A stretch of DNA of 64,000 nucleotides from Patescibacteria group bacterium (GTDB lineage: Bacteria > Patescibacteriota > Minisyncoccia > Moranbacterales > UBA2206). A program made the position numbers and the translations under genes. The DNA lies in assembly GCA_022709735.1 (NCBI GenBank), contig JAKLIG010000002.1, positions 1,949-65,948 of the forward strand, in the 5' to 3' direction. The notes under the pieces are model-generated. The model saw nothing but the letters and a program-made list of their open reading frames with translations, was not told the origin of the DNA and did no database searches. Below are positions 1 through 64,000 of this stretch, piece by piece (within the stretch, counting starts at the first letter, position 1; each line of letters begins with the position of its first letter).

Positions 1-28
1 TAAATTCTAAATTTTAATTTCTAAATCC

Positions 29-376
29 TTATTTCTCTTTGCAGTTTTTAGAAATTTTAGCAAAAATTAGAGTCAGTTCATGAGCTTCCTTCCAAAGTTT
101 TCTACATTCTTCTTTTTTATCTTCTTCTGCCACAGAAATCATTCTCGCCCAATGTTTCGATTCATTAGATTCTTTCTGGCAAATTCTGATTTTATTTATA
201 AAATCTTTCTTTGAGCTAGCTTGATTGGCCTCCATGTAATTAGCTCCGACACTGGTTGCTGATCTGACGAATTGATTTATCAGTGGACCTGTAATTTGAT
301 TGTATTTAATGGTTTTTGTGAATTTGATTGCTTCTTCTCCAAATTTTGCACATCTTTCTTCAAGATCGTATTTCAT
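29..376 (-). CDS. four-helix-bundle protein (23S rRNA intervening-sequence protein family)
   Basis: 115-aa ORF with helical repeat character typical of the TIGR02436 four-helix-bundle family; call is from sequence similarity recalled from memory, not a search. Confidence 0.55.
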   Translation of the reverse strand: MKYDLEERCAKFGEEAIKFTKTIKYNQITGPLINQFVRSATSVGANYMEANQASSKKDFINKIRICQKESNESKHWARMISVAEEDKKEECRKLWKEAHELTLIFAKISKNCKEK

Positions 377-449
377 AATTCTCTAGTTTAAAAATTTTTG
401 TTTTAAGATTTATTTACAAAATTAAAAATTATAAAATTAAAAATTCTAC

Positions 450-797
450 CTACGGCAGATCCAAACTCAACTGATCTCCGGTCTTGAGTACTCCCGTGCC
501 AGTGCCTCCGGCAAAATCAGCATCCAAAGTATGCGTTATAGCCGTAACTTCCGAACTGATTGAAACAGTTGCTCCGGCATTAGCATTAGCGTCTTTTGCG
601 CTATATTTAGTCCACGCTCCCGGATCGGCTTGCTCGGCTGTATGGCCATGAGTGGCGCCAACTCCGCCTGCCCAAGAACTCTGCGCCCAACCATAAGTTG
701 CGCCTTTGGCGATGTAGTCTTTGTAGAGAAATATTCCAACAGATATAGTTAGAAAAATAACCGCGAGAATCAGAAACTTTTTTTTGTTTTTTTTCAT
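450..797 (-). CDS. hypothetical secreted/membrane-anchored Gly/Ala/Thr-rich protein
   Basis: N-terminal Lys-rich segment followed by a hydrophobic helix (signal anchor); the rest is low-complexity G/A/T-rich. Confidence 0.35.
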   Translation of the reverse strand: MKKNKKKFLILAVIFLTISVGIFLYKDYIAKGATYGWAQSSWAGGVGATHGHTAEQADPGAWTKYSAKDANANAGATVSISSEVTAITHTLDADFAGGTGTGVLKTGDQLSLDLP

Positions 798-985
798 AGA
801 ATTAAAAATTAATTAATTATAAAATTTGAGCTCTACGCCAAAAAATAGTTGGACACTCCCAACGCTTTTTGACTACTAAATTATACCACATATTTTTTTA
901 TTGACAAAGATAATTTATGCCTGCACAATGGATTTACCAGTGTCATTCTGAACGAAGAGAAGAATCTTATAATTATTTTAATTTT

Positions 986-2038
986 ATGCCTCTAAAAATA
1001 GGAATTGTCGGTCTGCCAAATGTCGGAAAGTCTACGCTTTTCAAGGCTCTCACCAAAAATCCGGTGGATATTCAAAATTATCCTTTCTGCACCATCGAAC
1101 CCAATGTCGGAATTGTAAAAGTTCCTGATTTTAGACTGGAAAAATTGGCCGAAATGTCCCATTCGGCCAAAATTATTCCGACTGTCATCGAATTTGTCGA
1201 TATCGCCGGCCTTGTTAAGGGCGCATCAGTTGGCGAAGGCTTGGGAAATAAATTCCTATCTAACATTCGGGAAGTAGACGCGATTGTCCAGGTTGTTCGC
1301 GCATTTGAAAATGATAAAATCATCCATGTCCATAATAAAATTGATCCAGATCATGACATTGAAATAATTAATATGGAACTGATCCTGGCAGATCTCGAAA
1401 CGATCAAAAAAGTCGAGGATAGAATTGGAAAAGATGTCCGTGGAAAAAAGAAAGGAGCATTGGAGCAAATGGAAGTTTTGGAAAAAATCAAAAAAAATTT
1501 GGAAGAAGGAAAATTAGCCAACGAAACTATTTTGGATTTATCTGACGAAAACACAAAAATTATCGTTCGCGAATTGTCGCTTCTCACGATGAAACCTTTT
1601 CTTTATGCCTACAATGTCAGTGATATCAATCAAAAATTGTCTCCTGCTCTAGAAAATAGAGCTCATGTAAAATTAGATATCAAAATTGAAGAAGAACTTT
1701 TAGAAATGTCTCCGGAAGAGGCCAAAGAGTTGGGGATAAAATCTAATTTAGATGAACTGACTATCAAGGCTTATGAAATTTTGGGACTAATTACATTTCT
1801 CACAACCGGCGAAGACGAAACCCGCGCTTGGACAATCAAAAAAAATTCCACCGCGCCGATTGCCGGCACAGCCATTCATAATGATTTTAAGGATAAATTT
1901 ATTCGCGCCGAAATTATCCAATGGGATGAACTTTTGAAAATTGGTTCCTGGAGCAAAGCACGAGAAATTGGCAAGCTTCGAACCGAAGGCAAAGATTACA
2001 TTGTTAAAGACGGAGATGTAATAGAATTTAAAATATAA
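986..2038 (+). CDS. ychF: ribosome-binding ATPase YchF (Obg-family GTPase)
   Basis: P-loop GIVGLPNVGKSTLF plus the YchF C-terminal TGS-like domain; true start is the internal ATG at 986 (MPLKIGIV...), the track ORF begins further upstream. Confidence 0.9.
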   Translation: MPLKIGIVGLPNVGKSTLFKALTKNPVDIQNYPFCTIEPNVGIVKVPDFRLEKLAEMSHSAKIIPTVIEFVDIAGLVKGASVGEGLGNKFLSNIREVDAIVQVVRAFENDKIIHVHNKIDPDHDIEIINMELILADLETIKKVEDRIGKDVRGKKKGALEQMEVLEKIKKNLEEGKLANETILDLSDENTKIIVRELSLLTMKPFLYAYNVSDINQKLSPALENRAHVKLDIKIEEELLEMSPEEAKELGIKSNLDELTIKAYEILGLITFLTTGEDETRAWTIKKNSTAPIAGTAIHNDFKDKFIRAEIIQWDELLKIGSWSKAREIGKLRTEGKDYIVKDGDVIEFKI

Positions 2039-2258
2039 ATTAGAATCTGAAAAAGATGCTTGCCCCGTAGCGAGCCATAAAATGGCTCTGCTACTGGGGT
2101 GATTGAGTTTAAGATTTAAGCTTGACTAAAAATATTCCCTCTGCTAAGCTTTAAATAATCAAGAAAGTCCAATAGTTTTCTCGCTCCGCCTCGGTGGAGA
2201 TAAGAAAACTAACCTCCGTCAAGGACTTTCTTTGAACGGACTTTATTTATATAAATCG

Positions 2259-2343
2259 CTAATCAACACGAATTAAACCCTAATAATCACGAATTCGAGA
2301 AAATTCGAGATAAAATTAGCGTAGATTCGAGAATTATATCATT
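2259..2343 (+). promoter_or_regulatory. 85-bp leader cassette fused to the rpsF start codon (copy 1)
   Basis: ~90% identical to 3419-3503; contains three ATTCGAG words. Confidence 0.7.
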
Positions 2344-2850
2344 ATGCAATATGAAATTTTCTATCTAATCGGCGCTTCAAAAGAAGCTGATTTAGATAAC
2401 ATCAAAAGCGAAGTGAAAAAAATAGTGGAAGATGCCTCGGGAAAATTCTTGGAAAAAGAAACTCTGGAAAAAAGAAGATTGTCTTATACTGTAAAACGGG
2501 AAAATCACGGGATTTATATCGCCCAAAGATTTGAGTTAGAAAACACTGAAAATTTGCAAGAAATCACAACCAAAATGAATCTCAACGGAAATATTTTGAG
2601 ATTTATGTTGAGCAAAGCGGAAGATCTTCCAGAACTCAAATCCAAAGAAGAAAGAATTAATGATTCAACTAAAAAAGAAGAATTTCAAAAATCCAAAAGA
2701 GACCAAATCGCAGTTGAAAAAACCAAATCCGAAAAATTAAAAGAAGAAAAACCTGCCCGCATTGCTACGCAAAGCGTTGCAGGCGGGAAAGCAGAAAAAA
2801 CCAGCGATGACGACATTGATAAAAAGCTTGAAGAAATATTAAACATTTAA
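2344..2850 (+). CDS. rpsF: 30S ribosomal protein S6 with Lys/Glu-rich C-terminal extension
   Basis: N-terminal MQYEIFYLIG...RRLSY matches the S6 fold signature; classical rpsF-ssb-rpsR gene order. Confidence 0.85.
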   Translation: MQYEIFYLIGASKEADLDNIKSEVKKIVEDASGKFLEKETLEKRRLSYTVKRENHGIYIAQRFELENTENLQEITTKMNLNGNILRFMLSKAEDLPELKSKEERINDSTKKEEFQKSKRDQIAVEKTKSEKLKEEKPARIATQSVAGGKAEKTSDDDIDKKLEEILNI

Positions 2851-2932
2851 ATGCTAATATTTCACGAATGTTAAATCAAATGTATTCAAATTCATTCGCT
2901 TAAACATTCGCAATTATTCGCATAACAAAATA

Positions 2933-3406
2933 ATGAATGTCAACAAAGTTATCCTAGTCGGACGGCTTACGCGCGATGTTGAAGTAAGAAACACCGCGAC
3001 TGGGCAGACCGTCGCTTCAATTAGCATGGCAACTAACCGTTTTTGGAAAGACAAAAGCGGACAACGCCAAGACCAAACTGAATTTCACAATGTCGTGCTT
3101 TGGGGACGGCTCGCGGAAATTGCCGGACAATATCTTTCAAAAGGCCAAGAAACTTATATCGAGGGTCGACTTCAAACCAGAAAATATACCGCTAAAGATG
3201 GCACCGAACGAAGAGTAACTGAAATCGTCGCGGAAAATATGCAACTTGGTTCACGCGCTCAAGGCTCATCCGCTCCTTCTTCCTATAATAATCCTGCGCC
3301 AGCCAAACCAGTTGCTCCGGCACAAGAAGCTCCGGCCGAAGAAATTCCAACAATCAATTTAGACGAAGAAGAGAACGAAGTAAAAATTGAAGATGTCCCT
3401 TTTTAA
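2933..3406 (+). CDS. ssb: single-stranded DNA-binding protein
   Basis: OB-fold core VILVGRLTRDVEVR...FHNVVLWGRLAE and acidic C-terminal tail ending DVPF. Confidence 0.9.
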   Translation: MNVNKVILVGRLTRDVEVRNTATGQTVASISMATNRFWKDKSGQRQDQTEFHNVVLWGRLAEIAGQYLSKGQETYIEGRLQTRKYTAKDGTERRVTEIVAENMQLGSRAQGSSAPSSYNNPAPAKPVAPAQEAPAEEIPTINLDEEENEVKIEDVPF

Positions 3407-3418
3407 TTATATAACTCA

Positions 3419-3503
3419 CTAATCAACACGAATTAAACCCTAATAATCACGAATTCGAGATGATTCGAGATAAGATTAGCGTAGATTCGAGATTTATACT
3501 ATC
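3419..3503 (+). promoter_or_regulatory. 85-bp leader cassette fused to the rpsR start codon (copy 2)
   Basis: ~90% identical to 2259-2343, ending exactly at the ATG. Confidence 0.7.
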
Positions 3504-3725
3504 ATGGAAAATCAACAAATTGAAAAAAAATTATGCCACTTCTGCCAAAATAAGGTGAAAAAAATTGATTTTAAAGACGCCTATCTCTTGCGCCGTTTTA
3601 TGAACTCGCAAGGAAAAATTTATCCGCCAAAAAGACATGGCACTTGCGCTCGTCATCAGCGAACTCTTGCAAATGCGATAAAAAAAGCGCGCACTATGGC
3701 ACTCGTACCATTCGTCGCCAGATAA
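3504..3725 (+). CDS. rpsR: 30S ribosomal protein S18
   Basis: 73 aa; CHFC...DFKD..LL..F....GKI.P.R.TG.CA..QR.L..AIK.AR motif. Confidence 0.85.
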   Translation: MENQQIEKKLCHFCQNKVKKIDFKDAYLLRRFMNSQGKIYPPKRHGTCARHQRTLANAIKKARTMALVPFVAR

Positions 3726-3728
3726 TTT

Positions 3729-4286
3729 ATGCTCAATATCAACGAAATAAAAACTGGCAAAAATATAATTTTGAACGACACCCCTTATGTCGTGCTTTAT
3801 CACGAACATTCTAAAACCGGTCGCGCCGGATCAGTGCTTCGAACGCGCCTAAAAAATCTTTCCAATGGAACCGTTTTGGAAAAAACTTTTCAGGGCGCAG
3901 AAATGTGTGAAGAGGCAGACATCACTAAAACCAAAGCTCAATATACTTATCGGGAAGATGTGAATTACAATTTTATGGATAGCGAAATTTATGAACAATT
4001 TACGCTTTCCAAAGATGCCCTAGGAGATAATATTAATTATCTCAAAGAAGGCACCGAGGTTTTAATTTTGAATTGGAACGGCAATCCGATCAACATTGAA
4101 CTGCCGATTAAAATAAAATTAAAAGTAGTCGAAGCTCCGCCGGGAATAAAAGGCAATACTGTTTCCACCGGCGGAAAAGTTGTGACGCTGGAAACCGGCG
4201 TCAAAATTTCCACTCCGCTTTTTATCAAAGAAAATGATGAAATCATAATCAACACAGAAAAAGGAGAATATGTTTCAAGAGCCTAA
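3729..4286 (+). CDS. efp: elongation factor P
   Basis: 185 aa with three OB/KOW-like domains; begins MLNINEIKTGKNIILNDTPYVV. Confidence 0.9.
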   Translation: MLNINEIKTGKNIILNDTPYVVLYHEHSKTGRAGSVLRTRLKNLSNGTVLEKTFQGAEMCEEADITKTKAQYTYREDVNYNFMDSEIYEQFTLSKDALGDNINYLKEGTEVLILNWNGNPINIELPIKIKLKVVEAPPGIKGNTVSTGGKVVTLETGVKISTPLFIKENDEIIINTEKGEYVSRA

Positions 4287-4313
4287 ACTTTTTGAAAAAA
4301 TCATTAAATAAAA

Positions 4314-4343
4314 ATCTGAACTGGAAGTTCAGATTTTTATTTG
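4314..4343 (+). terminator. intrinsic terminator downstream of efp
   Basis: hairpin ATCTGAAC-TGGAA-GTTCAGAT followed by TTTTTATTTG. Confidence 0.7.
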
Positions 4344-4636
4344 AAGTTATATTCAGTTTTATTTTTACAATAACCCGACTGTGTTGAAAAGCGTGATGGT
4401 CAAGATCGGAACAAGTGCAACCAAAACGGCAAAATTTATTTCCTCCGATTCTTGCTCTTCTAACGCCCTTTTTTCGCAAGCTGGGCATTTGCATGCTTCT
4501 GTTTCCATATTTTTGTTTTTTACCCCCTTTCCAAAGGGTTTTTAATAATTAAAAAATAAAAAAGGGCGGAATTCACCCGCTCTTTCTATTAGTATTTCTA
4601 TTATACCTGATAATTTGAAAAAAGTCAAGTTTTTTT

Positions 4637-5332
4637 CTAAAGCGTCATGCCTAAAAATAAATTCAACATAAAATTTAGAAAAATTCCAAGCGGACCGGAA
4701 AAGAAAATTATAAAAAATAATAATATTACAAAACCAAATTGCTCAAGCATAAGGAGCATCTCGGTTCGAATCGGAAAAATGGAAAAAAATAATTTCGAGC
4801 CGTCAAGCGGTGGGATTGGAATGAGATTGAAAAAAGCTAAAAAAACATTCCAAAAAATAATTATCACCAAGAGTTCAAAAAAAATGGCATTCATTGATCC
4901 GGAAATTACTTCAGAAATTTTTCCCCAATCATTGAAGTTATAAATTATATCCGCTTTCACGGCCATTGGAAGATTTATAAATTTTGCCAAAAATGCCGCA
5001 ATGATTGCGATAAAAATATTTGAAAGAGGTCCAGCCGCGCCAACCATGGCCGGCCCCCATTTTTGATTTTTTAGATTATACGGATTATACGGCACCGGCT
5101 TTGCTCCGCCGAAAGCAAATTTAAAATTAGTCAGAAGCAACATCAAAACCGGAAGTCCGATTGTCATCCAAGGATCAATATGGCGTATCGGGTTGGCAGT
5201 AATTCTTCCAGCATATTTAGCTGTCGGATCTCCTTGCCAAAGTGCCGCTACTCCGTGCGCCACTTCATGGATAATCAAGCTATAGAGAAGTATGGCGATA
5301 TAAAATGCAATTAAAATTATTTCGTTAAGCAT
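4637..5332 (-). CDS. site-2 protease family (peptidase M50) zinc metalloprotease
   Basis: HEVAHG zinc-binding motif inside a TM helix; polytopic membrane protein. Confidence 0.75.
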   Translation of the reverse strand: MLNEIILIAFYIAILLYSLIIHEVAHGVAALWQGDPTAKYAGRITANPIRHIDPWMTIGLPVLMLLLTNFKFAFGGAKPVPYNPYNLKNQKWGPAMVGAAGPLSNIFIAIIAAFLAKFINLPMAVKADIIYNFNDWGKISEVISGSMNAIFFELLVIIIFWNVFLAFFNLIPIPPLDGSKLFFSIFPIRTEMLLMLEQFGFVILLFFIIFFSGPLGIFLNFMLNLFLGMTL

Positions 5333-5506
5333 AAATGTTATGCTAATCTGCTAATATAAACTAATCCACGAATTGCAAATTCGCATCATTAGCAATTAGC
5401 TGATTGGTATTTATTCGTTAATTAGCATAGTATTGTGATTGCTTGCTATTATTACTTTCTTATGCTAACTTATATTCTGTAATAAATCAAATAACTTAAA
5501 CGATTA

Positions 5507-5673
5507 TGTCTAGAGTATGCGACATTTGCGGCCGAGGATCACAAGTTGGAAACAAGGTTAGCCATTCCAATATTAAGACTCTCCGGAAATATAAAATAAA
5601 CCTGCAAACTAAAAAAATTGCCGGGCAGTCAAAAAAAGTCTGCACGAAATGCATCAAAACCATGGCGAAATAA
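5507..5673 (+). CDS. rpmB: 50S ribosomal protein L28
   Basis: 55-aa ORF absent from the track (<60 aa): MSRVCDICGRGSQVGNKVSHSNIKTLRKYKINLQ... is the L28 signature. Confidence 0.75.
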
Positions 5674-5687
5674 AGTGATTTTAGCTC

Positions 5688-5726
5688 AAAAAAATCCTCT
5701 CCGATTAATTGGAGAGGATTTTTATT
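5688..5726. terminator. bidirectional intrinsic terminator between rpmB (+) and the adk-like gene (-)
   Basis: A-run, ATCCTCTCC-GATTAATT-GGAGAGGAT hairpin, then TTTTATT. Confidence 0.7.
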
Positions 5727-5742
5727 CGCTTACTTTTATATC

Positions 5743-6822
5743 TTAAAGCCCTAGAACCTTAACTAATTGTTTTACAAGAGAAATTGCTACGGCTGGCGCC
5801 ATAAGGCTATAAACTTCCACGCCTTCATCATCCTTAACAGTAAACGGACGCTCGAGCGTTTTTATCTCGCCAGTTTTCTCATCTCGTTCATAATAAAATT
5901 CAGGAGTAAGTTCATATTCATCTACCATTTCCTTGGCTTTTTCGACTGGCACAGCATTTCTAATCATCGCTTTGGCGATTCCGTGAAGAGAAAATATTTT
6001 ATTTATTAATTTATCGTCCATTTCTAATCTATCCCGAAGAGATTCAATGCCTAAATTATCTCCTTCCTTGGCTACCATGCGCGCCTTATTACATTCCGGG
6101 TTGTCGCACATCAGATAAAATTCCTTTTTTTCTTCGTCGTATCCCACAAATTTTGTCGCAAGTAATTTTAGATTTCTTGGGGTGTGACAAATTGGACAAA
6201 CTGCGCGGTATTTCATTCGCTCATCAATCACTGCTTCTGGAATATCGATTGCAATAAAAAGATCCGGGTCTTCACGATAATCAATCATTTGCTTAAAAAA
6301 TAAAGAATATGATATTTGATCAAAATTTCTTGGAAAGCCGTCAACAAAAATCGACTTCTTCCCCATTTTGTCTATTTCTCTTTTGGTAAGCGCCATAACA
6401 AATTCGTCTGGAAGAAGCGTTTTCGTATCACGGTTTAGTAGCGCCTCAATTCCTTGCTCGGGAGTTATGTAGCCTCGATAATTTTTATGCAGATATTCCA
6501 AAAGATTTTTCTTCTCTTCTTTGTTCTCCATTGCCGAATGCACATCTCGAACAACATCTCCCACAGAGATATGCCCGATTTTATTTTTTCCAAAAATTTC
6601 CATTAAAAGTTTTGTATAAGTTCCCTTGCCGGCATTTTTTTTGCCTAAAAAATAAGCAATGAAAGTCTTTCCTTCGTCAAAATATTTTCTTAGCTTTTCA
6701 ATTTCTTCTCCTGCTTTTTTTTCAAAATATTCCTTCCTTTCCGCTAGATCAGAAAGATTGAATTTTTTGTCCACTCCTTCCATTTTCGTTTTCTGCAATG
6801 GAAACTCTTGCTCGTATTTCAT
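5743..6822 (-). CDS. adenylate kinase family protein, unusually long (359 aa) with Zn-LID
   Basis: P-loop GKKNAGKGT, ISVGDVVR, DGFPR and a CxxC...CxxC LID (CPICH...CDNPEC) align with Adk; ~45-aa N-terminal and ~70-aa C-terminal extensions. Confidence 0.65.
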   Translation of the reverse strand: MKYEQEFPLQKTKMEGVDKKFNLSDLAERKEYFEKKAGEEIEKLRKYFDEGKTFIAYFLGKKNAGKGTYTKLLMEIFGKNKIGHISVGDVVRDVHSAMENKEEKKNLLEYLHKNYRGYITPEQGIEALLNRDTKTLLPDEFVMALTKREIDKMGKKSIFVDGFPRNFDQISYSLFFKQMIDYREDPDLFIAIDIPEAVIDERMKYRAVCPICHTPRNLKLLATKFVGYDEEKKEFYLMCDNPECNKARMVAKEGDNLGIESLRDRLEMDDKLINKIFSLHGIAKAMIRNAVPVEKAKEMVDEYELTPEFYYERDEKTGEIKTLERPFTVKDDEGVEVYSLMAPAVAISLVKQLVKVLGL

Positions 6823-6845
6823 AATTTTTTTATTATTTAATGCTA

Positions 6846-6868
6846 ATTAAAAACCTCCTTGCGAGGTA
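6846..6868 (-). terminator. intrinsic terminator downstream of recA
   Basis: ACCTC-CTTGC-GAGGT hairpin followed by a T-run on the minus strand. Confidence 0.55.
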
Positions 6869-6915
6869 TCTGCAATCATATTAACAAACAAACTCTAAAT
6901 AATCAATAGTGGTCA

Positions 6916-7923
6916 TTATTCTTCCGCCTTTTCTCTTTCTTTCAATTTTTCATAAATCCCTTTGGAAATTTCTTTCATAAGTTTCGGGTCCGCTTTGAGC
7001 GTTGCTTTGGCCACTTCCCGACCAACTCCCAGCTTTATTTCTCCAAAGTTAAAAGAATTACCTTTCTTTTCAACCACTTCATATTTTACTCCTGTATCCA
7101 GGATATCTCCAGAAGCGCTGATGCCTTCATTATACATAATATCGAATTCGGCTGTTTTGAATGGCGGAGCAACTTTATTTTTGACAATCTTAATTTTTGT
7201 TCTGTTTCCAACAATGTCTTCGCCTTTTTTGATCTGCGCGCTTCTCCTCACTTCAATTCGAACTGAAGCATAAAACTTTAGAGCGTTTCCTCCTGTGGTC
7301 GTTTCCGGATTGCCAAAAACTATTCCAATTTTCATTCTGATTTGATTGATAAAAATTACCGTGCAATTGGATCGGGAAATTATCGCCGTGAGTTTTCGAA
7401 GCGCTTGAGACATGAGCCTAGCTTGGCGCCCCATATGCTGATCACCCATATCGCCTTCAATTTCCGCTTTTGGCACGAGCGCTGCCACAGAATCAACTAC
7501 AATAATATTCACCTCTCCGGAATTCACCAAAGTTTCCACGATATCCAGCGCTTGTTCACCATTGTCCGGCTGGGAAATCAAAAGATCATTAATATTCACA
7601 CCAATTCTTTTGGCATATTCCGGATCAAGCGCATGTTCCGCATCAATAAACGCTGCCACGCCTCCAGCTTTTTGCGCATTAGCAATGATATGCAAAGTGA
7701 GTGTAGTTTTTCCGCTGGATTCCGGACCATACACCTCTACCACGCGTCCTCTCGGAATTCCGCCAATCCCAAGCGCAATGTCTAGTGAAATCGCTCCGGT
7801 CGGAATTGATTCTACATCTACTTTTTTCACATCCCCAAGTTTCATAATCACGCCTTCACCGAATTTTTCTTTGATTCCTTCAACTAATTCTGTTAATTTT
7901 TTATCATCTTTTTCCTCTTTCAT
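6916..7923 (-). CDS. recA: recombinase RecA
   Basis: Walker [11 protein letters not shown]1/L2 loops, [14 protein letters not shown]. Confidence 0.95.
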
Positions 7924-8098
7924 AAAAATTTTTATCCCCCACCACTTTTGGCTTTCATTATTTTACCTAGACTAAATAAAACTAAAAATTAATTAAAAAC
8001 TTTTTATAATTTTATTTCTTACAAGCTAAAAGTGGTGGGGGATGAATTTTACTAATTATAATGATATCGTATCACTACTTCAAAATTCTGGCAAGTGC

Positions 8099-9118
8099 CT
8101 ATTTTTTAGGCTTATTTTCGGCATTAATAGTCTTGGTTTCTGGAGTAAAAGTCACGCCTTTCACTGCGCCCGAATCCGGACTCAATGCCCCTAACTCTTT
8201 TCCATTAAGCGTAACAAAAGTTGCTTTGCCTTTTCCGGAACTTATCACAATTTTTTCTTTGGCTTCAAATAATTGCACTGCTCCGCTAAGCATCGTGCCA
8301 TCAAAAACTATACTGCCATCCGCTTCTGCGCTTATCCAAACTGGTCCTGGCTCAACCTTAATTTCAATCTTAATTTTATTCTCTGTTATATTTTCTGTTT
8401 TATTTTCCAAAGACGCTTCGTTATTTGTTTCTTCCGGTTCCTTATAATCCGAACGGATGCTCAAATTTTCCACCGACTCTTTGTCAAACTTATTTACTGA
8501 TTTCAGATTAATTGTATTCAATCCGGATTGCAAAGTTAGATTTTCTCGAAATCTTCCATCATCTCCAACCAAAATTGGCTGGTTATTTATAAACAACCTC
8601 GCCTCTTTATCCGTTATGCCTTCGATATAAACAGAATTTCCGGAAACTTGACTATTATTTTGCGGATTGAGAATTACCAAACTTGGGGCATTAGCAAAAG
8701 AATTTATTTCCCGATAAAGCAGAAACAGTCCGGCGAAAACCAACACAATAATTGCCGAGATTAGAATTTTTTTGGGCGTAAAAATAAATGGCGAAATGTT
8801 AACTGGCTTTGATTTTCCCAAATCTTTTTTCTTATTTTTTTTCAAGTTCTCTCGAATTTCTTTTTCTCTTTCATAAAGACGAATAAGAATTTTTTCATCC
8901 ACACCCAAAAAATCAGCATAGCTTCGAAGAAACCCTTTCACATAAACATCCGCCGGAAGTTTTTCCCAAATTCCTTCTTCCAAATATTCCAAATAAGCCG
9001 GTTGGATTTTGGTAAATTTCGAAGCTTCAACAATCGAAGTTCGCTTATCACTTCGCAGTTTTTTCAATTTTTCTCCAAGCGTGAGTGTCCCAACGCTTTT
9101 TTTGGTAAAGCCATTCAT
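8099..9118 (-). CDS. RodZ-like cytoskeleton protein (N-terminal XRE HTH, single TM, C-terminal domain)
   Basis: HTH LGEKLKKLRSDKRTSIVEASKFTKI, then KGFLRSYADFLGVDEK, then a TM helix. Confidence 0.7.
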   Translation of the reverse strand: MNGFTKKSVGTLTLGEKLKKLRSDKRTSIVEASKFTKIQPAYLEYLEEGIWEKLPADVYVKGFLRSYADFLGVDEKILIRLYEREKEIRENLKKNKKKDLGKSKPVNISPFIFTPKKILISAIIVLVFAGLFLLYREINSFANAPSLVILNPQNNSQVSGNSVYIEGITDKEARLFINNQPILVGDDGRFRENLTLQSGLNTINLKSVNKFDKESVENLSIRSDYKEPEETNNEASLENKTENITENKIKIEIKVEPGPVWISAEADGSIVFDGTMLSGAVQLFEAKEKIVISSGKGKATFVTLNGKELGALSPDSGAVKGVTFTPETKTINAENKPKK

Positions 9119-9189
9119 AGCAATTTACGAAATTACGAATTAAGCGAAAATACGAATTCGTAATTTAGATAGATTCGTATTTTAGTAAA

Positions 9190-11583
9190 TCATAATTCCC
9201 ACTTATCCCGCTTCTCTTGATCTTCCAACTTATCTTCATATCCAATATTTTCTTCCGGAGATGCCCCATAAACTTCTCGCGGTTTGGCACCGTCCGCCGG
9301 ACCAATTATTCCTTTTTCTTCTAAAACATCCAGAATTCTAGCCGCCCGCGCATAGCCGATTCTAAATCTTCTTTGCAAAAATGACGCGCTGGCTTTTTTC
9401 GCCCGGATAATTTCTTCTTCAATTTTTTTGATAAGTTCTTCGTCTTCCCCGTTTTCTTCTTGCGCCTTGAATTCCGTAATTTCTTTTTGAGAATTCTCTG
9501 TGATATCCGCGCCTTCCTCATTTTCTTTTTTATCCTCTTTCTTTTGAGCTTTGACAAATTTAACCACTCTTTTCACTTCTGATTCGCTCACGAAAACTCC
9601 TTGAATTCTTTTCGGTTTTGGAGAGCTGGTACTAAGATACAGCATATCCCCGTTTCCAAGTAATTTTTCCGCTCCACCCATATCCAAAATAGTTCTGGAA
9701 TCAATTTGCGTCGCGACTTGGAAAGCAATTCGCGTTGCGATGTTAGCCTTAATTAGCCCCGTGATGACTTCTACTGACGGTCTTTGCGTGGAAATAATCA
9801 GATGAATTCCAACCGCTCTTGCCATTTGAGCAATTCGGACAATCGCGCTTTCCACTTCCTTGCCATGACTGCTAATCATAAGATCTGCCAGTTCATCAAT
9901 CACGATTATAATGTAGGGCAAATTTTTGAGTTCCTCTTCATAAGTTTCCTTGGTTTCCAAATCAGTGCGTTTTATTTTATATCCCGATTTATATTTTTCC
10001 CGATAAGAATTTATATCTCTTGAGCCGACATCTTGGAGCAAGCGGTATCGTCTTTCCATTTCTCCCACCGCCCATTTCAAAGCATTGATTACCTTGCCAT
10101 TATCCACTACCACATCGGCAAGCAAATGTGGAATACCATTGTATAGCGAAAGCTCCACTCTTTTTGGATCAATCATGATAAATTTCAAATCTTCCGGAGA
10201 ATTTTGGTAAAGCAATGTCAGGATAATAGAATTTATTGAAACTGATTTTCCTGTTCCGGTTGAGCCGGCAATCATAAGATGAGGCATCTTGGCCAGATCT
10301 CCCAAGATACTGCTTCCGCTCACATCTTGACCGAGTGTTAAGGTCAAATTGGAAGTTCTTTTTCGAAATTGCGTATCTTCAATCATATCGCGAAGCCGAA
10401 CAATGAGCGATGACTTGTTGGGAATTTCAATGCCAATCAAAGATTGGCCGGGAATTGGCGCTTCAATTCGAATTGGATGAGCGGCGAGAGCCAAAGACAA
10501 ATCATTTTGGAGCGCCAAAATTTTCGCAATTTTCACTCCTACCGCCGGACGAAAACTATATTGCGTCACGGCCGGTCCGATTTTCGCCGCGCCTCTTTCT
10601 ACTTGGATTCCAAAATCTTTAAGCGTTTTTTCAATAATAGCAAAATTGCTTTCAATGTCTCCGCCTTGCGCCGTGCCGTATGATTTTTCCAGCATATCCG
10701 CCGGCGGGAAAGACCACTTGGAACCCTTGGAAGCTTTTGGAAATTTGAATTCTTTGGCCGGTGATTCCATGTCTAGCGAACGCCTTTCCATTATTTTTTT
10801 GGAATTTATTTCCATCTCCGGCTGAATTTGATTTTCAATTTGAGGAGAGACAAATTGGTCGCGCCCTTCGGCAAATTCAATTCTCCCGATATTTTTTTCC
10901 GCTTCCATTTCTTCTGATTTTTTTTCTTCCAATGGAAGTTTGAGCAAAGTTTCTTGAGCTTTTTCTTCAGGCTTTTTTTCTTCTGTTTTTTCTTCTTTAT
11001 TTTCTTCACCCGATTCTTCCTCGGTTTCTTCTTTTTTCAATCTCGAAAACAAATGAATGATGGAAAAATTGAAAGCGACAATTATTCCCAGAAAAAATAG
11101 CGCCAAAAGAACCACCATGCTTCCGGCCGAGCCTAAATATTTTTCCAAAAAATAACTTAACGCGTAGCCGACATATCCTCCGCCCTTGCCTTCGCCGGCA
11201 ATTTTGAGCATTTCTTTGGAAGCATAGAACCAATGAAAAATTCCGGTAAAGCTAAGAAGCGCTACCGCGAGTCCGATAAATTTAGTTATATAGAAAGCCG
11301 TTTCACGCCGAATGAGAAGCACGACTCCTGCGATAATCAAAAACACCGGCAGAATAAATTTAACCCAGCCGATTGAATAGGCGATCATTCTGTTCAGAAA
11401 TCCGCCGAAAGATCCGGCAAGGCCGAAAAAGCCCAAAACCGAAAGCGCCGCCAATGCGAAAAGAACCACGGCCACCGCGCTTCTTTTGGCGTCCCCCTTG
11501 AGGTTTCTTCTTGGCTTTCTTTCTTCCAAGCTTTCCTCTAAGTTATCTTCTCTCAAGTTTTTGTTTTTCTTGTGTCTCCCCAT
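9190..11583 (-). CDS. ftsK: DNA translocase FtsK/SpoIIIE
   Basis: N-terminal TM helices, charged linker, motor domain with HLMIAGSTGTGKS Walker A, C-terminal winged-helix gamma domain. Confidence 0.9.
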   Translation of the reverse strand: MGRHKKNKNLREDNLEESLEERKPRRNLKGDAKRSAVAVVLFALAALSVLGFFGLAGSFGGFLNRMIAYSIGWVKFILPVFLIIAGVVLLIRRETAFYITKFIGLAVALLSFTGIFHWFYASKEMLKIAGEGKGGGYVGYALSYFLEKYLGSAGSMVVLLALFFLGIIVAFNFSIIHLFSRLKKEETEEESGEENKEEKTEEKKPEEKAQETLLKLPLEEKKSEEMEAEKNIGRIEFAEGRDQFVSPQIENQIQPEMEINSKKIMERRSLDMESPAKEFKFPKASKGSKWSFPPADMLEKSYGTAQGGDIESNFAIIEKTLKDFGIQVERGAAKIGPAVTQYSFRPAVGVKIAKILALQNDLSLALAAHPIRIEAPIPGQSLIGIEIPNKSSLIVRLRDMIEDTQFRKRTSNLTLTLGQDVSGSSILGDLAKMPHLMIAGSTGTGKSVSINSIILTLLYQNSPEDLKFIMIDPKRVELSLYNGIPHLLADVVVDNGKVINALKWAVGEMERRYRLLQDVGSRDINSYREKYKSGYKIKRTDLETKETYEEELKNLPYIIIVIDELADLMISSHGKEVESAIVRIAQMARAVGIHLIISTQRPSVEVITGLIKANIATRIAFQVATQIDSRTILDMGGAEKLLGNGDMLYLSTSSPKPKRIQGVFVSESEVKRVVKFVKAQKKEDKKENEEGADITENSQKEITEFKAQEENGEDEELIKKIEEEIIRAKKASASFLQRRFRIGYARAARILDVLEEKGIIGPADGAKPREVYGASPEENIGYEDKLEDQEKRDKWEL

Positions 11584-11592
11584 ATAAAACTA

Positions 11593-11623
11593 TTTTAGCA
11601 CAAAATCCGAAAATCAAAAAACA
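11593..11623. repeat. 31-bp direct repeat TTTTAGCACAAAATCCGAAAATCAAAAAACA (copy 1)
   Basis: identical copy at 12952-12982; partial copy near 14271-14290. Confidence 0.85.
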
Positions 11624-11632
11624 CAGTAAAAA

Positions 11633-12775
11633 TTAATCTTTGCGACCGACAAATTCAAAATAATTTTCCTTGTTGATTATTTCAAAAGAAGAATTTTCAT
11701 AATTTTTCAGCCATTCTGCCGGAGCCTTAACTTGCTTCTTTTTCCATTTCATTTCATAGCCAAAAAGTTTTCCGTTCTGCTCTTCTATAAAATCTATTTC
11801 TTGTTGATCATAAGTTCGCCAAAAATATTTGTTTGGACGCAATTTTTGATGAGAGTTTCTTTTTATTCTTTCTGCAATAAGTAAATTTTCCCAAAGCGCT
11901 CCCGTATCATTTCTAAGCGACAATAAATTAAAGTTTTGAATCAAGCTATTTCTAATTCCCAAATCATAAAAATAAATTTTAACCGATTTTGAAATTTCTT
12001 TTCGCATATTCCGGCTAAAAGCTTTCAGTGTAAACACTATAAAAGACTGTTCCAAAATATCAATATATTTTTGCACTGTGAGCCGGCTTATTCCCAAGTT
12101 TTTCGCCAATTCAGTATAGGAAACTTCTCGACCAAGTTGAAGCGCCAAAAGTTTTAGAAGATTTTCAATCACGCTGGATTTATTAATTCCTTCAAAGGCT
12201 AAAATATCTTTATATAAATAATTCGAAACAATTTCATCCACTTTTTCTTTTATACTATCCTCATTTTCCGCCAAAAAGACTTCCGGATAAGTTCCGAAGC
12301 GCATAATATTTTCCAATTTGCCATCTATTTCAAATCGATTATATTCTTGCTCCAATTCAATAATTGAAAAAGGATATAGGGTAAATCTTTTTGCTCTTCC
12401 CGTCATCGGTTCGCTAGTTTTATTCGCCATTTCAAAGCTCGACGAGCCGGTAGCGATAATTTGAATTTCCGGACAATGATCCACTAGAATTTTCAATATT
12501 GTTCCGGCATTGGACATTTTTTGCATTTCATCTAAAACCACCAGCTTATATCTTCCCAAGTACGATTTTAGTCGACTCGCTTCGGGAATTTCAAGATTTT
12601 GCCTCACAGAAAGCAATTCACAATCAAAATAACTGGCTTCTTCTCCATATTTTTCAATTATTTGCTTAGCTAAAGTTGTTTTTCCCACCTGCCTAGCACC
12701 GTAAATAATAATAGCTTTGCCTTTAAAAAGCTCGTCTTCTATTTGTTTTTGGGCTATTCTTGAGATTATTTGCAT
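11633..12775 (-). CDS. AAA+ ATPase, DUF4143 family
   Basis: Walker A GARQVGKTT, Walker B VVLDE, C-terminal DUF4143-like region; the gene is bracketed by 31-bp perfect direct repeats. Confidence 0.7.
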   Translation of the reverse strand: MQIISRIAQKQIEDELFKGKAIIIYGARQVGKTTLAKQIIEKYGEEASYFDCELLSVRQNLEIPEASRLKSYLGRYKLVVLDEMQKMSNAGTILKILVDHCPEIQIIATGSSSFEMANKTSEPMTGRAKRFTLYPFSIIELEQEYNRFEIDGKLENIMRFGTYPEVFLAENEDSIKEKVDEIVSNYLYKDILAFEGINKSSVIENLLKLLALQLGREVSYTELAKNLGISRLTVQKYIDILEQSFIVFTLKAFSRNMRKEISKSVKIYFYDLGIRNSLIQNFNLLSLRNDTGALWENLLIAERIKRNSHQKLRPNKYFWRTYDQQEIDFIEEQNGKLFGYEMKWKKKQVKAPAEWLKNYENSSFEIINKENYFEFVGRKD

Positions 12776-12951
12776 AATTTTGCCTAAATTTGTTATTCTA
12801 CTTACAATTTTAGGCTAAATTTTGATATTTGTCAAGCACCGTTCAGATTTCCTAAAGCTTCGCTTTAGGATAAATAATTCATAAAATTAGTATAAATTAT
12901 GCGATTACATTCTCAATTTTAAGCTGAATTTTAATATTTGTCGGCGATATC

Positions 12952-12982
12952 TTTTAGCACAAAATCCGAAAATCAAAAAACA
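12952..12982. repeat. 31-bp direct repeat (copy 2)
   Basis: identical to 11593-11623. Confidence 0.85.
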
Positions 12983-13023
12983 AAAAAAAGTCCCCCTCAA
13001 CCAAATTTGGCATATTGGGGGAC
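12982..13023 (-). terminator. intrinsic terminator downstream of the 13054-13413 gene
   Basis: GTCCCCC...GGGGGAC hairpin with a T-run on the minus strand. Confidence 0.55.
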
Positions 13024-13053
13024 ACTGACTTTAACTGGAAATTTCATCATAAC

Positions 13054-13413
13054 CTATGATATGCTAAAAACTTCCATGTAAGCAGACCAATTTGTAAATT
13101 TGCCTTTGTCAACAGTTTGCCCGCAAATACTGAATTTGGTTCTGGGTTCGCCGGTAGGTAATTGTGTTGGCAGAATAAAACGAATATCCCCTTCTTTCCT
13201 TTTGGCAATGCAGAATATTTCGTTATCTGCGTTCCAACATACCATAATCGGCAATATACCCTTCTTCGCCTTCAGCACATAATCAATGGCTTTTTCTTTC
13301 TCATCGATTTTGATTGTTCCGACATAAATCTTTGCAGGAAAATCATAGTCCATTTTAGTTTTTTTACCTTTTTTGAAACGGTGAATAACTAAATCAAATT
13401 CGATTGTCGGCAT
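13054..13413 (-). CDS. hypothetical protein
   Basis: 119-aa ORF; no recognised motif. Confidence 0.35.
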   Translation of the reverse strand: MPTIEFDLVIHRFKKGKKTKMDYDFPAKIYVGTIKIDEKEKAIDYVLKAKKGILPIMVCWNADNEIFCIAKRKEGDIRFILPTQLPTGEPRTKFSICGQTVDKGKFTNWSAYMEVFSIS

Positions 13414-13446
13414 AATAACCTCCTTTTTTTGTCTTATTGAATTAAG

Positions 13447-14175
13447 TTAGAGAAAAAAATTTCCGTAAGGTTCTGTGATCGCCCAGCCTGCCATAGGATA
13501 AAGACGCGTATTTCCATATTGCCTTTTTTCCTCGCAGATAATTACAGCAGAAGCAATTTGATCCACATACAGATTGACCTCTTGAGGAAGAACTTTTAAT
13601 TGTTCTATTTCGCCACAAGGATTTTTTGTTCTTGTCATTCGACAAATAAGTGGTCTCGCGGGATAAACAATGCACTTTCTTTCCCTAGTATTCAGATATG
13701 GACACGGCGTAATACCGTAAGCACATTCTTTAAGATATTCTCCAATCGACTCCCAGTTTTTTGTGCTCGTGAGAACTTCTTTATGCGCTTTAAAAAATTT
13801 CACTGACTCCTTTCTGACATGATAAAGTATTTTTGTTTTTTCCATACCTGATAAATTTTCAATGAAATCAATTATGGTTTCCATTTCCAGCGCAGTGCAA
13901 CAAACCAGCTGGTGGCAACAAATATCACAACCCTTCTTGCAGGCAATCTGGTTCTTTGCATAATACTCAGCTATTAATTGGTCATGTAGCTCATAAACAA
14001 CGCGCACCAAATTCTTGCCTCCCTTGTCCACTGAAATCATCTCTGAAAAAGATTTTTCTGCTTTTTGATATTTCTCTAAAACCTCCCCTTGTAATTCATT
14101 AATTGTTATTTTACAAGCCATCATTTTGGGAATTTTAATGCCCATTTCTTCCAAAAGAATTGGATTATAATTCAC
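13447..14175 (-). CDS. YkgJ-family cysteine-cluster protein (putative zinc/iron-chelating domain, CxxCxxCC)
   Basis: KKGCDICCHQLVCC and CPYL...CIVYPARPLICR motifs. Confidence 0.6.
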   Translation of the reverse strand: MNYNPILLEEMGIKIPKMMACKITINELQGEVLEKYQKAEKSFSEMISVDKGGKNLVRVVYELHDQLIAEYYAKNQIACKKGCDICCHQLVCCTALEMETIIDFIENLSGMEKTKILYHVRKESVKFFKAHKEVLTSTKNWESIGEYLKECAYGITPCPYLNTRERKCIVYPARPLICRMTRTKNPCGEIEQLKVLPQEVNLYVDQIASAVIICEEKRQYGNTRLYPMAGWAITEPYGNFFL

Positions 14176-14278
14176 GGTGCCTCCTTTTATTAATCGGCTT
14201 TTTCAATCATTATTTAATTTGAAAGGTTCTATTTTTCTTAGTAGCTTATTCTAAAACATATTTTGATATAAGTCAAAA

Positions 14279-14312
14279 ATCAAAAAACGCCCCGGGAAAT
14301 CCAAAGCGTTTT
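14279..14312 (-). terminator. putative intrinsic terminator downstream of rpoC
   Basis: short GC stem (AACGC/GCGTT) with a T-run on the minus strand. Confidence 0.4.
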
Positions 14313-14364
14313 TTTATTCTATAAAAAGTATATTTCCTAAAAGCTAACAGCTATAAGCTAAAAG

Positions 14365-17300
14365 CTATTTCCTGTATCCCGTTCCCGCTGGAATCAGTTT
14401 TCCGATGATAACATTTTCCTTGAGTCCGCGAAGTTTATCTTCCTTGCCTTGAGACGCGGCGTTAATGAGAACGCGCGCCGTTTCTTGGAAGGAAGCGGCA
14501 GAAAGGAAGCTGTCAGTAGAAAGCGCAACTTTTGTGATGCCGAGAAGCATTTTCTCGCCAACCGCTTTTTCTCCACCGGCTTTTTTGATCGTCTCGTTCG
14601 CTTCATCAAATTCATCTTGTTCCAAAATATCTCCAATAGAAAAGTCCGTGTCGCCTTGTGAAAGAATAGTTATTCGACTAAACATTTGGCGAATAATAAC
14701 TTCGATATGTTTGTCATTGATGCCTTCGCCTTGCGCCGCATAAACTTCTTGAATTTCTCGAATAATATAGCGGTGCACTTCTTCCCAACCCATCGTTTTA
14801 TAAAGTTTTTTGAGATCAACATGTCCTTCGGAAAGCTGGGTTCCTTTGCCAATCATTTCTCCTTCAGAAATTTTGAGTGTGCTTCCGGAAGGCACTTGAT
14901 ATTCTTTGATTGTCTTTTGCTTATCCTCCGCTTCAATCTTAATCACAAAATTCTTATCTTGCTTTTCAACTGAAAGCACTTTGCCGTTGACTTCAGAAAT
15001 AATCGCTTCGCCTTTCGGAGGACGAGCTTCAAAAATTTCTTCCACCCGAGGAAGACCTTGAGTGATGTCAGATCCCGCGATACCTCCAATATGGAAAGTA
15101 CGCATTGTAAGCTGAGTTCCTGGTTCGCCGATCGCTTGCGCCGCCACAATTCCAACCGCTTGTCCGATTTCCACCACATTGCCTCTTCCAAGATCAATTC
15201 CATAGCACTTCTGGCAAACTCCACGAGCAGTTTTGCAAGTAACCGCAGTTCGAATTTTTACTTTTGTTATTCCCATCTTTTCAATTTTCTCGCCTTGTTC
15301 CTTAGTAACCAGATTACCTTTCTCAACAACAATTTCTCCTGTTTTTGGATCTGCGATATCTTCCACTAGCACTCGGCCGATTACTCTACTTGCAAAATTT
15401 TGACCGATTCGATCAGAATCTTCCTTGAAAATATAAGCCCCGACTTTGTCTTTGCAATCCGCTTCGCGAACAATAATATCTTGCGAAACATCAACAAGTC
15501 TTCGAGTTAAATATCCAGCGGTCGCTGTTCGAAGAGCGGTGTCCGCCATACCTTTTCTGGCGCCATGAGTGGAAATGAAATATTCCAAAACATTCAATCC
15601 TTCTTTGAAACAACTCTTAATCGGAAGTTCAATAGTTTCTCCGGTTGGTCCAGCCATGAGTCCTTTCATTCCGGCCATCTGCACAACGACTGATTCCGAA
15701 CCTCGCGCCTTGGAATAAACCATAGAATAAACCGGTCCTTCTTTGTCGATAGAAGCACGAACTGCGTCAGTAATTTTATTTTTCGCTTCATTCCAAATTT
15801 CAATCACCTTGTTCTTTCTTTCTTCTTCGGTGAGAAGTCCCATATTGTATTGTTTTTTCACCAATTCCACTTTTTCTTCCGCCTTATCCATAATTTCTTT
15901 CTTGTTTTTTGGAATAACCAAATCATTCATGCCCCAACTGATACCAGATTTTGTGACGGAACGAAAACCCAAATCCTTAACTTGATCAACAAATATTGCG
16001 GCCGCTTCTCGTCCGCAAATTTCCAAAACTTTGGCAACCAAGAGTTTCAATTCCTTTTTAGTCATCTCTTCATTTAGAAAACCAATTTCTTTTGGAATAA
16101 TTAAATTTAATTTTATTCTTCCAATTGAAGTTTCCAATATTTTTCCTTTGTGATCAACTTTTATTTTTGCTCTGACATCCACTTGATTGAGTTCGTTGGC
16201 CAAAATTGCTTCATCAAAATTGGAAAATATCTTTCCTTCACCTTTAACGCCGGAAACTATATGAGTAATGTAATAACAACCTAAAACCATATCCAAAGTC
16301 GGCGTAGTGATCGGTTCTCCGCTGGCCGGTTTCAAAAGGTTTCGCGCTGATAACATCAAATTCTCTGATTCCCAGCGAGCCTTATCCGTAAGCGGAACAT
16401 GGACCGCCATTTGGTCGCCGTCGAAGTCGGCGTTGAAAGCTGAGCAAACCATCGGATGAATCTGAATCGCCTTACCTTCAATCAAAACTGGTTGAAAAGC
16501 TTGAATAGAAAGTCGGTGAAGGGTTGGGGCGCGGTTTAGCAGTACATAGTGATGCGAAATAATTTCGTCCAAAATATCATATGCTTCTTCTGTTTCGCCT
16601 TCCACCATTTTTCCGGCGCTTCTGACATTATAAGCTAATTCTCTTTCAATTAATTTATTGATAATAAACGGTTTGAAAAGTTCGAGCGCCATTTTTTTCG
16701 GCAATCCGCATTGGTGCAATTTCAAGCTCGGACCAACCACGATAACCGATCGTCCGGAATAGTCCACTCGTTTTCCAAGAAGGTTCTGACGGAATCGGCC
16801 TTGTTTGCCTTTCAAAGTATCCGCCAAAGATCGAAGCGGGCGTCTTTGCCCAGTTGATGCAGCCACACTCACTTGGCTTCTTCTCGCACTGTTGTCAAAA
16901 AGAGCATCTACCGCTTCCTGAAGCATTCTTTTTTCATTTCTAGTGATCACTTCCGGCGCGCCGATTTCAATCAGTTTCTTGAGCCGGTTGTTTCGGTTGA
17001 TAATTCTTCGGTAAAGATCATTGAGGTCAGATGTGGCATAGCGTCCTCCGTCGAGCGCTACCATCGGTCGAAGATCCGGCGGAATCACTGGAATAATTGT
17101 CGGAAGCATCCATTCTAATTTCATTCCGGCTTTCAAAAATCCTTGAAATAATTTTATTCTTTTTAGAATTTTTTTCTTATCTAAATTTTCATCGTCTTTC
17201 AAAATCTTTTTGAGTTTTTCAATTTCTTGCTGATTATCCATTCCGCAAAGAATATTTCTTATCGCTTCCGCTCCAATTGACGCAGAAAAAACTTGCGCAT

Positions 17301-17949
17301 ATTTTGTCGACAAATTGAAATATTCCACTTCAGAAATTATTTGCAATTTGTGGAGGCTCTTCAATTCTTCTTTGGAAGAACGGTAAATATTTTTGAGTTC
17401 TTCTTGTTTTTCCAAGCCTTCTTTGGTGTCAGCAGAAAAATTCTTGCTAATTTCTTTCTGCTTATTTTTATATTCCTGATCAAGTTGCGTCAAAGTTTTT
17501 TCTCTTTCATTTTCATCCACTGAAAGCACGACATAACTGGAAAAATAAACTATCTTTTCCAAATCCTGAACGCCCATGCCAAGCGCTAGACCGATCTTTG
17601 AAGGCACTCCGCGCAAAAACCAAATGTGAGAAACCGGCACTGCCAGTTTGATGTGTCCCATTCTTTCGCGTCGAACAATCGAGCGAGTGACTTCCACTCC
17701 GCATTTGTCGCAAACGATACCTTTGTAGCGGATCCTTTTATATTTTCCGCAATAACATTCCCAGTCTTTTGAAGGTCCGAAAATTTTCTCGTCAAAAAGA
17801 CCTTCCCGCTCATAGCGCTGGGTTCGATAATTTATTGTCTCCGGTTTGGTCACTTCGCCGTGCGACCATTCCATAAAATTTTCCGGACTGGCGATTGAGA
17901 GCCTTACGCTACTGAAATCGCTAATTTTGGTGGTAGAAAATGAATCCAT
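14365..17949 (-). CDS. rpoC: DNA-directed RNA polymerase subunit beta'
   Basis: Zn finger CYCGKYKRIRYKGIVCDKCG, NADFDGD catalytic motif, trigger loop; true start is MDSFSTTKI at 17949. The track's 13-aa N-terminal extension (to 17988) is translation of a repeat element. Confidence 0.95.
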   Translation of the reverse strand: MDSFSTTKISDFSSVRLSIASPENFMEWSHGEVTKPETINYRTQRYEREGLFDEKIFGPSKDWECYCGKYKRIRYKGIVCDKCGVEVTRSIVRRERMGHIKLAVPVSHIWFLRGVPSKIGLALGMGVQDLEKIVYFSSYVVLSVDENEREKTLTQLDQEYKNKQKEISKNFSADTKEGLEKQEELKNIYRSSKEELKSLHKLQIISEVEYFNLSTKYAQVFSASIGAEAIRNILCGMDNQQEIEKLKKILKDDENLDKKKILKRIKLFQGFLKAGMKLEWMLPTIIPVIPPDLRPMVALDGGRYATSDLNDLYRRIINRNNRLKKLIEIGAPEVITRNEKRMLQEAVDALFDNSARRSQVSVAASTGQRRPLRSLADTLKGKQGRFRQNLLGKRVDYSGRSVIVVGPSLKLHQCGLPKKMALELFKPFIINKLIERELAYNVRSAGKMVEGETEEAYDILDEIISHHYVLLNRAPTLHRLSIQAFQPVLIEGKAIQIHPMVCSAFNADFDGDQMAVHVPLTDKARWESENLMLSARNLLKPASGEPITTPTLDMVLGCYYITHIVSGVKGEGKIFSNFDEAILANELNQVDVRAKIKVDHKGKILETSIGRIKLNLIIPKEIGFLNEEMTKKELKLLVAKVLEICGREAAAIFVDQVKDLGFRSVTKSGISWGMNDLVIPKNKKEIMDKAEEKVELVKKQYNMGLLTEEERKNKVIEIWNEAKNKITDAVRASIDKEGPVYSMVYSKARGSESVVVQMAGMKGLMAGPTGETIELPIKSCFKEGLNVLEYFISTHGARKGMADTALRTATAGYLTRRLVDVSQDIIVREADCKDKVGAYIFKEDSDRIGQNFASRVIGRVLVEDIADPKTGEIVVEKGNLVTKEQGEKIEKMGITKVKIRTAVTCKTARGVCQKCYGIDLGRGNVVEIGQAVGIVAAQAIGEPGTQLTMRTFHIGGIAGSDITQGLPRVEEIFEARPPKGEAIISEVNGKVLSVEKQDKNFVIKIEAEDKQKTIKEYQVPSGSTLKISEGEMIGKGTQLSEGHVDLKKLYKTMGWEEVHRYIIREIQEVYAAQGEGINDKHIEVIIRQMFSRITILSQGDTDFSIGDILEQDEFDEANETIKKAGGEKAVGEKMLLGITKVALSTDSFLSAASFQETARVLINAASQGKEDKLRGLKENVIIGKLIPAGTGYRK

Positions 17950-17960
17950 AATAATTATTA

Positions 17961-18065
17961 AATGCGACTCTAATTTACGAATGAGCATTCGAATGTTTCG
18001 AATGATTCGGTTTTATTCGAGTCATTCGTGTGCAGATTCGAGTCATTCGGGTCGCTTATTAAATT
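17961..18065 (-). repeat. intercistronic ~105-bp palindromic element, subfamily A, copy I (rpoB-rpoC spacer)
   Basis: near-identical to 29149-29266 except that copy lacks here the 20-bp CCTGCC palindrome; built of CATTCGAATG/ATTCGAGT words; terminal inverted repeat GCGACYC...GAGTCGC. Confidence 0.85.
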
Positions 18066-21000
18066 TTAAACTTGATCAATGTCCTGTTCTTCTTTTTCAT
18101 CTTCATCTTTTTTCGCACCCAAGAGTTCTACATTTAGTCCCAATCCCTTGAGTTCGCTCACAAGCACATGAAAAGATGCCGGAACATTCGGACTTTTTAT
18201 CGGTTCGCCTTTGATAATTGACTCATAGGCTTTGCTTCGGCCCATTACATCATCAGATTTTATCGTAAGCATTTCTTGAAGCGTATAAGCCGCGCCATAT
18301 CCTTCCAACGCCCACACTTCCATTTCTCCAAATCTCTGTCCGCCAAATTGCGCTTTTCCACCAAGAGGCTGTTGAGTAATCAATGAATATGGTCCAATTG
18401 AACGCATGTGAATTTTGTCATCCACCAAGTGGTGAAGCTTCATCACATACATAATCCCAACTGTTGATTTATTATCAAATTTTTCTCCGGTCTTTCCATT
18501 TATCAGCTGAACTTTTCCGTCTTCCGGCAATCCGGCTTTTATGAGTTCTTCCTTGATTTGCTCTTCTGTCACACCTTCTAGCGCTGGAGTCGCTGCCTTA
18601 TATCCTAATTTCAAAGCCGCCCAGCCAAGGTGAGTTTCCAAAATTTGTCCGATGTTCATACGACTAGCCACACCCAATGGATTTATTATCATATCTACCG
18701 GAGTACCATCAGGAAGATGAGGCATATCTTCTACCGGAGCAACTCGGGAGATCACACCTTTGTTTCCGTGTCGGCCGGCTAATTTGTCGCCAACCGAAAT
18801 TTTCTTAAGTTGGGCTACCGATACTTGAATTTGTTGAATCACTCCAGTCGGAAGTTTGTCGCCAAGTTCTCGGGAAAATATTTTTATATCCACTACTTTT
18901 CCATATTCACCGTGAGGCAGATAGAGCGAACTGTCTTTCACATCACGGGATTTTTCTCCAAATATTGCGCGAAGTAATCTTTCTTCACTCGTCAAATCGC
19001 CTTCGCCTTTAGGAGAAATTTTTCCAACCAAAATATCACTGGAAGAAACTTCTGCTCCAATTCTGATTATTCCGGTTTCGTCTAAATTTTTCAGCCGTTC
19101 TTCCCCGATGTTTGGAATATCGCGTGTGATAATTTCCGGCCCAAGTTTTGTATCGCGAACATCAATTGAAAAATCTTCAATGTGAATTGAGCTATAGCGG
19201 TCGTCTTCCACTAATTTTTGTGAAATTATAATCGCGTCTTCATAGTTTGATCCTTCCCAAGGAATAAATGCCACCAAAACATTCTGGCCTAAAGATAATT
19301 CTCCTTGATCAGTTGATGCACCGTCCGCCAAAAGCTGTCCTTTCTTCACCATTTGTCCTTTTTCAACTCTAGGGACTTGGTTCATTGAAGTAAACGCGTT
19401 TGATTTTACAAAAGTTTGCAAACGATATTCTCTTTTTAGATATGGTTTTTTCGCCGCCACCGGAGCTTCTTCTTTCACTACGATATGATCACCGTCAACT
19501 TCAATCACTTCTCCATCTGCTTTGGCAATCACCACTTGACCGCTGTCAGCGGCCGCCTTGTCTTCAATGCCCGTTCCAACTAGCGGAGCTTCCGGCTTCA
19601 CGCAGGAAACCGCCTGGCGTTGCATGTTCGAACCCATAAGAGCTCGGTTGGCATCATCATGTTCCAAAAATGGAATGAGTGCTGTCGCTACAGAAATACA
19701 TTGCTTGGCGCTCACATCAATATAATCTAATTTTTCTGCTTCAATTTCTGTTGCTTGGCCTTTCACTCTCGCACCCACAATTTCATCCAAAATATTTCCT
19801 GATTTTGAAATATTAATTCCGGCATGAGCGATATTTTTCCGATCTTCCTTGGCGGCATTAACATATTCAATTTCTCGACTTATCCAAGGTTTGATTTTTA
19901 TATTTTTCTTTTCTTTAATTTTTTCAATTTTCTTTGCCATTTCTTCAGAAATTTCCATTCCAACTTCGAATTCTCCAATTTTTTCATTGAGTATTTTTCC
20001 AGAAATTTTTTCTTCCTTATTTTCCATCTCATGATAAATTTTGAGATATGGCGTTTCTAAAAATCCAAAAGGATTTATTTTTGTATAAGTCGCCAAATGA
20101 CCAACCAATCCGATGTTTGGACCTTCCGGAGTTTCTACCGGACAAATTCGGCCATAATGGGAAGGATGGACATCTCGTACTTCAAAACCGGCGCGTTCTC
20201 TAGTGAGTCCGCCTGGGCCCATCGCGCTGATTCTTCTCTTGTGTTCCAACTCCGCCAAAGGGTTGACTTGATCCATGAATTGGGAGAGTTGAGAACTAGA
20301 AAAAAATTCTTTGATCGCAGCCGCTACCGGACGGGAATTTACTAATTGCCCCGGAACAACTGTTGCGATATCGCAGGTACTCATTCGGTCTTTGATATTT
20401 CTGGCAGTTCTGGCAAGCCCCACGCGTAATTTATTTTGCACTAACTCTCCGACTGATCGCACTCTTCTGTTTCCAAGATGATCAATATCATCCGCGATAG
20501 CTCTTGGATCATTGTTTAACCTGATAATTTCTTTGATTATTAAATTCAAATCTTCTCGCACTAACACCCGATTTTCTTCATCGTCTGGTCGTTCCACTTC
20601 CAATCTTTGGTTCAAGCGATATCGGCCAACTCCGCCAAAGTCATATTTTTCAAAACTAAAAAACATCGAGTCCACCACTTGCTTGGCGTTCGATTCAGTG
20701 GCCAAATCTCCCGGACGAATTCTTTTATATACGTCCTTATATCCTTCGCCTTGATTTTTAGCGACGTCTTTCTGGATAGTCGCATCAATATATTTTGTTT
20801 CCCCGTTGTCGCTGTCTTTAAAAAGATTTAATAGTTGCTGATCAGAAGAATAACCGAAAGCGCGAAGAAGTGAAGTGATGGCGACCTTTCTTTTGCGGTC
20901 GATTTTCACAAAAATCGCTCCATCAAAATCAGTTTCAAGTTCCAGCCAGGCTCCGCGATTTGGAATAATTTTAGCACCAAAAAGTTTTTTGCCTTTGAAA

Positions 21001-21491
21001 TAATTCATTGTGAAAAACACGCCGGGACTTCGGATTATCTGGCTTACTACGACTCTTTCCACTCCATTTATGATAAAAGTTCCCCGGTCAGTCATCAAAG
21101 GAAAATCTCCCAGATATATCTCCTGTTCTTTGATTTCTCCGGTTTTTTTGATCGTTAGCTGGACTTTGCAGCGAAGTGGCGCTTCATAAGAGATATTTTT
21201 ATTCTTTGCCGTCACTTCATCGTATTTCGGTTCGTCTAAATAATATTCCTTGAAAGAAAGCTCCAAATCTTTTTCCGTAAAATCGCTGATTGGGCTTACT
21301 TCATTTAGAATTTCTCGAAGTCCTTTTTCCAAAAACCAATCATAAGAACTAAGTTGGGATTCAATTAGGTTTGGAAGGCTCACCATGGAAATCTTCCGGA
21401 AAAATTTTCTTTTGGAAAGCGAGGATTCAGAGCTGAAAGATGTTTTAACTTCCAGTTTTTTATCAACTTTAGACATAGAAATAACGCTCAT
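18066..21491 (-). CDS. rpoB: DNA-directed RNA polymerase subunit beta
   Basis: 1141 aa with the conserved beta-subunit blocks (rifampicin cluster region, GDK...HGNKGV, C-terminal clamp). Confidence 0.95.
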   Translation of the reverse strand: MSVISMSKVDKKLEVKTSFSSESSLSKRKFFRKISMVSLPNLIESQLSSYDWFLEKGLREILNEVSPISDFTEKDLELSFKEYYLDEPKYDEVTAKNKNISYEAPLRCKVQLTIKKTGEIKEQEIYLGDFPLMTDRGTFIINGVERVVVSQIIRSPGVFFTMNYFKGKKLFGAKIIPNRGAWLELETDFDGAIFVKIDRKRKVAITSLLRAFGYSSDQQLLNLFKDSDNGETKYIDATIQKDVAKNQGEGYKDVYKRIRPGDLATESNAKQVVDSMFFSFEKYDFGGVGRYRLNQRLEVERPDDEENRVLVREDLNLIIKEIIRLNNDPRAIADDIDHLGNRRVRSVGELVQNKLRVGLARTARNIKDRMSTCDIATVVPGQLVNSRPVAAAIKEFFSSSQLSQFMDQVNPLAELEHKRRISAMGPGGLTRERAGFEVRDVHPSHYGRICPVETPEGPNIGLVGHLATYTKINPFGFLETPYLKIYHEMENKEEKISGKILNEKIGEFEVGMEISEEMAKKIEKIKEKKNIKIKPWISREIEYVNAAKEDRKNIAHAGINISKSGNILDEIVGARVKGQATEIEAEKLDYIDVSAKQCISVATALIPFLEHDDANRALMGSNMQRQAVSCVKPEAPLVGTGIEDKAAADSGQVVIAKADGEVIEVDGDHIVVKEEAPVAAKKPYLKREYRLQTFVKSNAFTSMNQVPRVEKGQMVKKGQLLADGASTDQGELSLGQNVLVAFIPWEGSNYEDAIIISQKLVEDDRYSSIHIEDFSIDVRDTKLGPEIITRDIPNIGEERLKNLDETGIIRIGAEVSSSDILVGKISPKGEGDLTSEERLLRAIFGEKSRDVKDSSLYLPHGEYGKVVDIKIFSRELGDKLPTGVIQQIQVSVAQLKKISVGDKLAGRHGNKGVISRVAPVEDMPHLPDGTPVDMIINPLGVASRMNIGQILETHLGWAALKLGYKAATPALEGVTEEQIKEELIKAGLPEDGKVQLINGKTGEKFDNKSTVGIMYVMKLHHLVDDKIHMRSIGPYSLITQQPLGGKAQFGGQRFGEMEVWALEGYGAAYTLQEMLTIKSDDVMGRSKAYESIIKGEPIKSPNVPASFHVLVSELKGLGLNVELLGAKKDEDEKEEQDIDQV

Positions 21492-21740
21492 TTCCGGCTT
21501 GTTTCGTAAAATTTCTGGGAAACAAAGCCTTTAAATGAGTTATGTTAAAAGTATTAAATTATTTAATTTTTTATCACCCTAAGTATAAATAAAAATGAAT
21601 TGCTTCTAAAAAAATACTGATGAGAATATTATACATGAAACAAAAACAATTGCAAGCTCTTTGCATTCCAGTTTCACCCTTTTCTAAATTTTTGTCTTAT
21701 TTTCTCCTATGTTCTTAATATACCAGAAGGAAAAATGTTG

Positions 21741-22007
21741 TCAAGCGCTCTTCCCCCAGTTCCAAGCGTTGGCCACTGCGGCCGCAATTCTGGTCGTGGT
21801 AAAATTGTCATTTTGGTCGCTTTCCACCTTGATTTCCTTGATTTCTTCGCTTTTTAGGCCATTTCTTTGAATAAGCCTGTCAATTTCCGGGAGTAGCTTC
21901 TCCGACAGACTATATTCTTCCACAATATCCAAAAAATCAAGCTTTTTGCCATTTTTTATAAGTTCTAATTTAATTTTCCGCTCTTTAATTCCAATTAAAA
22001 TATTCAT
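21741..22007 (-). CDS. TsaB/YeaZ-like protein, short N-terminal-domain-only form (possible fragment)
   Basis: SLSEKLLPEIDRLIQRNGL...NFTTTRIAAAVANAW resembles the TsaB LLP.ID..L/GPGSFTGLRIG region, but only 88 aa. Confidence 0.3.
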   Translation of the reverse strand: MNILIGIKERKIKLELIKNGKKLDFLDIVEEYSLSEKLLPEIDRLIQRNGLKSEEIKEIKVESDQNDNFTTTRIAAAVANAWNWGKSA

Positions 22008-22714
22008 TTAATTTTATCCCAGTCAAAACCCCAAGGATCATCCTTTCTCCCCGGCGCAATATCAGAATGCCCAAGCGTATATTTTATTTTATATTTGCTT
22101 TTCAGATAAGTCAAAAGATCATTAAGCGCGCCATATTGCGAATCATTTGGCTTTTCTGATTTAGTATTCACAATTTCAATCCCAAGAGAAAAATTATTCA
22201 CACTCGTGCGTCCATCCGGAACTTTGGATTCGCCTGCATGATAGGCAATGTTTTTATCTTCAACAAGACGATAAATCAGGCCGTCTCTGGAAATTATATA
22301 ATGTGGAGAAACGCCATAAGGCTTATATTCTTTGTAAATTATGTCGTCTAAATTATGCGGGTCGGCTCCGACGGCGTTATAGGAAGAATGAATAATGATT
22401 GTATCAATTTTTCGATTTTCTGCTTTTTCAAACCCCCAACTTACTAATTTATTATTTATTTTAGGAACCTTGACTGAAGTTTCCGCTGAATTATTCTTAT
22501 TTGTGTTTTTTGCGTCATCTTGTTTTTCTGCTGTATTCTTTTGCGCTTCAACTTCTTCTGCATTATTTTGTATTTTTTCTGTATTATCCTGTGTTTCGGT
22601 TTCTGTGTTGTTTTGTATTATTTCCGTGTTATTCTTTGAAGATATAAAACTGCATCCGCCCAAAAATATTATGGCAGAAAAAAATATAATTGCTTTCCCA
22701 AAATTATTTTTCAT
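22004..22714 (-). CDS. N-acetylmuramoyl-L-alanine amidase (amidase_2/PGRP, AmpD-like) lipoprotein
   Basis: lipobox LGGC; HYIISRDG..AYHAG...GIEIVN...GHSDIAPGRKDDPWGFDW. Confidence 0.75.
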   Translation of the reverse strand: MKNNFGKAIIFFSAIIFLGGCSFISSKNNTEIIQNNTETETQDNTEKIQNNAEEVEAQKNTAEKQDDAKNTNKNNSAETSVKVPKINNKLVSWGFEKAENRKIDTIIIHSSYNAVGADPHNLDDIIYKEYKPYGVSPHYIISRDGLIYRLVEDKNIAYHAGESKVPDGRTSVNNFSLGIEIVNTKSEKPNDSQYGALNDLLTYLKSKYKIKYTLGHSDIAPGRKDDPWGFDWDKIK

Positions 22715-23061
22715 ATTGTGATTGTATCATATAAAAACAAAAGTCGTAATTTTTATTTTTAATCTGCCGAGCAAGTTATTTCCTTTTCTAATTTTTTTAT
22801 CTCAACCTCTACTTTGTCATAACATTCCCAATTGCCCTCATCCAGACAGTTTTCTTGAAGAACTACCAAGGTTTCGAGTTTCTTAAGAAGCTGCATTTTT
22901 TGGGAAAGTGTCATATTTTTTATGTTTTTTTAAAAAATTAAAAATAAAAAAATACCTTATTACTAAAGATAATAAAATATTCTGATTTCCTCCTTAAAAA
23001 ATTAATCCAACTAAATTATTATACTCCAAAAAAACCGTTCTGTCAATGCATAAAAATTACA

Positions 23062-23070
23062 TGCTATAAT
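23062..23070 (+). promoter_or_regulatory. extended -10 promoter element (TGCTATAAT) for the 23077 gene
   Basis: TGnTATAAT 7 bp upstream of the start codon; no clear -35. Confidence 0.35.
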
Positions 23071-23076
23071 AGACTC

Positions 23077-24243
23077 ATGGACATCTTAAGAAAAATTTTG
23101 CGCTGGATTTTCCGTTTTGTTTTTTTCATCGCTATTCTAATCGCGGTTCTTTGGGCAAGCGTCAAATATGTCACAGACCACAATCAAAATCTGGTTGAAA
23201 CACAAAAAGAGATAGCGATTACTTTAGAAAATCCAAAGAAAATTAAATTTGAGTGGCAATACAATGGCAAAACTTATTCAATCGAAGAAACTTTTTATGG
23301 TTCGCTTTTTAATTTTTATTCCACTAGCCCGAAAGCATACACCTACCAAGGAGAGCAACCGGCCAATTGGGAAAAAGATTATTATGCCATGTTTTTAAAG
23401 CGAACAAAAAGTGATGACTCAATTTCAAAAATCGCCGTTGATATTCAAAATTTAGGCACGCAAAAAAAATTGAGCTCCGACCAAATTGTAGAACTCGCAC
23501 TGGCTTTCGTCCAATCCATTCCCTATGACAATGCGCGCGCAGAAAAAATATTATCCGGCATGGGTGAAACAAATTATCCTTACGAAACCTTATACGAAGG
23601 CAAGGGCGTTTGTTCCGACAAAAGTTTTCTTTTCGCCAATCTTCTTTCCGAAATGGGTTATGGCGCGTCGCTTTTAGCCTACGATTCAGAGCGCCATATG
23701 GCAGTTGGGATTCAATGTCCAAAGGAATATTCCAGTTATGACAGTGGGTATTGCTACGCCGAAACTACATCTTCCGGTTTTCGAATCGGCATGATTCCCG
23801 ATATTGATCCGAAAGAAGGCTCGGCCGTGCCGATGGAAAAGAAAAATTATTCAGTAGAGAGCGAAGTAAGCCAATTTGACGCCACAAAATTAGGTGAACC
23901 AAAAGTTTTTTCCGTTTCCAGTGGAAAAACTTATGAAGGCATTGCCACATCTCTCTCGCTTGCCAAAAAAATAGACACACTCAATCAAGAAATAAACACG
24001 CTTGGAAAAAATTTGAACGCGCAAAAAAACGATATAGCTTCGGATGAAAATAAGCTCCTAGAGCTTGAGAAAAAACTTAAAAAATTAGAAAAAAAAGGAG
24101 ACTACGAAGAATATAATGATATAGTTGATGATTATAATGATCTTCTCAAAAAATATAAAAAGAAAATAAAAACTTACAACGAGCAAGTTGATTCATATAA
24201 TCAAAAAGTAAATTATTACAATTCATTGGTGAAGAGTTTTTAA
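23077..24243 (+). CDS. transglutaminase-like superfamily protein with N-terminal TM anchor and C-terminal coiled coil
   Basis: YEGKGVCSDKSFLFANLL...ERHMAVGI...D resembles the Cys-His-Asp transglutaminase-like core; Lys/Glu-rich coiled-coil tail. Confidence 0.45.
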   Translation: MDILRKILRWIFRFVFFIAILIAVLWASVKYVTDHNQNLVETQKEIAITLENPKKIKFEWQYNGKTYSIEETFYGSLFNFYSTSPKAYTYQGEQPANWEKDYYAMFLKRTKSDDSISKIAVDIQNLGTQKKLSSDQIVELALAFVQSIPYDNARAEKILSGMGETNYPYETLYEGKGVCSDKSFLFANLLSEMGYGASLLAYDSERHMAVGIQCPKEYSSYDSGYCYAETTSSGFRIGMIPDIDPKEGSAVPMEKKNYSVESEVSQFDATKLGEPKVFSVSSGKTYEGIATSLSLAKKIDTLNQEINTLGKNLNAQKNDIASDENKLLELEKKLKKLEKKGDYEEYNDIVDDYNDLLKKYKKKIKTYNEQVDSYNQKVNYYNSLVKSF

Positions 24244-24248
24244 GTTTG

Positions 24249-24320
24249 AGCGGGTAGGGGGAATCGGACCCCCCTCCACAGGTTGGAAACCTGTTATAAT
24301 AGCCACTATACGATACCCGC
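24249..24320 (-). tRNA. tRNA-Gly(TCC)
   Basis: cloverleaf GCGGGTA...anticodon loop TTTCCAA...GGGGGTCCGATTCCCCC...TACCCGC. Confidence 0.85.
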
Positions 24321-24340
24321 TTTTTATAGTTTATTTTTTG

Positions 24341-24411
24341 TCGGGATACTCAGATTCGAACTGAGATTAAATGGTCCCAAACCACTCGTGCTACCATTGC
24401 ACTATATCCCG
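24341..24411 (-). tRNA. tRNA-Pro(TGG)
   Basis: cloverleaf CGGGATA...anticodon loop TTTGGGA...CTCAGTTCGAATCTGAG...TATCCCG. Confidence 0.8.
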
Positions 24412-24477
24412 ATTGCCAATGCTCTTATCTTATATTTAAATATTTTACTCGTCAACTAATTAGCTAAACTTCATAGT

Positions 24478-24611
24478 AAAATCCCGTCCACCTGCCTGAT
24501 TTTCCTATCTAATTATAATTCCTCAATTATTTCAGTTAGATAATCTTTATTCTTAGTTGAGGAAGAATATAGCAAAATAAGAAAATCTGGCAGGCAAGTA
24601 CGGGATTTCAC
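24478..24611. repeat. tRNA-proximal palindromic TIR element, copy 1
   Basis: outer IR AAAATCCCGT.../...ACGGGATTT; inner TIR CCTGCCTGATTTTCC...GAAAATCTGGCAGG; central palindrome CCTCAAT...AGTTGAGG; related to copies at 55752, 56000 and 56405. Confidence 0.75.
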
Positions 24612-24629
24612 CACTGTCTTTTAATAAAA

Positions 24630-24914
24630 TTATTTTATCGCTTCTTTCAAAGCCTTGCCTGCGGTAAATTTTGGAATGTTCATTGCTGGAATTTGAATTT
24701 TAGCTTTTGTTTGAGGATTGATGCCGGTTCTTTCTTTTCTTTTGGAAACTCGAAAAGTTCCAAAGCCGGTAAGTGTAACTTTTTCATCATTTCGAAGAGC
24801 TTTTGTGACAACTTCTTCAAAAGTTGTAAGCACTGTTTCTATGTCTTTTTTTGATAGTTCTGTTTTTTCTGAAATAGCGGATACTAAACCATCTTTGTTC
24901 ATATGATTAGCCAT
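24630..24914 (-). CDS. hup: DNA-binding protein HU
   Basis: 94 aa; MNKDGLVSAI...GFGTF...R.GINP.T; GGAGGTG Shine-Dalgarno upstream. Confidence 0.9.
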   Translation of the reverse strand: MANHMNKDGLVSAISEKTELSKKDIETVLTTFEEVVTKALRNDEKVTLTGFGTFRVSKRKERTGINPQTKAKIQIPAMNIPKFTAGKALKEAIK

Positions 24915-24997
24915 AATCGCACCTCCATTTCTAGTTTTAAGTTAAGTTAATTTTCTAATTATATTCTACTATTTTGCCTCAAATAAAGCAAACTATT

Positions 24998-26530
24998 TTA
25001 TCTCGCAAATTCCGTCACGCGCAGTTCTCGAATTACATTTACTTTTATCTCCCCAGGATATTTTAGTTCTTTTTCAATTTTATCCGCAATTGCTCGAGAT
25101 AATTTAATCGCGCCAAGATCATCAATTTTATCCGGCTTTACAAAAACTCGAATTTCTCGGCCGGCTTGAATAGCATAAGTTTTTTCCACTTCCGGAAATG
25201 AATTTGCGACCGCTTCCAATTCTTCCAAACGCTTCAAATAATTTTCCAAAGAATCTTTTCTTGCTCCGGGACGGCTCGCGCTAATTGCATCGGCGGCCGC
25301 GATAATCATCGACTCCGGAGTTTCGAAAGGATAATCTTCATGATGAGATTTCATTGCATCAATCACATCTTTTCCGATGTGAAATTTCTCCAAAATTTTT
25401 ATCCCAATTTCAACATGAGTTCCCTGAACTTCATGGTCAACTGCTTTTCCAATATCATGAAGAAGTCCCGCTTTTTTCGCCAATGCCGCATCGGCTCCCA
25501 ATTCCGCTGCTAACGCGCCCGAAAGATGCGCCACTTCAATAGAATGAAGCATTGCATTTTGCCCGAAGCTTGTCCTGTAACGAAGTCGTCCGATTATATG
25601 AATAAGTTTTGGATCAAGCCCGACTATTCCTACATCATAAACCGCTGCTTCACCAGCTTCTTTGATTTTTTTATTCACTTCGTTTTTTGCAAACTCCACC
25701 GCCTCTTCAATTTTTGTCGGATGAATTCGGCCGTCGCCGATTAATTTATCCAAAGCAATTTTGGCAATTTCTCTTCGAATCGGATCAAACCCGGAAATAA
25801 CAATTGCTTCCGGCGTATCATCAACAATAATTTCAATTCCCGTGAGCCTCTCCAAGGCCTTGATATTTCTTCCTTCTCTTCCGATAATTCTCCCTTTGAC
25901 TTCATCCGATGGAATGCTCACAGTGGAAGTTGTTGCGTCCGCTGCATGCGAGCCGGCATATTTTTGAATAGCCTGCGTCATAATATCTTTAGCTTTTTTG
26001 TCCAATTCTTCTCGACCTAAAGTTTCCATCTCTTTCAATTTTTTTCCAAAATATTCGCGGTTTTCTTCTTCGGTAAGTTGAAGTAGAATTTTTTTGGCCT
26101 GATCTTTTGGAAGTCCGGCTATTTTTTCCAATCTTTTTAATTCTTGTTTTTTCACTTCATCCACTTCTTTTCTGATTTGCCTGATTTCTTCAGCCTTTTT
26201 TTCCAACATTACTCTCCCGCGTTCAATTTCTTCCATTTTATTGTCCAAAATTCCTTCTCTTTTTTCCAGCCTTTCTTCCAGGCGCATTATCTGATTTTCT
26301 CTGTCCTGCTCTTTTCTTTTCGCTTCTTCCAAAATATTAACAGCCTTATTTTTTGATTCAATAAGGATTTCTTGGGACTTTTTGTCCGCTTCTTCTAAGA
26401 TATTATTTGCCTTTCCTTCGGCTGTGTGTAACTGCTTTTTAGCAATAGTTTGCCTGGCATAATATCCGGCAATTGAACCGGCTGCCAAGGCTAAAAGACC
26501 AATGATAAGAATGGTTAAACTTGATTCCAT
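24998..26530 (-). CDS. rny: ribonuclease Y
   Basis: N-terminal TM helix, coiled coil, KH domain GRIIGREGRNIKALE, HD domain. Confidence 0.9.
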   Translation of the reverse strand: MESSLTILIIGLLALAAGSIAGYYARQTIAKKQLHTAEGKANNILEEADKKSQEILIESKNKAVNILEEAKRKEQDRENQIMRLEERLEKREGILDNKMEEIERGRVMLEKKAEEIRQIRKEVDEVKKQELKRLEKIAGLPKDQAKKILLQLTEEENREYFGKKLKEMETLGREELDKKAKDIMTQAIQKYAGSHAADATTSTVSIPSDEVKGRIIGREGRNIKALERLTGIEIIVDDTPEAIVISGFDPIRREIAKIALDKLIGDGRIHPTKIEEAVEFAKNEVNKKIKEAGEAAVYDVGIVGLDPKLIHIIGRLRYRTSFGQNAMLHSIEVAHLSGALAAELGADAALAKKAGLLHDIGKAVDHEVQGTHVEIGIKILEKFHIGKDVIDAMKSHHEDYPFETPESMIIAAADAISASRPGARKDSLENYLKRLEELEAVANSFPEVEKTYAIQAGREIRVFVKPDKIDDLGAIKLSRAIADKIEKELKYPGEIKVNVIRELRVTEFAR

Positions 26531-26747
26531 ATTTTTTTTCTCTATTCAATTGATAAATCATAAGGTTTTTTCAAAATATTTCCAAAAAATACCATAATTC
26601 CTGCTATTATCAATAGAAACTAGATAATTTAAACAAATTAATTAAATCTTTCTCCTTAATAAATACTACTCGAGAGAACCTTTTTTGTCAAAGAGTCTGG
26701 CAAATGCTATTATTAGTAAGTAAAAAAATTTTGAAATTAATATTTTT

Positions 26748-28343
26748 ATGGCAGAAAAAAAAATAAACAAAAAAACTTCCAAACCTATAATGCTCATCGT
26801 TCTTGATGGCTGGGGAATCGGTGAAGGCAATCGAGGCAATGCAATCACTAATACTGATCTGCCGACTTTCAAAAAACTAGATGAATATTATCCGGAAATT
26901 TCTTTGCAAGCTTCCGGGATTTCAGTCGGCCTTCCTTGGGGCGAGCCGGGAAATTCAGAAGTCGGTCATATGACGCTTGGCGCTGGAAAAGTAATCTATC
27001 AAAATATGCCTCGCATCACCATGTCTATTCAAGACGGAGAATTTTTCAAAAATAAAGTGCTTTTGTCAGCTATTGAAAAAGCCAAAAAAAATAAATCTTC
27101 CCTCCATCTCATGGGGCTTGTCGGACACGGCTCCGTCCATTCCAGTTTGGATCATGTTTACGCGCTTCTTGAAATGCTTCGCGATCAAAAAGCGGAAAAA
27201 GTTTTTCTCCATATCTTCACAGACGGCCGGGACAGCGCGCCTAATTCCGGAATTCAGACAATCAAAGAATTGCGACTCCGCCTTGAAAAATACGGCATTG
27301 GAAAAATTGCCACTGTCTCCGGACGATATTTTGCGATGGACCGAAATAACAACTGGGATCGAGTTGAGAAAGCATACAATGCCCTTGTTAAAAGCGAAGG
27401 AAATAAAATCGAAGGCGCAGAAAATATAGAAAAATACTTAATGGATTCATATAAAAAAGAAATTTATGACGAATATATAGAGCCGGCGGTTATTTTTGAA
27501 AATGGAACTCCGGTTGGAGAAATAGCAGACAACGACTCGATAATTTTTTTCAATTATCGCGAAGATCGGGCGCGCCAAATCACGAAAGCCTTTACTGTCC
27601 CGGGTTTTTCAAAATTTAGCGCAAAAAAATTCAAAAAATTATTTTTTGCCACCATGACGCAGTATGAAGAAAGCCTTCCGGTTGAAGTTGCTTTTCCTCC
27701 AATCAAAATTGATGTGTGCATCGGAAAAGTTCTTAGTGAAAATAAATTAAATCAGCTTCGAATTGCCGAAACAGAAAAATTCGCTCATGTTTCTTATTTT
27801 TTCAACGGCGGTAATGAAGATCCATTTGCCGGCGAAGACCGCATAATTGTTCCGTCCAAGGATGTTTCAAGTTTCGACAAAGCGCCTCAAATGAGCGCGC
27901 TAGAAATTACCGAGAAAGTTTTGGAAAATGTTGAACGAGATAAATATGATTTTATCCTTATAAATTTTGCTAACGCCGACATTGTGGGGCATACCGGAAA
28001 TGAAAAGGCCGCCGAAAAAGCCGTGGCGACGATAGACAAATGCTTGGAAAAAATTATTCAAGCCGTACTTTCCAAGGGTGGCCAGCTCCTCATCACCGCT
28101 GATCACGGCAATGTAGAAGAAATGTTTGATATTCATACCGGCGAAAAAGATACCGAGCATAGCGCCAATCCGGTTCCGCTTTGGTATATTACGCCGGAAA
28201 ATTTTTCCAAAACTCCCAAGAAAGCAAGAAAAGTAGAAATATCCGGACTGCTTAGTGATGTTGCTCCGACAATTCTAGATATTATGGACATCAAAAAACC
28301 GGCCGAGATGACCGGTGAAAGTCTGCTTTCGCTTTTAAAATAA
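26748..28343 (+). CDS. gpmI: 2,3-bisphosphoglycerate-independent phosphoglycerate mutase
   Basis: MLIVLDGWGIGE... alkaline-phosphatase-like iPGM; 531 aa. Confidence 0.9.
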   Translation: MAEKKINKKTSKPIMLIVLDGWGIGEGNRGNAITNTDLPTFKKLDEYYPEISLQASGISVGLPWGEPGNSEVGHMTLGAGKVIYQNMPRITMSIQDGEFFKNKVLLSAIEKAKKNKSSLHLMGLVGHGSVHSSLDHVYALLEMLRDQKAEKVFLHIFTDGRDSAPNSGIQTIKELRLRLEKYGIGKIATVSGRYFAMDRNNNWDRVEKAYNALVKSEGNKIEGAENIEKYLMDSYKKEIYDEYIEPAVIFENGTPVGEIADNDSIIFFNYREDRARQITKAFTVPGFSKFSAKKFKKLFFATMTQYEESLPVEVAFPPIKIDVCIGKVLSENKLNQLRIAETEKFAHVSYFFNGGNEDPFAGEDRIIVPSKDVSSFDKAPQMSALEITEKVLENVERDKYDFILINFANADIVGHTGNEKAAEKAVATIDKCLEKIIQAVLSKGGQLLITADHGNVEEMFDIHTGEKDTEHSANPVPLWYITPENFSKTPKKARKVEISGLLSDVAPTILDIMDIKKPAEMTGESLLSLLK

Positions 28344-28363
28344 AAAGTATATTTTTTAGTTTT

Positions 28364-28393
28364 AAAAAACTCGGGATTAATCCCGAGTTTTTA
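28364..28393. terminator. bidirectional intrinsic terminator downstream of gpmI
   Basis: A-run, CTCGGGA-TTAA-TCCCGAG, then T-run. Confidence 0.75.
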
Positions 28394-28407
28394 TTTCATC
28401 AACATAA

Positions 28408-28540
28408 GGGCTTATGCGCTTGACGAAAAATTACTCACAACCGGTAATATTTGCAATTATTAACTTTAAGTAAACTAGAAAAATATCAAATTATATGTAG
28501 AAATTACGCTTTAGTAATTTTGAAACAAGCGCGTAAGCCC
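28408..28540. repeat. 133-bp cassette flanked by 15-bp inverted repeats (GGGCTTATGCGCTTG / CAAGCGCGTAAGCCC)
   Basis: imperfect TIRs (1 mismatch) around an AT-rich core with small internal palindromes; gpmI-clpP spacer. Confidence 0.6.
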
Positions 28541-28550
28541 TAAAATAAAG

Positions 28551-29135
28551 CTACTTTATAATCTTATCCACTATCCCATATTTTTTCGCTTCGTCGGCGC
28601 TCATGAAATAATCACGCTCGGCGTCCCGTTCTACTTTTTCCAATTTCTGTCCGCAATGCTTCGCCATTATTTCATTTAATCTTTTTTTGATATTCAAAAT
28701 ATGCTTGGCATGAATGTCAATGTCAGTCGCTTGTCCTTGCGCTCCGCCCATCACTTGATGAATCATCACTTCGCCATTTGGAAGAATCATTCTCTTGCCT
28801 TTTGCTCCGGCCGAGAGTAAAAGCGCGGCGGCGGAAGCGGCTGTGCCAACGCAAATCGTGGAAACATCCGGCGCAACATACTGCATGGTGTCATAAATTG
28901 CGAGAGCCGAAGTCACTTGCCCGCCGGGAGAATTGATGTAGAGCTTGATATCTTCTTTGGAATTTTGCTGTGTCAAAAACAAAAACTGGGCGATTATCGC
29001 ATTAGCAACCATATCATCAATTGGTCCGCCTAAAAAAATAATGCGATCGCGAAGAAGCCTCGAATAAATATCATAAGCCCTCTCGCCATAGCTGGTTTTT
29101 TCGATAACAGTTGGGATAAGGTATTGGTTGTTCAT
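28551..29135 (-). CDS. clpP: ATP-dependent Clp protease proteolytic subunit
   Basis: catalytic triad context [14 protein letters not shown]...; 194 aa; downstream of tig. Confidence 0.95.
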
Positions 29136-29148
29136 AAATTATATTTTA

Positions 29149-29266
29149 AATGCGACTCTAATTTACGAACCTGCCTGCCGGCAGGCAGGTGAACATTCGA
29201 ATGTTTCGAATGATTCGGTTTTATTCGAGTCATTCGTGTGCAGATTCGAGTCATTCGGGTCGCTTA
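29149..29266 (-). repeat. intercistronic palindromic element, subfamily A, copy II (tig-clpP spacer), carrying the 20-bp palindrome CCTGCCTGCCGGCAGGCAGG
   Basis: identical to the copy at 17961-18065 except that TGAG is replaced by a 23-bp segment containing the perfect palindrome (approx. 29173-29192). Confidence 0.85.
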
Positions 29267-30547
29267 TTAAATTTTTTCCAGGTATTCAAACACTTTCTCA
29301 TTTTCCAAAACTCCTTTGCTATAAGTATACAATCTTTCCATATCAATATTCTTCTCCATATCTTTGACATTCTTGTAATATTGCAAAGTCTTGTTTATCT
29401 CCGCTTCAATTTCTTCTGATGTCGCTTCCAAACTTTCTAGCTCGGTTATTTTCTTAAGTGCCAGCGCGCTAATTACTCTTTTTTCGGCCTGTGGCTCCCA
29501 GTCATGAATAAGTTCTTCCTTGTCTTTCTTAATTTGCGCCAGATATTGATCAAGATTCATTCCCATCGGCGCCAACTGATATTCAAATTCGTCGAGCATT
29601 TTGTGCGCTTCTTCGTGAACCAAAATTTCCGGCAGTTCTACCTCCGAGTTCTTAATTATTTCTTCAATATACTTGGTTCTTTTTTCGTCTTTAATTTTAT
29701 GCTCATTTTCGTGCTCCATGCCCTCTTCAATATTTTTCTTGAGCGCTTCTAAATTTTCAAATTTCCCTAAGGATTTCGCAAAATCATCATTGATTTCCGG
29801 CGTCTGCCTTTCTTGAACTAAATTTACTTTTACTTTGAAACTCGCTGGCTTTCCGGCTAAATCTTTTTTATGGTAATCAGCTGGGAAATTCAGCTCGAAT
29901 TCTTTTTCTTCTCCCTCTTTCATTCCAATAATTTGCTCTTCAAATCCCGGGATAAAAACTCCTCGGCCAATGATAAGCGGATGTTTTTTGCTCGTTCCAT
30001 TTTCAATTGGGACTCCGCCGATTTTCACCTCAAAGTCAATTTCGACGCTGTCATTTTTTCGTGCCTCACGCATAACTGTCACCAATTTCACCCGGCTGTT
30101 AGCCAATTTTTCAAGTTCCAATTCCAAATCCGCCTTTTCCACTTTCGAAGTCCGGCTTTTGAAATCATTATTAATTTCTTTTATACCTTTGACATATTTT
30201 TCTTTTATCTCAATTTTTGGCATAACAGAAACGATCGCCTTGTATTTCAAATCTTCCCCTTCTTTTATTTCCACTATTTCTACTTTTGGATTGCCGATTG
30301 CTTCAATTTTTTCTTTTAGAATATAATCGACATAACTTTTCTTCACGGCTTTTTCTCCCGCATTATTGAGGATTGTCCCCAATCCGACTTTTTGCTCAAT
30401 TAAATTTCTCGGCGCTTTGCCCGGGCGAAATCCCGGAATTTTTATCTCTTCTGAAATTTCATTGACTGCCGAGTCTAAAAATTTCTCCCATTCTTTCCAA
30501 GGGACAGTTATTTCAAATTCAATTTGCGATTTTGGTAATTTTTTCAT
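29267..30547 (-). CDS. tig: trigger factor
   Basis: ribosome-binding GFRPGKAP motif, PPIase and C-terminal arm; tig-clpP synteny. Confidence 0.9.
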   Translation of the reverse strand: MKKLPKSQIEFEITVPWKEWEKFLDSAVNEISEEIKIPGFRPGKAPRNLIEQKVGLGTILNNAGEKAVKKSYVDYILKEKIEAIGNPKVEIVEIKEGEDLKYKAIVSVMPKIEIKEKYVKGIKEINNDFKSRTSKVEKADLELELEKLANSRVKLVTVMREARKNDSVEIDFEVKIGGVPIENGTSKKHPLIIGRGVFIPGFEEQIIGMKEGEEKEFELNFPADYHKKDLAGKPASFKVKVNLVQERQTPEINDDFAKSLGKFENLEALKKNIEEGMEHENEHKIKDEKRTKYIEEIIKNSEVELPEILVHEEAHKMLDEFEYQLAPMGMNLDQYLAQIKKDKEELIHDWEPQAEKRVISALALKKITELESLEATSEEIEAEINKTLQYYKNVKDMEKNIDMERLYTYSKGVLENEKVFEYLEKI

Positions 30548-30553
30548 AGAAAT

Positions 30554-31483
30554 TTATTTAGTTAATTCTTCGGTTAATTGCGGGATGATTTGTTTTTTTC
30601 GGGAAACTACTTTTTCCAAAAACATTATTCCATTTTCAATTTTTCCTCCAAAAACTTTTTCCGCAAGATTTTTTTCCGCTTCCGATATAATATAAAGATA
30701 GCTATTTTGTTTTATAATATCGACTGGCAGAAAAAATAAATAATCCTGTTTTTCTTTTTCCTTTTTCGCTTTTAATGCTTTCCTTATCTCTTCTTGTTTT
30801 TCATTCACACTTTCTGGACTAGTCGTTTCCCAAGTTCCAATTCCCACTTTGAATTTTCCCATTTCAAAATCTTTATGATCCAATGAAATTATTTCTTCCA
30901 CAGAAATTCCCTCAAGACTTGACTTAGCCTCAAACATTTCTGCTACAAAATTATCCACATCAATTTTTGCTGTTTCATTTAAAACTCCGGCAATTATTTT
31001 ATCTTCCTCGGTAGATGTCGGACTGGTAAAATTCAGCGTATCAGAAAGAATTCCGGCTAAAAGCAACTTTGCATTTGTTTCAGAAATTTTTTCATTTTTT
31101 TCCAAAAACATTTTTGCGATGATGGAAGATGTAGCGCCCATTTCTTCTGTTCGGCAAAAAATAGGCTTGTCTGTTTTTATAGAAAATTTATGATGGTCAA
31201 TTATATAATTGACTTTAGAAAAATCGATCTTCTCCGAAATCTGATTTGCTTCATTATGATCCACCAGCACAATATTTTCACCTTCCCCAATTTCCGAAAT
31301 CAATTCCGGAGCTTCAACATTAAATTTTTGCAAAATAAATTTCGTTTCATTATTAATTTCTCCCGCGCGAAAAGCCTTCGCTTCAAGCTTCAGCGCATTT
31401 TTGAAATATTCCGTTGCTACAATGCTCGACACAATTGAATCCGTATCCGGATTTTTATGTCCAATAACAATTAATTTTCCCAT
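30554..31483 (-). CDS. ppaC: manganese-dependent inorganic pyrophosphatase (family II, DHH)
   Basis: DTDSIVSS, DHN, DHH motifs and DHHA2 C-terminal domain. Confidence 0.8.
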   Translation of the reverse strand: MGKLIVIGHKNPDTDSIVSSIVATEYFKNALKLEAKAFRAGEINNETKFILQKFNVEAPELISEIGEGENIVLVDHNEANQISEKIDFSKVNYIIDHHKFSIKTDKPIFCRTEEMGATSSIIAKMFLEKNEKISETNAKLLLAGILSDTLNFTSPTSTEEDKIIAGVLNETAKIDVDNFVAEMFEAKSSLEGISVEEIISLDHKDFEMGKFKVGIGTWETTSPESVNEKQEEIRKALKAKKEKEKQDYLFFLPVDIIKQNSYLYIISEAEKNLAEKVFGGKIENGIMFLEKVVSRKKQIIPQLTEELTK

Positions 31484-31501
31484 AAAATTTAAAATTAATT
31501 T

Positions 31502-32872
31502 TTATTCTTCTTTATTTTCCGCCTCTTTGGTTTCTTTGGTCTTTTTCGCCTTTTTCTCTTTTTTTTCTTCCTTAACTTCCTCGCTTATTTCTTTCTTGCT
31601 TTCTTCTGTCTCACTTACTTCTTCCTTCTTACTTCCCTCTTCTTTCTTGCCTTCTTCATCAGCCGAAACTTGCTCTCCACCGCTTGGCGCTAGACCTTTG
31701 ATGTCTATTTTCCAACCGGTAAGTTTGGCAGCCAGTCTTACATTTTGTCCGCGTTTGCCGATTGCCAAAGATAACTGGTCTTCTAAAACTGAAACCGAAG
31801 CTTCTTTTCTTTCTTCATTAATTTCCACCTTCAAAACCTTGGCCGGAGAAAGTGCGCCAGAAATAAATTTTGAAATATCATCATTCCACATTACAATATC
31901 AATTTTTTCTCCACCCAGTTCATCAATCACCGCTTGCACTCTGGTTCCTTTTTGCCCGACGCAAGATCCAATTGGATCAATGCCGTCTTCCGTGGAAGAA
32001 ACAGCAATCTTAGTTCGCTCGCCCGCTTCTCGCGCAATTGATTTTATCTCCACTGTTCCAGAAAAAATTTCCGGCACTTCAAGTTCAAACATTTTTCGCA
32101 CCATTTCCGGATTCGTGCGACTTAGGGTTATGCCAGGACCTTTTGTACCGGCATCAACTTTTTGCAAATATACTTTTATCCTTTGCCCAACTCGATAATT
32201 TTCTCTTTCAATTTGTTCGCTCGGGAAAAGAACGCCGACTGATTTTCCAAGATCAACAAAGATGTTCCGTCCTTCTACTCTTTGCACTACACCGTTTAGA
32301 ATTTCGCCTTCCTTATTTTTATATTCATCATACATCGCGTCTCTTTCCGCTTCGCGAATTCGCTGGATGATCACTTGCTTGGCAGTTTGGGCTGCTACTC
32401 GGCCGTAATCAGTTTTTTGTTCAAGTTCTGTTTCGATAATATCTCCCACCTTGGCATCCTTTTTTATTTTCTTCGCTTCCTCCAAAATCAAATCTCTTTC
32501 CGGATTAAATCTTGGCAATCTTTCTTCCGCGTTTTCTTCTGTATCAATTTGTTTTTTTTCTTCTGCCTTATCTGTTTTTTTATCCGCCTCATCCGTTTCT
32601 TCCATAAATTCCCGCATTGTTTCGTCCACGACTTCTTTTACCAGAAAAAATTTCGCTCCACCAGTAAGCTCATCAAATTCGCTACGGATATTTTGTCCGC
32701 GCTTGCCATAATCTTTTTTATACGCCGCCGAGAGCGCCGCCTCGATTGTTTCAACTACTTTTTCTTTGGAAATTCCTTTTTCCTCACAAAGAGCGGAAAT
32801 AGCCGAGCTAAAATCGCCCGTTCGCCCGCCGGAATTGTTTTCTTCGTCTTTTTTTGTTCTTTTCTTTGCCAT
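31502..32872 (-). CDS. nusA: transcription termination/antitermination factor NusA with Lys/Glu-rich C-terminal tail
   Basis: N-terminal domain, S1 and two KH domains (GQKGTRVQ, IGKRGQNVRLA). Confidence 0.85.
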   Translation of the reverse strand: MAKKRTKKDEENNSGGRTGDFSSAISALCEEKGISKEKVVETIEAALSAAYKKDYGKRGQNIRSEFDELTGGAKFFLVKEVVDETMREFMEETDEADKKTDKAEEKKQIDTEENAEERLPRFNPERDLILEEAKKIKKDAKVGDIIETELEQKTDYGRVAAQTAKQVIIQRIREAERDAMYDEYKNKEGEILNGVVQRVEGRNIFVDLGKSVGVLFPSEQIERENYRVGQRIKVYLQKVDAGTKGPGITLSRTNPEMVRKMFELEVPEIFSGTVEIKSIAREAGERTKIAVSSTEDGIDPIGSCVGQKGTRVQAVIDELGGEKIDIVMWNDDISKFISGALSPAKVLKVEINEERKEASVSVLEDQLSLAIGKRGQNVRLAAKLTGWKIDIKGLAPSGGEQVSADEEGKKEEGSKKEEVSETEESKKEISEEVKEEKKEKKAKKTKETKEAENKEE

Positions 32873-33049
32873 AAAATTTTATTTAAAAAATTAATTTTGC
32901 CTTATTTAAGCTTAATTTAACCATATTTACTGCCTATTTAATAAAGAAAGTTCGCTTTCCGCGAACTTTATCTGCTCTTCTAACTGATAAAACAATCTTA
33001 TCAATTATTTTATTTTATGTCAACTGGCAATATTTATAGCGGAAATCAT

Positions 33050-33772
33050 CTAAAATAATGCTCTTGTTCCGCGAAGCGCCGTATCAATTGCTCTAACAGC
33101 CACAAATCCAGAAAGCGCAACGATTATTCCAATAATTGAATAGGTCATATTTCTTTTGGCTATCTCTATAATTTTTTCATCACCTGACGCTAAAAGATAT
33201 TGTCCACCAGAAATAATAAAAGCAATTACAGTAATAATTCCGATAATCCTCAATAACCAATTCAAAATATTAACTAAAATGTTTTTTATTCCGGGTGAAT
33301 CAGGAAGCCCTGCTTTAGAAACAGAAGTAAAATCCAGTTCCCCATTAGCTGTTCCGACTGCTCCATTAGGATTATTACTATTGCCATTATTATTACTATT
33401 ATTTGCATTATTATTGCTATTATTTGCATTACCATTTCCACATACTCCAGTATCAGCACAACTCATATTATACCAATTACTAGGATCGCAATTAGCCTTG
33501 CTAGATGAACAACTAGCACCATTAACACAACATCCGACACTAGCCGTTTCGTTAGAATTAGAATTAGAATTAGAATTATTATTATTATTTACATTCACAC
33601 ACCCTACTTCAAGACAAGTTAATTCATACCAATTAGCAGAATTACAGCCATCTTTATTTGTTGAACAAGTCGTGGAGCAACAGCCAGCATTAGCTGAAGA
33701 CGCAATGGCGAAAACAGCCAAAAAAACAAACACTAAAAAAATTAAATTAAAATAGAATGAATATTTTTTCAT
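33050..33772 (-). CDS. pilin-like TM-hairpin protein paralog 1 with Cys-rich, Asn/Ser-rich ectodomain
   Basis: signal peptide; Cys-rich domain with NNNNNSNSNSNSN tracts; C-terminal conserved TM-hairpin LLASGDEKIIEIAKRNMTYSIIGIIVALSGFV shared with the four neighbouring genes. Confidence 0.5.
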   Translation of the reverse strand: MKKYSFYFNLIFLVFVFLAVFAIASSANAGCCSTTCSTNKDGCNSANWYELTCLEVGCVNVNNNNNSNSNSNSNETASVGCCVNGASCSSSKANCDPSNWYNMSCADTGVCGNGNANNSNNNANNSNNNGNSNNPNGAVGTANGELDFTSVSKAGLPDSPGIKNILVNILNWLLRIIGIITVIAFIISGGQYLLASGDEKIIEIAKRNMTYSIIGIIVALSGFVAVRAIDTALRGTRALF

Positions 33773-33794
33773 TTTTTACCATTAAATAGCTTAG

Positions 33795-34172
33795 TTAAAA
33801 TGAACTAGAATTAAGCATATTCTGCGCCGCAGCAAAGACCACATAACCAGCTAACCCCACAATTACTCCAATAATCGAATACATCATAGCTTTTTTAGCA
33901 TTTCCTGCTCGCGTTTCATCTCCGGCCGCCGTAAGATACATGATTCCAGCAATAATAAATCCGATAAGAGAAACCACACTCAAGACTCCCAAGAGCCACT
34001 TAAGAATATTTTCTATTATTCCAAAAATTGTTCCGGTCGGCAGGCCATAATTATCATCTTGAAGTCCGTCACTCTTTGGGTCTCCAAGGCCAAAAAGAGC
34101 TAAGGATACTTTTGGCATAAATAGCATTGTCCCAACATAAATTGCTATTAATATTTTTTCTATTTTTTTCAT
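33795..34172 (-). CDS. pilin-like TM-hairpin protein paralog 2 (VirB2/TrbC-like architecture)
   Basis: signal peptide plus MYLTAAGDETRAGNAKKAMMYSIIGVIVGLAGYVVF...NMLNSSSF. Confidence 0.5.
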   Translation of the reverse strand: MKKIEKILIAIYVGTMLFMPKVSLALFGLGDPKSDGLQDDNYGLPTGTIFGIIENILKWLLGVLSVVSLIGFIIAGIMYLTAAGDETRAGNAKKAMMYSIIGVIVGLAGYVVFAAAQNMLNSSSF

Positions 34173-34236
34173 ACTTTTTTTGTTCCATAAAATAAATTAT
34201 ATTTTATGAAATTAATTTTTATTAATAATTATTATT

Positions 34237-34617
34237 TTAAAACTTCGCCGTTGCATTGAGCAAGGCTTGTGCTGCCTTAAAAAACACAAATCCTGAAAAT
34301 CCCACAATCACTCCAATAATTGAATATGTCATAGCTTTTTTAGCATTTCCTGCTCGCGCTTCATCTCCGGCAGCGGTAAGGTACATAAGTCCAGAAATTA
34401 TAAAAGCAATAAAACAAATTACCTCCAGTGTTCCCAAAAGCCAAACGACTAAATTAGAGACGATACCAAAAACTGATGAGTCTGGAAGATTAAATTGTTT
34501 CAAATCATCAACCTTCCATTGAGCAAAAATTTTTGCAGGGAAAAATGAGATGGCTGAAAATATTGCAAGTGATAGAATTTTATTTCTAATTTTTATTTTC
34601 ATAATTATTCGCGTCAC
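34237..34617 (-). CDS. pilin-like TM-hairpin protein paralog 3
   Basis: signal peptide plus MYLTAAGDEARAGNAKKAMTYSIIGVIVGFSGFVFF...LLNATAKF. Confidence 0.5.
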   Translation of the reverse strand: MTRIIMKIKIRNKILSLAIFSAISFFPAKIFAQWKVDDLKQFNLPDSSVFGIVSNLVVWLLGTLEVICFIAFIISGLMYLTAAGDEARAGNAKKAMTYSIIGVIVGFSGFVFFKAAQALLNATAKF

Positions 34618-34769
34618 TTCCGCACCTGCCTGCCAGCAGGCAAATTTAAACAGAAATGGCAGAAAAGAAAAATTTACATTTATAATTATACCACGCTTTT
34701 AAAAAAATAAAAACAGCCCGTAATCCACAGGCTATTTTTATTTTATTTTGAAATTTCAAAATACGCTTT

Positions 34770-35126
34770 TTAGAATCCAGCGTTAGAATTAAGCATATTT
34801 TTAGCAAAGCTAAGGGCTACGAGTCCAGCTAAAGCTACAATTACTCCAATAATTGAATACATCATCGCGTTTTTAGCTGTACCTATTCTCGTTTCATCTC
34901 CAGCTGCTGTAAGATACAAAATTCCGGCAATACAAAATCCAATCACGCCAACAATCCCAACAGCTGCCAAAAGCCAGTTCATTATATTGGTAATAATTCT
35001 CATAATAGTACTACTAGGAAGATTTGTTCCCACTGGTGGATAATATTGCGCGCCAGCCAAAGCAGGCATCAAAAGAAGTGACCCTGAAATTATAGAATAT
35101 GCAACTGATTTTATTTTATTTTTCAT
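34770..35126 (-). CDS. pilin-like TM-hairpin protein paralog 4
   Basis: signal peptide plus LYLTAAGDETRIGTAKNAMMYSIIGVIVALAGLVAL...NMLNSNAGF. Confidence 0.5.
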   Translation of the reverse strand: MKNKIKSVAYSIISGSLLLMPALAGAQYYPPVGTNLPSSTIMRIITNIMNWLLAAVGIVGVIGFCIAGILYLTAAGDETRIGTAKNAMMYSIIGVIVALAGLVALSFAKNMLNSNAGF

Positions 35127-35194
35127 CTTGCACCTCCTTTCATAAATAACATCTTAATTTTTCTTTATTTTTTATATTCTCTCGCCTTTTATCT

Positions 35195-35950
35195 TTACGA
35201 TACGCTGATAAGACTGGAGATTTGCCTTACAACTACAAGCGCGCTAAGCGCTACTACAATTCCAATTATAGCATAGGTAATTATTTTTTTTGCCGTATCT
35301 ATTCTTTTTTCATCTCCATAAGCTGTAAGATACATTCCTCCGCCGATGACTAAAGAAATTATAGCAATAATTCCAAAGATTGACAATAAGAAATTCAAAA
35401 CATTAACTGCAATCATTTTTATAGTAAGTGTTGACCCGGTGCCGGCAACATCTGGTCCGGCCTGAAGAATAGCCAAAATTTCATTAAGAAATGCTGGCGC
35501 TGCCAAAGCAATCGCTAACCCGACTACTGCGCCTGTCCAAGTTTGTTTGGCGCGCGTTACCATCTTTTCGTTTCCGGCCGATGACATATACATAATTCCG
35601 CCAATAATCATAAATATCACTGCGATAATTACAATTATTCCTCTAAGCTTGCTCATAAGCGAAGTGAGCAACTCTTGAACAGAATTGATTTGAAGAGGAT
35701 TAGCAAATGTTGTAGTAGATGAGTTCGCAGTAGCCGGATTTATATAACCAGGGCAAGTAGACATAGTTATGCAAGCTGCCTGATCAAAATATGTCGTACC
35801 CGCTCCACAATCCATAGCGGAATTAGCACTTGAACAAACTCCCATGGCAGTAGCAAAGCAACAGCCTGCTGTTTGCGCTTGAACCAATTTAGTATTCAAA
35901 AAAAATCCTGCAATAAAAACTAATATAGTAATGATAAAATATTTTTTCAT
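35195..35950 (-). CDS. pilin-like protein paralog 5: Cys-rich ectodomain plus two tandem TM-hairpin units
   Basis: signal peptide; AGCCFATAMGVCSS...C...C...C; two repeats of the MY(M/L)(S/T)AxG(N/D)EK...AK hairpin. Confidence 0.5.
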   Translation of the reverse strand: MKKYFIITILVFIAGFFLNTKLVQAQTAGCCFATAMGVCSSANSAMDCGAGTTYFDQAACITMSTCPGYINPATANSSTTTFANPLQINSVQELLTSLMSKLRGIIVIIAVIFMIIGGIMYMSSAGNEKMVTRAKQTWTGAVVGLAIALAAPAFLNEILAILQAGPDVAGTGSTLTIKMIAVNVLNFLLSIFGIIAIISLVIGGGMYLTAYGDEKRIDTAKKIITYAIIGIVVALSALVVVRQISSLISVS

Positions 35951-35973
35951 ATTTATTTTTATATTTTAAAAAA

Positions 35974-37383
35974 TTATAAGTTATTCACCCTTTGCGCGGC
36001 AGTTTTTAGCGCATCAGAAACTGTCGCTTGGCCTTTGTTCACACTATCAATCATTTCTGCAAAAATTGATTCTACCGAAGTTGAATCTTTTTGCCGCCAG
36101 CTTTTAGCAATTAAATTTCCTGCTGCAAAAACTCCAACTTTCGGATCAGTTTTTTGCAATTCGATCAAATCCCGCCTCGCTGCTGGTTGGCCAGTTTTTG
36201 CAAGAAATTTTACAGCTGGATCAAGCTTTAGATTGGCTGATTGCCCAACTCCCGAACCAGAAGAAGTACCAGCAAAAGTCCCATCCGGTTTAGTCGAAAG
36301 ATATGTCAAAAACCACCAAGCTTCTTTTACTCTGGTATCATTACTTATCGTTACAGTACTTTGCAGAGTTTTAGAAATCGAATTTTTTGCAACTACGAAT
36401 CCCCAATAGTTAGCAAAATTAACCGGCGCCTTATTTTCAAATTGCGGGACTGGAGAAACAGCAAAATTTAGCTTTGGCGATTTTGCCAAAATTGTATCAA
36501 CATTCCAAGAATAATTTATCATCATTGCCGTAAGCCCTTCCGAAAAAGCATCGATGGAATAATGCATATTTGGATTCCATGTATAGTTAAAAGATTTAGA
36601 ATTAGCAAACTGCGTATAAAAATTAAGAGCTTCCTCGCCGAGATAAACTCCATTTGGGTTTGAATCTGTTTTCGAAAAAGAATCGTCGAAAGCTACCCGC
36701 CCCATATCATCAGTCATTTCGGTTCCGTTTTGAAGCATTATGAGATTTAATATATCCGTAGAACGATTTATATTATAAGCAGTTCCAATAGCTGCGCCAG
36801 AGTGAATTATATTTCCAAAAGAATCTACACTTTTTAGTTTTATCACATCGTCGATAAATTCATTCCAATTTTTTGGAGGAGTCGCAATCCCAGCCTGATT
36901 CAATAGATCTTTATTATAAAAAAGTGCTAAACTATCCACTGAAAGTGGCACAGCATAAATTTTATTTTCTTTGATAAAATCCTCTGCTACTACATCTATA
37001 AAATTATTTCTAAATTTTTGTTCATTTATAATTCTTGGATCTACTTCAGACGGCGCTGGAGCAATTTTATCAGTAAAAGAAGGTAGCCATAGATTATTCA
37101 CCATAAAAATATCCGGCCCCTGGCCTGATGCCAGTGCATCCATCAGTTCTTTTCGATAGGTGTCTATGGGAATTTTTTTATAAGTAATTTTAGAAACATT
37201 TGGATTTATAAGACTATAATTATCAAAAATTTCTCTCATTGCTGTTTCCTGGTCTAGCGGTCCCCAAATTTCAAGATCTAAATCATATTTGTGTGTATTA
37301 GCCGGCTTGCATCCGCAACCAGAAATAACTAAAACTACTGTCAAAAAGGAAATTGCTAAAATTATTTTTTTTATTTTATTCAT
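35974..37383 (-). CDS. extracellular solute-binding protein (ABC-type, family 1) lipoprotein, orphan
   Basis: lipobox ISGCGC; SBP-like fold hallmarks (GPDIFMVNNLWLPSF); no permease or ATPase nearby. Confidence 0.55.
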   Translation of the reverse strand: MNKIKKIILAISFLTVVLVISGCGCKPANTHKYDLDLEIWGPLDQETAMREIFDNYSLINPNVSKITYKKIPIDTYRKELMDALASGQGPDIFMVNNLWLPSFTDKIAPAPSEVDPRIINEQKFRNNFIDVVAEDFIKENKIYAVPLSVDSLALFYNKDLLNQAGIATPPKNWNEFIDDVIKLKSVDSFGNIIHSGAAIGTAYNINRSTDILNLIMLQNGTEMTDDMGRVAFDDSFSKTDSNPNGVYLGEEALNFYTQFANSKSFNYTWNPNMHYSIDAFSEGLTAMMINYSWNVDTILAKSPKLNFAVSPVPQFENKAPVNFANYWGFVVAKNSISKTLQSTVTISNDTRVKEAWWFLTYLSTKPDGTFAGTSSGSGVGQSANLKLDPAVKFLAKTGQPAARRDLIELQKTDPKVGVFAAGNLIAKSWRQKDSTSVESIFAEMIDSVNKGQATVSDALKTAAQRVNNL

Positions 37384-37387
37384 AATT

Positions 37388-37945
37388 TTATTTTGTTATT
37401 ATCCATCCAAAATGAAAACTGCTTACTTTTATTTTTTTTAAAATGGCTAATTTATTTTTTTGAATTATATCCGAAAGTTCATCTTTGGAAACTCTGTTTT
37501 TTATTTCTGGACCTAATGACCTGTCTAGCTCTTCCCAATCGATAAAAAGAATGCATCCTCCCTTTTTTAAAATTCTTTCCGCTTCCATAAAAACTTCCAA
37601 CTTTTTCTGACTTTGGTAAAGCATATTAACAATCAACACCCAGTCTATGCTTTCTTTCCCAAGTTTTGTTCCTTTTTCTTCTTCCAAATTAACTCTACGC
37701 GCATCAATATTATCAAGTCCCATGATTTTCGCCTGGCTTCTCACTGCTTCAACTTTTGCTTCTAATATATCCAGGGCATAAACCACTCCTCCTTCGCCAA
37801 TTTTTTTCGCCACAGGAAAAGTGAAAAATCCCGTCCCGCATCCAAAGTGAGCAACTCTCATTCCTGGCAAAATTTCCAAACCAGAAATTATCTCTTCGGG
37901 ATTTAGAAATTTAACTGCATAATTTGTACTTTTATCAAAAGTCAT
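37388..37945 (-). CDS. class I SAM-dependent methyltransferase
   Basis: motif I VAHFGCGTGFFT, then ALDILEAKVE and ILFIDWE. Confidence 0.7.
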   Translation of the reverse strand: MTFDKSTNYAVKFLNPEEIISGLEILPGMRVAHFGCGTGFFTFPVAKKIGEGGVVYALDILEAKVEAVRSQAKIMGLDNIDARRVNLEEEKGTKLGKESIDWVLIVNMLYQSQKKLEVFMEAERILKKGGCILFIDWEELDRSLGPEIKNRVSKDELSDIIQKNKLAILKKIKVSSFHFGWIITK

Positions 37946-38064
37946 TTTTATTTTTTTATCTGTACACTTATTTTACAATAAATTGAAAAAACTAACAACA
38001 TCGGATTATCCACGGCAAAAAATTTGATAATCTGCCAATATTCTTGTAGATTAAATAAGGGTAG

Positions 38065-38151
38065 GGAAGCGTGCCAGAGTGGTCGAATGGGGCGGTTTCG
38101 AAAACCGCTATATCCGAAAGGGTATCAGAGGTTCAAATCCTCTCGCTTCCG
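38065..38151 (+). tRNA. tRNA-Ser(CGA)
   Basis: class II tRNA: GGAAGCG...anticodon loop TTCGAAA...long variable arm...AGAGGTTCAAATCCTCT CGCTTCC. Confidence 0.8.
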
Positions 38152-38159
38152 CTAATAAA

Positions 38160-38188
38160 AAATTGCTTAAGTTTAGCAATTTTTTTAA
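38160..38188 (+). terminator. intrinsic terminator after tRNA-Ser
   Basis: TTGCTTAAGTTTAGCAA hairpin followed by TTTTTTT. Confidence 0.6.
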
Positions 38189-38231
38189 TCTATAATTTCA
38201 AAAAATTTGGCTGATACAATTTTATATTTCT

Positions 38232-38675
38232 TTAAAAATGTAAATTAGCTGACCTAGAAACGCTTGGCATACTTCTATTTTGTGTTAGATTACTTTTTCT
38301 AGGTTCTATCGCCCTATTAATCTTTGGCTTTGAGATATTGCTATTTTGCTTAGTTTTTGGCTTTTCATATATATATCGACTTTCAAAAAAACCAGCATTC
38401 GGAAATATTTTTCCAGCTAAAACTTCTGCTTCTTTTCCATCTATATTTTTTCCTTTTCCGCTTCTAAAAGTGCCTAGGACCTTTTTCATTTCTTCTCTCG
38501 TAATTCCTCCCTGTGCCTTCTCTTTTAAGGCAGAAAAAAACTCATCCTTCTCGGCCGTTGTATCCAAAACATTTGCTATTTTTTTGTCTTTAAATAGGCT
38601 ATTCATTGCTTGGCTACTCTTTCTTGAATATCCAACTTGCTTATTTGAATATAAATTTTTTGTAAAAAATCCCAT
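38232..38675 (-). CDS. hypothetical protein
   Basis: 147-aa ORF, Lys/Ser-rich; no motif. Confidence 0.3.
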   Translation of the reverse strand: MGFFTKNLYSNKQVGYSRKSSQAMNSLFKDKKIANVLDTTAEKDEFFSALKEKAQGGITREEMKKVLGTFRSGKGKNIDGKEAEVLAGKIFPNAGFFESRYIYEKPKTKQNSNISKPKINRAIEPRKSNLTQNRSMPSVSRSANLHF

Positions 38676-38864
38676 ATTTTTAGTTTTTTAGTCACAAATA
38701 AAAGCGGATTCACCCGCTTTTTGTATTTTCTACTTTAATTATAGCAAACTTTTGCCTTTTTGTAAAGATTTTAAACTTTCTAAGCTATTTCAGCATAAAA
38801 ACATTATGGGGTTTACATTTAATAATTTAAATGCTAGCCTAAAAGAAACTAGTTTTACAAAAAT

Positions 38865-39377
38865 ATGGCAATTATCGAAAGTTTTATCCAAAATAACCTT
38901 TCTCTTATAGCACTGGCTTTCTCCGGCCTGCTTTTGGTTTTTATAGTTTGGACTATAGTTCTCCAAATCCAGCTTTCAAAGATTAAAAAAAGAAATCAAA
39001 ATTTTTTTGCCGGAAGTTCTGTCAAAAACATTGAGGAATTGATTCTTGGCCATTCCAAAAATCTGAAAATTTTAGATAAAGACATTCAGGAGCTCTATAA
39101 TATTTCCAACCAAATTAATAATCTGGCCTTTCGCGGATTTCATAAATTAGGTTTGGTGCGATTCAATCCTTTCAAGGATGTCGGCGGTGACCAAAGTTTT
39201 TCTCTCGCGCTTCTAAACGGAAAAAATAATGGCTTGACCATCTCTTCACTTTTTACCCGGGAAGGCGCCAGAATTTATTCCAAATCAATTACTGGAGGCA
39301 AATCAGAAAAACATCCTTTGACTGAAGAAGAAAAAGAAGCCATAAAAATAGCCATGGAAAATCAAAAGGTAAAATAA
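38865..39377 (+). CDS. DUF4446 family protein
   Basis: N-terminal TM helix plus LGLVRFNPFKDVGGDQSFSLALLNGKNNGLTISSLFTREGARIYSKSI...LTEEEKEAIKIA matches the DUF4446 signature. Confidence 0.6.
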   Translation: MAIIESFIQNNLSLIALAFSGLLLVFIVWTIVLQIQLSKIKKRNQNFFAGSSVKNIEELILGHSKNLKILDKDIQELYNISNQINNLAFRGFHKLGLVRFNPFKDVGGDQSFSLALLNGKNNGLTISSLFTREGARIYSKSITGGKSEKHPLTEEEKEAIKIAMENQKVK

Positions 39378-39397
39378 AATTAATTTTTCAAAAATAA

Positions 39398-41173
39398 ATG
39401 ACTGATACAATTCTCAAAAAAATATCCTTGCCAAGTTCAATCACTGTCAAAAAATTCAGCGAGGTTTTAAATATTCCCTTAAATGTTGTCATCACCGAGC
39501 TTATGAAAAATGGAATTCTTGCAACCATCAATGAAAAGATTGATTTTGAAACGGCATCGATTATTGCTGGAGACTTAGGCTTTGAAGTTTCCGAGGAAAT
39601 TTTAGAAGCCGGAGAAAAAATGACCATTGAAAAATTAAATGAGGAACTTAAGAAAGAAAAGGAATCTTCTGATATTCTCAAGAGTCGCGCTCCAATCGTC
39701 ACAATCTTGGGACATGTTGACCATGGAAAAACTACCCTTCTTGATACCATTAGAAAAACTAATGTGGCGGCCAAAGAATCGGGCGGAATCACCCAGCACA
39801 TCAGCGCCTATCAAGTCAAGAAAAAGGGCCAACTCATCACCTTTGTTGATACGCCTGGACATGAAGCCTTTAGCGCTATGCGCGAACGAGGCGTGAGCAT
39901 TGCTGATATCGCCGTTCTGGTTGTCGCCGCTGATGACGGAGTACGCCCGCAAACCAGAGAAGTTATTGAATATCTTCTGGCAAAAAAAATTCCGACAGTT
40001 GTTGCGATAAATAAAATTGACAAACCTTCGGTTAATATTCAACGAGTGAAACAAGAATTGGCTGATGCTGGAATAGTTTTGGAAGAATGGGGCGGACAAG
40101 TGCTCTCTGCTAAAATTAGCGCCAAACAAAATATCGGCATTGATGATCTCTTGGATAATATTCTTCTTATCAATGAAGTGGAAGACTTTAAGGCTAATTA
40201 CAAAAGAGATCCTTTGGGAATTGTTTTGGAATCACATCTTGATCCGCAAAAAGGACCGATTGCCACCGTGCTTATCAAAACTGGAACACTCAAAGAAGGA
40301 CAAGATGTCATTGCCGGCGCAAGTTTCGGCCGAATAAAAAGAATTGAAGATTTCAGAGGAACAAGGATCACCGAAGCTGTTCCGGGAACTCCTGTAAGCA
40401 TTATCGGTTTTCATTCTGCTCCAAGCTCCAATGATATTTTGCAAGCTTCGCCCGAAAAACACCAAGGAAAATCAAAATCACAATCCGGACTTTTGAATAA
40501 TTCCGAAGAAGAAGCTTTTAGCTCTCAAAAAATGATGCGCGTTATCGCTTCGGAGAAAATAAAAAGATTAAATATAATTTTGAAATCAGATGTGCAAGGA
40601 TCGCTTGAAGCGATTGGACAGATTTTGGGCGAAATAAAATCCCAGGAAGTGGCGATTGATTATATCGGAACTGGCGTCGGCAACATCACTGAATCAGATG
40701 TCCGCTTGGCTGGAAGTTCCAATGCTACTATTTATGGATTCAATGTAGAAATTACGCCGGTCGCCAAAAGAATGGCTGAGACTGCCAAAGTAGAAATCAA
40801 AAATTATAAAATTATTTATGAACTCGTGGAAGATATAAAAAACAAATTGATTGCCATGCTTCCTCCGATCATCGAAAGAACTGATTTTGGAAAAATGAAA
40901 GTTTTGGCGCTTTTCAAAACTGGAAAAGGCGACATGATTATCGGCGGAAAAATAACAAACGGGAAGATGGTTAACAAATCCTTGATTGAAGTTATGAGAA
41001 ACGATGCAATTATCGGACAAGGAAAATTAAACAATCTTCAAGAAAATAAAGTTAATGTGGACGAATGCGTTTCTGGTAAAGAATGTGGAATAACCTTTTT
41101 GGGTTCGACAAAAATAAAAGAAGGCGATGTATTATTGAGTTATAAAGAAGAAGTAAAGAAGCAAACACTTTAA
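39398..41173 (+). CDS. infB: translation initiation factor IF-2 (short N-terminus)
   Basis: G domain GHVDHGKTTLLD...DTPGHEAF...NKID; C-terminal beta-barrels. Confidence 0.9.
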   Translation: MTDTILKKISLPSSITVKKFSEVLNIPLNVVITELMKNGILATINEKIDFETASIIAGDLGFEVSEEILEAGEKMTIEKLNEELKKEKESSDILKSRAPIVTILGHVDHGKTTLLDTIRKTNVAAKESGGITQHISAYQVKKKGQLITFVDTPGHEAFSAMRERGVSIADIAVLVVAADDGVRPQTREVIEYLLAKKIPTVVAINKIDKPSVNIQRVKQELADAGIVLEEWGGQVLSAKISAKQNIGIDDLLDNILLINEVEDFKANYKRDPLGIVLESHLDPQKGPIATVLIKTGTLKEGQDVIAGASFGRIKRIEDFRGTRITEAVPGTPVSIIGFHSAPSSNDILQASPEKHQGKSKSQSGLLNNSEEEAFSSQKMMRVIASEKIKRLNIILKSDVQGSLEAIGQILGEIKSQEVAIDYIGTGVGNITESDVRLAGSSNATIYGFNVEITPVAKRMAETAKVEIKNYKIIYELVEDIKNKLIAMLPPIIERTDFGKMKVLALFKTGKGDMIIGGKITNGKMVNKSLIEVMRNDAIIGQGKLNNLQENKVNVDECVSGKECGITFLGSTKIKEGDVLLSYKEEVKKQTL

Positions 41174-41250
41174 AAAATTTTCAATAATTATTTTTTGAAA
41201 ATTATTTAATTGAAAATTTATTGAAAATTGAGAATTGAAAATTTTAAATT

Positions 41251-41583
41251 ATGAATGAAAGAATAAATAAAATCAACGAGCTTATAAAACAACATGTGAA
41301 TGATATCGTTCTCAAAAACCTCTCTTTAAAAGATGGGGTTTTTATTACTATCGCCAAAGTTGACACAACAGAGGATCTTCGTTATACTCGGGTGTTTGTT
41401 AGTATTTTCCCGGAGAAAGAAATTCCTTATGCCACAAAAACTTTGGAAAAAGAACTTTTTGAAATCCAGGGAAAACTTAACAAAAAACTGCATATGCGAC
41501 CACTGCCCAAAATTGAATTCCGTCTTGATATGACAGAATCCAAGGCAGATGAAATAGAAAAAATTTTAAAAGAAATAAATTAG
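41251..41583 (+). CDS. rbfA: ribosome-binding factor A
   Basis: 110 aa; KH-like RbfA motif VFITIAKVDTTEDLRYTRVFVSI; infB-rbfA synteny. Confidence 0.8.
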   Translation: MNERINKINELIKQHVNDIVLKNLSLKDGVFITIAKVDTTEDLRYTRVFVSIFPEKEIPYATKTLEKELFEIQGKLNKKLHMRPLPKIEFRLDMTESKADEIEKILKEIN

Positions 41584-41690
41584 GCGACTCGAATAACTCG
41601 AATTTTCACCCGAATGTTTCGAATTTATTCGAATCATTCGAGTGTTCACCTGCCTGCCGGCAGGCAGGTTCGTAAATTAGAGTCGCTTTT
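41584..41690 (+). repeat. intercistronic palindromic element, subfamily B, copy III (rbfA-nrnA spacer), with the 20-bp CCTGCCTGCCGGCAGGCAGG insert
   Basis: GCGACTCGAATAACTCGAAT...CATTCGAGTGTTCA[CCTGCCTGCCGGCAGGCAGG]TTCGTAAATTAGAGTCGC, then a T-run; starts immediately after the rbfA stop codon. Confidence 0.85.
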
Positions 41691-41694
41691 ATAT

Positions 41695-42654
41695 ATGAAA
41701 AAGTTTTCTCAAGAATTTAATACCCTTAATTTCGTCATCAAAGAATCAACTAACATTCTTCTTTTTGCGCATTCCCGTCCGGATTCTGATACCGTCGGTT
41801 CGGTTTTGGCTCTGCGAGAATATATAAAAAATCTTGGAAAAAATGTTGATATCGCCTGCCTTGATCCCTATCCAGAGTATCTCAAAGATTTGGCGCCAGA
41901 TTATTTTAATTTTCCGGATCATTTAAATCTGGAAAAATATAATTTAATCATCGCTACTGACAGCGTGGAAAGAGGCTTTCAAAAAATTAAGGATAAATTT
42001 ACAGAAAATCAGGTCGTCGCGCTTCTTGATCATCATCCGGATATAACTATTCAAGGTGACATCAATATTATTGAGGCCAGCTATTCTTCCGTTTGTGAAA
42101 TTATTTATAATTTTTTTGAATTTAATAAAATAAAACTCACTCGGCAGATTTCTACTTTTTTACTCTTGGGAATTTTGGGAGACACTGGAATGTTCCAACA
42201 CTCCAATACCACTCCGCGCATTATGGAAATTGCTTCCGCCTTAATGAAAAATGGTGCACCACTTTCAAAAATAATCAGCGTGGCTTTTTCCAATAAAAAT
42301 ATTTCAACTTTGAAACTTTGGGGCCGGGCTTTTGAAAAAGCTAAAATTAATCCAGAAAATGGAATGATCGTTTCATTTATTTCTGAAAAAGAACTCGAAG
42401 AATGCGGTGGCAGCCTTGAAGACATTTCTCAAGTTTCAACTATCCTAAATACAGTCCCTGGAACAAAATTCGCGCTGGTTCTTTCGGAAAGAGGCGATGG
42501 GATAGTCAAGGGCAGTCTTAGGAGCGAAGAATATAAAGGCGTGGATGTTTCGCAAATTGCCGCGCTCTTCGGCGGTGGTGGCCACAAGCTTGCATCAGGT
42601 TTTGAAATTGAAGGAAAAATTGTTGAAACCGAAAATGGCTGGCAGATAATATAG
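41695..42654 (+). CDS. nrnA: DHH-family phosphoesterase NrnA (bifunctional oligoribonuclease/pAp phosphatase)
   Basis: DHH motifs HSRPDSDTVGS, DHH, GGGGH (DHHA1); true start is MKKFSQE at 41695. The track's N-terminal extension is repeat-derived. Confidence 0.75.
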   Translation: MKKFSQEFNTLNFVIKESTNILLFAHSRPDSDTVGSVLALREYIKNLGKNVDIACLDPYPEYLKDLAPDYFNFPDHLNLEKYNLIIATDSVERGFQKIKDKFTENQVVALLDHHPDITIQGDINIIEASYSSVCEIIYNFFEFNKIKLTRQISTFLLLGILGDTGMFQHSNTTPRIMEIASALMKNGAPLSKIISVAFSNKNISTLKLWGRAFEKAKINPENGMIVSFISEKELEECGGSLEDISQVSTILNTVPGTKFALVLSERGDGIVKGSLRSEEYKGVDVSQIAALFGGGGHKLASGFEIEGKIVETENGWQII

Positions 42655-42741
42655 GTGACTCGAATAACTCGAATTTTCACCCGAATGTCTCGAATTTATT
42701 CGAATCATTCGAGTGTTCATTCGTAAATTAGAGTCGCTTTA
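42655..42741 (+). repeat. intercistronic palindromic element, subfamily B, copy IV (nrnA-nfo spacer), without the 20-bp insert
   Basis: identical to copy III except for lack of the 20-bp palindrome at GTTCA^TTCG. Confidence 0.85.
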
Positions 42742-42756
42742 TGCTAAAATAATCTT

Positions 42757-43602
42757 ATGAATATCGGCGCTCACATTTCAATCGCCGGCGGAATTATTGA
42801 AGCCCCCAAAAGAGCTTCCGATTTAGGCTGTGAATGTATGCAAATTTTTACCCGTTCTCCCCAAGGCGGAAAAGCACCAAGCCTCACAAACTCCGTTTGT
42901 GAGGAATTTAAAATTTCAAATTTAAAATTTAAAATTAAGGAGGTTTATATCCATACTCCCTACTACATTAATTTCGCCTCTTCTAATAATCGCATTCGCT
43001 ATGGGTCAGTCAGCGTTGTTCGCGATGAGTTGGAAAGAGGAAATCTCATTGGCGCAAAATATGTCATGACTCATCTTGGCACTGCCAAAGATTTGGGGCA
43101 AAAAGAAGCTACTGCCAAAACTATTAAAATGCTTTCAAAAACTTTGGAAGGATATACTGGAAAAACAAAATTACTTTTAGAAAACAGCGCCGGCGCCGGA
43201 GAAATTATTGGCGATGATCTCTCTGAACTTTCAGAAATTATCAAAGGCGTTGCTTCGGATGCCATCGCTGGAATTTGTCTCGACACCCAACATTCTTTCG
43301 CTTCCGGATATGATTGGCGAAAATCTGATGTAAGGGCAATTCATGAATTGCCCCTGCTAGAAAGAATAGATAAAGAAATTGGACTGGATAAAATAAAATT
43401 AATCCACGCTAATGACAGTCTGACGGATTTCAATTCCAAACGAGACCGCCACGCCCATATTGGCGAAGGAAAAATTGGTTTGGACGCCTTTCAAAACATT
43501 GTCGCCTTTGCTGAGAAAAATAATATAGATATGATCCTAGAAACAGAACATGATAAAGTGAAAAAAGATATTGAAATTTTGAAAAATTTCCGCGATAAAT
43601 AA
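42757..43602 (+). CDS. nfo: deoxyribonuclease IV (endonuclease IV, AP endonuclease family 2)
   Basis: TIM-barrel motifs HAPYLINLAS-like, HLGT, ICLDTQHSFASGYD, HANDS...RDRHAHIGEGKIG, ILETE; contains an in-frame 22-bp palindrome at 43333-43355 coding AIHELPL. Confidence 0.85.
   Translation: MNIGAHISIAGGIIEAPKRASDLGCECMQIFTRSPQGGKAPSLTNSVCEEFKISNLKFKIKEVYIHTPYYINFASSNNRIRYGSVSVVRDELERGNLIGAKYVMTHLGTAKDLGQKEATAKTIKMLSKTLEGYTGKTKLLLENSAGAGEIIGDDLSELSEIIKGVASDAIAGICLDTQHSFASGYDWRKSDVRAIHELPLLERIDKEIGLDKIKLIHANDSLTDFNSKRDRHAHIGEGKIGLDAFQNIVAFAEKNNIDMILETEHDKVKKDIEILKNFRDK
43333..43355. repeat. REP-like palindrome AGGGCAATTCATGAATTGCCCT (copy A, inside the nfo CDS)
   Basis: perfect 22-bp palindrome; related copies at 43606-43630 and 43925-43952. 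Confidence 0.85.
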
Positions 43603-43605
43603 TCG

Positions 43606-43636
43606 TAGGGGCGATTCACGAATCGCCCCTTTTTAA
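43606..43636 (+). terminator. REP-like palindrome copy B acting as terminator-like hairpin after nfo
   Basis: TAGGGGCGATTCACGAATCGCCCCT followed by TTTTTAAAT, 4 nt after the nfo stop. Confidence 0.65.
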
Positions 43637-43702
43637 ATATACGCAAAACAAAAACAGAAAACCAAACCGTCTCCAAAATTTTGATTATTCCCAAAATGGG
43701 AT

Positions 43703-43727
43703 GTACCTGCCTGCCGGCAGGCAGGTT
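43703..43727. repeat. 20-bp palindrome CCTGCCTGCCGGCAGGCAGG at the truncated 5' end of the RAYT-like gene
   Basis: perfect palindrome GTACCTGCCTGCCGGCAGGCAGGTTTT immediately upstream of the GTG start. Confidence 0.85.
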
Positions 43728-43729
43728 TT

Positions 43730-44170
43730 GTGACAATTTGCACGAAAGACCGGGAAGAATTATTTGGAGAAATTAAAAATGGAGAAATGGTTTTGAATGA
43801 ATTGGGAAAAATCGTTTTTAAAAATTTAAAAAATATTCCATATTATTTTGAAAATATAAATTTGGATAAATTTATTGTGATGCCAAATCACGTTCATTTA
43901 ATTCTTGAAATTAACAAAAATATCGTAGGGGCAATTCATGAATTGCCCCTACAAAAACGGCGGAATATGTTGATTCCGAAAATAATCGGCAAATTTAAAA
44001 TGTTATCCGCCAAAGAAATAAATATTCTGGCAAATAATTCTGGGAATCCATTATGGCAACGAAATTATTACGACCATATTATCCGAAACGAAATTGAATT
44101 AAACAAAATTCGCGAATATATATTGGAAAATCCGAAAAATTGGGAACGCGATAGAAATAATATTGTGTAG
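43730..44170 (+). CDS. IS200/IS605-type HuH tyrosine transposase, REP-associated (RAYT)-like, N-terminally truncated (possible pseudogene)
   Basis: HuH motif FIVMPNHVHLILE and catalytic-Tyr motif WQRNYYDHIIRNE; TICTKDREELFGEIKNGEMVLNELGKIV matches this family. GTG start only; upstream in-frame region has no ATG and is occupied by the 20-bp palindrome. Contains palindrome copy C (43925-43952). Confidence 0.7.
   Translation: MTICTKDREELFGEIKNGEMVLNELGKIVFKNLKNIPYYFENINLDKFIVMPNHVHLILEINKNIVGAIHELPLQKRRNMLIPKIIGKFKMLSAKEINILANNSGNPLWQRNYYDHIIRNEIELNKIREYILENPKNWERDRNNIV
43925..43952. repeat. REP-like palindrome GTAGGGGCAATTCATGAATTGCCCCTAC (copy C, inside the RAYT-like CDS)
   Basis: perfect 28-bp palindrome coding VGAIHELPLQ. 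Confidence 0.85.
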
Positions 44171-44265
44171 GGGCAGACCTTGCATCTGTCCTTTTTTATA
44201 TTCACCCGTTTACCCAAATAAAAATCGGCAGGAACCACGATGGACTCCTGCCGAGTTAATAAACG

Positions 44266-44643
44266 CTAGCAACAATTTAATCTAATATAAACAACATCCT
44301 TGGCTCTTTTTGAAAGAAAATCATTAATTTGCTTGATATGATTTATGGCATATTCTTTATTCGTAGGAGATCCGGATACAAAAATTATTTTTTTTACCTC
44401 AGAAAGAGCCTTCTTCATTGCCTCTGCAATTTTTTCCGTGTTACAGCAAACGCATTCAGTTGTAAAAAATCCTACCTTAGTTTCCAAATCGTTAGTAATT
44501 CCAAGCCCTTTCATATGAACTCTCCATTGATCTTCCGTTAGTCCGCAACCATTCTTATAGAAAAAGAATCTGGCTTTTCTAGGGTATAATTCATTTTTTA
44601 CCATTTGCATAATACAGTCATAATATTCCTCCTTAATGCTCAT
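44266..44643 (-). CDS. hypothetical Cys-rich protein
   Basis: 125 aa with CG..., ECVCCN and C-terminal CC. Confidence 0.3.
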   Translation of the reverse strand: MSIKEEYYDCIMQMVKNELYPRKARFFFYKNGCGLTEDQWRVHMKGLGITNDLETKVGFFTTECVCCNTEKIAEAMKKALSEVKKIIFVSGSPTNKEYAINHIKQINDFLSKRAKDVVYIRLNCC

Positions 44644-44696
44644 AGAATTCTCCTTTTCTAAAATTAGTTGAATATAGATGGGCGCCTGCCATTTCG

Positions 44697-45110
44697 TTAA
44701 TGCTTTTCGAAAGCAATTATTAAAAACAAAAATCCCTTCTTATTTCCAATTTCCAAGAAATCTTTTCTAGTTTTTATTAGACCAATTTTTTCAAAAAGCA
44801 TAGACATTATTTCTTGTACTGATCTAACCAGATGAGGAAGATTAATTTGTATATTCTTTATGCCTCCTACATTCCATTCAAATTCTCCTGAACTTTCTTT
44901 TCCGAATTTTGTTTTTTTTATGAATTCCACGAGCCCCTTGCAGATCCATCCAATACCATCCACATTATCTCCCCTAAATTCTTCTATAATACCAACGGCT
45001 TCATGCAATGATCTGGAATTAAATAATTCATTTTTTAATTGCCCAAGTTGCTCTATTATTTCAAAATAATTCATCTTTCTTCTCCTTTTTATTGAGTTTT
45101 TAATATTCAA
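44697..45110 (-). CDS. hypothetical protein
   Basis: 137-aa ORF (alternative start MNYFEII); no motif. Confidence 0.3.
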   Translation of the reverse strand: MNIKNSIKRRRKMNYFEIIEQLGQLKNELFNSRSLHEAVGIIEEFRGDNVDGIGWICKGLVEFIKKTKFGKESSGEFEWNVGGIKNIQINLPHLVRSVQEIMSMLFEKIGLIKTRKDFLEIGNKKGFLFLIIAFEKH

Positions 45111-45268
45111 TCAGTTTTCCATCATAACGCCCTATTATATTCCAAAATTAATAAAGTGTCAATAATTCTAGATTTCAAAGCGATTAATTGTTATTTTTGG
45201 CTAAAATAAGGCAATAAACCCGAATTAGTGTTGACATTTTTACCGTCATTTGATATAATTAAGGTAAT

Positions 45269-46105
45269 ATGAGCCTAGAAAATAACCTAAAATCAATCGG
45301 ATTAGAAGAAAAAGAAGCTCGAGTCTATCTCGCCACTCTTGAACTTGGCCCGACAAACATTCAAAATCTAGCCAAAAAAGCAGGAATTAAGCGCAGCACT
45401 GTTTATGAAATACTGCGAAATCTCAAAAACCAAGGCCTTATTTCTGAAGCTATGCAAGGAAAAAGAAAGCTGATTGTCGCTTCTTCGCCTGACAAACTCA
45501 AAAGAAATATCAAAGAAAAAGAAAATTTGCTAAATCAAATTTTGCCAGAGCTAAAATCACTTGATAATGCTGGACCAATCAAGCCAAAAATAACCTACTA
45601 CGAAGGTCGCGAGGGTTTGCGAGAAATTTATATGATCGCGCTTGAAGCAAAGAATAAACGCGCCGATTGGGTTTCGCCTATTCAATCTGTTGTAGAAACA
45701 GTCGGGGAAGATTTTTTGGAAAAATATGTTGAAACAAAAAAAAGAATGGGCTATTGGATTCGCTCCCTTCATATCACCAGCCGTCAAGTTTCTACCTACA
45801 AATATCTTGATCCGATTACTTTCAAGAAAACTTTGCGCGATGTCAGATTTTCTCCCCTGGATGTAGATATTCCAAACACCATTGCAATGTGGGATAATAA
45901 GGTAGCTATCATCAGCACCCAAAAAGAAGGTTTTGGTTTTATAATTGAAAGCAAAGATTTTGCAATCTCGATGAAAATGTTTTATGAACTTCTTTGGAAC
46001 ATCAGCAAGCCTTATGGTGAAATGAATTTTGACAATCAAAATAAAAGCGAGGAAAATATAACAAAAGAAAAAGAAGATGACCTTGATTATTGGGCTAAGC
46101 AATAA
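45269..46105 (+). CDS. TrmB-family transcriptional regulator (paralog 1 of 3)
   Basis: N-terminal wHTH LKSIGLEEKEARVYLATLELGPTNIQNLAKKAGIKRSTVYEIL; ~270 aa. Confidence 0.6.
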   Translation: MSLENNLKSIGLEEKEARVYLATLELGPTNIQNLAKKAGIKRSTVYEILRNLKNQGLISEAMQGKRKLIVASSPDKLKRNIKEKENLLNQILPELKSLDNAGPIKPKITYYEGREGLREIYMIALEAKNKRADWVSPIQSVVETVGEDFLEKYVETKKRMGYWIRSLHITSRQVSTYKYLDPITFKKTLRDVRFSPLDVDIPNTIAMWDNKVAIISTQKEGFGFIIESKDFAISMKMFYELLWNISKPYGEMNFDNQNKSEENITKEKEDDLDYWAKQ

Positions 46106-46111
46106 AACAAT

Positions 46112-46618
46112 ATGTCTAAAATTGCCATCACATCCGACATCCATAACAACGAAGTTAATCTAAAAAAAGTTTTGGATTATTGTAAAGTTAATAATATTCA
46201 AACGATTATTTGTTGCGGAGACATGGCGTCAAAAGAAGTTTTGGATTTCATGAATGACAATTTTTCCGGAAACATTCTTTATACTTTCGGCAACGCTGAT
46301 TATGATGATTTGCGTGAACTGGAAGATGAAAAAAAATATCGAAACACCCATCTTTTCAAAAAATTTGGCGAAGCTATAATTGAAAAAAAGAATGTTGCCT
46401 TCACGCATTTTCCCCAGGAAGCGAAGGGGCTCGCGCGAACTGAAAAATATAATTTTGTTTTTTATGGCCACACCCACAAGCCCTGGGAAGTAATGCTCGG
46501 AAATTGCAAACTACTTAATCCCGGAACCACTGGGGGCGAAATCTACCCGCCGACATTTGCAGTCTGGGAAACAGACAATGATAAATTTAATTTAATCAGG
46601 ATCCACGATTTACAATAA
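46112..46618 (+). CDS. metallophosphoesterase (YfcE/MJ0936-like calcineurin-type phosphoesterase)
   Basis: SDIH, GDM..., GNADYD, GHTH motifs. Confidence 0.75.
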   Translation: MSKIAITSDIHNNEVNLKKVLDYCKVNNIQTIICCGDMASKEVLDFMNDNFSGNILYTFGNADYDDLRELEDEKKYRNTHLFKKFGEAIIEKKNVAFTHFPQEAKGLARTEKYNFVFYGHTHKPWEVMLGNCKLLNPGTTGGEIYPPTFAVWETDNDKFNLIRIHDLQ

Positions 46619-46814
46619 GTTGTATTTTAATCCGCCCATAGCGTAGCGCGTTTCAGAATTTCAATCGAAAGAGCGTTAAAAAATTTATTAAATTTTAGCG
46701 AGTGAGATTAGAAATTCTGCCAGCGCAAGCCCGGGCGGCAGTTCTTTTGTAACTTTTCTTGCTGCCAAGAAAAGTTAGAATAAAACTTGCGGAAAGAAAA
46801 AGTATATAAAAAAT

Positions 46815-47396
46815 ATGCCCAAACAATCTCAACTCGACGAATTGAATAAAAAAATGTCCGCCTGTTCGGCGTGTGTTCTACGCGGAACATGCCATCAAGT
46901 TGTCCCTGGTGAAGGTTCCGCCGAAGCCGAAATTATGTTTATCGGCGAAGGACCAGGGAAAAAAGAAGACGAGCTAGGCCGTCCCTTTGTTGGCTCGGCC
47001 GGAAAATTCCTGGACGAAATGCTGGGAGTGATAAATTTAAAACGCGAAAATGTTTATATCGCCAACGTTGTGAAATGCCGTCCTCCGCAAAACCGCGATC
47101 CATTGCCGCAGGAAGCCGCAACTTGCTGGCCATGGCTTTTAGAACAAATTAAAATTATTCAACCAAAATTAATCGTCACCCTTGGTCGTCATTCCATGGA
47201 AAGATTTCTGCCAGGAAAAATAATTTCCCAAATGCACGGAACGCTTGTCATAAAAACAATCCCCGAAATCGGCAAACAAAATTTCTATACTCTCTATCAT
47301 CCCGCCGCCGCACTATATAATGGTTCAATGCGCGAAACGCTTATTAAAGATTTCCAAAAAATCCCAAAAGTTTTGGAAAAAATAAATCTATCCTAA
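46815..47396 (+). CDS. uracil-DNA glycosylase, family 4
   Basis: GEGPG..ED..G.PFVG.AG..L and CRPP.NR.P motifs; 4Fe-4S Cys ligands. Confidence 0.85.
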   Translation: MPKQSQLDELNKKMSACSACVLRGTCHQVVPGEGSAEAEIMFIGEGPGKKEDELGRPFVGSAGKFLDEMLGVINLKRENVYIANVVKCRPPQNRDPLPQEAATCWPWLLEQIKIIQPKLIVTLGRHSMERFLPGKIISQMHGTLVIKTIPEIGKQNFYTLYHPAAALYNGSMRETLIKDFQKIPKVLEKINLS

Positions 47397-47459
47397 CATT
47401 CAATGTTAGGAAAAATAAAAGACCGCGCACAGTTTTCCGTGAACGGTCTTTTCTAGTTT

Positions 47460-47648
47460 TTAAATTTTTTGCAAAAATGGAATTACCACCGAAGATAAAT
47501 CAGACTTTATCAAGCGCTTACAATGATCAACGCATTCGTTGCAAATGTAAAGACCAGTGGTTGAGGGACATTCAATCAATTTATCTACTTTATTTTTGTT
47601 TTTTCCACAAAAAGAACAAACTGCTTCTGTTTTGTTTTTGTTATTCAT
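47460..47648 (-). CDS. stand-alone ClpX-type C4 zinc-binding domain protein
   Basis: CSFCGKNKNKVDKLIECPSTTGLYICNECVDHC closely matches the ClpX N-terminal ZBD (CSFCGK...ICDECV..C); no AAA+ module follows. Confidence 0.5.
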   Translation of the reverse strand: MNNKNKTEAVCSFCGKNKNKVDKLIECPSTTGLYICNECVDHCKRLIKSDLSSVVIPFLQKI

Positions 47649-47659
47649 GTCTTCCTCCT

Positions 47660-48085
47660 TTATTTTTCACGAGCTATGATACAAAAACTGCTTTCCTGAT
47701 AACCATCAGACAATATGAATTCCTGGAAAATAAAATTGCTAAGTATGTTTCTGATTTTCTTTGATATTTCAAGTTGCTCTGTCGCTGAAAGCGGAAACAC
47801 ACAATAAATTTCCAACACGACAAACGGAAAGCGCGCCGATTGGTTAATCTCAAATATCGGCGTTGACACCAGCTCATCGTCATCTTCCTTATTTTCCACA
47901 AACCAGAATACTTTTGCACTGCCATATTCATTGAAACTCCATGCACATATATCTTGTCTCAAAAAATATTTTACGACTTTTTCAAATAACTCTTTATTAT
48001 TCATGCCCGCCTCCTTTATTTTCATTTTTTTAATGTTAACGAACAAAACTCCTCTTTTCTCCCGAATTAAATCACTATAATCCAT
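47660..48085 (-). CDS. hypothetical protein
   Basis: 141-aa ORF upstream of the ClpX-ZBD gene; no motif. Confidence 0.3.
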   Translation of the reverse strand: MDYSDLIREKRGVLFVNIKKMKIKEAGMNNKELFEKVVKYFLRQDICAWSFNEYGSAKVFWFVENKEDDDELVSTPIFEINQSARFPFVVLEIYCVFPLSATEQLEISKKIRNILSNFIFQEFILSDGYQESSFCIIAREK

Positions 48086-48212
48086 AAATAAACTATTGTC
48101 ATACTACTTATGATGATATTTATAAGTATTTTAATATCAAAATAAGCCCTAATTTTAGGGTTTTTTGCTAATTTGACTTGACTTATATAATTTTATATGA
48201 CAAAATGGCCTC

Positions 48213-48980
48213 ATGTATAAAGACCTCCAGACAATCGGACTAGGTAAAAACGAAGCTCAAGTTTATGAAGCCTTGGTTAAATTCGGCCCTTGTCGAGCAG
48301 GCGTTATTATAAATAAATTAGATATCCACCGAAATTTGGTTTATCAGTCGCTGGAAACACTCATCGCCAAAGGTTTTGCGGTGAAAGTAATCAAAAAAAA
48401 TGTTTGGACTTTTCAGATTACTGATCCAAAAAGTTTGCTTACTTCGCTCAAAAGCAAAGAAATGATCGCTCATGAAGTGATAAAGCAAATCCAAACTTTT
48501 CACCATCAGGCTAGCCAGCAGATCGTCGTCTATGAAGGCATTGATAGTTATCGAAATTATTGGATGAGTTCGCTAGAAAAAATTCCGGAAGGCTCAACCA
48601 TTCATTGCCTCGGCACCGTCAATAATGAATCTTTTTTCAAACTGCTCGGGCCCTTTGCCAAGAAATATATGGAATTAAAAATCAAGAAAAATATTATTTG
48701 GCAAACAATTCATTTTAAAATTACAAAAAGTGAAATTGAAATGCTCAAAAATTTTCCCGAGCTTACGCGATATAGATTATGGCCGAAAGATATTGAATGC
48801 GCTGGGAATTTCAATGTTACTAATAATACAATAATCATCCAGTCCTTCGTTGAACCGCTTCGCATCATTGAAATAAAAGATTCAATCATGGTTTCAGTTT
48901 TTCAAAATTATTTTGATATGATGTGGGAGAAATCAACTCCTATTACGCCGGAAAATATTGAGAAATTTAAAGGAAAATAA
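48213..48980 (+). CDS. TrmB-family transcriptional regulator (paralog 2 of 3)
   Basis: wHTH LQTIGLGKNEAQVYEALVKFGPCRAGVIINKLDIHRNLVYQSL. Confidence 0.55.
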   Translation: MYKDLQTIGLGKNEAQVYEALVKFGPCRAGVIINKLDIHRNLVYQSLETLIAKGFAVKVIKKNVWTFQITDPKSLLTSLKSKEMIAHEVIKQIQTFHHQASQQIVVYEGIDSYRNYWMSSLEKIPEGSTIHCLGTVNNESFFKLLGPFAKKYMELKIKKNIIWQTIHFKITKSEIEMLKNFPELTRYRLWPKDIECAGNFNVTNNTIIIQSFVEPLRIIEIKDSIMVSVFQNYFDMMWEKSTPITPENIEKFKGK

Positions 48981-49003
48981 AAATCGCTGACAAAGCGATT
49001 TTT
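48981..49003 (+). terminator. intrinsic terminator after the TrmB-like gene
   Basis: ATCGCT-GACAA-AGCGAT followed by TTTT. Confidence 0.6.
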
Positions 49004-49004
49004 G

Positions 49005-49088
49005 TGGTCCAGGTGGGACTCGAACCCACACGACCTTACGGACACAACATTTTAAGTGTTGCGCGTATACCAATTCCGCCACTGGACC
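49005..49088 (-). tRNA. tRNA-Leu(TAA)
   Basis: class II: GGTCCAG...anticodon loop CTTAAAA...long variable arm...GTGGGTTCGAGTCCCAC CTGGACC. Confidence 0.85.
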
Positions 49089-49097
49089 AAAATAAAA

Positions 49098-49592
49098 TTA
49101 AGTTCTTCTCTTTCTGTTCTTTCCTCTATGTGTTTGTTTTAAACTATGGCAATTTGGGCATAACACTCTCAGGTTTTTTAATCTATTATCGGTACTATCA
49201 CCATTTATGTGATCCAGCTCAAGTGGCAATCTCCCATCTGCTGATATTTTATGCCACCCACATTCTTCACAATATTTTGGTTTTAAATTTTCTTCAAATA
49301 ATCGTTTTTTTAATTTATAGCTTTGGAAATAGTTTCCTTTTACAAGAATATCTCTTAACTTTATTCTGGGTTTTCCTATTCCTTCCAAGCCTCTACTCCA
49401 CCCTCTGCCTTTTAAATGCTTGGAATCTATTTTATAAAATTCGATGTATTTTTTTATCTGAGAATAATTTCCGCCAGCTTCTCTTAATTTTAATTTAGAC
49501 AAAACCTTCCTTATACTTGTGCTATTTTTTACCGCGATCCTTAATTGGTCTTCTGTCCAAGTTCTTTTTCTATTTGTTTTTATTATAATCAT
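49098..49592 (-). CDS. HNH endonuclease (free-standing, homing-endonuclease-like)
   Basis: CEECGWH...LELDHINGDSTDNRLKNLRVLCPNCHS HNH/Zn motif; stop codon 10 nt upstream of the tRNA-Leu(TAA) 5' end. Confidence 0.7.
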   Translation of the reverse strand: MIIIKTNRKRTWTEDQLRIAVKNSTSIRKVLSKLKLREAGGNYSQIKKYIEFYKIDSKHLKGRGWSRGLEGIGKPRIKLRDILVKGNYFQSYKLKKRLFEENLKPKYCEECGWHKISADGRLPLELDHINGDSTDNRLKNLRVLCPNCHSLKQTHRGKNRKRRT

Positions 49593-49666
49593 GGTAGACT
49601 TAAATAGTTATATTACACTATAAGTATACCATAAATAATATCTGATGCAATTTTCGAGGTCGCGTC

Positions 49667-49737
49667 CGGGATTGAACCGGAGTACAGGGTTTTGCAGACC
49701 CTTGCCTAACCGCTCGGCCACGCGACCGCAACTATAT
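49667..49737 (-). tRNA. tRNA-Cys(GCA)
   Basis: GGTCGCG...anticodon loop CTGCAAA...TCCGGTTCAATCCCGGA CGCGACC. Confidence 0.8.
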
Positions 49738-49834
49738 TTTATACTATCAAAGGCTGTATAAGTAGTCAATTTTAAAATACAAAAACCCTTCTCTTACGAA
49801 AAGGGTTTTTGCTTCTATTTAAAATCTTTATTTT

Positions 49835-50392
49835 TTAGAGAATCACTTCTGCTTCAAGATTTTTTCTTCCGAAAGCAAAAGCTTCTTTTTTAGTTTTCAT
49901 GTAGATGTCTACATGATTACCTTTGATCGCGCCCCCACGATCTTGGCAGATATAAGTTCCCATTCCAGAAATCTTAATTTTAGTTCCCATCGGAAACTGT
50001 GGAGGACAAGCAATTGTTTCTTTTTCCTTAACCATAAGCCCAGAAGCAGTTATCCCATCAGACTTTCCACATTCATCGGCTGCCGCAGTATATGCAGAAG
50101 CGTTGATTGTAAATTTTCCTTTAGGATATGACGCTGATTTTCTTTTTTCAGCATATCTTTCTAAGGCTTTTTCTCTTTTCGAATCTTCCAAAGCTTTTTC
50201 TACCTTTTTTTCTGTATCAAATCCTTCAAAATTTTCATCGTCATTATAAGCTAAAAGGATTTTATTTTCAGAAAAAATATTTAAATTTGTTTTTGTTTCA
50301 TTAGACTCTCCTGCTTCGGCCGCCATCGCTACATTTGAAGAAATTATAACGAAAGCGATCAGAAGCGCCAAAGATGCACTAATGATACGCAT
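49835..50392 (-). CDS. 3D-domain protein (MltA/YuiC-like cell-wall-binding or lytic domain) with signal peptide
   Basis: ASAYTAAADECGKSDGITASG...IACPPQFPMGTKIKISGMGTYICQDRGGAIKGNHVDIYM 3D signature. Confidence 0.7.
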   Translation of the reverse strand: MRIISASLALLIAFVIISSNVAMAAEAGESNETKTNLNIFSENKILLAYNDDENFEGFDTEKKVEKALEDSKREKALERYAEKRKSASYPKGKFTINASAYTAAADECGKSDGITASGLMVKEKETIACPPQFPMGTKIKISGMGTYICQDRGGAIKGNHVDIYMKTKKEAFAFGRKNLEAEVIL

Positions 50393-50570
50393 ACAATATA
50401 TTCTAAATTATTAAAAGGCTGACTCTAGGCTAATTAAAAAAACCTATAAAAGCTTAATTAATTAACTTGAGAGTATAACAAATAAAGACAAGAAAGTCAA
50501 GAGCTTCAAGACAATATTGGCTTATATGAGCCATCGTCATTTCAGCAAATATCCTTTTTTGGCTTATATA

Positions 50571-50596
50571 AAACAAAATAAGCCCCAAAGGCTTAT
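50571..50596 (-). terminator. intrinsic terminator downstream of the 50622-51866 gene
   Basis: TAAGCC-CCAAA-GGCTTA hairpin with a T-run on the minus strand. Confidence 0.5.
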
Positions 50597-50621
50597 TTAT
50601 ATATTTTAGCTTAAATAAGGG

Positions 50622-51866
50622 TTATTTCTTGCCAGATAACAAAGAATTTATTATCCCCTCATCTTGGCAGGTATATTTATTGCTAGCGCTATATGACCTT
50701 CTTTTTGAGCCATAACAGCCACCATTGTCCTTATAAAGAGTAGCTGACATTGGCATTAAAAAACCCATATTTTTAGAAGTGAAATAGCCATACAAATTTC
50801 TAAGCGTTTCGGCTCTTTTGGCCTTATTCATCCTGGCAAAAACACTCATATCATCAAAAGCGAGTCCGCTCCAATCGAGATGAAGCAAAACATTATTCGC
50901 TTTTGAAGCATATCTTTCGTGCCAAAGAAGCGCCCAGCAACTTCCCATTCGGCTCCAACATGGTCCCTCTTCAATCACTCCATCATCGCCCATTCCTACT
51001 CCGCCTTCAATATAATCAAACATGCGAAGATATTTTTCATCCGTAATATTTCCCGTCTGCGCACCGATGACAATTTCAATTCCTTTTTCCCTGGCATAGC
51101 TCCGCATATCATCCAAGACTTTTTGCATTTTAGATTTATCCGAATCAACAGAATCCTGAAAATAAATTTGGCCGAAAAGAAAACTTTGAATTCCAATATC
51201 CATTGCTTCACGAGTTATTTGCGCTAAATATTCCCGGTATTCCTTTTCACTGATATTGGGCTTGCAAGTATGCTCTCCCCAAATATTATCCGAGCCATTC
51301 CGGCACATATCCGAAAAATCAAATTCTTTTCCGTCTTCTTCAAAAGATCTCTCTCCTTTTCTAATAGCTTCTGCAATAAACATTCCATAAATTATTCCCG
51401 GCTTTTTTATTTTCGCCATAATCTCCGTGGCTTTTTGAAAATCCGGAGTATCCACCCAAGTTTCAAGCGCTCGATGAAGATACATACAATTCGAACGATT
51501 GATCATCGCCACCGCCTCCTTAGTATCACCACCGTACTGCGAAAGAATTCCGTCAACTACACAACCTTGCGTTTTTATTTTCTCCATTGAAATTGGACCA
51601 GGTTTATAAACATATCCGTACTTCGGCTTAGGTGGTTCTTCTTTTTTGACAATTCTTTTTGGAATAATAATGACCGCCGGTTCTATTTTGGAAACTTGAT
51701 TGGCTTTTTTCAAAACTAAAAAAGAAAAAAATATAGCCAAAAGTAAAAGAATAATTGTCCCCGAAATAATCCCTATTTTTTTAGTTTTTAGATAAAGCCA
51801 AAAACGCTCCCCAGAAGAAAGATAAATAAATTCAGGATTAATTTGGTTTTTATGAAAATACATCAT
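50622..51866 (-). CDS. hypothetical membrane-anchored protein (possible glycoside-hydrolase-like TIM-barrel ectodomain)
   Basis: N-terminal TM helix; 414 aa; no confident motif. Confidence 0.35.
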   Translation of the reverse strand: MMYFHKNQINPEFIYLSSGERFWLYLKTKKIGIISGTIILLLLAIFFSFLVLKKANQVSKIEPAVIIIPKRIVKKEEPPKPKYGYVYKPGPISMEKIKTQGCVVDGILSQYGGDTKEAVAMINRSNCMYLHRALETWVDTPDFQKATEIMAKIKKPGIIYGMFIAEAIRKGERSFEEDGKEFDFSDMCRNGSDNIWGEHTCKPNISEKEYREYLAQITREAMDIGIQSFLFGQIYFQDSVDSDKSKMQKVLDDMRSYAREKGIEIVIGAQTGNITDEKYLRMFDYIEGGVGMGDDGVIEEGPCWSRMGSCWALLWHERYASKANNVLLHLDWSGLAFDDMSVFARMNKAKRAETLRNLYGYFTSKNMGFLMPMSATLYKDNGGCYGSKRRSYSASNKYTCQDEGIINSLLSGKK

Positions 51867-51960
51867 AGTTTATGTACTGCCATTATATTATACACCTAAA
51901 TATTGCATTTATACCCTTTTTCCTTCATACTAAAAATATAAAATTTAACTACCAAAGTTT

Positions 51961-53133
51961 ATGGATATTTTTTGGGCAAAACCAGAGGATTGGAAAAAAA
52001 CAGATACTAACAAAATCACGACTCCTTGCTATTTGGTTTCAGAAAAAATTATCGAAAGAAATCTCCAAATTTTAGATTTGGTGCAAAAACAAACCGGAGC
52101 AAAAATTATTTTGGCTCTCAAGGGCTTTTCAATGTTTAGCGTTTTTCCGTTGATTAGAAGATATCTTCATGGCACAACTGCCAGTTCTCTTTTCGAAGCC
52201 AAACTCGGGAAAGAAGAATTTGGAAAAGAAGTGCATATTTTTTCACCCGCTTATAAAAAAGAAGAATTTTGGGAAATTATGAAAATCAGCGATCATATTG
52301 TTTTCAATTCTTTTTCGCAGTGGAAATTATATAAAAATAAAATCGCTTCTTCCGAGAAGAAAATTGGTTGTTCAATCCGAGTCAATCCAGAGCATTCCGA
52401 AGTAAAGACCGCGCTTTATGACCCTTGCGATAAAAATTCCAGGCTGGGAGTGAAATTTAAAGATTTTGAAAAACAAAATCTTTCCGGCATAACTGGTTTG
52501 CATTTCCACACGCTATGTGAATCTGGCGCCGACTCATTTGCAAGAACATTGGATGTTTTTGAAAAAAAATTTGGAAAATATTTGGATAATATGAAATTTG
52601 TAAATTTCGGCGGAGGCCATCATATCACTCGGTCAGATTATAATATAAAACTTCTTTGTAAAACTATAAATGCATTTAAAAAGCGCCATCCGCATCTAGA
52701 AATTTATCTGGAACCAGGCGAAGCGGTTGCTTTGAATACTGGAATTTTAGTTGCTTCAGTTTTAGATATTATTGAGAATAAAACAAAAATTGCAATTCTC
52801 GACACTTCTTTTGCCACCCATATGCCAGACACATTGGAAATGCCATACCGCCCCGAAATTATTGGCGGAAATGTTCCGGGAAAATATCCCAACAATTATA
52901 AGCTCGGCGGGATTTCCTGTTTGGCTGGCGATATGATTGGAAATTATTCCTTCAAAAAACCCCTGCAAATTGGTGACAAATTAATTTTTCTAGATATGGC
53001 GCATTACACGATGGTAAAAAATAATACTTTCAATGGGATAAATCTTCCTTCAATTTTAATTCAAAAGAAAAATGGAAAAATAATTGTCCAGAAAAAATTC
53101 GAGTATCTTGATTTCAAAAATAGGTTATCATAA
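51961..53133 (+). CDS. nspC: carboxynorspermidine/carboxyspermidine decarboxylase
   Basis: PLP fold-type III decarboxylase: TPCYLVSE, ILALKGFSMFSVFPLI, GGGHHI, EPGEAV. Confidence 0.7.
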   Translation: MDIFWAKPEDWKKTDTNKITTPCYLVSEKIIERNLQILDLVQKQTGAKIILALKGFSMFSVFPLIRRYLHGTTASSLFEAKLGKEEFGKEVHIFSPAYKKEEFWEIMKISDHIVFNSFSQWKLYKNKIASSEKKIGCSIRVNPEHSEVKTALYDPCDKNSRLGVKFKDFEKQNLSGITGLHFHTLCESGADSFARTLDVFEKKFGKYLDNMKFVNFGGGHHITRSDYNIKLLCKTINAFKKRHPHLEIYLEPGEAVALNTGILVASVLDIIENKTKIAILDTSFATHMPDTLEMPYRPEIIGGNVPGKYPNNYKLGGISCLAGDMIGNYSFKKPLQIGDKLIFLDMAHYTMVKNNTFNGINLPSILIQKKNGKIIVQKKFEYLDFKNRLS

Positions 53134-53197
53134 AAAATAAAAAAACACAGCTGAATTAAAAGTTGTGTTTTTATTTTGTATTTAGAATATTATATTT

Positions 53198-54070
53198 TTA
53201 TATTTTCAATCTTTCTAACACATCTTTGGTAGCCAAATCAAAAGTCCCTCTTTTTTCAAGCGAAATAGTAGCTACCATTGCTGCAAAGCGTCCTTGTTTT
53301 TCTGGATCATCGAAAAGATCAAGCGCTTTTATGAAACCAGCTACATAATTATCGCCAGCTCCCGTTGGATCGATTAATTTGTTGGGCGAAAAAGCTGGAA
53401 TTTTATAATATTTCTCGCCAGAAAAAACATGCGAACCTTTTGACCCTTCTGTCAAAATCAAATTTTTTAAACCTTTTTTATGAAAAAAGCTGGCAATTTC
53501 ATAAATGTCTTTTTTATCAGAAACAAAAACCGCCTCATTAACATCTAAAAATACATATTGTAAATATGGTAAGATCTGAATTAGTTTTTCTGGATACTTA
53601 GCAACCCAATTTCCATTTTCGCAAGCCGTAAATATTCCAAAATTTCCATATACTATTTTTTTGTGCTTTAGTTTTTCAACTAATTCAAAAGGGATATTCG
53701 TATCAAGAAGTGGCGCTAATATTATCACATCAAAATTATCTAATTCACTAATCAACTTGCTGTCTGGTTTGATAACTCCTTTAGCGCACACCTTAATCTT
53801 GTTTATTCTGACATCAGGATTAGCTCGGGAAAGTTTATGTTGAACTTCTAGAGTTCTATCGTCTGAAATGTGTCTGACTTGTACCCCCTCAAAATGTTTA
53901 ACAATCCAGTCATTGTCTTTTTCATTAAAAGTAGCAAATGCCGTTACCTGAACTCCCAAATTTTTCAAAGCTACTCCTGTATAATAAACAATACTGCCAA
54001 TTTGGGCTTTGGTTTCATTATCTACTTTTATATAATCTTTACATACTGGCCCCAATATTGCTATTTTCAT
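53198..54070 (-). CDS. PfkB-family carbohydrate kinase
   Basis: DPTGAGDNYVAGF motif; start taken at MKIAILGP, shorter than the track ORF. Confidence 0.7.
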   Translation of the reverse strand: MKIAILGPVCKDYIKVDNETKAQIGSIVYYTGVALKNLGVQVTAFATFNEKDNDWIVKHFEGVQVRHISDDRTLEVQHKLSRANPDVRINKIKVCAKGVIKPDSKLISELDNFDVIILAPLLDTNIPFELVEKLKHKKIVYGNFGIFTACENGNWVAKYPEKLIQILPYLQYVFLDVNEAVFVSDKKDIYEIASFFHKKGLKNLILTEGSKGSHVFSGEKYYKIPAFSPNKLIDPTGAGDNYVAGFIKALDLFDDPEKQGRFAAMVATISLEKRGTFDLATKDVLERLKI

Positions 54071-55028
54071 CTTTTTGCATTTCCCATTTAGTTGGTTGCG
54101 TTTCCACGAACCTTCTTTCTTCCCCTTTGGCCTCAACAATTATTTCTATAGGTTTTTCTTTTGTTTTTTCTGATTGTTTTTCGTCTTCTTCCATCCTAAA
54201 TCCAACGCTTTCGCAATTTTTTATCGACTCACCAAATTCTTCGTTCAAAAAATAAATGAATGAATTTTCGTGGCTAAAACCGAGAATTTTAATATTCTTT
54301 TTCGGATTTTGTTCTAGAATTTTTTTCTGAGCAAATTTTCTCAAGCGCAACATTCGCTTAAATTTAGTTTTATAAACCTCTTCGGCTGATTTTACATCTG
54401 AAAATATTTTGCTGATTTCTTCTGAATGAGCATAATAGTTATCCCCCCAACTACCCTTATTATCATTTTCTATTATTGTTCTTGCCTTATCCCACTTTGC
54501 CCTCGTATCCTCAGATACATTATCCGGATATTTCACTACATCTTTTAAATAATTCTTCTTCGGATCAAAAATTTTCTCTCGAAGCATATTTTCCAAATGA
54601 TCCAGCGTTAAACAATCAATTTTTCTTATATACCCTTCACCTATTTCTTCAGCTTTGTTATCAAAATGATCGTGTTCAATTTTATCTTTTTCCCATGGCC
54701 AGATTATTTCAAAGCCTTTTTCTTTGGCTACATCCATAAATATCCTGGCAGTTTCTGCTGCTCTTACAAAATCGCTCGACACAAAAAACAATGCATCCGT
54801 TTCTGGATTTAGTGTACCAAAATATTCTTCCGCTTTTTTCCGCGCTAATTCTCTACCTTCCAAGGTTAGATCTCGATAAAACCACTGGTCATCACTTCTT
54901 GGTTTATCTTCAGGTTTTTTCGATTTGACTATGCCTTCATCTAATTTATATTCAGCAATACTATGTCGAAAAACCTTCGCTTCATCCTTTCTTTTTGATT
55001 CTCCTCCCTCTAATGTAATTCCTTCCAT
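54039..55028 (-). CDS. histidine phosphatase superfamily protein (PGAM-like)
   Basis: RHS catalytic motif, LTLEGRELA..., VSSDFVRAAETARIF, ILGFSHENS. Confidence 0.5.
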   Translation of the reverse strand: MEGITLEGGESKRKDEAKVFRHSIAEYKLDEGIVKSKKPEDKPRSDDQWFYRDLTLEGRELARKKAEEYFGTLNPETDALFFVSSDFVRAAETARIFMDVAKEKGFEIIWPWEKDKIEHDHFDNKAEEIGEGYIRKIDCLTLDHLENMLREKIFDPKKNYLKDVVKYPDNVSEDTRAKWDKARTIIENDNKGSWGDNYYAHSEEISKIFSDVKSAEEVYKTKFKRMLRLRKFAQKKILEQNPKKNIKILGFSHENSFIYFLNEEFGESIKNCESVGFRMEEDEKQSEKTKEKPIEIIVEAKGEERRFVETQPTKWEMQKDENSNIGASM

Positions 55029-55046
55029 ATAATAAATTTAATAAAT

Positions 55047-55583
55047 TTATTCAGCCACAACAATAACTGAAATAAAAGTGCTTCCATTTTCATCTTTCCC
55101 AATTGTAACCGCCACGCTTCGACTGTCTTTTTTGAAATTAACAATTGCGCCTTGATCTGTTCCAAAATTCATTTCTGTTTCTTTTGTCCAGCCAGAACCC
55201 GTCATTTCAGTTTTATATTTTTCCATTGCTTCATTTTGCGTCGCTGATTTTGTGGAATAACTCACTGATAAACTTCCTGTCCCCGTGGTATTGGAAGTCG
55301 AAAGAGTTATTTTAGCGTCAGAAAAAATAAATATATCTTTCGGAAAACTCTCTGGCAATTTTCCCTCCCCTTCATTTGAAACTGACATTTTTCCTTCTCC
55401 GGTCGTGATGTCCATAGTATTTTTTCCGCTATTTATATCCACTTTCCCTCCGGTTTGCGATTCAATGGCTCTTTCCATAATTGCTTCGCCGGCTTTTTGG
55501 CGCGCCGCGTCTCCTGCTCCGCAACCAGAAAAAATTAATGCTAGGAGGACCACTCCGCTTGCTCCTAATATTTTTTTCTTCAT
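55047..55583 (-). CDS. hypothetical lipoprotein
   Basis: lipobox FSGCGA; Thr/Ser/Gly-rich. Confidence 0.4.
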   Translation of the reverse strand: MKKKILGASGVVLLALIFSGCGAGDAARQKAGEAIMERAIESQTGGKVDINSGKNTMDITTGEGKMSVSNEGEGKLPESFPKDIFIFSDAKITLSTSNTTGTGSLSVSYSTKSATQNEAMEKYKTEMTGSGWTKETEMNFGTDQGAIVNFKKDSRSVAVTIGKDENGSTFISVIVVAE

Positions 55584-55680
55584 TTTATTTTAATTATTTA
55601 ATTACTTTTTTATTATAACAGATTTTCCCAATTTTCAAAAAACAAAAACAGCCCAATTTAAGGCCGTTTCTGAAATTTTG

Positions 55681-55752
55681 AGCGGGTAACGGGAATCGAA
55701 CCCGTCGCTCGTCCTTGGCAAGGACGTATATTAGCCACTATACGATACCCGC
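55681..55752 (-). tRNA. tRNA-Gly(GCC)
   Basis: GCGGGTA...anticodon loop TTGCCAA...CGGGTTCGATTCCCG TTACCCGC. Confidence 0.85.
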
Positions 55753-55890
55753 CTGCCTGATTTGCTTACTTTATTATTTATCCCCAACTATTTAAGTTAT
55801 ATAAATTTAATTCTTAGTTGAGACTATTTGATAAAATAAGCAAATCTGGCAGGCACGCCCACCTTGAGCAAGTTTGGCAGGCACGCCCTT
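55752..55890. repeat. tRNA-proximal palindromic TIR element, copy 2 (abuts the tRNA-Gly 5' end)
   Basis: CCTGCCTGATTTGC...GCAAATCTGGCAGGCACGCCC, plus a second GGCAGGCACGCCC 16 bp later. Confidence 0.7.
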
Positions 55891-55927
55891 ATTCTTTGTC
55901 CTTCTTAAATTTTTGATCTTAGCGTTG

Positions 55928-55999
<72 letters not shown>

Positions 56000-56106
56000 C
56001 TACCTAATTTTCCTATCTTATTATAATTCCTCAACTGTTTCAGTTATATAATCTCTATTCTTAGTTGAGGTAAAATATAACAAAATAAGAAAATTTGGCA
56101 GGTAAA
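56000..56106. repeat. tRNA-proximal palindromic TIR element, copy 3 (abuts the tRNA-Phe 5' end)
   Basis: CCTACCTAATTTTCC...CCTCAACTG...CAGTTGAGG...GGAAAATTTGGCAGG; ~97% identical to copy 4. Confidence 0.8.
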
Positions 56107-56269
56107 CCTCATGATTTTATGGTGCACGCTAAGGGACTTTCACCCCGCACCATTTTCAAGAAAAAATTCTGTTTTAGTAAATTCGAGAGCGAAGCGGCTT
56201 CGCCTTAAAATTTTTTATTATTAGAGACTTTCCAAAAAATGGTGCGGGACGAGCCCCTAACCTATTTTG

Positions 56270-56342
56270 TGGGCAATATAGGACTCGAACCTATAACCCT
56301 CTCGGTGTAAACGAGATGCTCTAGCCATTGAGCTAATTGCCC
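56270..56342 (-). tRNA. tRNA-Val(TAC)
   Basis: GGGCAAT TAGCTCAATGGCTAGAGC...anticodon loop TTTACAC...ATAGGTTCGAGTCCTAT ATTGCCC. Confidence 0.85.
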
Positions 56343-56374
56343 ATGCGAACTCATAAAATTTTAGTAATTAAATG

Positions 56375-56410
56375 AACGAGGTGCTCTAGCCATTGAGCTA
56401 AGCGTGCCTG
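56375..56410 (-). pseudogene. tRNA 5'-half remnant (acceptor, D-arm, start of anticodon arm)
   Basis: GGCACGC TTAGCTCAATGGCTAGAGCA CCTCG TTCAT... then no 3' half; D-arm identical to the adjacent tRNA-Val; abutted by TIR-element copy 4. Confidence 0.55.
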
Positions 56411-56512
56411 CCTAATTTTCCTATCTTATTATAATTCCTCAACTGTTTCAGTTATATAATCTTTATTCTTAGTTGAGGTAAAATATAACAAAGTAAGAAA
56501 ATTTGGCAGGCG
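56405..56512. repeat. tRNA-proximal palindromic TIR element, copy 4
   Basis: GCCTGCCTAATTTTCC...GGAAAATTTGGCAGGCGAG; near-identical to copy 3. Confidence 0.8.
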
Positions 56513-56525
56513 AGCTAACTTACGT

Positions 56526-56593
56526 GCGAACGAGAGGACTTGAACCTCCACGGGATTGCTCCCATCCGCCTCGGGCGGACGCGTATACCTTCG
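56526..56593 (-). pseudogene. 5'-truncated class II tRNA (Leu-like) remnant fused to the 3' end of tRNA-Leu(GAG)
   Basis: has D-loop end, anticodon arm, variable arm GGGAGCAATCCCGT, T-arm GGAGGTTCAAGTCCTCT and 3' acceptor CGTTCGC A, but no matching 5' acceptor strand; CGAAGG microhomology at the junction. Confidence 0.5.
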
Positions 56594-56676
56594 TGCCTTC
56601 GGCGGGACTCGAACCCGCACGGCCTTGCGACCCATGCACCTCAAGCATGTGTGTATACCAATTCCACCACGAAGGC
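56594..56676 (-). tRNA. tRNA-Leu(GAG)
   Basis: GCCTTCG...anticodon arm CATGC TTGAGGT GCATG...variable arm GGTCGCAAGGCCGT...GCGGGTTCGAGTCCCGC CGAAGGC. Confidence 0.85.
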
Positions 56677-56681
56677 CTAGC

Positions 56682-57116
56682 TTATTTCTTCTCTTCCTTT
56701 TCAATTTCTTCTTTTTTCTCTTCTTTAGCTTCTTCTGGCACTGCTACTTCTTCTTTGATAAAATCCTTGATTTCTTTATATTTCATTCGACTTTTCTTGG
56801 CCGTCAAATCTCTGATGTAATAAAGTTTTGCCCTTCTAACTTTGGCCTTCTTGATTAGTTCTATTTTTTGCACATTTTTGGAAAGAATAGGCAAAATCAT
56901 TTCCACTCCAACTCCGTGGGAAATTTTTCTAACAGTAATTGTTGGCGAAGAGCTTTGTCTTCCTTTAACGCCGATTACAATTCCTTCGAAAAGCTGGACT
57001 CTTTCCTTTCCGCTTTCTTTGATCTTAAGATGAATTTTCACCACATCACCCGCTTGAAAATCAAGCTTTCTGCTTCCTCTTGAATTCTTATTAAATTCAA
57101 TCATTTTTTTATCCAT
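56682..57116 (-). CDS. rplS: 50S ribosomal protein L19 with Lys/Glu-rich C-terminal extension
   Basis: FQAGDVVKIHLKIKESGKERVQLFEGIVI...RKISHGVGVE L19 signature. Confidence 0.85.
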   Translation of the reverse strand: MDKKMIEFNKNSRGSRKLDFQAGDVVKIHLKIKESGKERVQLFEGIVIGVKGRQSSSPTITVRKISHGVGVEMILPILSKNVQKIELIKKAKVRRAKLYYIRDLTAKKSRMKYKEIKDFIKEEVAVPEEAKEEKKEEIEKEEKK

Positions 57117-57186
57117 AGCTTTATTATAACAAATTATTAGATTAAATAAAAAATTGCCAAAATTTAGAATTTTTAGCCTTTTTATA

Positions 57187-58152
57187 CTAGCTTTTTATTC
57201 CTTTCTCGTCAAGGAACTTCTGGAAATCGCTAGGCAACTCCGATTCAAATTTGAAATCATTACCATTTAGGCTAAATTCAATTTTTTTGGCATGGAGCAA
57301 GTGCCTTGAAATATTTTTTTCCGACTTAGTATTTTTGAGCTTATATTTTTCATCCCCCAAAATTGGATTCCCGATTGAAGACAGATGCACTCTAATCTGA
57401 TGCATCCGACCAGTTTTCGGTTTTGCCTCTACTAAAGAATACTCTGCAAATTCTTTGAGCACTTTGTATTCGGTAGTCGCTGGGCGTATTTTTGTTTTAG
57501 TTTTCCCGCTAGCGATAACTTGTTTTTTATAATCAGCCGAGCGCGCAATTGATTTATCAATTATTCCTTTTTTATTTTTTAATTTTCCGCAAACTATCGC
57601 CCAATATGTTTTTTGAATTTGGCGATTCTTAAATTTATTTTTGAGTTCTTCAAAAGTTTTTTGATTTCTGGCCACAATCATAATCCCACTCGTATCTTTG
57701 TCTAACCGATGAACAATTCCCGGCCGCAGATTTACTTGCCCTGAGCTTGTCGAAGGATCGCCAACATTTTTGATTTCTGGAAATTTATATAGCAATCCAT
57801 TAACCAAAGTATCTTGTTCGCTTTTATCGCTCGGATGCACCAAAAGTCCGGCTGGTTTATTTATGACAATAATATTTTTGTCTTCAAGAATAATTTCAAA
57901 TTCAACATTTTTATTCGGTGCTAATTGTTTTTGTTTCAAATTCCATAATTCATAATTCCTAATTCCTAATTCATCACTATTTTTCAAAATATAACTTGGT
58001 TTTACAATTTTATTATTTACCAAAACATTTCCCATTTTTATATTTCTAATAATTTCTCCCCTCGTAATTTCGGAATTTAAAAAAACTTCCTTTTTGAGGA
58101 ATTTATCAATTCGTCCGCCAGAGTTATTTTTTACGACAATTACTTTTTTCAT
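57187..58152 (-). CDS. RluA-family pseudouridine synthase (RluD-like, S4 domain plus catalytic HRLDKDTSG)
   Basis: S4-like N-terminus, catalytic Asp motif HRLDKDTSGIMIVAR. Confidence 0.85.
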   Translation of the reverse strand: MKKVIVVKNNSGGRIDKFLKKEVFLNSEITRGEIIRNIKMGNVLVNNKIVKPSYILKNSDELGIRNYELWNLKQKQLAPNKNVEFEIILEDKNIIVINKPAGLLVHPSDKSEQDTLVNGLLYKFPEIKNVGDPSTSSGQVNLRPGIVHRLDKDTSGIMIVARNQKTFEELKNKFKNRQIQKTYWAIVCGKLKNKKGIIDKSIARSADYKKQVIASGKTKTKIRPATTEYKVLKEFAEYSLVEAKPKTGRMHQIRVHLSSIGNPILGDEKYKLKNTKSEKNISRHLLHAKKIEFSLNGNDFKFESELPSDFQKFLDEKGIKS

Positions 58153-58156
58153 TTTG

Positions 58157-58240
58157 TGCCCAGAAGAGGACTCGAACCTCCAATCCCTTGCGGGAACCAG
58201 TTCCTAAGACTGGCGCGTATACCAATTCCGCCATCTGGGC
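58157..58240 (-). tRNA. tRNA-Leu(TAG)
   Basis: GCCCAGA...anticodon loop CTTAGGA...variable arm TTCCCGCAAGGGAT...GGAGGTTCGAGTCCTCT TCTGGGC. Confidence 0.85.
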
Positions 58241-58256
58241 ATAATTTATTTTAATG

Positions 58257-58340
58257 TGGGCGAAAGAGGACTTGAACCTCCAAGGGATTGCTCCCGCTAA
58301 CACCTGAAGCTAGTGCGTTTGCCAATTTCGCCATTCGCCC
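58257..58340 (-). tRNA. tRNA-Leu(CAG)
   Basis: GGGCGAA...anticodon loop TTCAGGT...variable arm CGGGAGCAATCCCT...GGAGGTTCAAGTCCTCT TTCGCCC. Confidence 0.85.
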
Positions 58341-58344
58341 TCTC

Positions 58345-58638
58345 TTAATTTAAAATCGCTTTTAGTCTTCGCACTTCCTCTGCCAACGCTCCTTCATTTT
58401 CATATTCGCCGTGATGACGAGTATCATCGCCATAGGTTTCTTTTTTTGCGTCCAAATGAATATTAATCGCCATATCAACGCCGTTTACTTTCACATACAT
58501 ATGAAATCTTGGATATCCGGAAGCACTAAATGGACGAACGAAACTCATTTCCCCACCTTCTTGTCTTTGAAAAGTATATCCAGCTCGGCGAAGCATGTTT
58601 ACCGGACTACTTGAAATATTTTTAACTTCTATTTGCAT
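58345..58638 (-). CDS. hypothetical protein
   Basis: 97-aa ORF overlapping the folD 3' end by 17 nt; no motif. Confidence 0.25.
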   Translation of the reverse strand: MQIEVKNISSSPVNMLRRAGYTFQRQEGGEMSFVRPFSASGYPRFHMYVKVNGVDMAINIHLDAKKETYGDDTRHHGEYENEGALAEEVRRLKAILN

Positions 58639-59473
58639 AAATTTTAACCGCTTTAATAGTATTCTTCAAAAGCATTGCGATTGTCATTGGCCCCACTCCT
58701 CCTGGCACAGGTGTAATTGCACTAGAAATTTTGGAAACTTTGGCAAAATCAACATCTCCTAATAACTTTCCTTCCTCATTTCGATTCATTCCCACATCAA
58801 TAACAACTGCTCCTTGTTTTACCATATCTGCTGTTATTAGTCCAGTTTTCCCAACAGCAGAAATCAGAATATCCGCTTTCAAACATTCATCTTTCAAATT
58901 TTTAGTTTTAGAATTGCAACTTGTTACTGTTGCACTTTCATTTATCATCATAAGCGCCAGTGGTTTTCCCACAATATTGCTCCTCCCGACAATTACCACA
59001 TTTTTTCCAACTATTTCTATTTCATATTTTTTCAAGATTTCCATTATCCCTGCTGGCGTGCAAGGCAAAAATCTCAAGTTATCCAAAAATACTCTCCCGA
59101 TATTTTCCGGATGGAAACAATCGACATCTTTTTTCGGATCAATCGCCAAAATAATTTTGTCTTCATTGATATGACTTGGAAGTGGAAGTTGAACCAAAAT
59201 TCCATGAATTTTTTCATCCGCATTTAATTTATCAATCAGCATTAAAAGTTCCTCTTCGGATATTTTTTCTTCTAACCCATGAACCTCCGAATATATTCCA
59301 ATTTCCTTGCAAGCTTTTTCCTTGTTCCCGACATAAATTTCGGAAGCGCTATCATTTCCAACAATTATTACTGAAAGCCCCGGAACAATTCCTTTGTTTT
59401 TCAATTCCAAAATTTCAGATTTTAATTCTGTTTTCAAATCCTGCGCCAATTTTTTCCCATCTAAAATTATCAT
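58622..59473 (-). CDS. folD: bifunctional methylenetetrahydrofolate dehydrogenase/methenyl-THF cyclohydrolase
   Basis: MIILDGKKLA..., GNDSASEIYVGNK, PCTPAGIMEIL, VVIVGRSNIVGKPLA. Confidence 0.9.
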   Translation of the reverse strand: MIILDGKKLAQDLKTELKSEILELKNKGIVPGLSVIIVGNDSASEIYVGNKEKACKEIGIYSEVHGLEEKISEEELLMLIDKLNADEKIHGILVQLPLPSHINEDKIILAIDPKKDVDCFHPENIGRVFLDNLRFLPCTPAGIMEILKKYEIEIVGKNVVIVGRSNIVGKPLALMMINESATVTSCNSKTKNLKDECLKADILISAVGKTGLITADMVKQGAVVIDVGMNRNEEGKLLGDVDFAKVSKISSAITPVPGGVGPMTIAMLLKNTIKAVKIYANRS

Positions 59474-60129
59474 ATAATTTCGTCTTTTACTTTTTTGAGT
59501 ATTCCCACTACTCTATCATCTTTTCTAAGTTCGTCAACTATTTGGATTAGCTCGTTTGGATCTATAGACATTTTTTGCTTGCTTTGAAATATTTTTATAG
59601 ACTTATTATCTGGTTTTTTTTCAATATATTTGGAAACCATCGCATACCAAAGACCAAATGTTTCCGAACTAACATCAATATCAGAATCAAAATATGGGGT
59701 ATTGTTAAAATAATGTAGTATCTTTTCCCAATTATTATAATCCTCATAAATTAATTCGTCTTCCAGCATCTTGGCCGGCTGGCCAAACATTTCGGTTGTT
59801 CTTGGAAGTACATAGAATTCATATTTATTCAAAATTTCTTCCCGCTTCATATCGCAATAGAGATGAAATTTCCAGCCGGCTTCAAACGAAGTAAGTCCGG
59901 AAAAATCTAAATCCAAAGGTTCAAATCTTAAGTGTGTGTCTTTTCTTTTTATGCTTTTATCAATTTTTCTGATATCCGGAAAAACACAACCCAAAATAAA
60001 TTCATCTTTGTTAATTTTATTGCTGGGTGCCAAAAGTTTTTCTTCCGGACTTAAGTCTTCAAATTTTTTCAATTCTAAACTATCAAAATATTTCTTGGCA
60101 TAAATTATGTGGGCAATTTGCGAAGCCAT
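59470..60129 (-). CDS. hypothetical protein
   Basis: 219-aa ORF; no confident motif. Confidence 0.3.
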   Translation of the reverse strand: MASQIAHIIYAKKYFDSLELKKFEDLSPEEKLLAPSNKINKDEFILGCVFPDIRKIDKSIKRKDTHLRFEPLDLDFSGLTSFEAGWKFHLYCDMKREEILNKYEFYVLPRTTEMFGQPAKMLEDELIYEDYNNWEKILHYFNNTPYFDSDIDVSSETFGLWYAMVSKYIEKKPDNKSIKIFQSKQKMSIDPNELIQIVDELRKDDRVVGILKKVKDEII

Positions 60130-60157
60130 AGTTTAATTTTAAACTAAAAACAAAAAT

Positions 60158-60904
60158 TTAACTAATCGCTTTTTCATCTCCAATCGTGTCCCAAATAATT
60201 TCAAACATAGCTTTAAAAATTCCTACCATTTCTGGAATAGAAATTATTACTGCCATGGAACTAAGATTTGGACTTACAACGGATATTTTGTCATCAAATA
60301 TATCCATTGTGCAGTTAAATTCATATTTTTCCGGCAAATATTTAAATTCGCGCAAATATTTTTTATTATCGGTCGGATTCAAGCGCCTCGAGGAATGCGT
60401 GAGAAGTGCTTTGGTTTTTATTTTTGCTTTAGCGCGATCCAAACGGTATTGATGCAAAAACTCTGATTGACCTTCTTCCCAAGCATTCACATTCCCCACT
60501 ATGCAATAACTTTTATTTTTATAATCTTCTAAAACATTTAGATAAAATTGTTGCAACTCTTCTTTTGTTTCAACAAATTGAAGTCCAAAGATAGTTTCCT
60601 TCTTCTTTTCCGCCGATTCAAGAAAAGGAATGATACTTTCGAAACCTTTTATTTTATTTTCAAAAACTGAAAGCAATTTTTGCGGTTTTTGCGCATAATA
60701 AAACTTTTTATTTTTTCTAAAATAAACCAGAATGCAATTTTTATGCGCTAATGTTTTTAGAATTGGATAAACGGCCGTTCTTTGCATACCGGCTTCCTTG
60801 GCAATTTTGCTGGCAATTGACCCGCCAATTTTCAAAAGTGCCAGATATATACTTGCTTCTTGTTCAGATAATCCCAATTCTATTAAATAAGCCTTTTTGT
60901 CCAT
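60158..60904 (-). CDS. TrmB-family transcriptional regulator (paralog 3 of 3)
   Basis: wHTH LIELGLSEQEASIYLALLKIGGSIASKIAKEAGMQRTAVYPIL. Confidence 0.55.
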   Translation of the reverse strand: MDKKAYLIELGLSEQEASIYLALLKIGGSIASKIAKEAGMQRTAVYPILKTLAHKNCILVYFRKNKKFYYAQKPQKLLSVFENKIKGFESIIPFLESAEKKKETIFGLQFVETKEELQQFYLNVLEDYKNKSYCIVGNVNAWEEGQSEFLHQYRLDRAKAKIKTKALLTHSSRRLNPTDNKKYLREFKYLPEKYEFNCTMDIFDDKISVVSPNLSSMAVIISIPEMVGIFKAMFEIIWDTIGDEKAIS

Positions 60905-61124
60905 AAATATATGTAAATTTTTTACTACATTTTTCTTTTATGCTACTAATATAGCTTATATAAAGTATTTTGTCAATGTTCATAGTAAATAATTATTTAC
61001 ATTTTATACAGAAGTGCTAATATTATCTATTCTTTAACAATCAAACATAAACTAAAACCTTAAATTTCAAAGTTAATTAAAAGTAAAAAATTAATTAAAC
61101 AGCAAAAAACAGAGGAGGCAAATT

Positions 61125-61610
61125 ATGTACAGGTCAGGTATTGAAAAACCAAAGATAGTATTAATTGATGCTGGAGTACTTCTTTCTAGTAAATCGACGA
61201 GGGAAGCAATTGAAGCTTGTAAAAATAGTCGCGTGGACGAAAGAATTACTAAATGCAACTTTAAATTACCCCTGCCTATTAGCAAGCGCAAGAAAAGAAA
61301 AGTTGTTTTGATGAAATTTAGCGGGTTTGTTTTTGGATGTCCAATTGAAGAAATTATCCGAAAAGCAGAAAAAAAAGGTCTTATAGCGCCAACTCCCATA
61401 GATGCTATTGATTTTGGAGAACAACTCTGCAAAATCGAATATGGCATTGTTATATTTCTACATAGACCCATCATTGACGATTCAAAGCCTCCTTATTACA
61501 CAAAAAGTGTAATATATGTGTATAACCAAGAGTTAAGTTTAACAGAATTAACACCAAATTGGTGCAACTATGGCGGTAGCGACTGTTTCGGGTTTATCCA
61601 AGAAATATAA
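61125..61610 (+). CDS. hypothetical protein
   Basis: 161-aa ORF preceded by an AGGAGG Shine-Dalgarno site and followed by a strong terminator. Confidence 0.35.
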   Translation: MYRSGIEKPKIVLIDAGVLLSSKSTREAIEACKNSRVDERITKCNFKLPLPISKRKKRKVVLMKFSGFVFGCPIEEIIRKAEKKGLIAPTPIDAIDFGEQLCKIEYGIVIFLHRPIIDDSKPPYYTKSVIYVYNQELSLTELTPNWCNYGGSDCFGFIQEI

Positions 61611-61612
61611 TA

Positions 61613-61653
61613 AAAAAACAGGCAGACCGCATAACCGCGCTCTGCCTTTTTTA
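61613..61653 (+). terminator. intrinsic terminator
   Basis: AGGCAGA-CCGCATAACCGCGC-TCTGCCT followed by TTTTTT. Confidence 0.7.
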
Positions 61654-61713
61654 ATTTTGTTTTGTTCTAGAATTTATTTTTGTTTTATGTTCCATGTTCC
61701 ATGCTTCATGGCC

Positions 61714-63285
61714 TCATTCTACCCAATATTTCTTCTTCATCAGTTTCTCTTCCTCTTCCTTTTCTTCTTCAATTTTTTTCTTCGCCATTACGCGAAGGTC
61801 GTTTAGGTCTTTTTTATTCAAGTCCTTGGAAAGTTTCAGAAGTTTTTCTTTGTCGTTTAATTTTGGATCATCGATTACTTTGGCAAGTAGCACATCTAAA
61901 ATCGCGCCGATTTTTGGTCCGGGCTGGATTTTCAAATCTGAAATTAGATCATTGCCATTGATTTTGAGTTGTCTCACAGAAATAGGATCTTTGGAAACTT
62001 TTTCCACCATAAATTTGAAATGGCGGAGTTTATACGGCACGGCTTTTGGTACGCCTGATCCAAGTCGATCAGCAATTCGAACATCAATTAGATCATTGAT
62101 ATTTTCTAAACCGACTTTTCGAATAACTCTCCGCACTCCGGTTTCACCCACTTCATCCACGTTATAATAAAACATGTGATTTTTAACGAGGAGCACAGTT
62201 TTTTCAATAACTTTCCGCGGATATTTCATTCGCTCCAAGATTTTCTCAACTATTCGAGCGCCGAAATATTCATGAGAATAAAAAGTCGCCATTTCACCTG
62301 TTCCTCTTTTTGATTTCGGTTTTCCAATGTCATGAAAAAATGAAGCCAGTCGCACTTCCAATTTTTCTGACGGACATTTTTCAAGACTCGCCAGCATATG
62401 CGCATAAACAGTATTATACGGCCCATAATAATGATGGCGATTTTGTTTGACTCCGATTGTTTCCAAAACTTCCGGAATAAATTGATCCATTAATTTACTT
62501 TCGGTTAATAATTCAATTCCTTGGCTTGGATTTCTGGAAAGAATAATTTTATTAAACTCATCTCGAATTCGTTCCTCCGAAATATATTTCAAATTTTTCG
62601 CATTCTTTCTTATCGCCTCAAAAGTTTTCTCTTCAATCTCCCAAAATTCTTTATTCTTACTTCCTTCTTCTTGCTTCTTATCGCTGAGCTGACAAGCGAA
62701 GCGAACTGCCCTCATCATGCGAAGCGCATCTTCATCAAATCTTTCATTCGCATCTCCCACCGCTCGAATAATTTTATTTTCCAAATCCTTTTGCCCTTGA
62801 AACAAATCTATTATTTCAAAATTATTTTTAGATTTTTCTTTATTCTTACTTCTTTCTTCTTGCTTCTGTATTTTTATCGCCATTGCATTAATCGTAAAAT
62901 CCCTCCGGCTCAAATCTTCTTCCAGAGTTTTTGCAAACCTAACTTTATCCGGATGCCTTTTATCGGAATATTTTGATTCGATTCGATAGGTTGTTATTTC
63001 TACATTTTCTCCGTTCTGTTCTTCTTCCTTTATGCCTTCAATATATTTGAGCGAAACCATCACTGTTCCAAATTCATTCTCATATTTTCCATCCGGAAAA
63101 ACCTTTACAATTTCCTCCGGCTTAGCATTGGTCGCAATATCCCAATCCTTTGGTTCGACAGGCTCACCATGAATGGTTCCCAGCATCAAATCCCGCACAC
63201 ATCCGCCTACAATATACGCCTCAAAACCAGCCTTCTCAAGCTTTTGGATAGTACTTATTATATATTTTGGAATTTTATTGCTCAT
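61714..63285 (-). CDS. cca: CCA-adding tRNA nucleotidyltransferase (poly(A) polymerase family head plus HD domain)
   Basis: GGCVRDLMLG...DWDIAT nucleotidyltransferase motif; HD domain FFHDIGKP; Lys/Glu-rich insertion with an internal ~32-bp direct repeat. Confidence 0.8.
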   Translation of the reverse strand: MSNKIPKYIISTIQKLEKAGFEAYIVGGCVRDLMLGTIHGEPVEPKDWDIATNAKPEEIVKVFPDGKYENEFGTVMVSLKYIEGIKEEEQNGENVEITTYRIESKYSDKRHPDKVRFAKTLEEDLSRRDFTINAMAIKIQKQEERSKNKEKSKNNFEIIDLFQGQKDLENKIIRAVGDANERFDEDALRMMRAVRFACQLSDKKQEEGSKNKEFWEIEEKTFEAIRKNAKNLKYISEERIRDEFNKIILSRNPSQGIELLTESKLMDQFIPEVLETIGVKQNRHHYYGPYNTVYAHMLASLEKCPSEKLEVRLASFFHDIGKPKSKRGTGEMATFYSHEYFGARIVEKILERMKYPRKVIEKTVLLVKNHMFYYNVDEVGETGVRRVIRKVGLENINDLIDVRIADRLGSGVPKAVPYKLRHFKFMVEKVSKDPISVRQLKINGNDLISDLKIQPGPKIGAILDVLLAKVIDDPKLNDKEKLLKLSKDLNKKDLNDLRVMAKKKIEEEKEEEEKLMKKKYWVE

Positions 63286-63339
63286 ATTGTTATTAAAATA
63301 TTCTACTACATATACATCAGATCATCAAATAATTTATCA

Positions 63340-63984
63340 CTAGCTAATTTCTTCTACCTTCTCCTCTTTTCTCGCTTCAATTACTAAATCATTTTTCTTC
63401 GATAAAAGCTCCGGATATTCAATCGCCATCTGAGTAAATTTATCCATCTGGTAAATTTCATTTATTTCCACTTGCCGGATAATGTCTTTGAATATATTTT
63501 TCATTTCCCGAATTAAATCTCGGAGAGCTTCCCGCGTTTCAATTTCAATTTCCAACATCAAATCCCAATTACCCATTCCTTTTATATAATTTATTATATT
63601 AGGATGAAGACAACAAAATTTATATAATTCATCTATTCTGCTTTGATCAAACTGAACAATCTTAAAACACACCCGAGACATTGAAAGTCCAATTTTTTGG
63701 TAATCAATCGTATATGTAATTTTTGTAATGACTCCATTTTTTTCCAGCTTATTATAATGCTTGTGAACCAATCCAACTGATACACCTAACACTTTAGCAA
63801 TTTTAGTAAATTCCATTCGGCCATCCTGCAAAAGGAGCGACATTATCTTTCTATCAACTTCGGTTAGTTTTATTTTCTCTTTTGTTCCTCCTGAAAGAGC
63901 AAATTTTTGAAATTCATTTTCTTTGCCGACTAAATAAGTTCTAGGAAATTTAATAAATCCCAACCCAACAAAAATATCGGCCAT
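63340..63984 (-). CDS. Lrp/AsnC-family transcriptional regulator (extended N-terminus)
   Basis: HTH MSLLLQDGRMEFTKIAKVLGVSVGLVHKHYNKLEKNGVI plus RAM-like C-terminus; start codon ambiguous. Confidence 0.6.
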   Translation of the reverse strand: MADIFVGLGFIKFPRTYLVGKENEFQKFALSGGTKEKIKLTEVDRKIMSLLLQDGRMEFTKIAKVLGVSVGLVHKHYNKLEKNGVITKITYTIDYQKIGLSMSRVCFKIVQFDQSRIDELYKFCCLHPNIINYIKGMGNWDLMLEIEIETREALRDLIREMKNIFKDIIRQVEINEIYQMDKFTQMAIEYPELLSKKNDLVIEARKEEKVEEIS

Positions 63985-64000
63985 GGTTATATATTGACCA

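Follow-up and report, generated by a model that had tools for sequence, protein, structure and literature searches.

The four palindromic elements that occupy spacers of housekeeping operons in the 64,000-nucleotide stretch of Patescibacteria DNA analyzed here (the window) belong to a family of dispersed, non-coding palindromic repeats found in Patescibacteria (CPR). The family resembles ERIC, MITE, and REPIN sequences, is probably copied in trans, and is probably tolerated by folding out of the spacer. These elements look like selfish or near-neutral inserts rather than conserved regulatory switches. They share their anatomy and polarity with elements from other genomes, they can be present, absent, or replaced by a different palindrome at the same junction of close relatives, and they follow no orientation rule and display no compensatory covariation. 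CPR genomes, which are ∼1 Mb in size and tightly packed, are usually thought to be repeat-poor, and a repeat family that extends over candidate phyla and resides inside core operons, such as rpoBC, would represent an apparently undescribed part of CPR genome dynamics. Neither Rfam nor the searchable literature yielded a description of this family. At gathering thresholds, the Rfam search of the whole window returned only tRNAs, and the E-value mode applied to two of the elements (c1 and c3, see below) returned only generic miRNA-like noise. Full-text literature searches (for the terminal 13-mer, for palindromic, MITE, or REPIN sequences in CPR, and for stem-loops in Parcubacteria) found nothing relevant.

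Position and anatomy of the elements

As described in the initial sequence-only reading, the window carries four copies that belong to two subfamilies and lie between the stop codon of one gene and the start codon of the next. The identities of the flanking genes, rpoB, rpoC, tig, clpP, rbfA, nrnA (DHH/DHHA1 domains), and nfo (AP_endonuc_2 domain), were confirmed by Pfam. With the core of the element defined as the span from GCGAC/GTGAC to GTCGC, the copies and the GC palindromes nested in them are as follows:

17964..18055, minus strand: c1, subfamily A, 92-nt core, rpoB-rpoC spacer
29152..29263, minus strand: c2, subfamily A with a nested GC palindrome, 112 nt, tig-clpP spacer
29170..29189, no strand assigned: GC palindrome CCTGCCTGCCGGCAGGCAGG, 20 bp, within the right arm of c2
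41584..41686, plus strand: c3, subfamily B with a nested GC palindrome, 103 nt, rbfA-nrnA spacer
41649..41668, no strand assigned: GC palindrome, 20 bp, within the right arm of c3
42655..42737, plus strand: c4, subfamily B, 83 nt, nrnA-nfo spacer

Copies c1 and c2, separated by 11 kb, are 99% identical over 86 nt, and their likeness extends into 12 nt of the 5' flank and 6 nt of the 3' flank; between c3 and c4, identity is 95% over 74 nt, and the A-type and B-type arms are 78 to 86% alike. The extra 20-bp palindrome CCTGCCTGCCGGCAGGCAGG is found at the identical position in c2 and c3. The 3'-terminal 18-mer TTCGTAAATTAGAGTCGC is unchanged in all four copies, and a search of the window with up to 3 mismatches allowed gives 4 matches (0.08 expected from shuffled sequences). 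A 9-nt direct repeat around c1 is in part the flank that this copy has in common with c2. Copy c4 adjoins the sequence TATGCTAAAAT upstream of nfo, which is also present in relatives.

The distances from the stop codon to the core in c1 through c4 are 10, 3, 0, and 0 nt, respectively, and those from the core to the start codon are 14, 16, 8, and 19 nt (for c1, the rpoB stop codon occupies 18068-18066 and the ATG of rpoC 17949-17947). The earlier figure of 0 to 1 nt after the stop codon therefore holds for c3 and c4 and does not hold for the cores of c1 and c2, where it included the AT-rich flank common to these two copies. Nor does a placement "always immediately after the stop codon" serve as a rule of the family: the elements are near both the stop and the start codons because the native spacers are just 11 to 62 nt long. 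The elements also affect annotation, as they create false N-terminal extensions of rpoC in the list of open reading frames of the window and of nrnA in the public record. The artefactual nature of these extensions is borne out by the true rpoC start at 17949 (MDSFS..., which agrees with MDSIT and MESIT in relatives) and by the two lengths, 319 and 346 (extended) amino acids, at which nrnA is recorded in public databases. Assembly, too, is affected: in two short assemblies of the organism from which the window derives, the sequence stops just before clpP, at the edge of the element.

For the family comparison, 23 distinct full-length elements, 73 to 119 nt in length, were gathered. In each, two unlike arms of ∼35 to 50 nt are paired in inverted orientation, with C(G/T/C)AAT units in the left arm and ATT(C/A)G units in the right arm. 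The units are spaced at 7 to 13 nt (mode, 8 to 9) with linkers of 3 to 7 nt, and the pair of arms is closed by the 5-bp clamp GCGAC/GTCGC. The right arm (∼41 nt) reads ...ATTCGRGWC ATTCGRGTGYTCA TTCGTAA ATTAGAGTCGC; GCGAC(N)C(N)AAT at one terminus and ATTAGAGTCGC at the other form inverted repeats, and the element has no coding capacity. The GC-rich hairpin is optional and nested at one fixed position of either arm; in other genomes, GC hairpins of differing sequence are found at the same arm position or, mirrored, in the left arm. The flanks of the 23 elements contain no consistent direct repeat that could be a target-site duplication; the adjoining base merely tends to be A or G on the 5' side and T on the 3' side.

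Units of the same kind are found in other spacers of the window. Pentamers ATTCG/CGAAT are enriched 3.1-fold, and hexamers ACGAAT/ATTCGT 6- to 7-fold, in intergenic versus coding DNA. Related units were likewise present, as had been noted, in the spacers at 2255-2343, 2851-2932, and 9119-9189. Several unit types thus occur side by side in a single genome. The better-defined related elements are the following:

2255..2343, plus strand: degenerate periodic hairpin with CTAAT/CGAAT ... ATTCGAG/ATTAG units, directly upstream of a start codon
3418..3505, plus strand: second copy of the 2255-2343 element, 95% identical
9119..9189, minus strand: short TACGAA/TTCGTA-type element without the clamp, ftsK-rodZ spacer

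Both arms of the element at 9119-9189 match the rbfA-nrnA spacer of the relative L059 (E = 8e-5), and the orthologous ftsK-rodZ junction of L014 harbors a complete element of the family.

Spread across lineages and turnover at operon junctions

The 18-mer TTCGTAAATTAGAGTCGC, together with the ∼41-nt arm, was found in MAGs labeled as Moraniibacteriota, Yanofskybacteria, Parcubacteria, and others. Exact copies of the 18-mer in the same arm architecture were detected in ∼9 species-representative MAGs and ∼17 metagenome loci; approximately half of the 32 metagenome matches were dropped as chance matches, most of which fell inside a single conserved coding gene from an unrelated organism. Moraniibacteriota and Yanofskybacteria are separate candidate phyla at NCBI, and the RpoB proteins of the respective MAGs are merely 62% identical to that of the window. 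Such dispersal refutes the alternative that the four copies are only a local duplication. It also speaks against a genome-specific factor reading TTCGAA, since the family is found in several candidate phyla; its conserved portion is the right-arm sequence and not TTCGAA, palindromes of which are missing in most other genomes because the left arm there is CTAAT or CCAAT. Four elements lie in the 64 kb of the window; the closest representative MAG has 6 exact 18-mers in ∼200 kb, and L041 has ∼4 elements in 15 kb.

Copies within one genome are more alike than the copies that occupy the same junction in different genomes, and, in the syntenic ftsK-rodZ-recA block, the window, L014, and L026 carry the element at different junctions. 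The rpoB-rpoC spacer is occupied in two candidate phyla (in the window and in a Yanofskybacteria MAG). Its interpretation as a vertically conserved location was rejected, as L065 and L064, the two closest relatives, have no hairpin (in a spacer of 62 nt) and another, CCAAAT-type palindrome, respectively, at this site. A phage or plasmid vector was also dropped from consideration, as no copy was found in viral contigs or, by blastn, in phage and plasmid records.

Three junctions were compared, with 2 to 4 relatives each, and empty junctions of 11, 29, 32, and 62 nt were seen. The tig-clpP spacer, 131 nt long in the window, is empty and only 11 nt long in L063, and L060, L061, and L062 carry three differing periodic palindromes at this site; clpP nucleotide identity among these five genomes is 77 to 92%. 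Between L061 and L062, the flanking genes are 88 to 92% identical and the neighboring upstream spacer is 82% identical, but the tig-clpP spacers align at just 55%, and the unit motifs differ. Of the rbfA-nrnA junctions, those of L056 and L058 are empty (29 and 32 nt, respectively), and those of L057 and L059 hold other palindromes. Overall, the unit motifs found at the same junction across close relatives include TACGAA, ACAAAT, CTGATT, and CCAAAT. Decayed forms are represented by solo arms in L010, L017, and L028; in L058, the sequence AGTCGCATTT lies inside a GCGGC-GCCA-GTCGC mini-hairpin that is a possible deletion remnant. As the junctions are empty or otherwise filled in close relatives, these housekeeping operons can do without the element. 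Its presence or absence at a given junction could mark strains of uncultured lineages.

The near identity of c1 to c2 and of c3 to c4, the dispersal and turnover of the family, its decayed forms, the assemblies that end at its edge, its lack of an orientation rule and of compensatory covariation, and its ordinary housekeeping neighbors all point to a mobile repeat. Its copies would be transferred between sites in a copy-and-paste fashion by an enzyme that acts in trans and is encoded elsewhere, entering, and vanishing from, the very short AT-rich spacers of co-directional genes. Being self-complementary, the insert could fold out as a hairpin at the DNA or transcript level, and housekeeping operons could tolerate it because the stop codon before it and the start codon after it would remain close. 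Any effects on mRNA processing or stability would then be a side effect and not the raison d'être of the element. Should the elements be moved by a dedicated enzyme, they would provide a handle for finding it.

Certain observations fit a mobile repeat less well. Conservation of the 41-nt arm across candidate phyla could instead reflect a selected host function, and the rpoB-rpoC spacer is occupied in two of them. The enrichment at co-directional junctions (p = 0.015) and the non-significant excess of the sense orientation hint at non-neutral constraints. Finally, there is no target-site duplication, no autonomous parent element or linked transposase was seen in ∼60 loci, and viral contigs and phage and plasmid records yielded no copy.

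A broader and more speculative possibility is that the operon junctions of Moranbacteria and related CPR are colonized, emptied, and re-colonized by a whole superfamily of "periodic palindromes," in which 3 to 5 repeats of a short AT-rich unit are separated by a loop from the units complementary to them. The unit types seen are CGAAT, TACGAA, ACAAAT, CCAAAT, CTGATT, and GAAAATT, and the GCGAC-clamped family would be the most widely shared member of such a superfamily. If periodic palindromes were mobilized by an enzyme that reads their structure, this would be a new mobilization system specific to these reduced genomes, analogous to the integron integrase acting on attC sites or RAYT acting on REPINs. 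If they arose locally instead, this would imply a new palindrome-generating process.

Folding, orientation, and alternative explanations

Folding of each window copy yields a long hairpin on either strand, with z-scores between -5.3 and -8.8. Strong folding is what would be expected of a conserved cis-acting RNA of operon transcripts, such as a processing site (for RNase III or another enzyme), a stabilizer of 3' ends, or an attenuator by which neighboring genes are uncoupled in expression, as was suggested in the sequence-only reading. Such a role would also agree with the location of all copies in probably transcribed spacers, 26 of 28 being at co-directional junctions (75% expected from the window), with the sense orientation of all four window copies, with the filled rpoB-rpoC spacers of the window and the Yanofskybacteria MAG, and with the arm sequence conserved over candidate phyla. 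However, there is little sign of RNA-level selection on these elements. In the short class, 94.6% of the cells are paired, and no compensatory covariation was found (score of 0.051; the 500 shuffles average 0.064, and 435 of them score at least as high); the variable positions are mostly unpaired. The RNAalifold consensus of the 23 elements retains the 5-bp clamp alone because indels disrupt the column register. Moreover, in 19 of the 23 elements, the better-folding strand is the one that is antisense in the four window copies (mean gain, 3 kcal/mol), so that the mRNA-sense strand in the window folds worse than its complement. The single orientation relative to the upstream gene, noted earlier, is true of the four window copies, all of which are in the sense orientation, but not of the family: the 26 co-directional junctions contain 17 sense and 9 antisense copies (two-sided p = 0.17), or 13 and 9 without the window copies.

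A consensus scan of positions 41000-45000 found no terminator-like sites at the two copies within this region, c3 and c4, and did score the solo GC palindrome at 43706 as terminator-like; c3 and c4 were accordingly rejected as intrinsic terminators, which have a short GC-rich stem and a U run. With the same junctions empty or otherwise filled in close relatives and no Rfam family matching the elements, a conserved mRNA stabilizer or attenuator is an unlikely explanation. The family largely lacks both an orientation bias and a conserved structure, a combination that the sequence-only reading had named as refuting its proposal of intercistronic function, and this idea is therefore weakened.

Another, quite unlikely, explanation is that the elements are single-strand hairpin substrates moved, as in REPIN/RAYT systems, by an HUH enzyme of the Y1 type encoded in the window itself:

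43706..43725, no strand assigned: solo GC palindrome with TTTT directly after it, bordering the Y1 transposase-like gene on its 5' side
43730..44170, plus strand: Y1_Tnp (IS200/RAYT-like) gene with a truncated N terminus (Pfam PF01797, E = 4.8e-8 and 1.3e-7)

The product of this gene is 58% identical to a 191-aa orthologue found at the same position in L058, and such preserved synteny would be expected of a domesticated RAYT, but the window copy is short of ∼20 N-terminal residues. Likewise, the long-hairpin doublet architecture, the unequal folding stabilities of the two strands, the nesting of GC hairpins at one fixed target position, and the absence of target-site duplications are all REPIN-like, whereas the arms are not themselves 20- to 40-bp palindromes and lack the GTAG or CGTC tag. 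The Y1 gene is bordered by GTAG-tagged palindromes, a different repeat that occurs in the window at 43330, 43605, and 43925, and by the GC palindrome; the closest family copy, c4, ends 993 nt upstream, beyond nfo. A tblastn search of 19 element-bearing genome loci detected no Y1 homologue, and L058, with its intact gene, has no element within 8 kb. All-versus-all clustering of 626 flanking ORFs revealed no recurrent linked gene, yielding only housekeeping families, such as NTP transferases, an ABC transporter pair, and the FtsK/RodZ/RecA synteny group, and neither an autonomous parent element nor a linked transposase was found in ∼60 loci. The Y1 gene is a candidate for the trans-acting enzyme, but nothing ties it to the elements.

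There is also a slim chance that the elements are arrays of binding sites for a CPR-conserved DNA- or RNA-binding protein that reads phased ATTCG units, with the arrays of each genome homogenized by co-evolution. This would explain why sequence is conserved rather than pairing, why units recur every 7 to 13 nt (mode, 8 to 9), and why copies within a genome resemble each other more than same-junction copies across genomes; direct ATTCGTA arrays without a complementary arm are found upstream of tig in three relatives. However, close relatives differ in the unit motif at one and the same junction, several unit types coexist within one genome, and some junctions are empty. In addition, the spacing is irregular and follows no helical repeat, and no candidate protein was found.

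TIGR (tandem interspaced guide RNA) arrays were considered because they are CPR-associated and periodic. TIGR-Tas systems have been reported from CPR, with arrays of 5 to 15 units that comprise two alternating 8- to 12-nt repeats and 9-nt spacers and are located beside a Nop-domain Tas gene (PMC12045711). Despite the CPR host, the short ∼9-nt periodicity, and the hairpin potential, a TIGR or other CPR guide-RNA array is highly improbable and was rejected on anatomy and gene context: the units here are mirrored in a single palindrome with 3- to 7-nt linkers, the copies are scattered singly, and the adjoining genes are rpoB/C, tig/clpP, and rbfA/nrnA/nfo. The inner GCACTC...GAGTGC sequences resemble CIRCE half-sites, but a CIRCE/HrcA operator was dismissed because their spacing is 25 to 45 nt and not the 9 nt of CIRCE.

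Comparison with known systems

The proposal of a dispersed family of hairpin-forming intercistronic repeats, broadly of the REP/BIME/ERIC kind, is supported by these data. ERIC (IRU) sequences are ∼127-bp imperfect palindromes of enterobacteria and vibrios. Like them, the elements described here are imperfect palindromes of ∼100 bp that occur in both orientations in transcribed intergenic spacers, often within operons, keep their sequence across distant hosts, show insertion length variants at fixed internal sites, and have no known transposase. They differ in the unrelated sequence, the short units that recur in the arms every 7 to 13 nt, the systematically unlike arms, and the CPR hosts.

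REP sequences are imperfect palindromes of 20 to 40 bp, one end of which carries the conserved tetranucleotide GTAG (or CGTC), and the RAYT gene is a single-copy gene bordered by its own repeats. REP/BIME and REPIN-RAYT systems (PMC3116915, PMC3733652, and PMC5581495) share with the present family the extragenic hairpin repeats, the inverted-pair doublet, the lack of target-site duplication, and the homogeneity within a genome, in addition to the RAYT-like Y1 gene of the window. In contrast, the 23 elements have no conserved GTAG or CGTC tag, the arms are arrays of ATTCG units rather than small palindromes, the Y1 gene is not bordered by these elements, and the family is common to several candidate phyla, not to one lineage.

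MITEs and the Correia elements of Neisseria are likewise short and non-coding, have terminal inverted repeats, lie beside or between genes, and are co-transcribed as hairpins; their presence or absence at a site varies between strains, as it does here between the orthologous junctions of relatives. Unlike these elements, of which Correia elements duplicate TA, those of the present family have no target-site duplication and are self-complementary throughout, not at the termini alone; no matching autonomous IS was seen in ∼60 loci.

Integron attC sites, like the elements described here, are imperfect palindromes of similar length that are found just 3' of a stop codon, fold better on one strand, and, across the wider class, conserve structure more than sequence. 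They differ from the present elements, which lack the R''/R' core sites (RYYYAAC/GTTRRRY), have no integrase gene among the neighbors examined, are not fixed in orientation, and are flanked by the genes of core housekeeping operons instead of cassettes.

Copies and anatomy of the element

The four copies of the palindromic element (c1 to c4) occupy gene spacers, and their cores were read and aligned in a common orientation.

Cores of the four copies in the window (distances from upstream stop codon to core and from core to downstream ATG)
c1, 17964-18055, minus strand, rpoB-rpoC, 10 and 14 nt
c2, 29152-29263, minus strand, tig-clpP, 3 and 16 nt
c3, 41584-41686, plus strand, rbfA-nrnA, 0 and 8 nt
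c4, 42655-42737, plus strand, nrnA-nfo, 0 and 19 nt

The copies are clearly homologous, with core ends formed by a GCGAC clamp (GTGAC in c4) and GTCGC and with the same final 18 nt, TTCGTAAATTAGAGTCGC. With up to 3 mismatches, this 18-mer has 4 matches in the window versus 0.08 expected from shuffles, so the four copies recognized in the sequence-only reading are real. Identity reaches 99% over 86 nt for c1 and c2 (subfamily A) and 95% over 74 nt for c3 and c4 (subfamily B); a perfect 20-bp palindrome, CCTGCCTGCCGGCAGGCAGG, inserted at one common place in c2 and c3, sets each apart from its partner. A long hairpin is predicted for all four on either strand (z-scores from -5.3 to -8.8). The neighboring rpoB, rpoC, tig, clpP, rbfA, nrnA, and nfo genes were confirmed with Pfam, and the long open reading frames (ORFs) reaching into c1 and c3 are artifacts, as had been proposed.

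The conserved unit of the family is an arm of ∼41 nt, ATTCGRGWC ATTCGRGTGYTCA TTCGTAA ATTAGAGTCGC, which in the full element is joined to an unlike, inverted partner arm. C(G/T)AAT units number 73 in left halves versus 8 in right halves, and ATT(C/A)G units 79 in right halves versus 5 in left halves, with a unit-to-unit spacing of 7 to 13 nt (mode, 8 to 9). No element carries the 18-mer on both arms; hence, the arm polarity is real and not an artifact of the copy-finding method. The TTCGAA mini-palindromes stressed in the sequence-only reading are present in the window, where the left arms use CGAAT, but are gone from most other genomes, whose left arms use CTAAT or CCAAT. An optional GC-rich hairpin is nested at a single fixed arm position, on either side of the element, and varies by genome (CCTGCC..GGCAGG, CGCC..GGCGG, or CCGTC..GACGG). 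One Moraniibacteriota metagenome-assembled genome (MAG) has a permuted layout, with the clamp facing a 9- to 16-nt loop and with complementary outer ends, and solo arms were found in loci L010, L017, and L028. The 20-bp palindrome CCTGCCT(G/A)CCGGCAGGCAGG is a dispersed element in its own right, common to Moranbacteria genomes (window positions 29170, 41649, 43706, and 34625; loci L001, L018, and L059), that occurs nested in the 100-nt elements and also in a solo, terminator-like form.

Spread, placement, and RNA structure

The window is part of a “Candidatus Moranbacteria” MAG. A scan in which each prokaryotic species was represented by one genome placed the exact 18-mer at 19 loci in about nine MAGs, the window's own genome not among them, with records titled Moraniibacteriota, Yanofskybacteria, Parcubacteria, “Saccharibacteria,” and “Bdellovibrionales.” The last label appears doubtful, as the proteins of that MAG are 41 to 80% identical to those of the window and syntenic with it. 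Of 32 further loci from a metagenome scan, about 17 proved to be true elements and the remainder chance matches, mostly within one unrelated coding gene. The 23 distinct full-length elements gathered span 73 to 119 nt. The family extends beyond this genome, on a larger scale than the sequence-only reading supposed: it is common to several candidate phyla and is embedded in a wider population of periodic palindromes.

Among the copies with both neighbors visible, 26 of 28 lie at codirectional junctions, with one divergent and one convergent case (75% codirectional expected from the window's gene map; P = 0.015). The codirectional set splits into 17 sense and 9 antisense copies (two-sided P = 0.17; 13 and 9 without the four discovery copies), so that uniform orientation relative to the upstream gene does not hold as a family rule. 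Copies throughout the family lie close against stop and start codons, as expected given that unoccupied spacers at the compared junctions measure just 11 to 62 nt. Gene direction in the window switches at ∼38.2 to 38.9 kb: the minus strand holds most genes from ∼4.6 to 38.7 kb, and the plus strand most genes from there to ∼49 kb. With c1 and c2 before this switch, among minus-strand genes, and c3 and c4 beyond it, among plus-strand genes, orientation to transcription and to any replication direction cannot be told apart within the window.

In seven well-aligned short-class elements, 94.6% of cells are paired, versus 20 to 34% with the partner column slid. No compensatory covariation was detected in these elements (score of 0.051 versus a shuffle mean of 0.064; 435 of 500 shuffles at or above the observed value), and their variable positions are mostly mismatched. 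The RNAalifold consensus of all 23 elements retained the 5-bp clamp alone. In 19 of 23 elements, the more stable fold (by a mean of 3.0 kcal/mol) belongs to the strand whose 5' arm is the strong one; for every copy in the window, this strand is antisense to the host operon. No terminator-like site was found at c3 or c4 in a scan of 41000-45000, the stretch that holds these two copies, and there was no Rfam family match. Taken together, these results mean that both arms are conserved at the sequence level; no evidence of selection on mRNA structure was seen.

Turnover at orthologous junctions

Spacers at three junctions in the window and in relatives (L056 to L065)
rbfA-nrnA (relatives' NrnA 80 to 86% identical to the window's)
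window, 111 nt, c3
L056, 29 nt, no element
L058, 32 nt, no element, just AGTCGCATTT in a 5-bp mini-hairpin
L057, 142 nt, unrelated palindrome
L059, 123 nt, TACGAA/TTCGTA-type palindrome
tig-clpP (relatives' ClpP 89 to 92% identical)
window, 131 nt, c2
L063, 11 nt, no element
L060, 140 nt, periodic palindrome of TACGAA units plus GC hairpin
L061, 119 nt, periodic palindrome of ACAAAT units
L062, 99 nt, periodic palindrome of CTGATT units
rpoB-rpoC (relatives' RpoC 80 to 81% identical)
window, 116 nt, c1
L065, 62 nt, no hairpin (minimum free energy, -4.1 kcal/mol)
L064, 196 nt, CCAAAT/ATTTGG-type palindrome

The mini-hairpin of L058 is possibly a deletion remnant: the otherwise empty spacer (3469-3500) reads GCGGC-GCCA-GTCGC and then ATTTTAAAAT, so that the terminal clamp and 3' flank of the family are kept and the interior is missing, suggestive of a deletion footprint. 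The L059 palindrome matches the window spacer 9119-9189 (E = 8e-5). L061 and L062 share 88% nucleotide identity in tig, 92% in clpP, and 82% in the noncoding spacer upstream of tig, but identity falls to 55% between their tig-clpP spacers, which are built of unlike units. The rpoB-rpoC spacer of one Yanofskybacteria MAG also holds a family copy, best read as an independent occupation of a permissive site, since L065 has no hairpin and L064 a different palindrome there. Within the ftsK-rodZ-recA block, the junction that holds the element differs among the window, L014, and L026. With junctions empty or refilled in relatives, gain, loss, and replacement of elements run far ahead of sequence divergence in the flanking DNA. 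The previously proposed conserved intercistronic regulator fares poorly against these junctions, the lack of covariation, and the better-folding antisense strand, and a dispersed repeat explains the elements better.

Other repeats were observed in the window and its relatives.

Other repeats
Window 24474-24594, 55735-55855, 55982-56102, and 56390-56510: second family, ∼121-nt hairpins with CCTGCC...GGCAGG ends, each adjoining a tRNA gene, 60 to 93% identical
Window 41174-41250; L057 2903-3019 and 4461-4510; L059 4461-4570: periodic palindromes of AATTTTC/GAAAATT units at infB-rbfA and nrnA-nfo junctions of several relatives
Window 2255-2343, 3418-3505 (these two 95% identical), 2851-2932, and 5340-5432: short hairpins of CTAAT/CGAAT and ATTCG/ATTAG(C) units, each directly upstream of a start codon
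L060 ∼520-560; L061 ∼530-575; L062 ∼575-610: four direct ATTCGTA (or ATTAGTA) repeats upstream of tig, with no complementary arm, conserved in these three related genomes
Window 33050-35950: five minus-strand ORFs with internal direct repeats of 189 to 197 nt (62 to 76% identity)

Judging from partial translations read by eye, genes near the short hairpins look like those for putative ribosomal proteins S18 and L28. The direct repeats upstream of tig represent an old solo arm or else a genuine array of binding sites, and the ORF run suggests tandem paralogous genes.

Possible mobilization and relation to known repeats

Clustering of 626 flanking ORFs revealed no recurrent neighboring gene, and viral, phage, and plasmid collections contained no copies. 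The window does encode a Y1 (IS200/RAYT-like transposase family) protein (43730-44170, plus strand; Pfam PF01797; HVH motif and YYDHIIR); in L058, an intact gene (5397-5972; 191 aa, 58% identical) follows nfo at the conserved position. Mobilization of the elements by this RAYT-like protein is nevertheless kept as a minority hypothesis, because the window gene is truncated (N terminus missing), GTAG-tagged palindromes and the GC palindrome, not family elements, flank it, and none of the 19 element-bearing genome loci searched has a Y1 homolog. With L057 retaining a C-terminal remnant (5614-5735), the pattern fits vertical inheritance with decay in some lineages. A link of the RAYT to the small GC and GTAG hairpins is more plausible than one to the 100-nt elements. 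The GTAG-tagged REP-like palindromes, GTAGGGGCRATTCAYGAATYGCCCC (43330-43357, 43605-43629, and 43925-43952), are confined within the window to one 1-kb neighborhood; two of them are in frame as part of the nfo and Y1 coding sequences, and the third directly follows the nfo stop codon.

The TIGR arrays (PMC12045711) served as a comparison system, and their anatomy and gene context do not fit. Membership in REP/REPIN was rejected, as the elements carry no GTAG/CGTC tag and are not adjacent to a RAYT, as was membership in classical MITEs, since no target-site duplication was found. A search of the available literature returned no published match to the terminal sequence and no account of such repeats in Patescibacteria. 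The elements are best explained as ERIC/MITE/REPIN-like dispersed repeats of a new family, turning over at operon junctions; a new mobilization system or palindrome-generating process has a minority chance. The family itself is new, but its kind is known; no report of such elements was found for this host group. In behavior, the closest analogue is ERIC/IRU, followed by REPINs and Correia-type MITEs: the likeness to ERIC/IRU extends to an imperfect palindrome of ∼100 bp in transcribed spacers, occurrence in both orientations, sequence conservation across species, and internal insertions at fixed sites.

Follow-up and report, generated by a model that had tools for sequence, protein, structure and literature searches.

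We found that the 20-bp perfect palindrome CCTGCCTGCCGGCAGGCAGG, hereafter P1, is very probably a genuine and recently mobile DNA unit, as judged from filled and empty sites that differ by exactly its length. In the 64-kb window, by which we mean the whole stretch of DNA that was analysed, P1 is present in three perfect copies at 29170–29189, 41649–41668 and 43706–43725, and in one decayed copy with three mismatches, CCTGCCTGCCAGCAGGCAAA, which lies between pilin-like genes at 34625–34644; as a palindrome, P1 has no orientation. In 100 dinucleotide-preserving shuffles of the window, 0.00 matches were expected by chance, so that the perfect palindrome at about 29169–29195 and its further copies, which an earlier note on this DNA had pointed out, are real. 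The degenerate copy listed there also exists, starting at 34625 and not at 34621. An A precedes and a T follows each of the three perfect copies, which extends them to 22-bp palindromes. As RNA, P1 is predicted to form an 8-bp stem with a 4-nt loop (-13.9 kcal/mol), and in a window of 32–41% G+C it forms a GC-rich island. An Rfam scan of the window gave tRNAs as the sole matches.

Two of the perfect copies are located in an intergenic host repeat of about 108 bp, of which the window has four copies, all ending in TTCGTAAATTAGAGTCGC. Repeat A1 (17957–18067, minus strand, about 108 bp) has 7-bp terminal inverted repeats (GCGACCC/GAGTCGC) and internal TTCGAAT-like short repeats, and it is empty, with the junction 17981^17982 lying in the minus-strand segment 17977–17986 (element sense GCTCA^TTCG). 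Repeat A2 (about 29145–29275, minus strand) consists of A1 plus exactly the 20-bp insert and one substitution 3 nt from the junction, and its P1 copy lies about 31 nt upstream of a minus-strand start codon. In the same way, B1 (41582–41690, plus strand) equals B2 (42653–42741, plus strand) with 20 bp and two substitutions added; the P1 copy of B1 is located between rbfA and a DHH-family (nrnA-like) gene, 26 nt upstream of the ATG of the latter, and the empty site of B2 is GTTCA^TTCG at 42715–42724 on the plus strand, with the junction 42719^42720. Both inserts are found at GTTCA^TTCG in element sense, with no target base duplicated or lost. It had been noted that the palindrome replaces TGAG in subfamily A and that the copies of each pair differ only by the palindrome. 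Neither description is right: P1 is inserted before TGAG/TGAA, which differ by one base (G/A), and the substitutions, one in the A pair and two in the B pair, come in addition.

The common position of P1 in the two subfamilies was confirmed, whereas two independent hits at one fixed site are not established, because a conversion patch and a requirement for GTTCA both fit the data. According to the former explanation, a single insertion was copied between homologous repeats by short-patch gene conversion, a quite plausible account that we stop short of favouring. The only differences between A2 and A1 are P1 and the base 3 nt from the insert, which is in the B-type state in A2 and not in A1 (GTTCA versus GCTCA), and A2 is identical to B1 over the 44 nt that span the insert (TGTTCA-P1-TTCGTAAATTAGAGTCGC); by our own estimate, the chance that a single random SNP would land there and match B is about 1–2%. 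However, the A and B repeats are homologous on the left side for only about 6 nt before they diverge, the SNP might itself have created the target, and P1 clearly reaches unrelated sites by other routes. P1 also has 7–8 terminal bases in common with the repeats of about 105 bp that lie next to tRNA genes. This part of the hierarchical family proposed earlier holds, but the sharing is confined to this genome: elements with P1-like arms and cargo were essentially limited to the tRNA-adjacent repeats of the window, and both these repeats and the A/B host repeats were absent from the fetched loci of relatives. The terminal bases are thus suggestive at most of a hierarchical family.

The third perfect copy splits a RAYT-like gene (PF01797, Y1_Tnp; 43635–44170, plus strand) between the codons for Tyr and Phe (…NGMY^FVTICT…) and shifts its frame. 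The earlier placement of this copy at the 5' end of the gene thus falls short, as it interrupts the coding sequence. The start codon at 43641–43643 has also changed from ATG to ACG, and the remaining ORF encodes 146 aa from a GTG start (43730–44170), with the HUH motif HVH kept. Because the start codon is lost and P1 shifts the frame, we regard this gene as a pseudogene; by its sequence, the only RAYT-like gene of the window is dead, partly through P1. Excising 43706–43725 in silico restored …NRLQNFDYSQNGMYFVTICTKDREELFG…HVH…, a RAYT-like protein of the PF01797 (Y1_Tnp) family. In the relative L125, an intact orthologue lies directly downstream of the gene for EndoIV, and its empty site reads GGAATGTA^TTTTGTGAC, compared with GGGATGTA-P1-TTTTGTGAC in the window, which is an exact gain of 20 bp without duplication.

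We then compared the window with 80 syntenic or related loci from metagenome contigs, which were found with the neighbouring EndoIV protein. The intact tRNA-Ser(cga) gene of the window (38065–38152, plus strand) carries the empty allele of a D-loop site (GAGT^GG, junction 38080^38081). In L125 and L133, truncated 5' tRNA-Ser copies upstream of tRNA-Ser(cga) contain P1 in the D-loop at GAGT^GG, and the tRNA-Ser of the window has the same sequence without the insert. Together with A1/A2, B2/B1 and the RAYT-like gene of L125, this makes four filled/empty comparisons that give a clean gain of 20 bp without duplication. At the N-terminal site GCCGGCG^GAAT of the EndoIV gene, P1 was found in three of 76 orthologues, while about 70 were empty. 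Two of them (L148 and L162) have gained 21 nt, a G plus a variant P1, read as GLPAGRH; the third (L172) has gained a perfect 20 nt and, four bases upstream, one further nt, inserted separately, that brings the sequence back into frame (RRLPAGRQ). In total, 22 P1 copies with at most three mismatches were found in 580 kb of relatives. Copies nested in the centre of other P1 copies were observed in L018, L042 and L125. An asymmetric variant, CCTGCCTACCGGCAGGCAGG, occurs in both orientations at many unrelated sites in several relatives; as an asymmetric change common to unrelated sites implies descent from a master sequence, this pattern points to propagation of P1 by copying and not by repeated de novo origin.

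These results bear on the proposal that P1 is a minimal REP-like mobile unit. Four exact events, independent EndoIV insertions, nesting and an asymmetric subfamily all agree with it, and the comparison of empty and filled sites across relatives, suggested as a check, gave precise 20-bp presence or absence in the RAYT-like gene of L125 and in the tRNA-Ser D-loop. Precise insertion or excision is borne out for the four exact events, but it does not extend to every junction in genes, some of which are not clean (+1, -8). Strain-level polymorphism was sought by look-ups of RbfA and of the 319-aa DHH protein, which returned identical sequence only (ENA k141_889471, 194 kb; Logan SRR5007146; NCBI DAOTEH010000002.1), so that none was seen. 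By its gene content and the names given to relatives of its proteins, the window probably belongs to the Patescibacteria.

To define how widely P1 is distributed, an exact 20-mer scan was run over one genome per species (596 Gb). At least 120 loci were found, compared with about 0.5 expected by chance (uniform composition, our own arithmetic). Among the matches listed, the hosts are Patescibacteria lineages, Bacteroidota, Omnitrophota, Planctomycetota and Bdellovibrionales, as well as gamma- and deltaproteobacterial MAGs, Thermodesulfovibrionales and Chloroflexi; they include the cultured Bacteroidota Winogradskyella, Flagellimonas, Longitalea and Flavivirga, and one match lies in a complete chromosome. 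In IMG/VR, P1 was present in 35 viral stretches, one of them a 29.5-kb contig with six copies, and many of the P1-bearing viral contigs have 60–68% G+C. An all-against-all comparison of the flanks (±300 bp) across P1 loci revealed no shared sequence, indicating that the 20-mer is the entire repeat. The possibility that P1 is the end of a larger element was ruled out by the same unrelated flanks. Among the matches listed, 146 of 156 loci hold a single copy, and the 125 genome sites are mostly outside long ORFs. Within the library of papers searched, neither the 20-mer, nor its 16-mer or 12-mer core in a bacterial context, nor LPAGRQ was found. At the level of sequence comparison, many independent landings of P1 are shown, with intergenic DNA, other repeats, hairpins, P1 itself, tRNA-like sequences and protein genes as targets.

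The copies in protein genes provide a record of how the unit is joined and what survives. P1 was found inside the Pfam-supported domains of GatB, FtsK, an RfbB-like dehydratase, ribosomal protein S6 and ScpB, while an ORF of the glycosyltransferase family and two long ORFs without annotation also contain it. All 10 independent in-gene copies, including the two EndoIV events, are read in one frame, xxC CTG CCT GCC GGC AGG CA(G/C) Gxx, giving LPAGR(Q/H); under equal frame use, the probability of 10/10 is about 2e-5 (our own arithmetic). Since 20 nt do not amount to whole codons, the frame has to be rescued by varied junction changes. In GatB of L104, 21 nt stand in place of 9 nt of the 95%-identical relatives L258 and L259, and in S6 of L047 the G…G flanks are consistent with a gain of 21 nt, as judged from the flanks alone. 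Read from these alignments, the results show that the primary unit is 20 bp, that the in-gene copies are translated and neither spliced nor bypassed, and that selection filters the events that survive, with persistence only where the frame is restored. Removal of P1 at the RNA level was considered and is contradicted by the conservation of frame in genes. Selection for frame could also pick out rare imprecise junctions, and the unclean joints themselves (+1, -8) are more typical of repair-type joining.

To characterize the target, 168 non-redundant sites among the matches listed were aligned. Only position -1 was informative, with A at 48% and T at 3%, mirrored at +1, and neither position counts nor an orientation-aware EM search over these sites detected a tetranucleotide or longer motif. 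The fixed target TCA^TTCG proposed earlier is therefore not upheld, the -1 A bias being all that the 168 sites give. With respect to an HUH enzyme of the IS200/IS605 type, such a bias in the place of a 4–5-nt target motif is an unfavourable observation. The junction lies in a pre-existing hairpin loop (stem of at least 6 bp) at 11% of the sites, compared with 1.6% of random positions in a control not matched for intergenic location, and short repeats of 6–8 nt flank the junction at 22% of the sites versus 13% of controls. In tRNA-like sequences, five P1 copies lie where the D-loop meets the D-stem; another occupies the variable loop of a viral tRNA-Met (L227) that is perfect in all other respects and that ARAGORN recognises as intact once P1 is excised. 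As the favoured sites are prone to be single-stranded or structured, we infer a single-stranded target. P1 was also considered as a tRNA intron: when ARAGORN was run with and without excision of P1, L015, L030, L037, L085, L099, L106 and L234 proved to be truncated or pseudo copies, and only the viral L227 yielded a perfect tRNA-Met.

Based on these data, we lean towards P1 being a non-autonomous, REP-like hairpin element that is mobilised in trans, probably through single-stranded DNA. In such a model, P1 would be cut or copied out as a single-stranded hairpin and inserted where DNA is transiently single-stranded, as in hairpin loops, D-loops of tRNA genes and short-repeat arrays, with A^T preferred. 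An enzyme acting in trans would carry out the strand transfer without duplication; the likeliest type would be HUH/Y1, as in TnpA of IS200/IS605 and in RAYTs, and it would not be the product of the window's RAYT-like gene, which is dead. The absence of duplication, the precise joints, the recognition of a hairpin and the structured single-strand targets are the reasons for proposing an HUH/Y1-like strand-transferase, and by analogy with these systems we put the assignment to this type forward only tentatively. It is also conceivable, if somewhat doubtful, that among the mobile DNAs seen so far P1 is the smallest. It would be a 20-nt hairpin alone, lacking tag, partner and duplication, that stays identical across phyla and phages as one widespread enzyme, or the universal replication and repair machinery, recognises only this hairpin and inserts it into single-stranded DNA that is structured. 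A Pfam scan of 150 ORFs flanking P1 detected no enriched transposase or other family. As a control, RAYT-like genes were sought beside the GTAG REP P2 in viral contigs, and none was found; since a genuine GTAG REP gives the same negative, such linkage tests lack power.

The main alternative to an HUH/Y1-like strand-transferase is that, when host ligase or polymerase repairs breaks or gaps, P1 is taken up as an oligonucleotide, either a self-annealed hairpin or a duplex, with no dedicated transposase, and we consider this unlikely. The very weak target sequence preference is compatible with it, as are the variable in-gene junctions (+1 adjacent, +1 nearby, and 8–9 target bases lost) and the fact that no linked gene was found in any phylum examined; the cross-phylum breadth would be easy to explain if universal enzymes suffice. 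However, capture by repair does not fit four perfectly clean events, and it accounts neither for the amplification of one sequence instead of many nor for the strong avoidance of T at -1. Patescibacteria, moreover, generally have reduced repair repertoires.

We regard as quite unlikely the explanation that P1 is mobilised by the RAYT-like (Y1_Tnp) family encoded next to the third copy. Such a gene is present in the window, and its chemistry would leave no target duplication. The family is large, with thousands of matches, some of which are named RayT by their sources, and it abounds in organisms of the same kinds (Patescibacteria, Omnitrophota and Cloacimonadota are among the hit names). But the gene in the window is a pseudogene, with the ATG>ACG change and a frameshift from P1 itself, and the family has its own palindromes: in the 174 retrieved members, the slot that directly follows the HUH motif is in every case filled by a GTAG-type palindrome (GTAG-tagged P2/P3), translated as VGTGRDLSLQ, RDRSRPVPT, VGNGRDRSLQ or VGAGRDLPLQ, with compensatory variants, and as VGAIHELPLQ in the window. 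The RAYT-like genes of the window and L125 both carry, and are preceded by, GTAG-tagged P2/P3 and not P1. P1 has no GTAG tag and occupies the slot in 0/174 members, even with an LPAGRQ-bearing query; consensus queries with LPAGRQ, PACRQAG or CLPAGR placed in the slot retrieved only P3-type slots. Neither tblastn nor a family HMM detected RAYT-like genes in the P1 loci (about 1.9 Mb) other than those of the window and L125, and the family was not seen in the P1 loci of cultured Bacteroidota and high-GC viral contigs.

It is very improbable that P1 is a functional motif under selection, such as a terminator, an RNA-stability hairpin or a protein-binding site, whose spread is not transposition. 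The stability of the RNA hairpin, the mostly intergenic location and the TTTT directly after the third copy would suit such a role. Nevertheless, the sequences that P1 interrupts include genes, a tRNA-Met gene, truncated copies of tRNAs and further P1 copies; it has no conserved context, most copies lack a T-run when their flanks are inspected by eye, and no single point mutation could place 20 bp at a site. An artefact in the form of an adapter, linker or assembly chimera, which the recurrence of one short GC-rich palindrome, unchanged, in many metagenome assemblies might bring to mind, has a negligible probability, as contiguous flanks restore genes and repeats to the base, cultured isolates and a complete chromosome contain P1, decayed and variant copies exist, frame is selected in genes, and independent assemblies of the organism agree.

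Among known systems, REPs form GTAG- and CGTC-tagged super-families that are mobilised by RAYTs (Di Nocera 2013, PMC3733652; Nunvar 2010; Messing 2012), and Di Nocera et al. left 'untagged' stem-loop families as an open question (PMC3733652). Like REPs, P1 is a GC-rich stem-loop of the 20–40 bp class that is mostly extragenic and non-coding, sometimes lies in frame in genes, and is dispersed among housekeeping genes. Unlike them, it has no GTAG/CGTC tag or conserved tail (168 sites, among the matches listed), it is a perfect palindrome, usually a singlet, and crosses phyla, whereas REPs are usually lineage-specific; no cognate RAYT carrying P1 as its own REP was found, the palindromes of the local RAYT-like gene being the GTAG-tagged P2/P3. 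As to copy number, which is tens to hundreds per genome for REPs, the window has four P1 copies in 64 kb and the relatives have 22 in 580 kb. REPINs are modelled as doublets that replicate and move as one unit, with singlets as immobile remnants (Bertels & Rainey 2011, PMC3116915). P1 resembles REPINs as miniature non-autonomous DNA that encodes nothing and probably moves via single-stranded hairpins, but here a 20-bp singlet is the unit at new sites, and filled and empty sites differ by one 20-bp unit.

By analogy, the behaviour of P1 most resembles that of the SDRs of Nostocaceae. SDR1-8, ascribed to Elhai et al. in 2008, are said to be hairpin repeats of 21–27 nt with presence/absence mobility, nesting, an association with short tandem (heptamer) repeats and no known transposase. 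Nesting, short-repeat context, presence or absence among relatives and the lack of a known transposase are common to both; as compared by description only, P1 differs in its 20 nt (one below the published range), its perfect palindrome, its occurrence in many phyla and viral contigs, and its in-frame copies in genes. According to PMC5861425, SDRs are reported from the Nostocaceae alone. The palindromic elements of Rickettsia (RPE; Ogata 2000, as cited in PMC3184786 and PMC3733652) measure 105–146 bp and are restricted to one genus. P1 shares with them the character of palindromic selfish DNA lying in a preferred reading frame inside protein genes (GatB, FtsK, RfbB-like, S6, ScpB and EndoIV), but P1 is 20 bp long, adds 4–7 residues and has a primary insertion length not divisible by three.

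Elements of the IS200/IS605 'peel-and-paste' type insert on the 3' side of a fixed 4–5-nt motif and bear two subterminal hairpins that are imperfect and unlike each other. P1 agrees with them and with the MITE-like PATEs in the absence of target duplication, the precise junctions and the recognition of a hairpin, and possibly in a single-stranded substrate and target; it differs from IS200/IS605 in consisting of a single perfect hairpin, the flanks of which are biased at 1 nt only. MITEs derived from DDE elements, in contrast, have terminal inverted repeats, target duplication and lengths of 50–500 bp, whereas P1 is 20 bp long and left its target unduplicated at the four clean junctions. GC-rich palindromic clusters and double-hairpin elements of fungal mitochondria are mobile hairpins in an AT-rich genome that also occur in genes, where some are bypassed at translation. 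They are organellar, longer and of other sequences, and P1 is translated. Overall, P1 behaves as REPs or small dispersed repeats do and, within genes, as a miniature RPE; it lacks features that define tagged REPs, REPINs, MITEs and IS200/IS605 derivatives. Most surprising in P1 is an identical 20-bp singlet across phyla that is demonstrably the insertion unit.

P1 thus appears as a tag-less singlet at new sites, in contrast to models in which GTAG-tagged doublets are mobile and singlets are dead. If one enzyme family explains it, this would be a widespread hairpin-specific DNA strand-transferase with almost no target requirement, which, if true, would be of interest for the evolution of streamlined genomes and as a tool. 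If the reading as a cross-phylum selfish element is true, P1 would also be a source of short peptides (LPAGRQ) inserted into essential proteins. Such palindromes produce pseudogenes, insertions of 4–7 residues in essential proteins and breaks in metagenome contigs. A spurious N-terminal extension was also observed in the window, where the 346-aa DHH gene call starts inside B1 and reads through P1.

Nearly all members of the RAYT-like family (the 174 retrieved proteins, P0001-P0174) were found to carry a palindrome downstream of the HUH motif, in a slot that lies at 43925-43952 in the RAYT-like pseudogene of the window. The arms of this slot palindrome vary in compensatory fashion, being translated as TGRDLS, NGRDRS or AGRDLP and, in another frame, as RDRSRPVPT, and tandem partial duplications are frequent. 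The RAYT-like gene appears to carry a REP of its own.

In the window, the slot 3' of the HUH motif is occupied by P2, a GTAG-tagged REP family with the sequence GTAGGGGC[A/G]ATTCA[T/C]GAAT[T/C]GCCCCTAC. Two further P2 sites were found, one in EndoIV (43330-43357), where it is in frame, translated as VRAIHELPL and adds a net 21 nt, and the other separating EndoIV from the RAYT-like gene (43605-43630). The related locus L125 (6001-7410) carries at the same three places, instead of P2, the palindrome P3, whose core is either GGACAGGTCGCGACCTGTCC or a variant. Because the EndoIV copies of the window and L125 have a common imperfect outer tag, GTAAGG…CCCT, the comparison suggests a single ancestral insertion in EndoIV, whose 16-nt core was exchanged in concert with the internal palindrome of the RAYT-like gene. 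Two other EndoIV orthologues (L129:6001-6855 and L176:160-1017) contain 14-residue insertions, KVNPHTKKVEGFGV and ASTRGDRLSTRGGE, at further sites. The RAYT-like pseudogene and the next minus-strand gene converge on a hairpin that lies between their ends, TCGGCAGGA…TCCTGCCGA (44225-44255). This hairpin includes GGCAGG/CCTGCC in the reverse order relative to the perfect 20-bp palindrome P1 and probably serves as a terminator in both directions.

P1 was also found within tRNA-like sequences. At the tRNA-Ser(cga) locus of the relatives (L125:1617-1841 and L133:1718-1905; window counterpart, 38065-38152), one or two truncated 5' tRNA-Ser copies, which terminate in the D-loop with P1, are followed by a complete tRNA-Ser. 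This arrangement looks as if a single-copy tRNA gene had been serially replaced or duplicated after hits by P1. In the viral contig IMGVR_UViG_3300033148_008720, excision of P1 (L227:2284-2303) from the variable loop of a tRNA-Met leaves a perfect 72-nt tRNA-Met; P1, if retained, would give this tRNA a long, class-II-like variable arm.

The ~105-bp palindromic elements (24491-24594, 55752-55853, 55999-56102 and 56407-56510), which had no match in the other fetched loci, directly border minus-strand tRNA genes on the 5' side. The terminal sequences of the elements, CCTGCCTG…C(A/T)GGCAGG, match P1 over its outermost 7-8 nt, and a TATAAT-like box inside them is directed toward the tRNA. Possible interpretations are a promoter cassette or a MITE-like element.

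The ~108-bp host repeats A and B (17957-18067, 29145-29275, 41582-41690 and 42653-42741) were absent from the syntenic loci of relatives. They lie in sense orientation every time, directly 5' of a start codon and inside gene strings, and are bounded by inverted repeats of 7 bp (GCGAC[T/C]C/GAGTCGC), with TTCGAAT-like short repeats in the interior. The 346-aa call of the DHH/DHHA1 phosphoesterase (41614-42654) starts within repeat B1 and runs on through P1 (…VHLPAGRQVRKLESLLYMKKF…), and is an example of a spurious N-terminal extension created by palindromes; the NCBI annotation gives a 319-aa version starting at 41695.

Follow-up and report, generated by a model that had tools for sequence, protein, structure and literature searches.

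Gene content of the locus

The stretch of DNA analyzed here (64,000 nucleotides, hereafter the window) comes from a member of Candidatus Moranbacteria (Patescibacteria, Paceibacteria). Between nusA and infB, it contains an array of five consecutive minus-strand open reading frames which, in order of increasing coordinates, code for proteins of 240, 125, 126, 118, and 251 aa (positions 33050-35950). These frames are present both in the open reading frame list and in public gene calls, in agreement with an earlier note on this sequence that had described them as an array of pilin-like paralogues. The 126-aa size is obtained only with a GTG start, while public gene calls take an ATG and give a protein of 121 aa. 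The flanks were also as described earlier, with nusA on one side and genes for a lipoprotein and a methyltransferase on the other. The features of the locus are collected in Table 1, where the pilins are numbered in the direction of transcription.

Table 1. Features of the pilin locus, with positions in the window
Feature	Position	Strand	Description
Class I SAM-dependent methyltransferase, 185 aa	37388..37945	-	Pfam Methyltransf_31/25/11
SBP_bac_1 lipoprotein, 469 aa	35974..37383	-	family-1 extracellular solute-binding protein; lipobox ISGC; PF01547 (102 bits) and PF13416
Pilin 1, 251 aa	35195..35950	-	PF18895, 59.6 bits in 2 stretches; signal peptide, 6-Cys module, two fused tandem hairpin units
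Pilin 2, 118 aa	34770..35126	-	PF18895, 43.5 bits; minimal, signal peptide and hairpin
Pilin 3, 126 aa from GTG (121 aa from ATG at 34602)	34237..34617	-	PF18895, 37.9 bits
Pilin 4, 125 aa	33795..34172	-	PF18895, 38.9 bits
Pilin 5, 240 aa	33050..33772	-	PF18895, 33.9 bits; signal peptide, two 6-Cys modules with Asn/Ser-rich linkers between, one hairpin
Hexanucleotide repeat TTAGAA x4.5, perfect	33552..33578	.	Tandem Repeats Finder; encodes (Ser-Asn)n in the pilin 5 linker
Terminator-like hairpin	32947..32969	-	gap between pilin 5 and nusA; 9-bp stem with 4 GC pairs, T-rich tail
nusA	31502-32872		array flank

A distance of 23 bp separates the binding-protein gene from the first pilin gene downstream of it. 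The methyltransferase gene, likely the first gene of the operon, ends 4 bp before the binding-protein gene begins. The terminator-like hairpin downstream of pilin 5 is likely the 3' end of the operon; since such hairpin sites are not more frequent in the region than expected by chance, its position alone is suggestive. Plus-strand open reading frames that overlap the array (for example, 33156-33755) were read as low-complexity antisense artefacts.

The five proteins belong to the PF18895 pilin family

The profile search that had been proposed for the array was carried out with PF18895 (T4SS_pilin). All five proteins scored above the gathering score (33.9-59.6 versus 26.6 bits), and precomputed public annotation agreed with this result, which supports the VirB2/TrbC-type reading. 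The module with the GDE motif, which the earlier note could not place in any named family, is PF18895. The 251-aa protein matched the profile in two separate stretches and therefore carries two hairpin units, as had been claimed. In the case of PF04956 (TrbC/VirB2), the search that had been suggested left every window protein below the gathering score of 27.9 bits, the best being the 240-aa protein with 15.2 bits (E 0.026). Full-length orthologues of pilin 1 are common in Moranbacteria; among the 120 matches listed, most carry precomputed matches to both PF18895 and PF04956, and their source names are pilin or TrbC/VirB2. Because many of these orthologues match PF04956 while the window proteins fall below it, the relation is one at the superfamily level. 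Weak profile matches went to other VirB2-like families (PF04956, DUF4134, and the mycoplasma ICE pilin NF045849). NCBI records of identical proteins from Candidatus Moranbacteria are named "pilin" in the case of pilins 5 and 2 (HRY82435.1 and HRY82438.1) and "TrbC/VirB2 family protein" in the case of pilin 1 (HRY82439.1).

Other identities were examined with the same profile collections. The earlier note had named holins and MscL-like channels as assignments that would speak against its reading; neither family, nor any type IV pilus or Flp family, was found among Pfam and NCBIfam hits of the five proteins at E<=1, and identity with a holin or MscL was rejected for lack of a significant profile match. 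Matches to ECF, TctB, and other transporter families had E>0.01, and ECF, TctB, and TRAP small-subunit identities were likewise dismissed. Type IV pilus and Flp-Tad pilins carry a class III signal peptide that is cut by prepilin peptidase. No corresponding leader motif (G|F/M-T-L-x-E or G|xxxxEY) was seen in any of the five N-termini, and the Flp/Tad pilin alternative raised earlier was thus discarded. A tblastn search with the 118-aa pilin against 72,556 plasmids returned no match and thus provided no direct tie to annotated conjugative plasmids.

Alignments revealed the shared module in all five proteins, with 26-55% identity to the 118-aa protein, and bore out the earlier description of a signal peptide followed by a helical hairpin. 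The N-termini all begin with a basic segment followed by a hydrophobic core and, in answer to the question of processing raised before, a legible AxA-type cleavage site; the predicted sites are ANA|G, VQA|Q, AGA|Q, IFA|Q, and SLA|L. The predicted arrangement of a cleavable signal peptide and two hydrophobic helices separated by a short polar loop is a feature of the VirB2-like class. The loop had been described as invariant. The six modules have just Y, G, E, and A-K in common, while the remaining positions vary, as illustrated by unit one of the 251-aa protein, which reads YMSSAGNEKMVTRAKQ. An NMLNSxxxF tail, earlier ascribed to every gene, is present in only two of the proteins. AlphaFold2 models, which are of moderate confidence only (pLDDT 66-71), predict for the 118-aa protein a signal helix and a two-helix hairpin (helices 40-73 and 78-115), and for the 251-aa protein four long helices, which would form two hairpins, in addition to a small beta module (residues 29-62). 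Searches by fold and by sequence against the PDB did not single out any solved conjugative pilin, the helical hairpin matching thousands of structures, and a six-module profile searched against the PDB gave spurious matches only.

The two larger proteins had been characterized as Cys-rich with poly-Asn tracts. The first part holds for both (12 cysteines in the 240-aa and 6 in the 251-aa protein, versus 0-1 in the three small ones); the poly-Asn tracts are confined to the 240-aa protein, in which 40 of 240 residues are Asn. In related loci, two-module pilins account for 92 of 388 pilin open reading frames, and 90 of the 388 carry at least four N-terminal cysteines. Both types are commonest at the start of the array, and Cys-rich ectodomains are also frequent in its last gene.

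Conservation of the array, its operon partners, and T4SS linkage

Related loci were retrieved using an orthologue alignment as a query, and the closest ones were found in Moraniibacteriota MAGs. Four related loci (L005, L010, L015, and L020) contain one orthologue per paralogue (1:1) for all five genes, in identical order. The score matrices are diagonal-dominant: the score to the orthologue was ~1.3 to 4 times the score to any other array gene. Orderly 1:1 orthologues and position-specific architectures together point to old subfunctionalization and not to a pool of swappable copies, and we infer that the five paralogues are old and non-redundant. The five genes could instead be interchangeable variants of one pilin that serve antigenic or host-range variation, an idea that PMC12102498 raises for Patescibacteria. 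This would agree with the divergence of the modules and with the variability of the last pilin, whose orthologues in relatives reach 415-459 aa and have larger Cys-rich ectodomains than the 240-aa protein. The Ser-Asn repeat also differs between strains, a 238-aa variant of pilin 5 being shorter than the 240-aa form by exactly one Ser-Asn unit. We consider this explanation improbable, since every paralogue has its own orthologue at the same place in the four loci, and the architectures (double hairpin, minimal, and Cys-rich) differ in kind and occupy specific positions across related loci.

Synteny, which had been proposed as a further check, was conserved beyond the pilins, whose paralogues are ordered alike in relatives. 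In 58 of 71 related genome loci, the gene immediately upstream of the pilins codes for the binding protein, and when the binding protein itself was used as a query, pilins came next in 20 of 21 metagenome loci. The closer Moraniibacteriota loci mostly have the methyltransferase gene immediately upstream of the binding-protein gene. The nearest solved relatives of the binding protein (NCBI record HRY82440.1) in the PDB are maltose/sugar-binding proteins. It resembles MalE-type family-1 binding proteins of ABC importers in its PF01547 and PF13416 matches, its maltose/sugar-binding relatives, and its lipoprotein signal. In contrast to those systems, its operon has no permease or ATPase gene; its gene is found with T4SS pilins instead, and this co-location is consistent across Moraniibacteriota. 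Neither reading of open reading frames nor Pfam labels identified an ABC permease or ATPase for it in the operon or in the 64-kb window. The protein, described earlier as an orphan, is therefore an orphan in the sense of having no ABC transporter partner nearby and in that sense alone: its operon partnership with the pilins is conserved.

The same adjacency could be taken to mean that the hairpin proteins act independently of any T4SS, as the membrane part of a non-ABC, binding-protein-dependent transporter or receptor for uptake or sensing. Proximity of the binding protein to the pilins is far wider (58/71 and 20/21 loci) than that of the pilins to VirB4 (5/80 loci), ABC permease and ATPase genes are missing from both the operon and the window, and in the JGI annotation some orthologues are called TRAP transporter small subunits. 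TRAP systems use DctP-type and not family-1 binding proteins, so the JGI label is probably an artefact of the hydrophobic helices. The PF18895 scores are above the cut-off while those of transporter families are not significant, and in several relatives the module is contiguous with T4SS genes (see below). On this evidence, we regard a T4SS-independent transporter as highly improbable.

As the earlier note had stated, the window lacks type IV secretion ATPases. No VirB4 or PrgI was found in the 64 kb by tblastn with Moraniibacteriota queries, by reading of all open reading frames, or among precomputed Pfam labels. No VirB6 or coupling protein is present in the window either, no T4SS gene is present in the ~3.8 kb that precede its start on a 200,697-bp ENA contig, and no VirB5-like gene was recognized adjoining the array. 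An FtsK of 797 aa (9190-11583) was rejected as a coupling protein, since it has the full chromosomal FtsK_4TM/alpha/gamma architecture.

In related genome loci, VirB4 is within 10 kb of the array in only 5 of 80 cases. Pilins are linked to VirB4 or other translocon genes in the relatives L035, L046, L080, L081, L083, L093, and L094. In L035 and L046 (both Moraniibacteriota) and in the metagenome locus L093, the genes follow in the order methyltransferase, binding protein, pilin(s), PrgI, a 231-aa protein, and a VirB4-like ATPase. The metagenome locus L094, found like L093 through the binding-protein query, has the same order, but its contig ends inside the 231-aa gene. In L080, the order is as in L035, except that the methyltransferase is missing and PrgI is preceded by a large additional gene; the module is contiguous with PrgI and VirB4 here as well. 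The linked T4SS genes were recognized by Pfam matches, PF12666 for PrgI (VirB3-like) and PF19044, PF12846, and PF11130 for the VirB4-like ATPase. VirB4 copies compared among Moraniibacteriota are about 76-78% identical. In the available part of Table S1 of PMC12102498, 13 of 15 Moranbacteria genomes are VirB4-positive. The genomes of L008, L016, L029, and L038, whose arrays lie away from virB4 in the loci retrieved, are entered as VirB4-positive in the same table. Family membership, NCBI names, and PrgI/VirB4 linkage in relatives thus support the central proposal of the earlier note, that an episymbiotic CPR bacterium with a small genome encodes pilin hairpins of the VirB2/TrbC type.

Proposed function and relation to known systems

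The explanation that we favor, with a probability of about three in four, is that the methyltransferase, the binding lipoprotein, and the five VirB2-like pilins form a seven-gene operon for a T4SS pilus or conduit. According to this model, each pilin would be exported by the Sec pathway and then cleaved at its AxA site, giving a mature membrane hairpin of two helices, whose termini would both face outward while the short charged loop (G-D-E...A-K) would be on the inner side. Extraction and polymerization of the pilins would fall to a T4SS of monoderm type (MPF-FATA-like) whose genes would be located in another part of the genome, and the product would be a pilus or a wall-spanning conduit towards the host cell. 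The three small pilins would serve as shaft subunits, while the first, fused double pilin and the last one would contribute disulfide-stabilized N-terminal modules. If the pilus is built as in known conjugative pili, these modules would be outside the filament, which fits recognition of the host surface. The sugar-type binding lipoprotein may be a dedicated accessory factor.

VirB2, TraA, and TrbC, the homologous families, are filament subunits, and five conserved, differentiated paralogues fit a division into major and minor pilins. Both points argue for a filament over a T4SS-associated structure with no extended pilus, in which the hairpins would form a short stalk or channel lining through the thin wall, or membrane scaffolds of the translocon, with the Cys-rich ectodomains and the binding protein as a fixed surface docking platform. 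Such a structure would be in line with the generally pilus-free T4SSs of Gram-positive bacteria (PMC12102498, PMC10633639) and with reviews, which report no patescibacterial pilus and at most a "potential" to elaborate pili. It would also agree with the conservation of a covalently fused double pilin, by inference unusual for a helical homopolymer. We consider it rather unlikely.

The pilin array itself is real but largely ordinary, since its family and tandem layout have already been described; the conserved sugar-binding lipoprotein partner is the exception. VirB2-like arrays of Patescibacteria have been published (PMC10633639, PMC12102498, PMC12857230), and the suggestion that this might be an uncharacterized surface system accordingly falls. 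A 2025 survey (PMC12102498) reported 441 tandem arrays of 2-11 pilins in 383 assemblies, an array being defined as 2-11 pilin genes in a Patescibacteria genome, in tandem or with one non-pilin gene between; five contiguous PF18895 genes are an array under this definition. In Southlakia epibionticum, a member of another class, a six-gene PF18895 array (SEML1_0014-0019) is essential for epibiotic growth (2023; PMC10633639). This array, the TM7x "Sec secreted array", and the arrays of PMC12102498 resemble the present one in PF18895 membership, tandem divergent paralogues, and a monoderm CPR host. Unlike them, the array studied here is flanked by nusA and infB and is not beside virB4, is preceded by a binding lipoprotein and a methyltransferase, and includes a double pilin formed by fusion and, in two of its pilins, Cys-rich ectodomains. 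Pilin fusions and Cys-rich pilin ectodomains are unmentioned in PMC12102498, the terms solute-binding and SBP do not occur in the main texts of PMC12102498 and PMC10633639, and the available T4SS cluster rows for S. epibionticum contain no family-1 binding protein.

The binding-protein partner suggests a more specific reading, which we put forward tentatively, as possible and no better than that. In Moranbacteria, the T4SS pilin array and the maltose-type binding lipoprotein (together with the small methyltransferase in closer relatives) would form one conserved functional unit, in which the binding protein acts as a receptor/adhesin or in substrate capture for host-envelope glycans or host-derived sugars. 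It would do so at a heteropolymeric pilus made of the fused double pilin, three shaft pilins, and the pilin decorated with Cys knots. If true, this would be a first concrete genetic hint of a patescibacterial T4SS engaged in docking or uptake rather than in DNA or effector export.

Patescibacteria account for a large fraction of bacterial diversity and are dependent on host cells. The patescibacterial T4SS with its pilin array is the only system of its kind whose essentiality for growth has been demonstrated (PMC10633639). The present locus does not add a new kind of system; it shows for one large order that five differentiated subunits make up a fixed pilin kit, which is genetically welded to a binding lipoprotein of the sugar type. 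What this lipoprotein binds, and its contact with the Cys-rich pilin ectodomains, offer a testable handle on docking versus import from the host.

Diderm VirB2/TrbC/TraA pilins (PF04956) share with the window proteins a signal peptide, two hydrophobic helices, a short charged loop, and small size. The window proteins differ in scoring below the PF04956 cut-off, in their monoderm host, in having short Sec-type leaders with AxA sites in place of long leaders, and in the N-terminal disulfide-rich domains and tandem fusion of the array. Neither cyclization nor acetylation is indicated for them. The mycoplasma ICE pilin-like protein (Mbov_0395/MMCAP2_0565, NF045849), from a wall-less/monoderm host, has weak similarity over the whole hairpin (20.8-34.4 bits, cut-off 40); it is encoded on a mobile element, in contrast to the conserved chromosomal locus described here. 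VirB2 paralogues of Bartonella and Anaplasma T4SSs are comparable in their tandem amplification and divergence in a host-dependent bacterium (PMC12102498). Those copies are read as antigenic or host-range variants, whereas here each paralogue is conserved across species.

Five proteins of the T4SS pilin family

Profile searches for TrbC/VirB2 and T4SS pilins, which the earlier note had proposed, placed the products of five consecutive minus-strand genes (240, 125, 126, 118, and 251 codons; the 126-codon gene has 121 codons from the ATG used by public gene calls) in the Pfam T4SS_pilin family, PF18895. All five scored above the gathering score (33.9–59.6 bits vs. 26.6), while matches to TrbC/VirB2 (PF04956), DUF4134, and the mycoplasma ICE pilin-like NF045849 were weaker and sub-threshold. 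Public precomputed annotation carries the PF18895 label on all five genes, and identical NCBI proteins from a Candidatus Moranbacteria MAG are named “pilin” (HRY82435.1 and HRY82438.1) or “TrbC/VirB2 family protein” (HRY82439.1). The pilin interpretation reached from the sequence alone was right; the module, whose GDE motif had not been recognized from any named family, does belong to one. No significant match to holin, MscL, type IV pilin, or transporter families was obtained in profile searches of the five proteins, and the holin/MscL alternative is rejected.

The signal peptide and hairpin module described earlier were recovered in ORFs and alignments of all five array genes. Each protein has a Sec-type leader with an AxA site, and the common module consists of an amphipathic stretch, a hydrophobic helix, a loop (consensus Y-x-x-x-x-G-[DN]-E-x(5)-A-K in alignments of the five), a second hydrophobic helix, and a short tail. 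The Cys-rich ectodomains claimed for both larger proteins are 6-Cys modules (GCC..C..C..NWY..C..C), present as two copies with Asn/Ser-rich linkers between them in the 240-aa protein (pilin 5) and as a single copy in the 251-aa protein (pilin 1), which also carries the two tandem hairpin units anticipated. AF2 models of moderate confidence (pLDDT 71 and 66) contained the expected helices, a small beta module, and nothing else; structure searches did not discriminate. A linker of the 240-aa pilin contains (Ser-Asn)n, specified by a perfect hexanucleotide repeat; a strain variant from another sample differs by one Ser-Asn unit, resulting in a 238-aa but otherwise identical protein.

When the window paralogues were compared with four related loci (L005, L010, L015, and L020), the best score of each was to the array gene in the same position; the duplications are therefore older than these species, and every copy has been retained. 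Two modules were found in 92 of 388 pilin ORFs from related loci, and at least four N-terminal Cys in 90. Both kinds are commonest at the array start, Cys-rich ectodomains are frequent in the last gene as well, and many full-length orthologues have the double hairpin together with conserved Cys columns. The pilin 5 ectodomain varies in length between species and the Ser-Asn repeat differs between strains, as might be expected of interchangeable antigenic variants, but the 1:1 orthology of the paralogues and their position-specific architectures disfavor that explanation. Several MAGs with Moraniibacteriota gene order bear the public title [quoted passage not shown] (L011, L012, L019, L035, L057, L059, L062, and L072–L074), and L071 bears that of “Bathyarchaeia archaeon”; wrong taxonomic labels or mis-binned contigs are the probable cause.

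The proposed operon and its solute-binding lipoprotein

The pilin genes are separated by 22–152 bp. The gene of a 469-aa lipoprotein lies directly upstream on the same strand (23-bp gap), preceded by that of a 185-aa methyltransferase (4-bp gap). Given the spacing and the conservation of the unit, the seven genes are most simply read as one operon, 33050–37945. A terminator-like hairpin and a promoter-like site lie downstream, between the last pilin gene and nusA; the flanks had been described correctly on both sides.

The Moraniibacteriota loci repeatedly show one gene order: infB / DUF4446 / methyltransferase / binding protein / pilins / ... / nusA / tig. In 58 of the 71 loci with enough upstream sequence, a homologue of the window binding protein ends upstream of the first pilin at a distance of no more than 1.2 kb; most of the other loci have one that overlaps, is divergent, or lies no farther than about 3 kb away. 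In a reverse search of JGI metagenomes with the binding protein, pilins come next in 20 of 21 relatives (at least 35% identity, roughly at least 600 bp of downstream sequence); no pilins follow two family-1 binding proteins at 23% identity. The protein is MalE-like by sequence, has a lipobox, and is identical to HRY82440.1 (“extracellular solute-binding protein”), likewise from a Candidatus Moranbacteria MAG. The earlier term “orphan” holds in that no permease or ATPase gene is nearby, but not in that the protein is a conserved partner of the array. Its action as a receptor, adhesin, or substrate-capture element is suggested only tentatively. In some relatives, a same-strand IF2-like GTPase gene, best matching window infB, lies between binding protein and array; one of these, L038, has a second infB-like match elsewhere in the locus.

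Linkage to a secretion machine in relatives and a possible filament

VirB4, PrgI, and VirB6 were not found in the 64-kb window; tblastn with Moraniibacteriota VirB4, PrgI, and neighboring proteins gave a best E of only 0.09, in agreement with the earlier statement that no secretion ATPase is present. The window FtsK was rejected as a coupling protein, its domain set being chromosomal. The link comes from related DNA, in part from 80 loci of species-representative genomes that were retrieved by means of the orthologue alignment of the 251-aa protein. In two Moraniibacteriota loci (L035 and L046), methyltransferase, binding protein, and pilin(s) are followed by PrgI (PF12666), a 231–241-aa protein, and a VirB4-like ATPase of 605–608 aa (PF19044 + PF12846 + PF11130). 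In L080, binding protein and pilins precede a large protein, which is followed by PrgI, the 231-aa homologue, and VirB4. The search with the binding protein independently yielded two metagenome loci (L093 and L094, the latter stopping inside the 231-aa gene) with the contiguous order of L035 and L046. In L008, L016, L029, and L038, the array is detached in the fetched locus (the five-gene order of L008 is that of the window), while their genomes are VirB4-positive in Table S1 of PMC12102498, as are 13 of 15 Moranbacteria genomes in the rows covered. This linkage, together with the VirB4-positive genomes with detached arrays, makes it likely that a cognate machine is encoded elsewhere in this genome. 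A T4SS-independent membrane complex served by the binding protein is disfavored by both the profile scores and the PrgI/VirB4 linkage.

By established knowledge of VirB2/TraA pilins, signal peptide cleavage would leave the pilin N-terminus outside; the two helices would cross the membrane, so that the C-terminus is outside as well and the charged loop is on the inner side. Subunits would then be drawn by the T4SS into a helical polymer whose loops line the lumen and whose termini both lie on the surface. With this geometry, pilins 1 and 5 would display their Cys-rich modules on the filament exterior, a placement that fits host binding. Two protomers at once would come from the fused double pilin, which might nucleate or cap the fiber. 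Monoderm T4SSs are usually without pili and no filament has been observed, which makes it plausible, too, that the pilins build a short non-pilus stalk or platform.

The earlier suggestion of an uncharacterized system does not hold, since patescibacterial VirB2-like arrays are already published. Wang et al. 2023 (PMC10633639) predicted a pilin series within the essential T4SS cluster of Southlakia epibionticum (in the table entries covered, SEML1_0014 to 0016 are PF18895 and SEML1_0014–0019 essential). Quinonero-Coronel et al. 2025 (PMC12102498), searching 3,035 Patescibacteria genomes with profiles including PF18895 and PF04956, reported VirB2-like pilins in 1,948 VirB4-positive assemblies, of which only 1,135 have them near virB4, as well as 441 arrays of 2–11 pilin genes. 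According to a 2025 review (PMC12857230), these systems stand alone among monoderms in having the potential to make pili; the review also speculates on uptake from the host. The window array is a further example, in the order Moranbacteria, for which our literature search found no specific description. The main texts of PMC12102498 and PMC10633639 do not mention a solute-binding protein, nor does PMC12102498 mention pilin fusions or Cys-rich ectodomains. What keeps the locus of interest is that binding protein, methyltransferase, and pilins are coupled in a conserved way, and that the five subunits form a fixed kit, which includes a fused pilin and Cys-rich ectodomains.

Genomic surroundings

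The remaining window is ordinary CPR housekeeping (ychF, rpsF, ssb, efp, recA, ftsK, rpoBC, RNase Y, clpP, tig, nusA, infB, and 11 tRNAs). In bacteria, nusA and infB typically share an operon. In the window, they are on opposite strands with the pilin operon, tRNA-Ser, a 147-aa ORF without any family match, and the DUF4446 gene between them, a split kept across Moraniibacteriota loci. Between nusA and tig lies a DHH/DHHA2 (family II, PpaC-type) soluble pyrophosphatase gene; four related Moraniibacteriota loci have in this position a 660–683-aa ORF of one cluster, of which the only one scanned, that of L032, encodes a membrane H+-pyrophosphatase (PF03030, 893 bits). The pattern suggests non-orthologous replacement in one fixed position. 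A 146-aa ORF resembles IS200/REP-type Y1 transposases, with only a faint PF01797 match in the corresponding 127-aa public call. In a related Moraniibacteriota locus, L050, a UvrD/PcrA helicase has an intein splicing domain inserted after the N-terminal helicase domain (residues 260–612). The 200,697-bp ENA contig holding the window (L085) opens with a 1262-aa gene, without a Pfam record because it is cut by the contig end; next, still before the window start, come two 115-aa genes, of which one has a 23S rRNA intervening-sequence protein domain.

Coordinates of features in the window and, where prefixed, in related loci
Feature	Position	Strand
Pyrophosphatase gene	30554-31483	-
nusA	31502-32872	-
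Terminator-like hairpin	32969-32947	
Hexanucleotide repeat	33552-33578	
infB	39398-41173	+
Transposase-like ORF	43730-44170	+
660–683-aa ORF cluster	L032:8356-10407, L007:16291-18282, L066:10518-12539, L040:17392-19377	
IF2-like GTPase gene	L097:6459-8246, L099:6459-8246, L100:5481-7268, L038:5353-7239, L095:3042-3284	
Helicase with intein	L050:2832-6062	-
1262-aa gene	L085:2-3787	-
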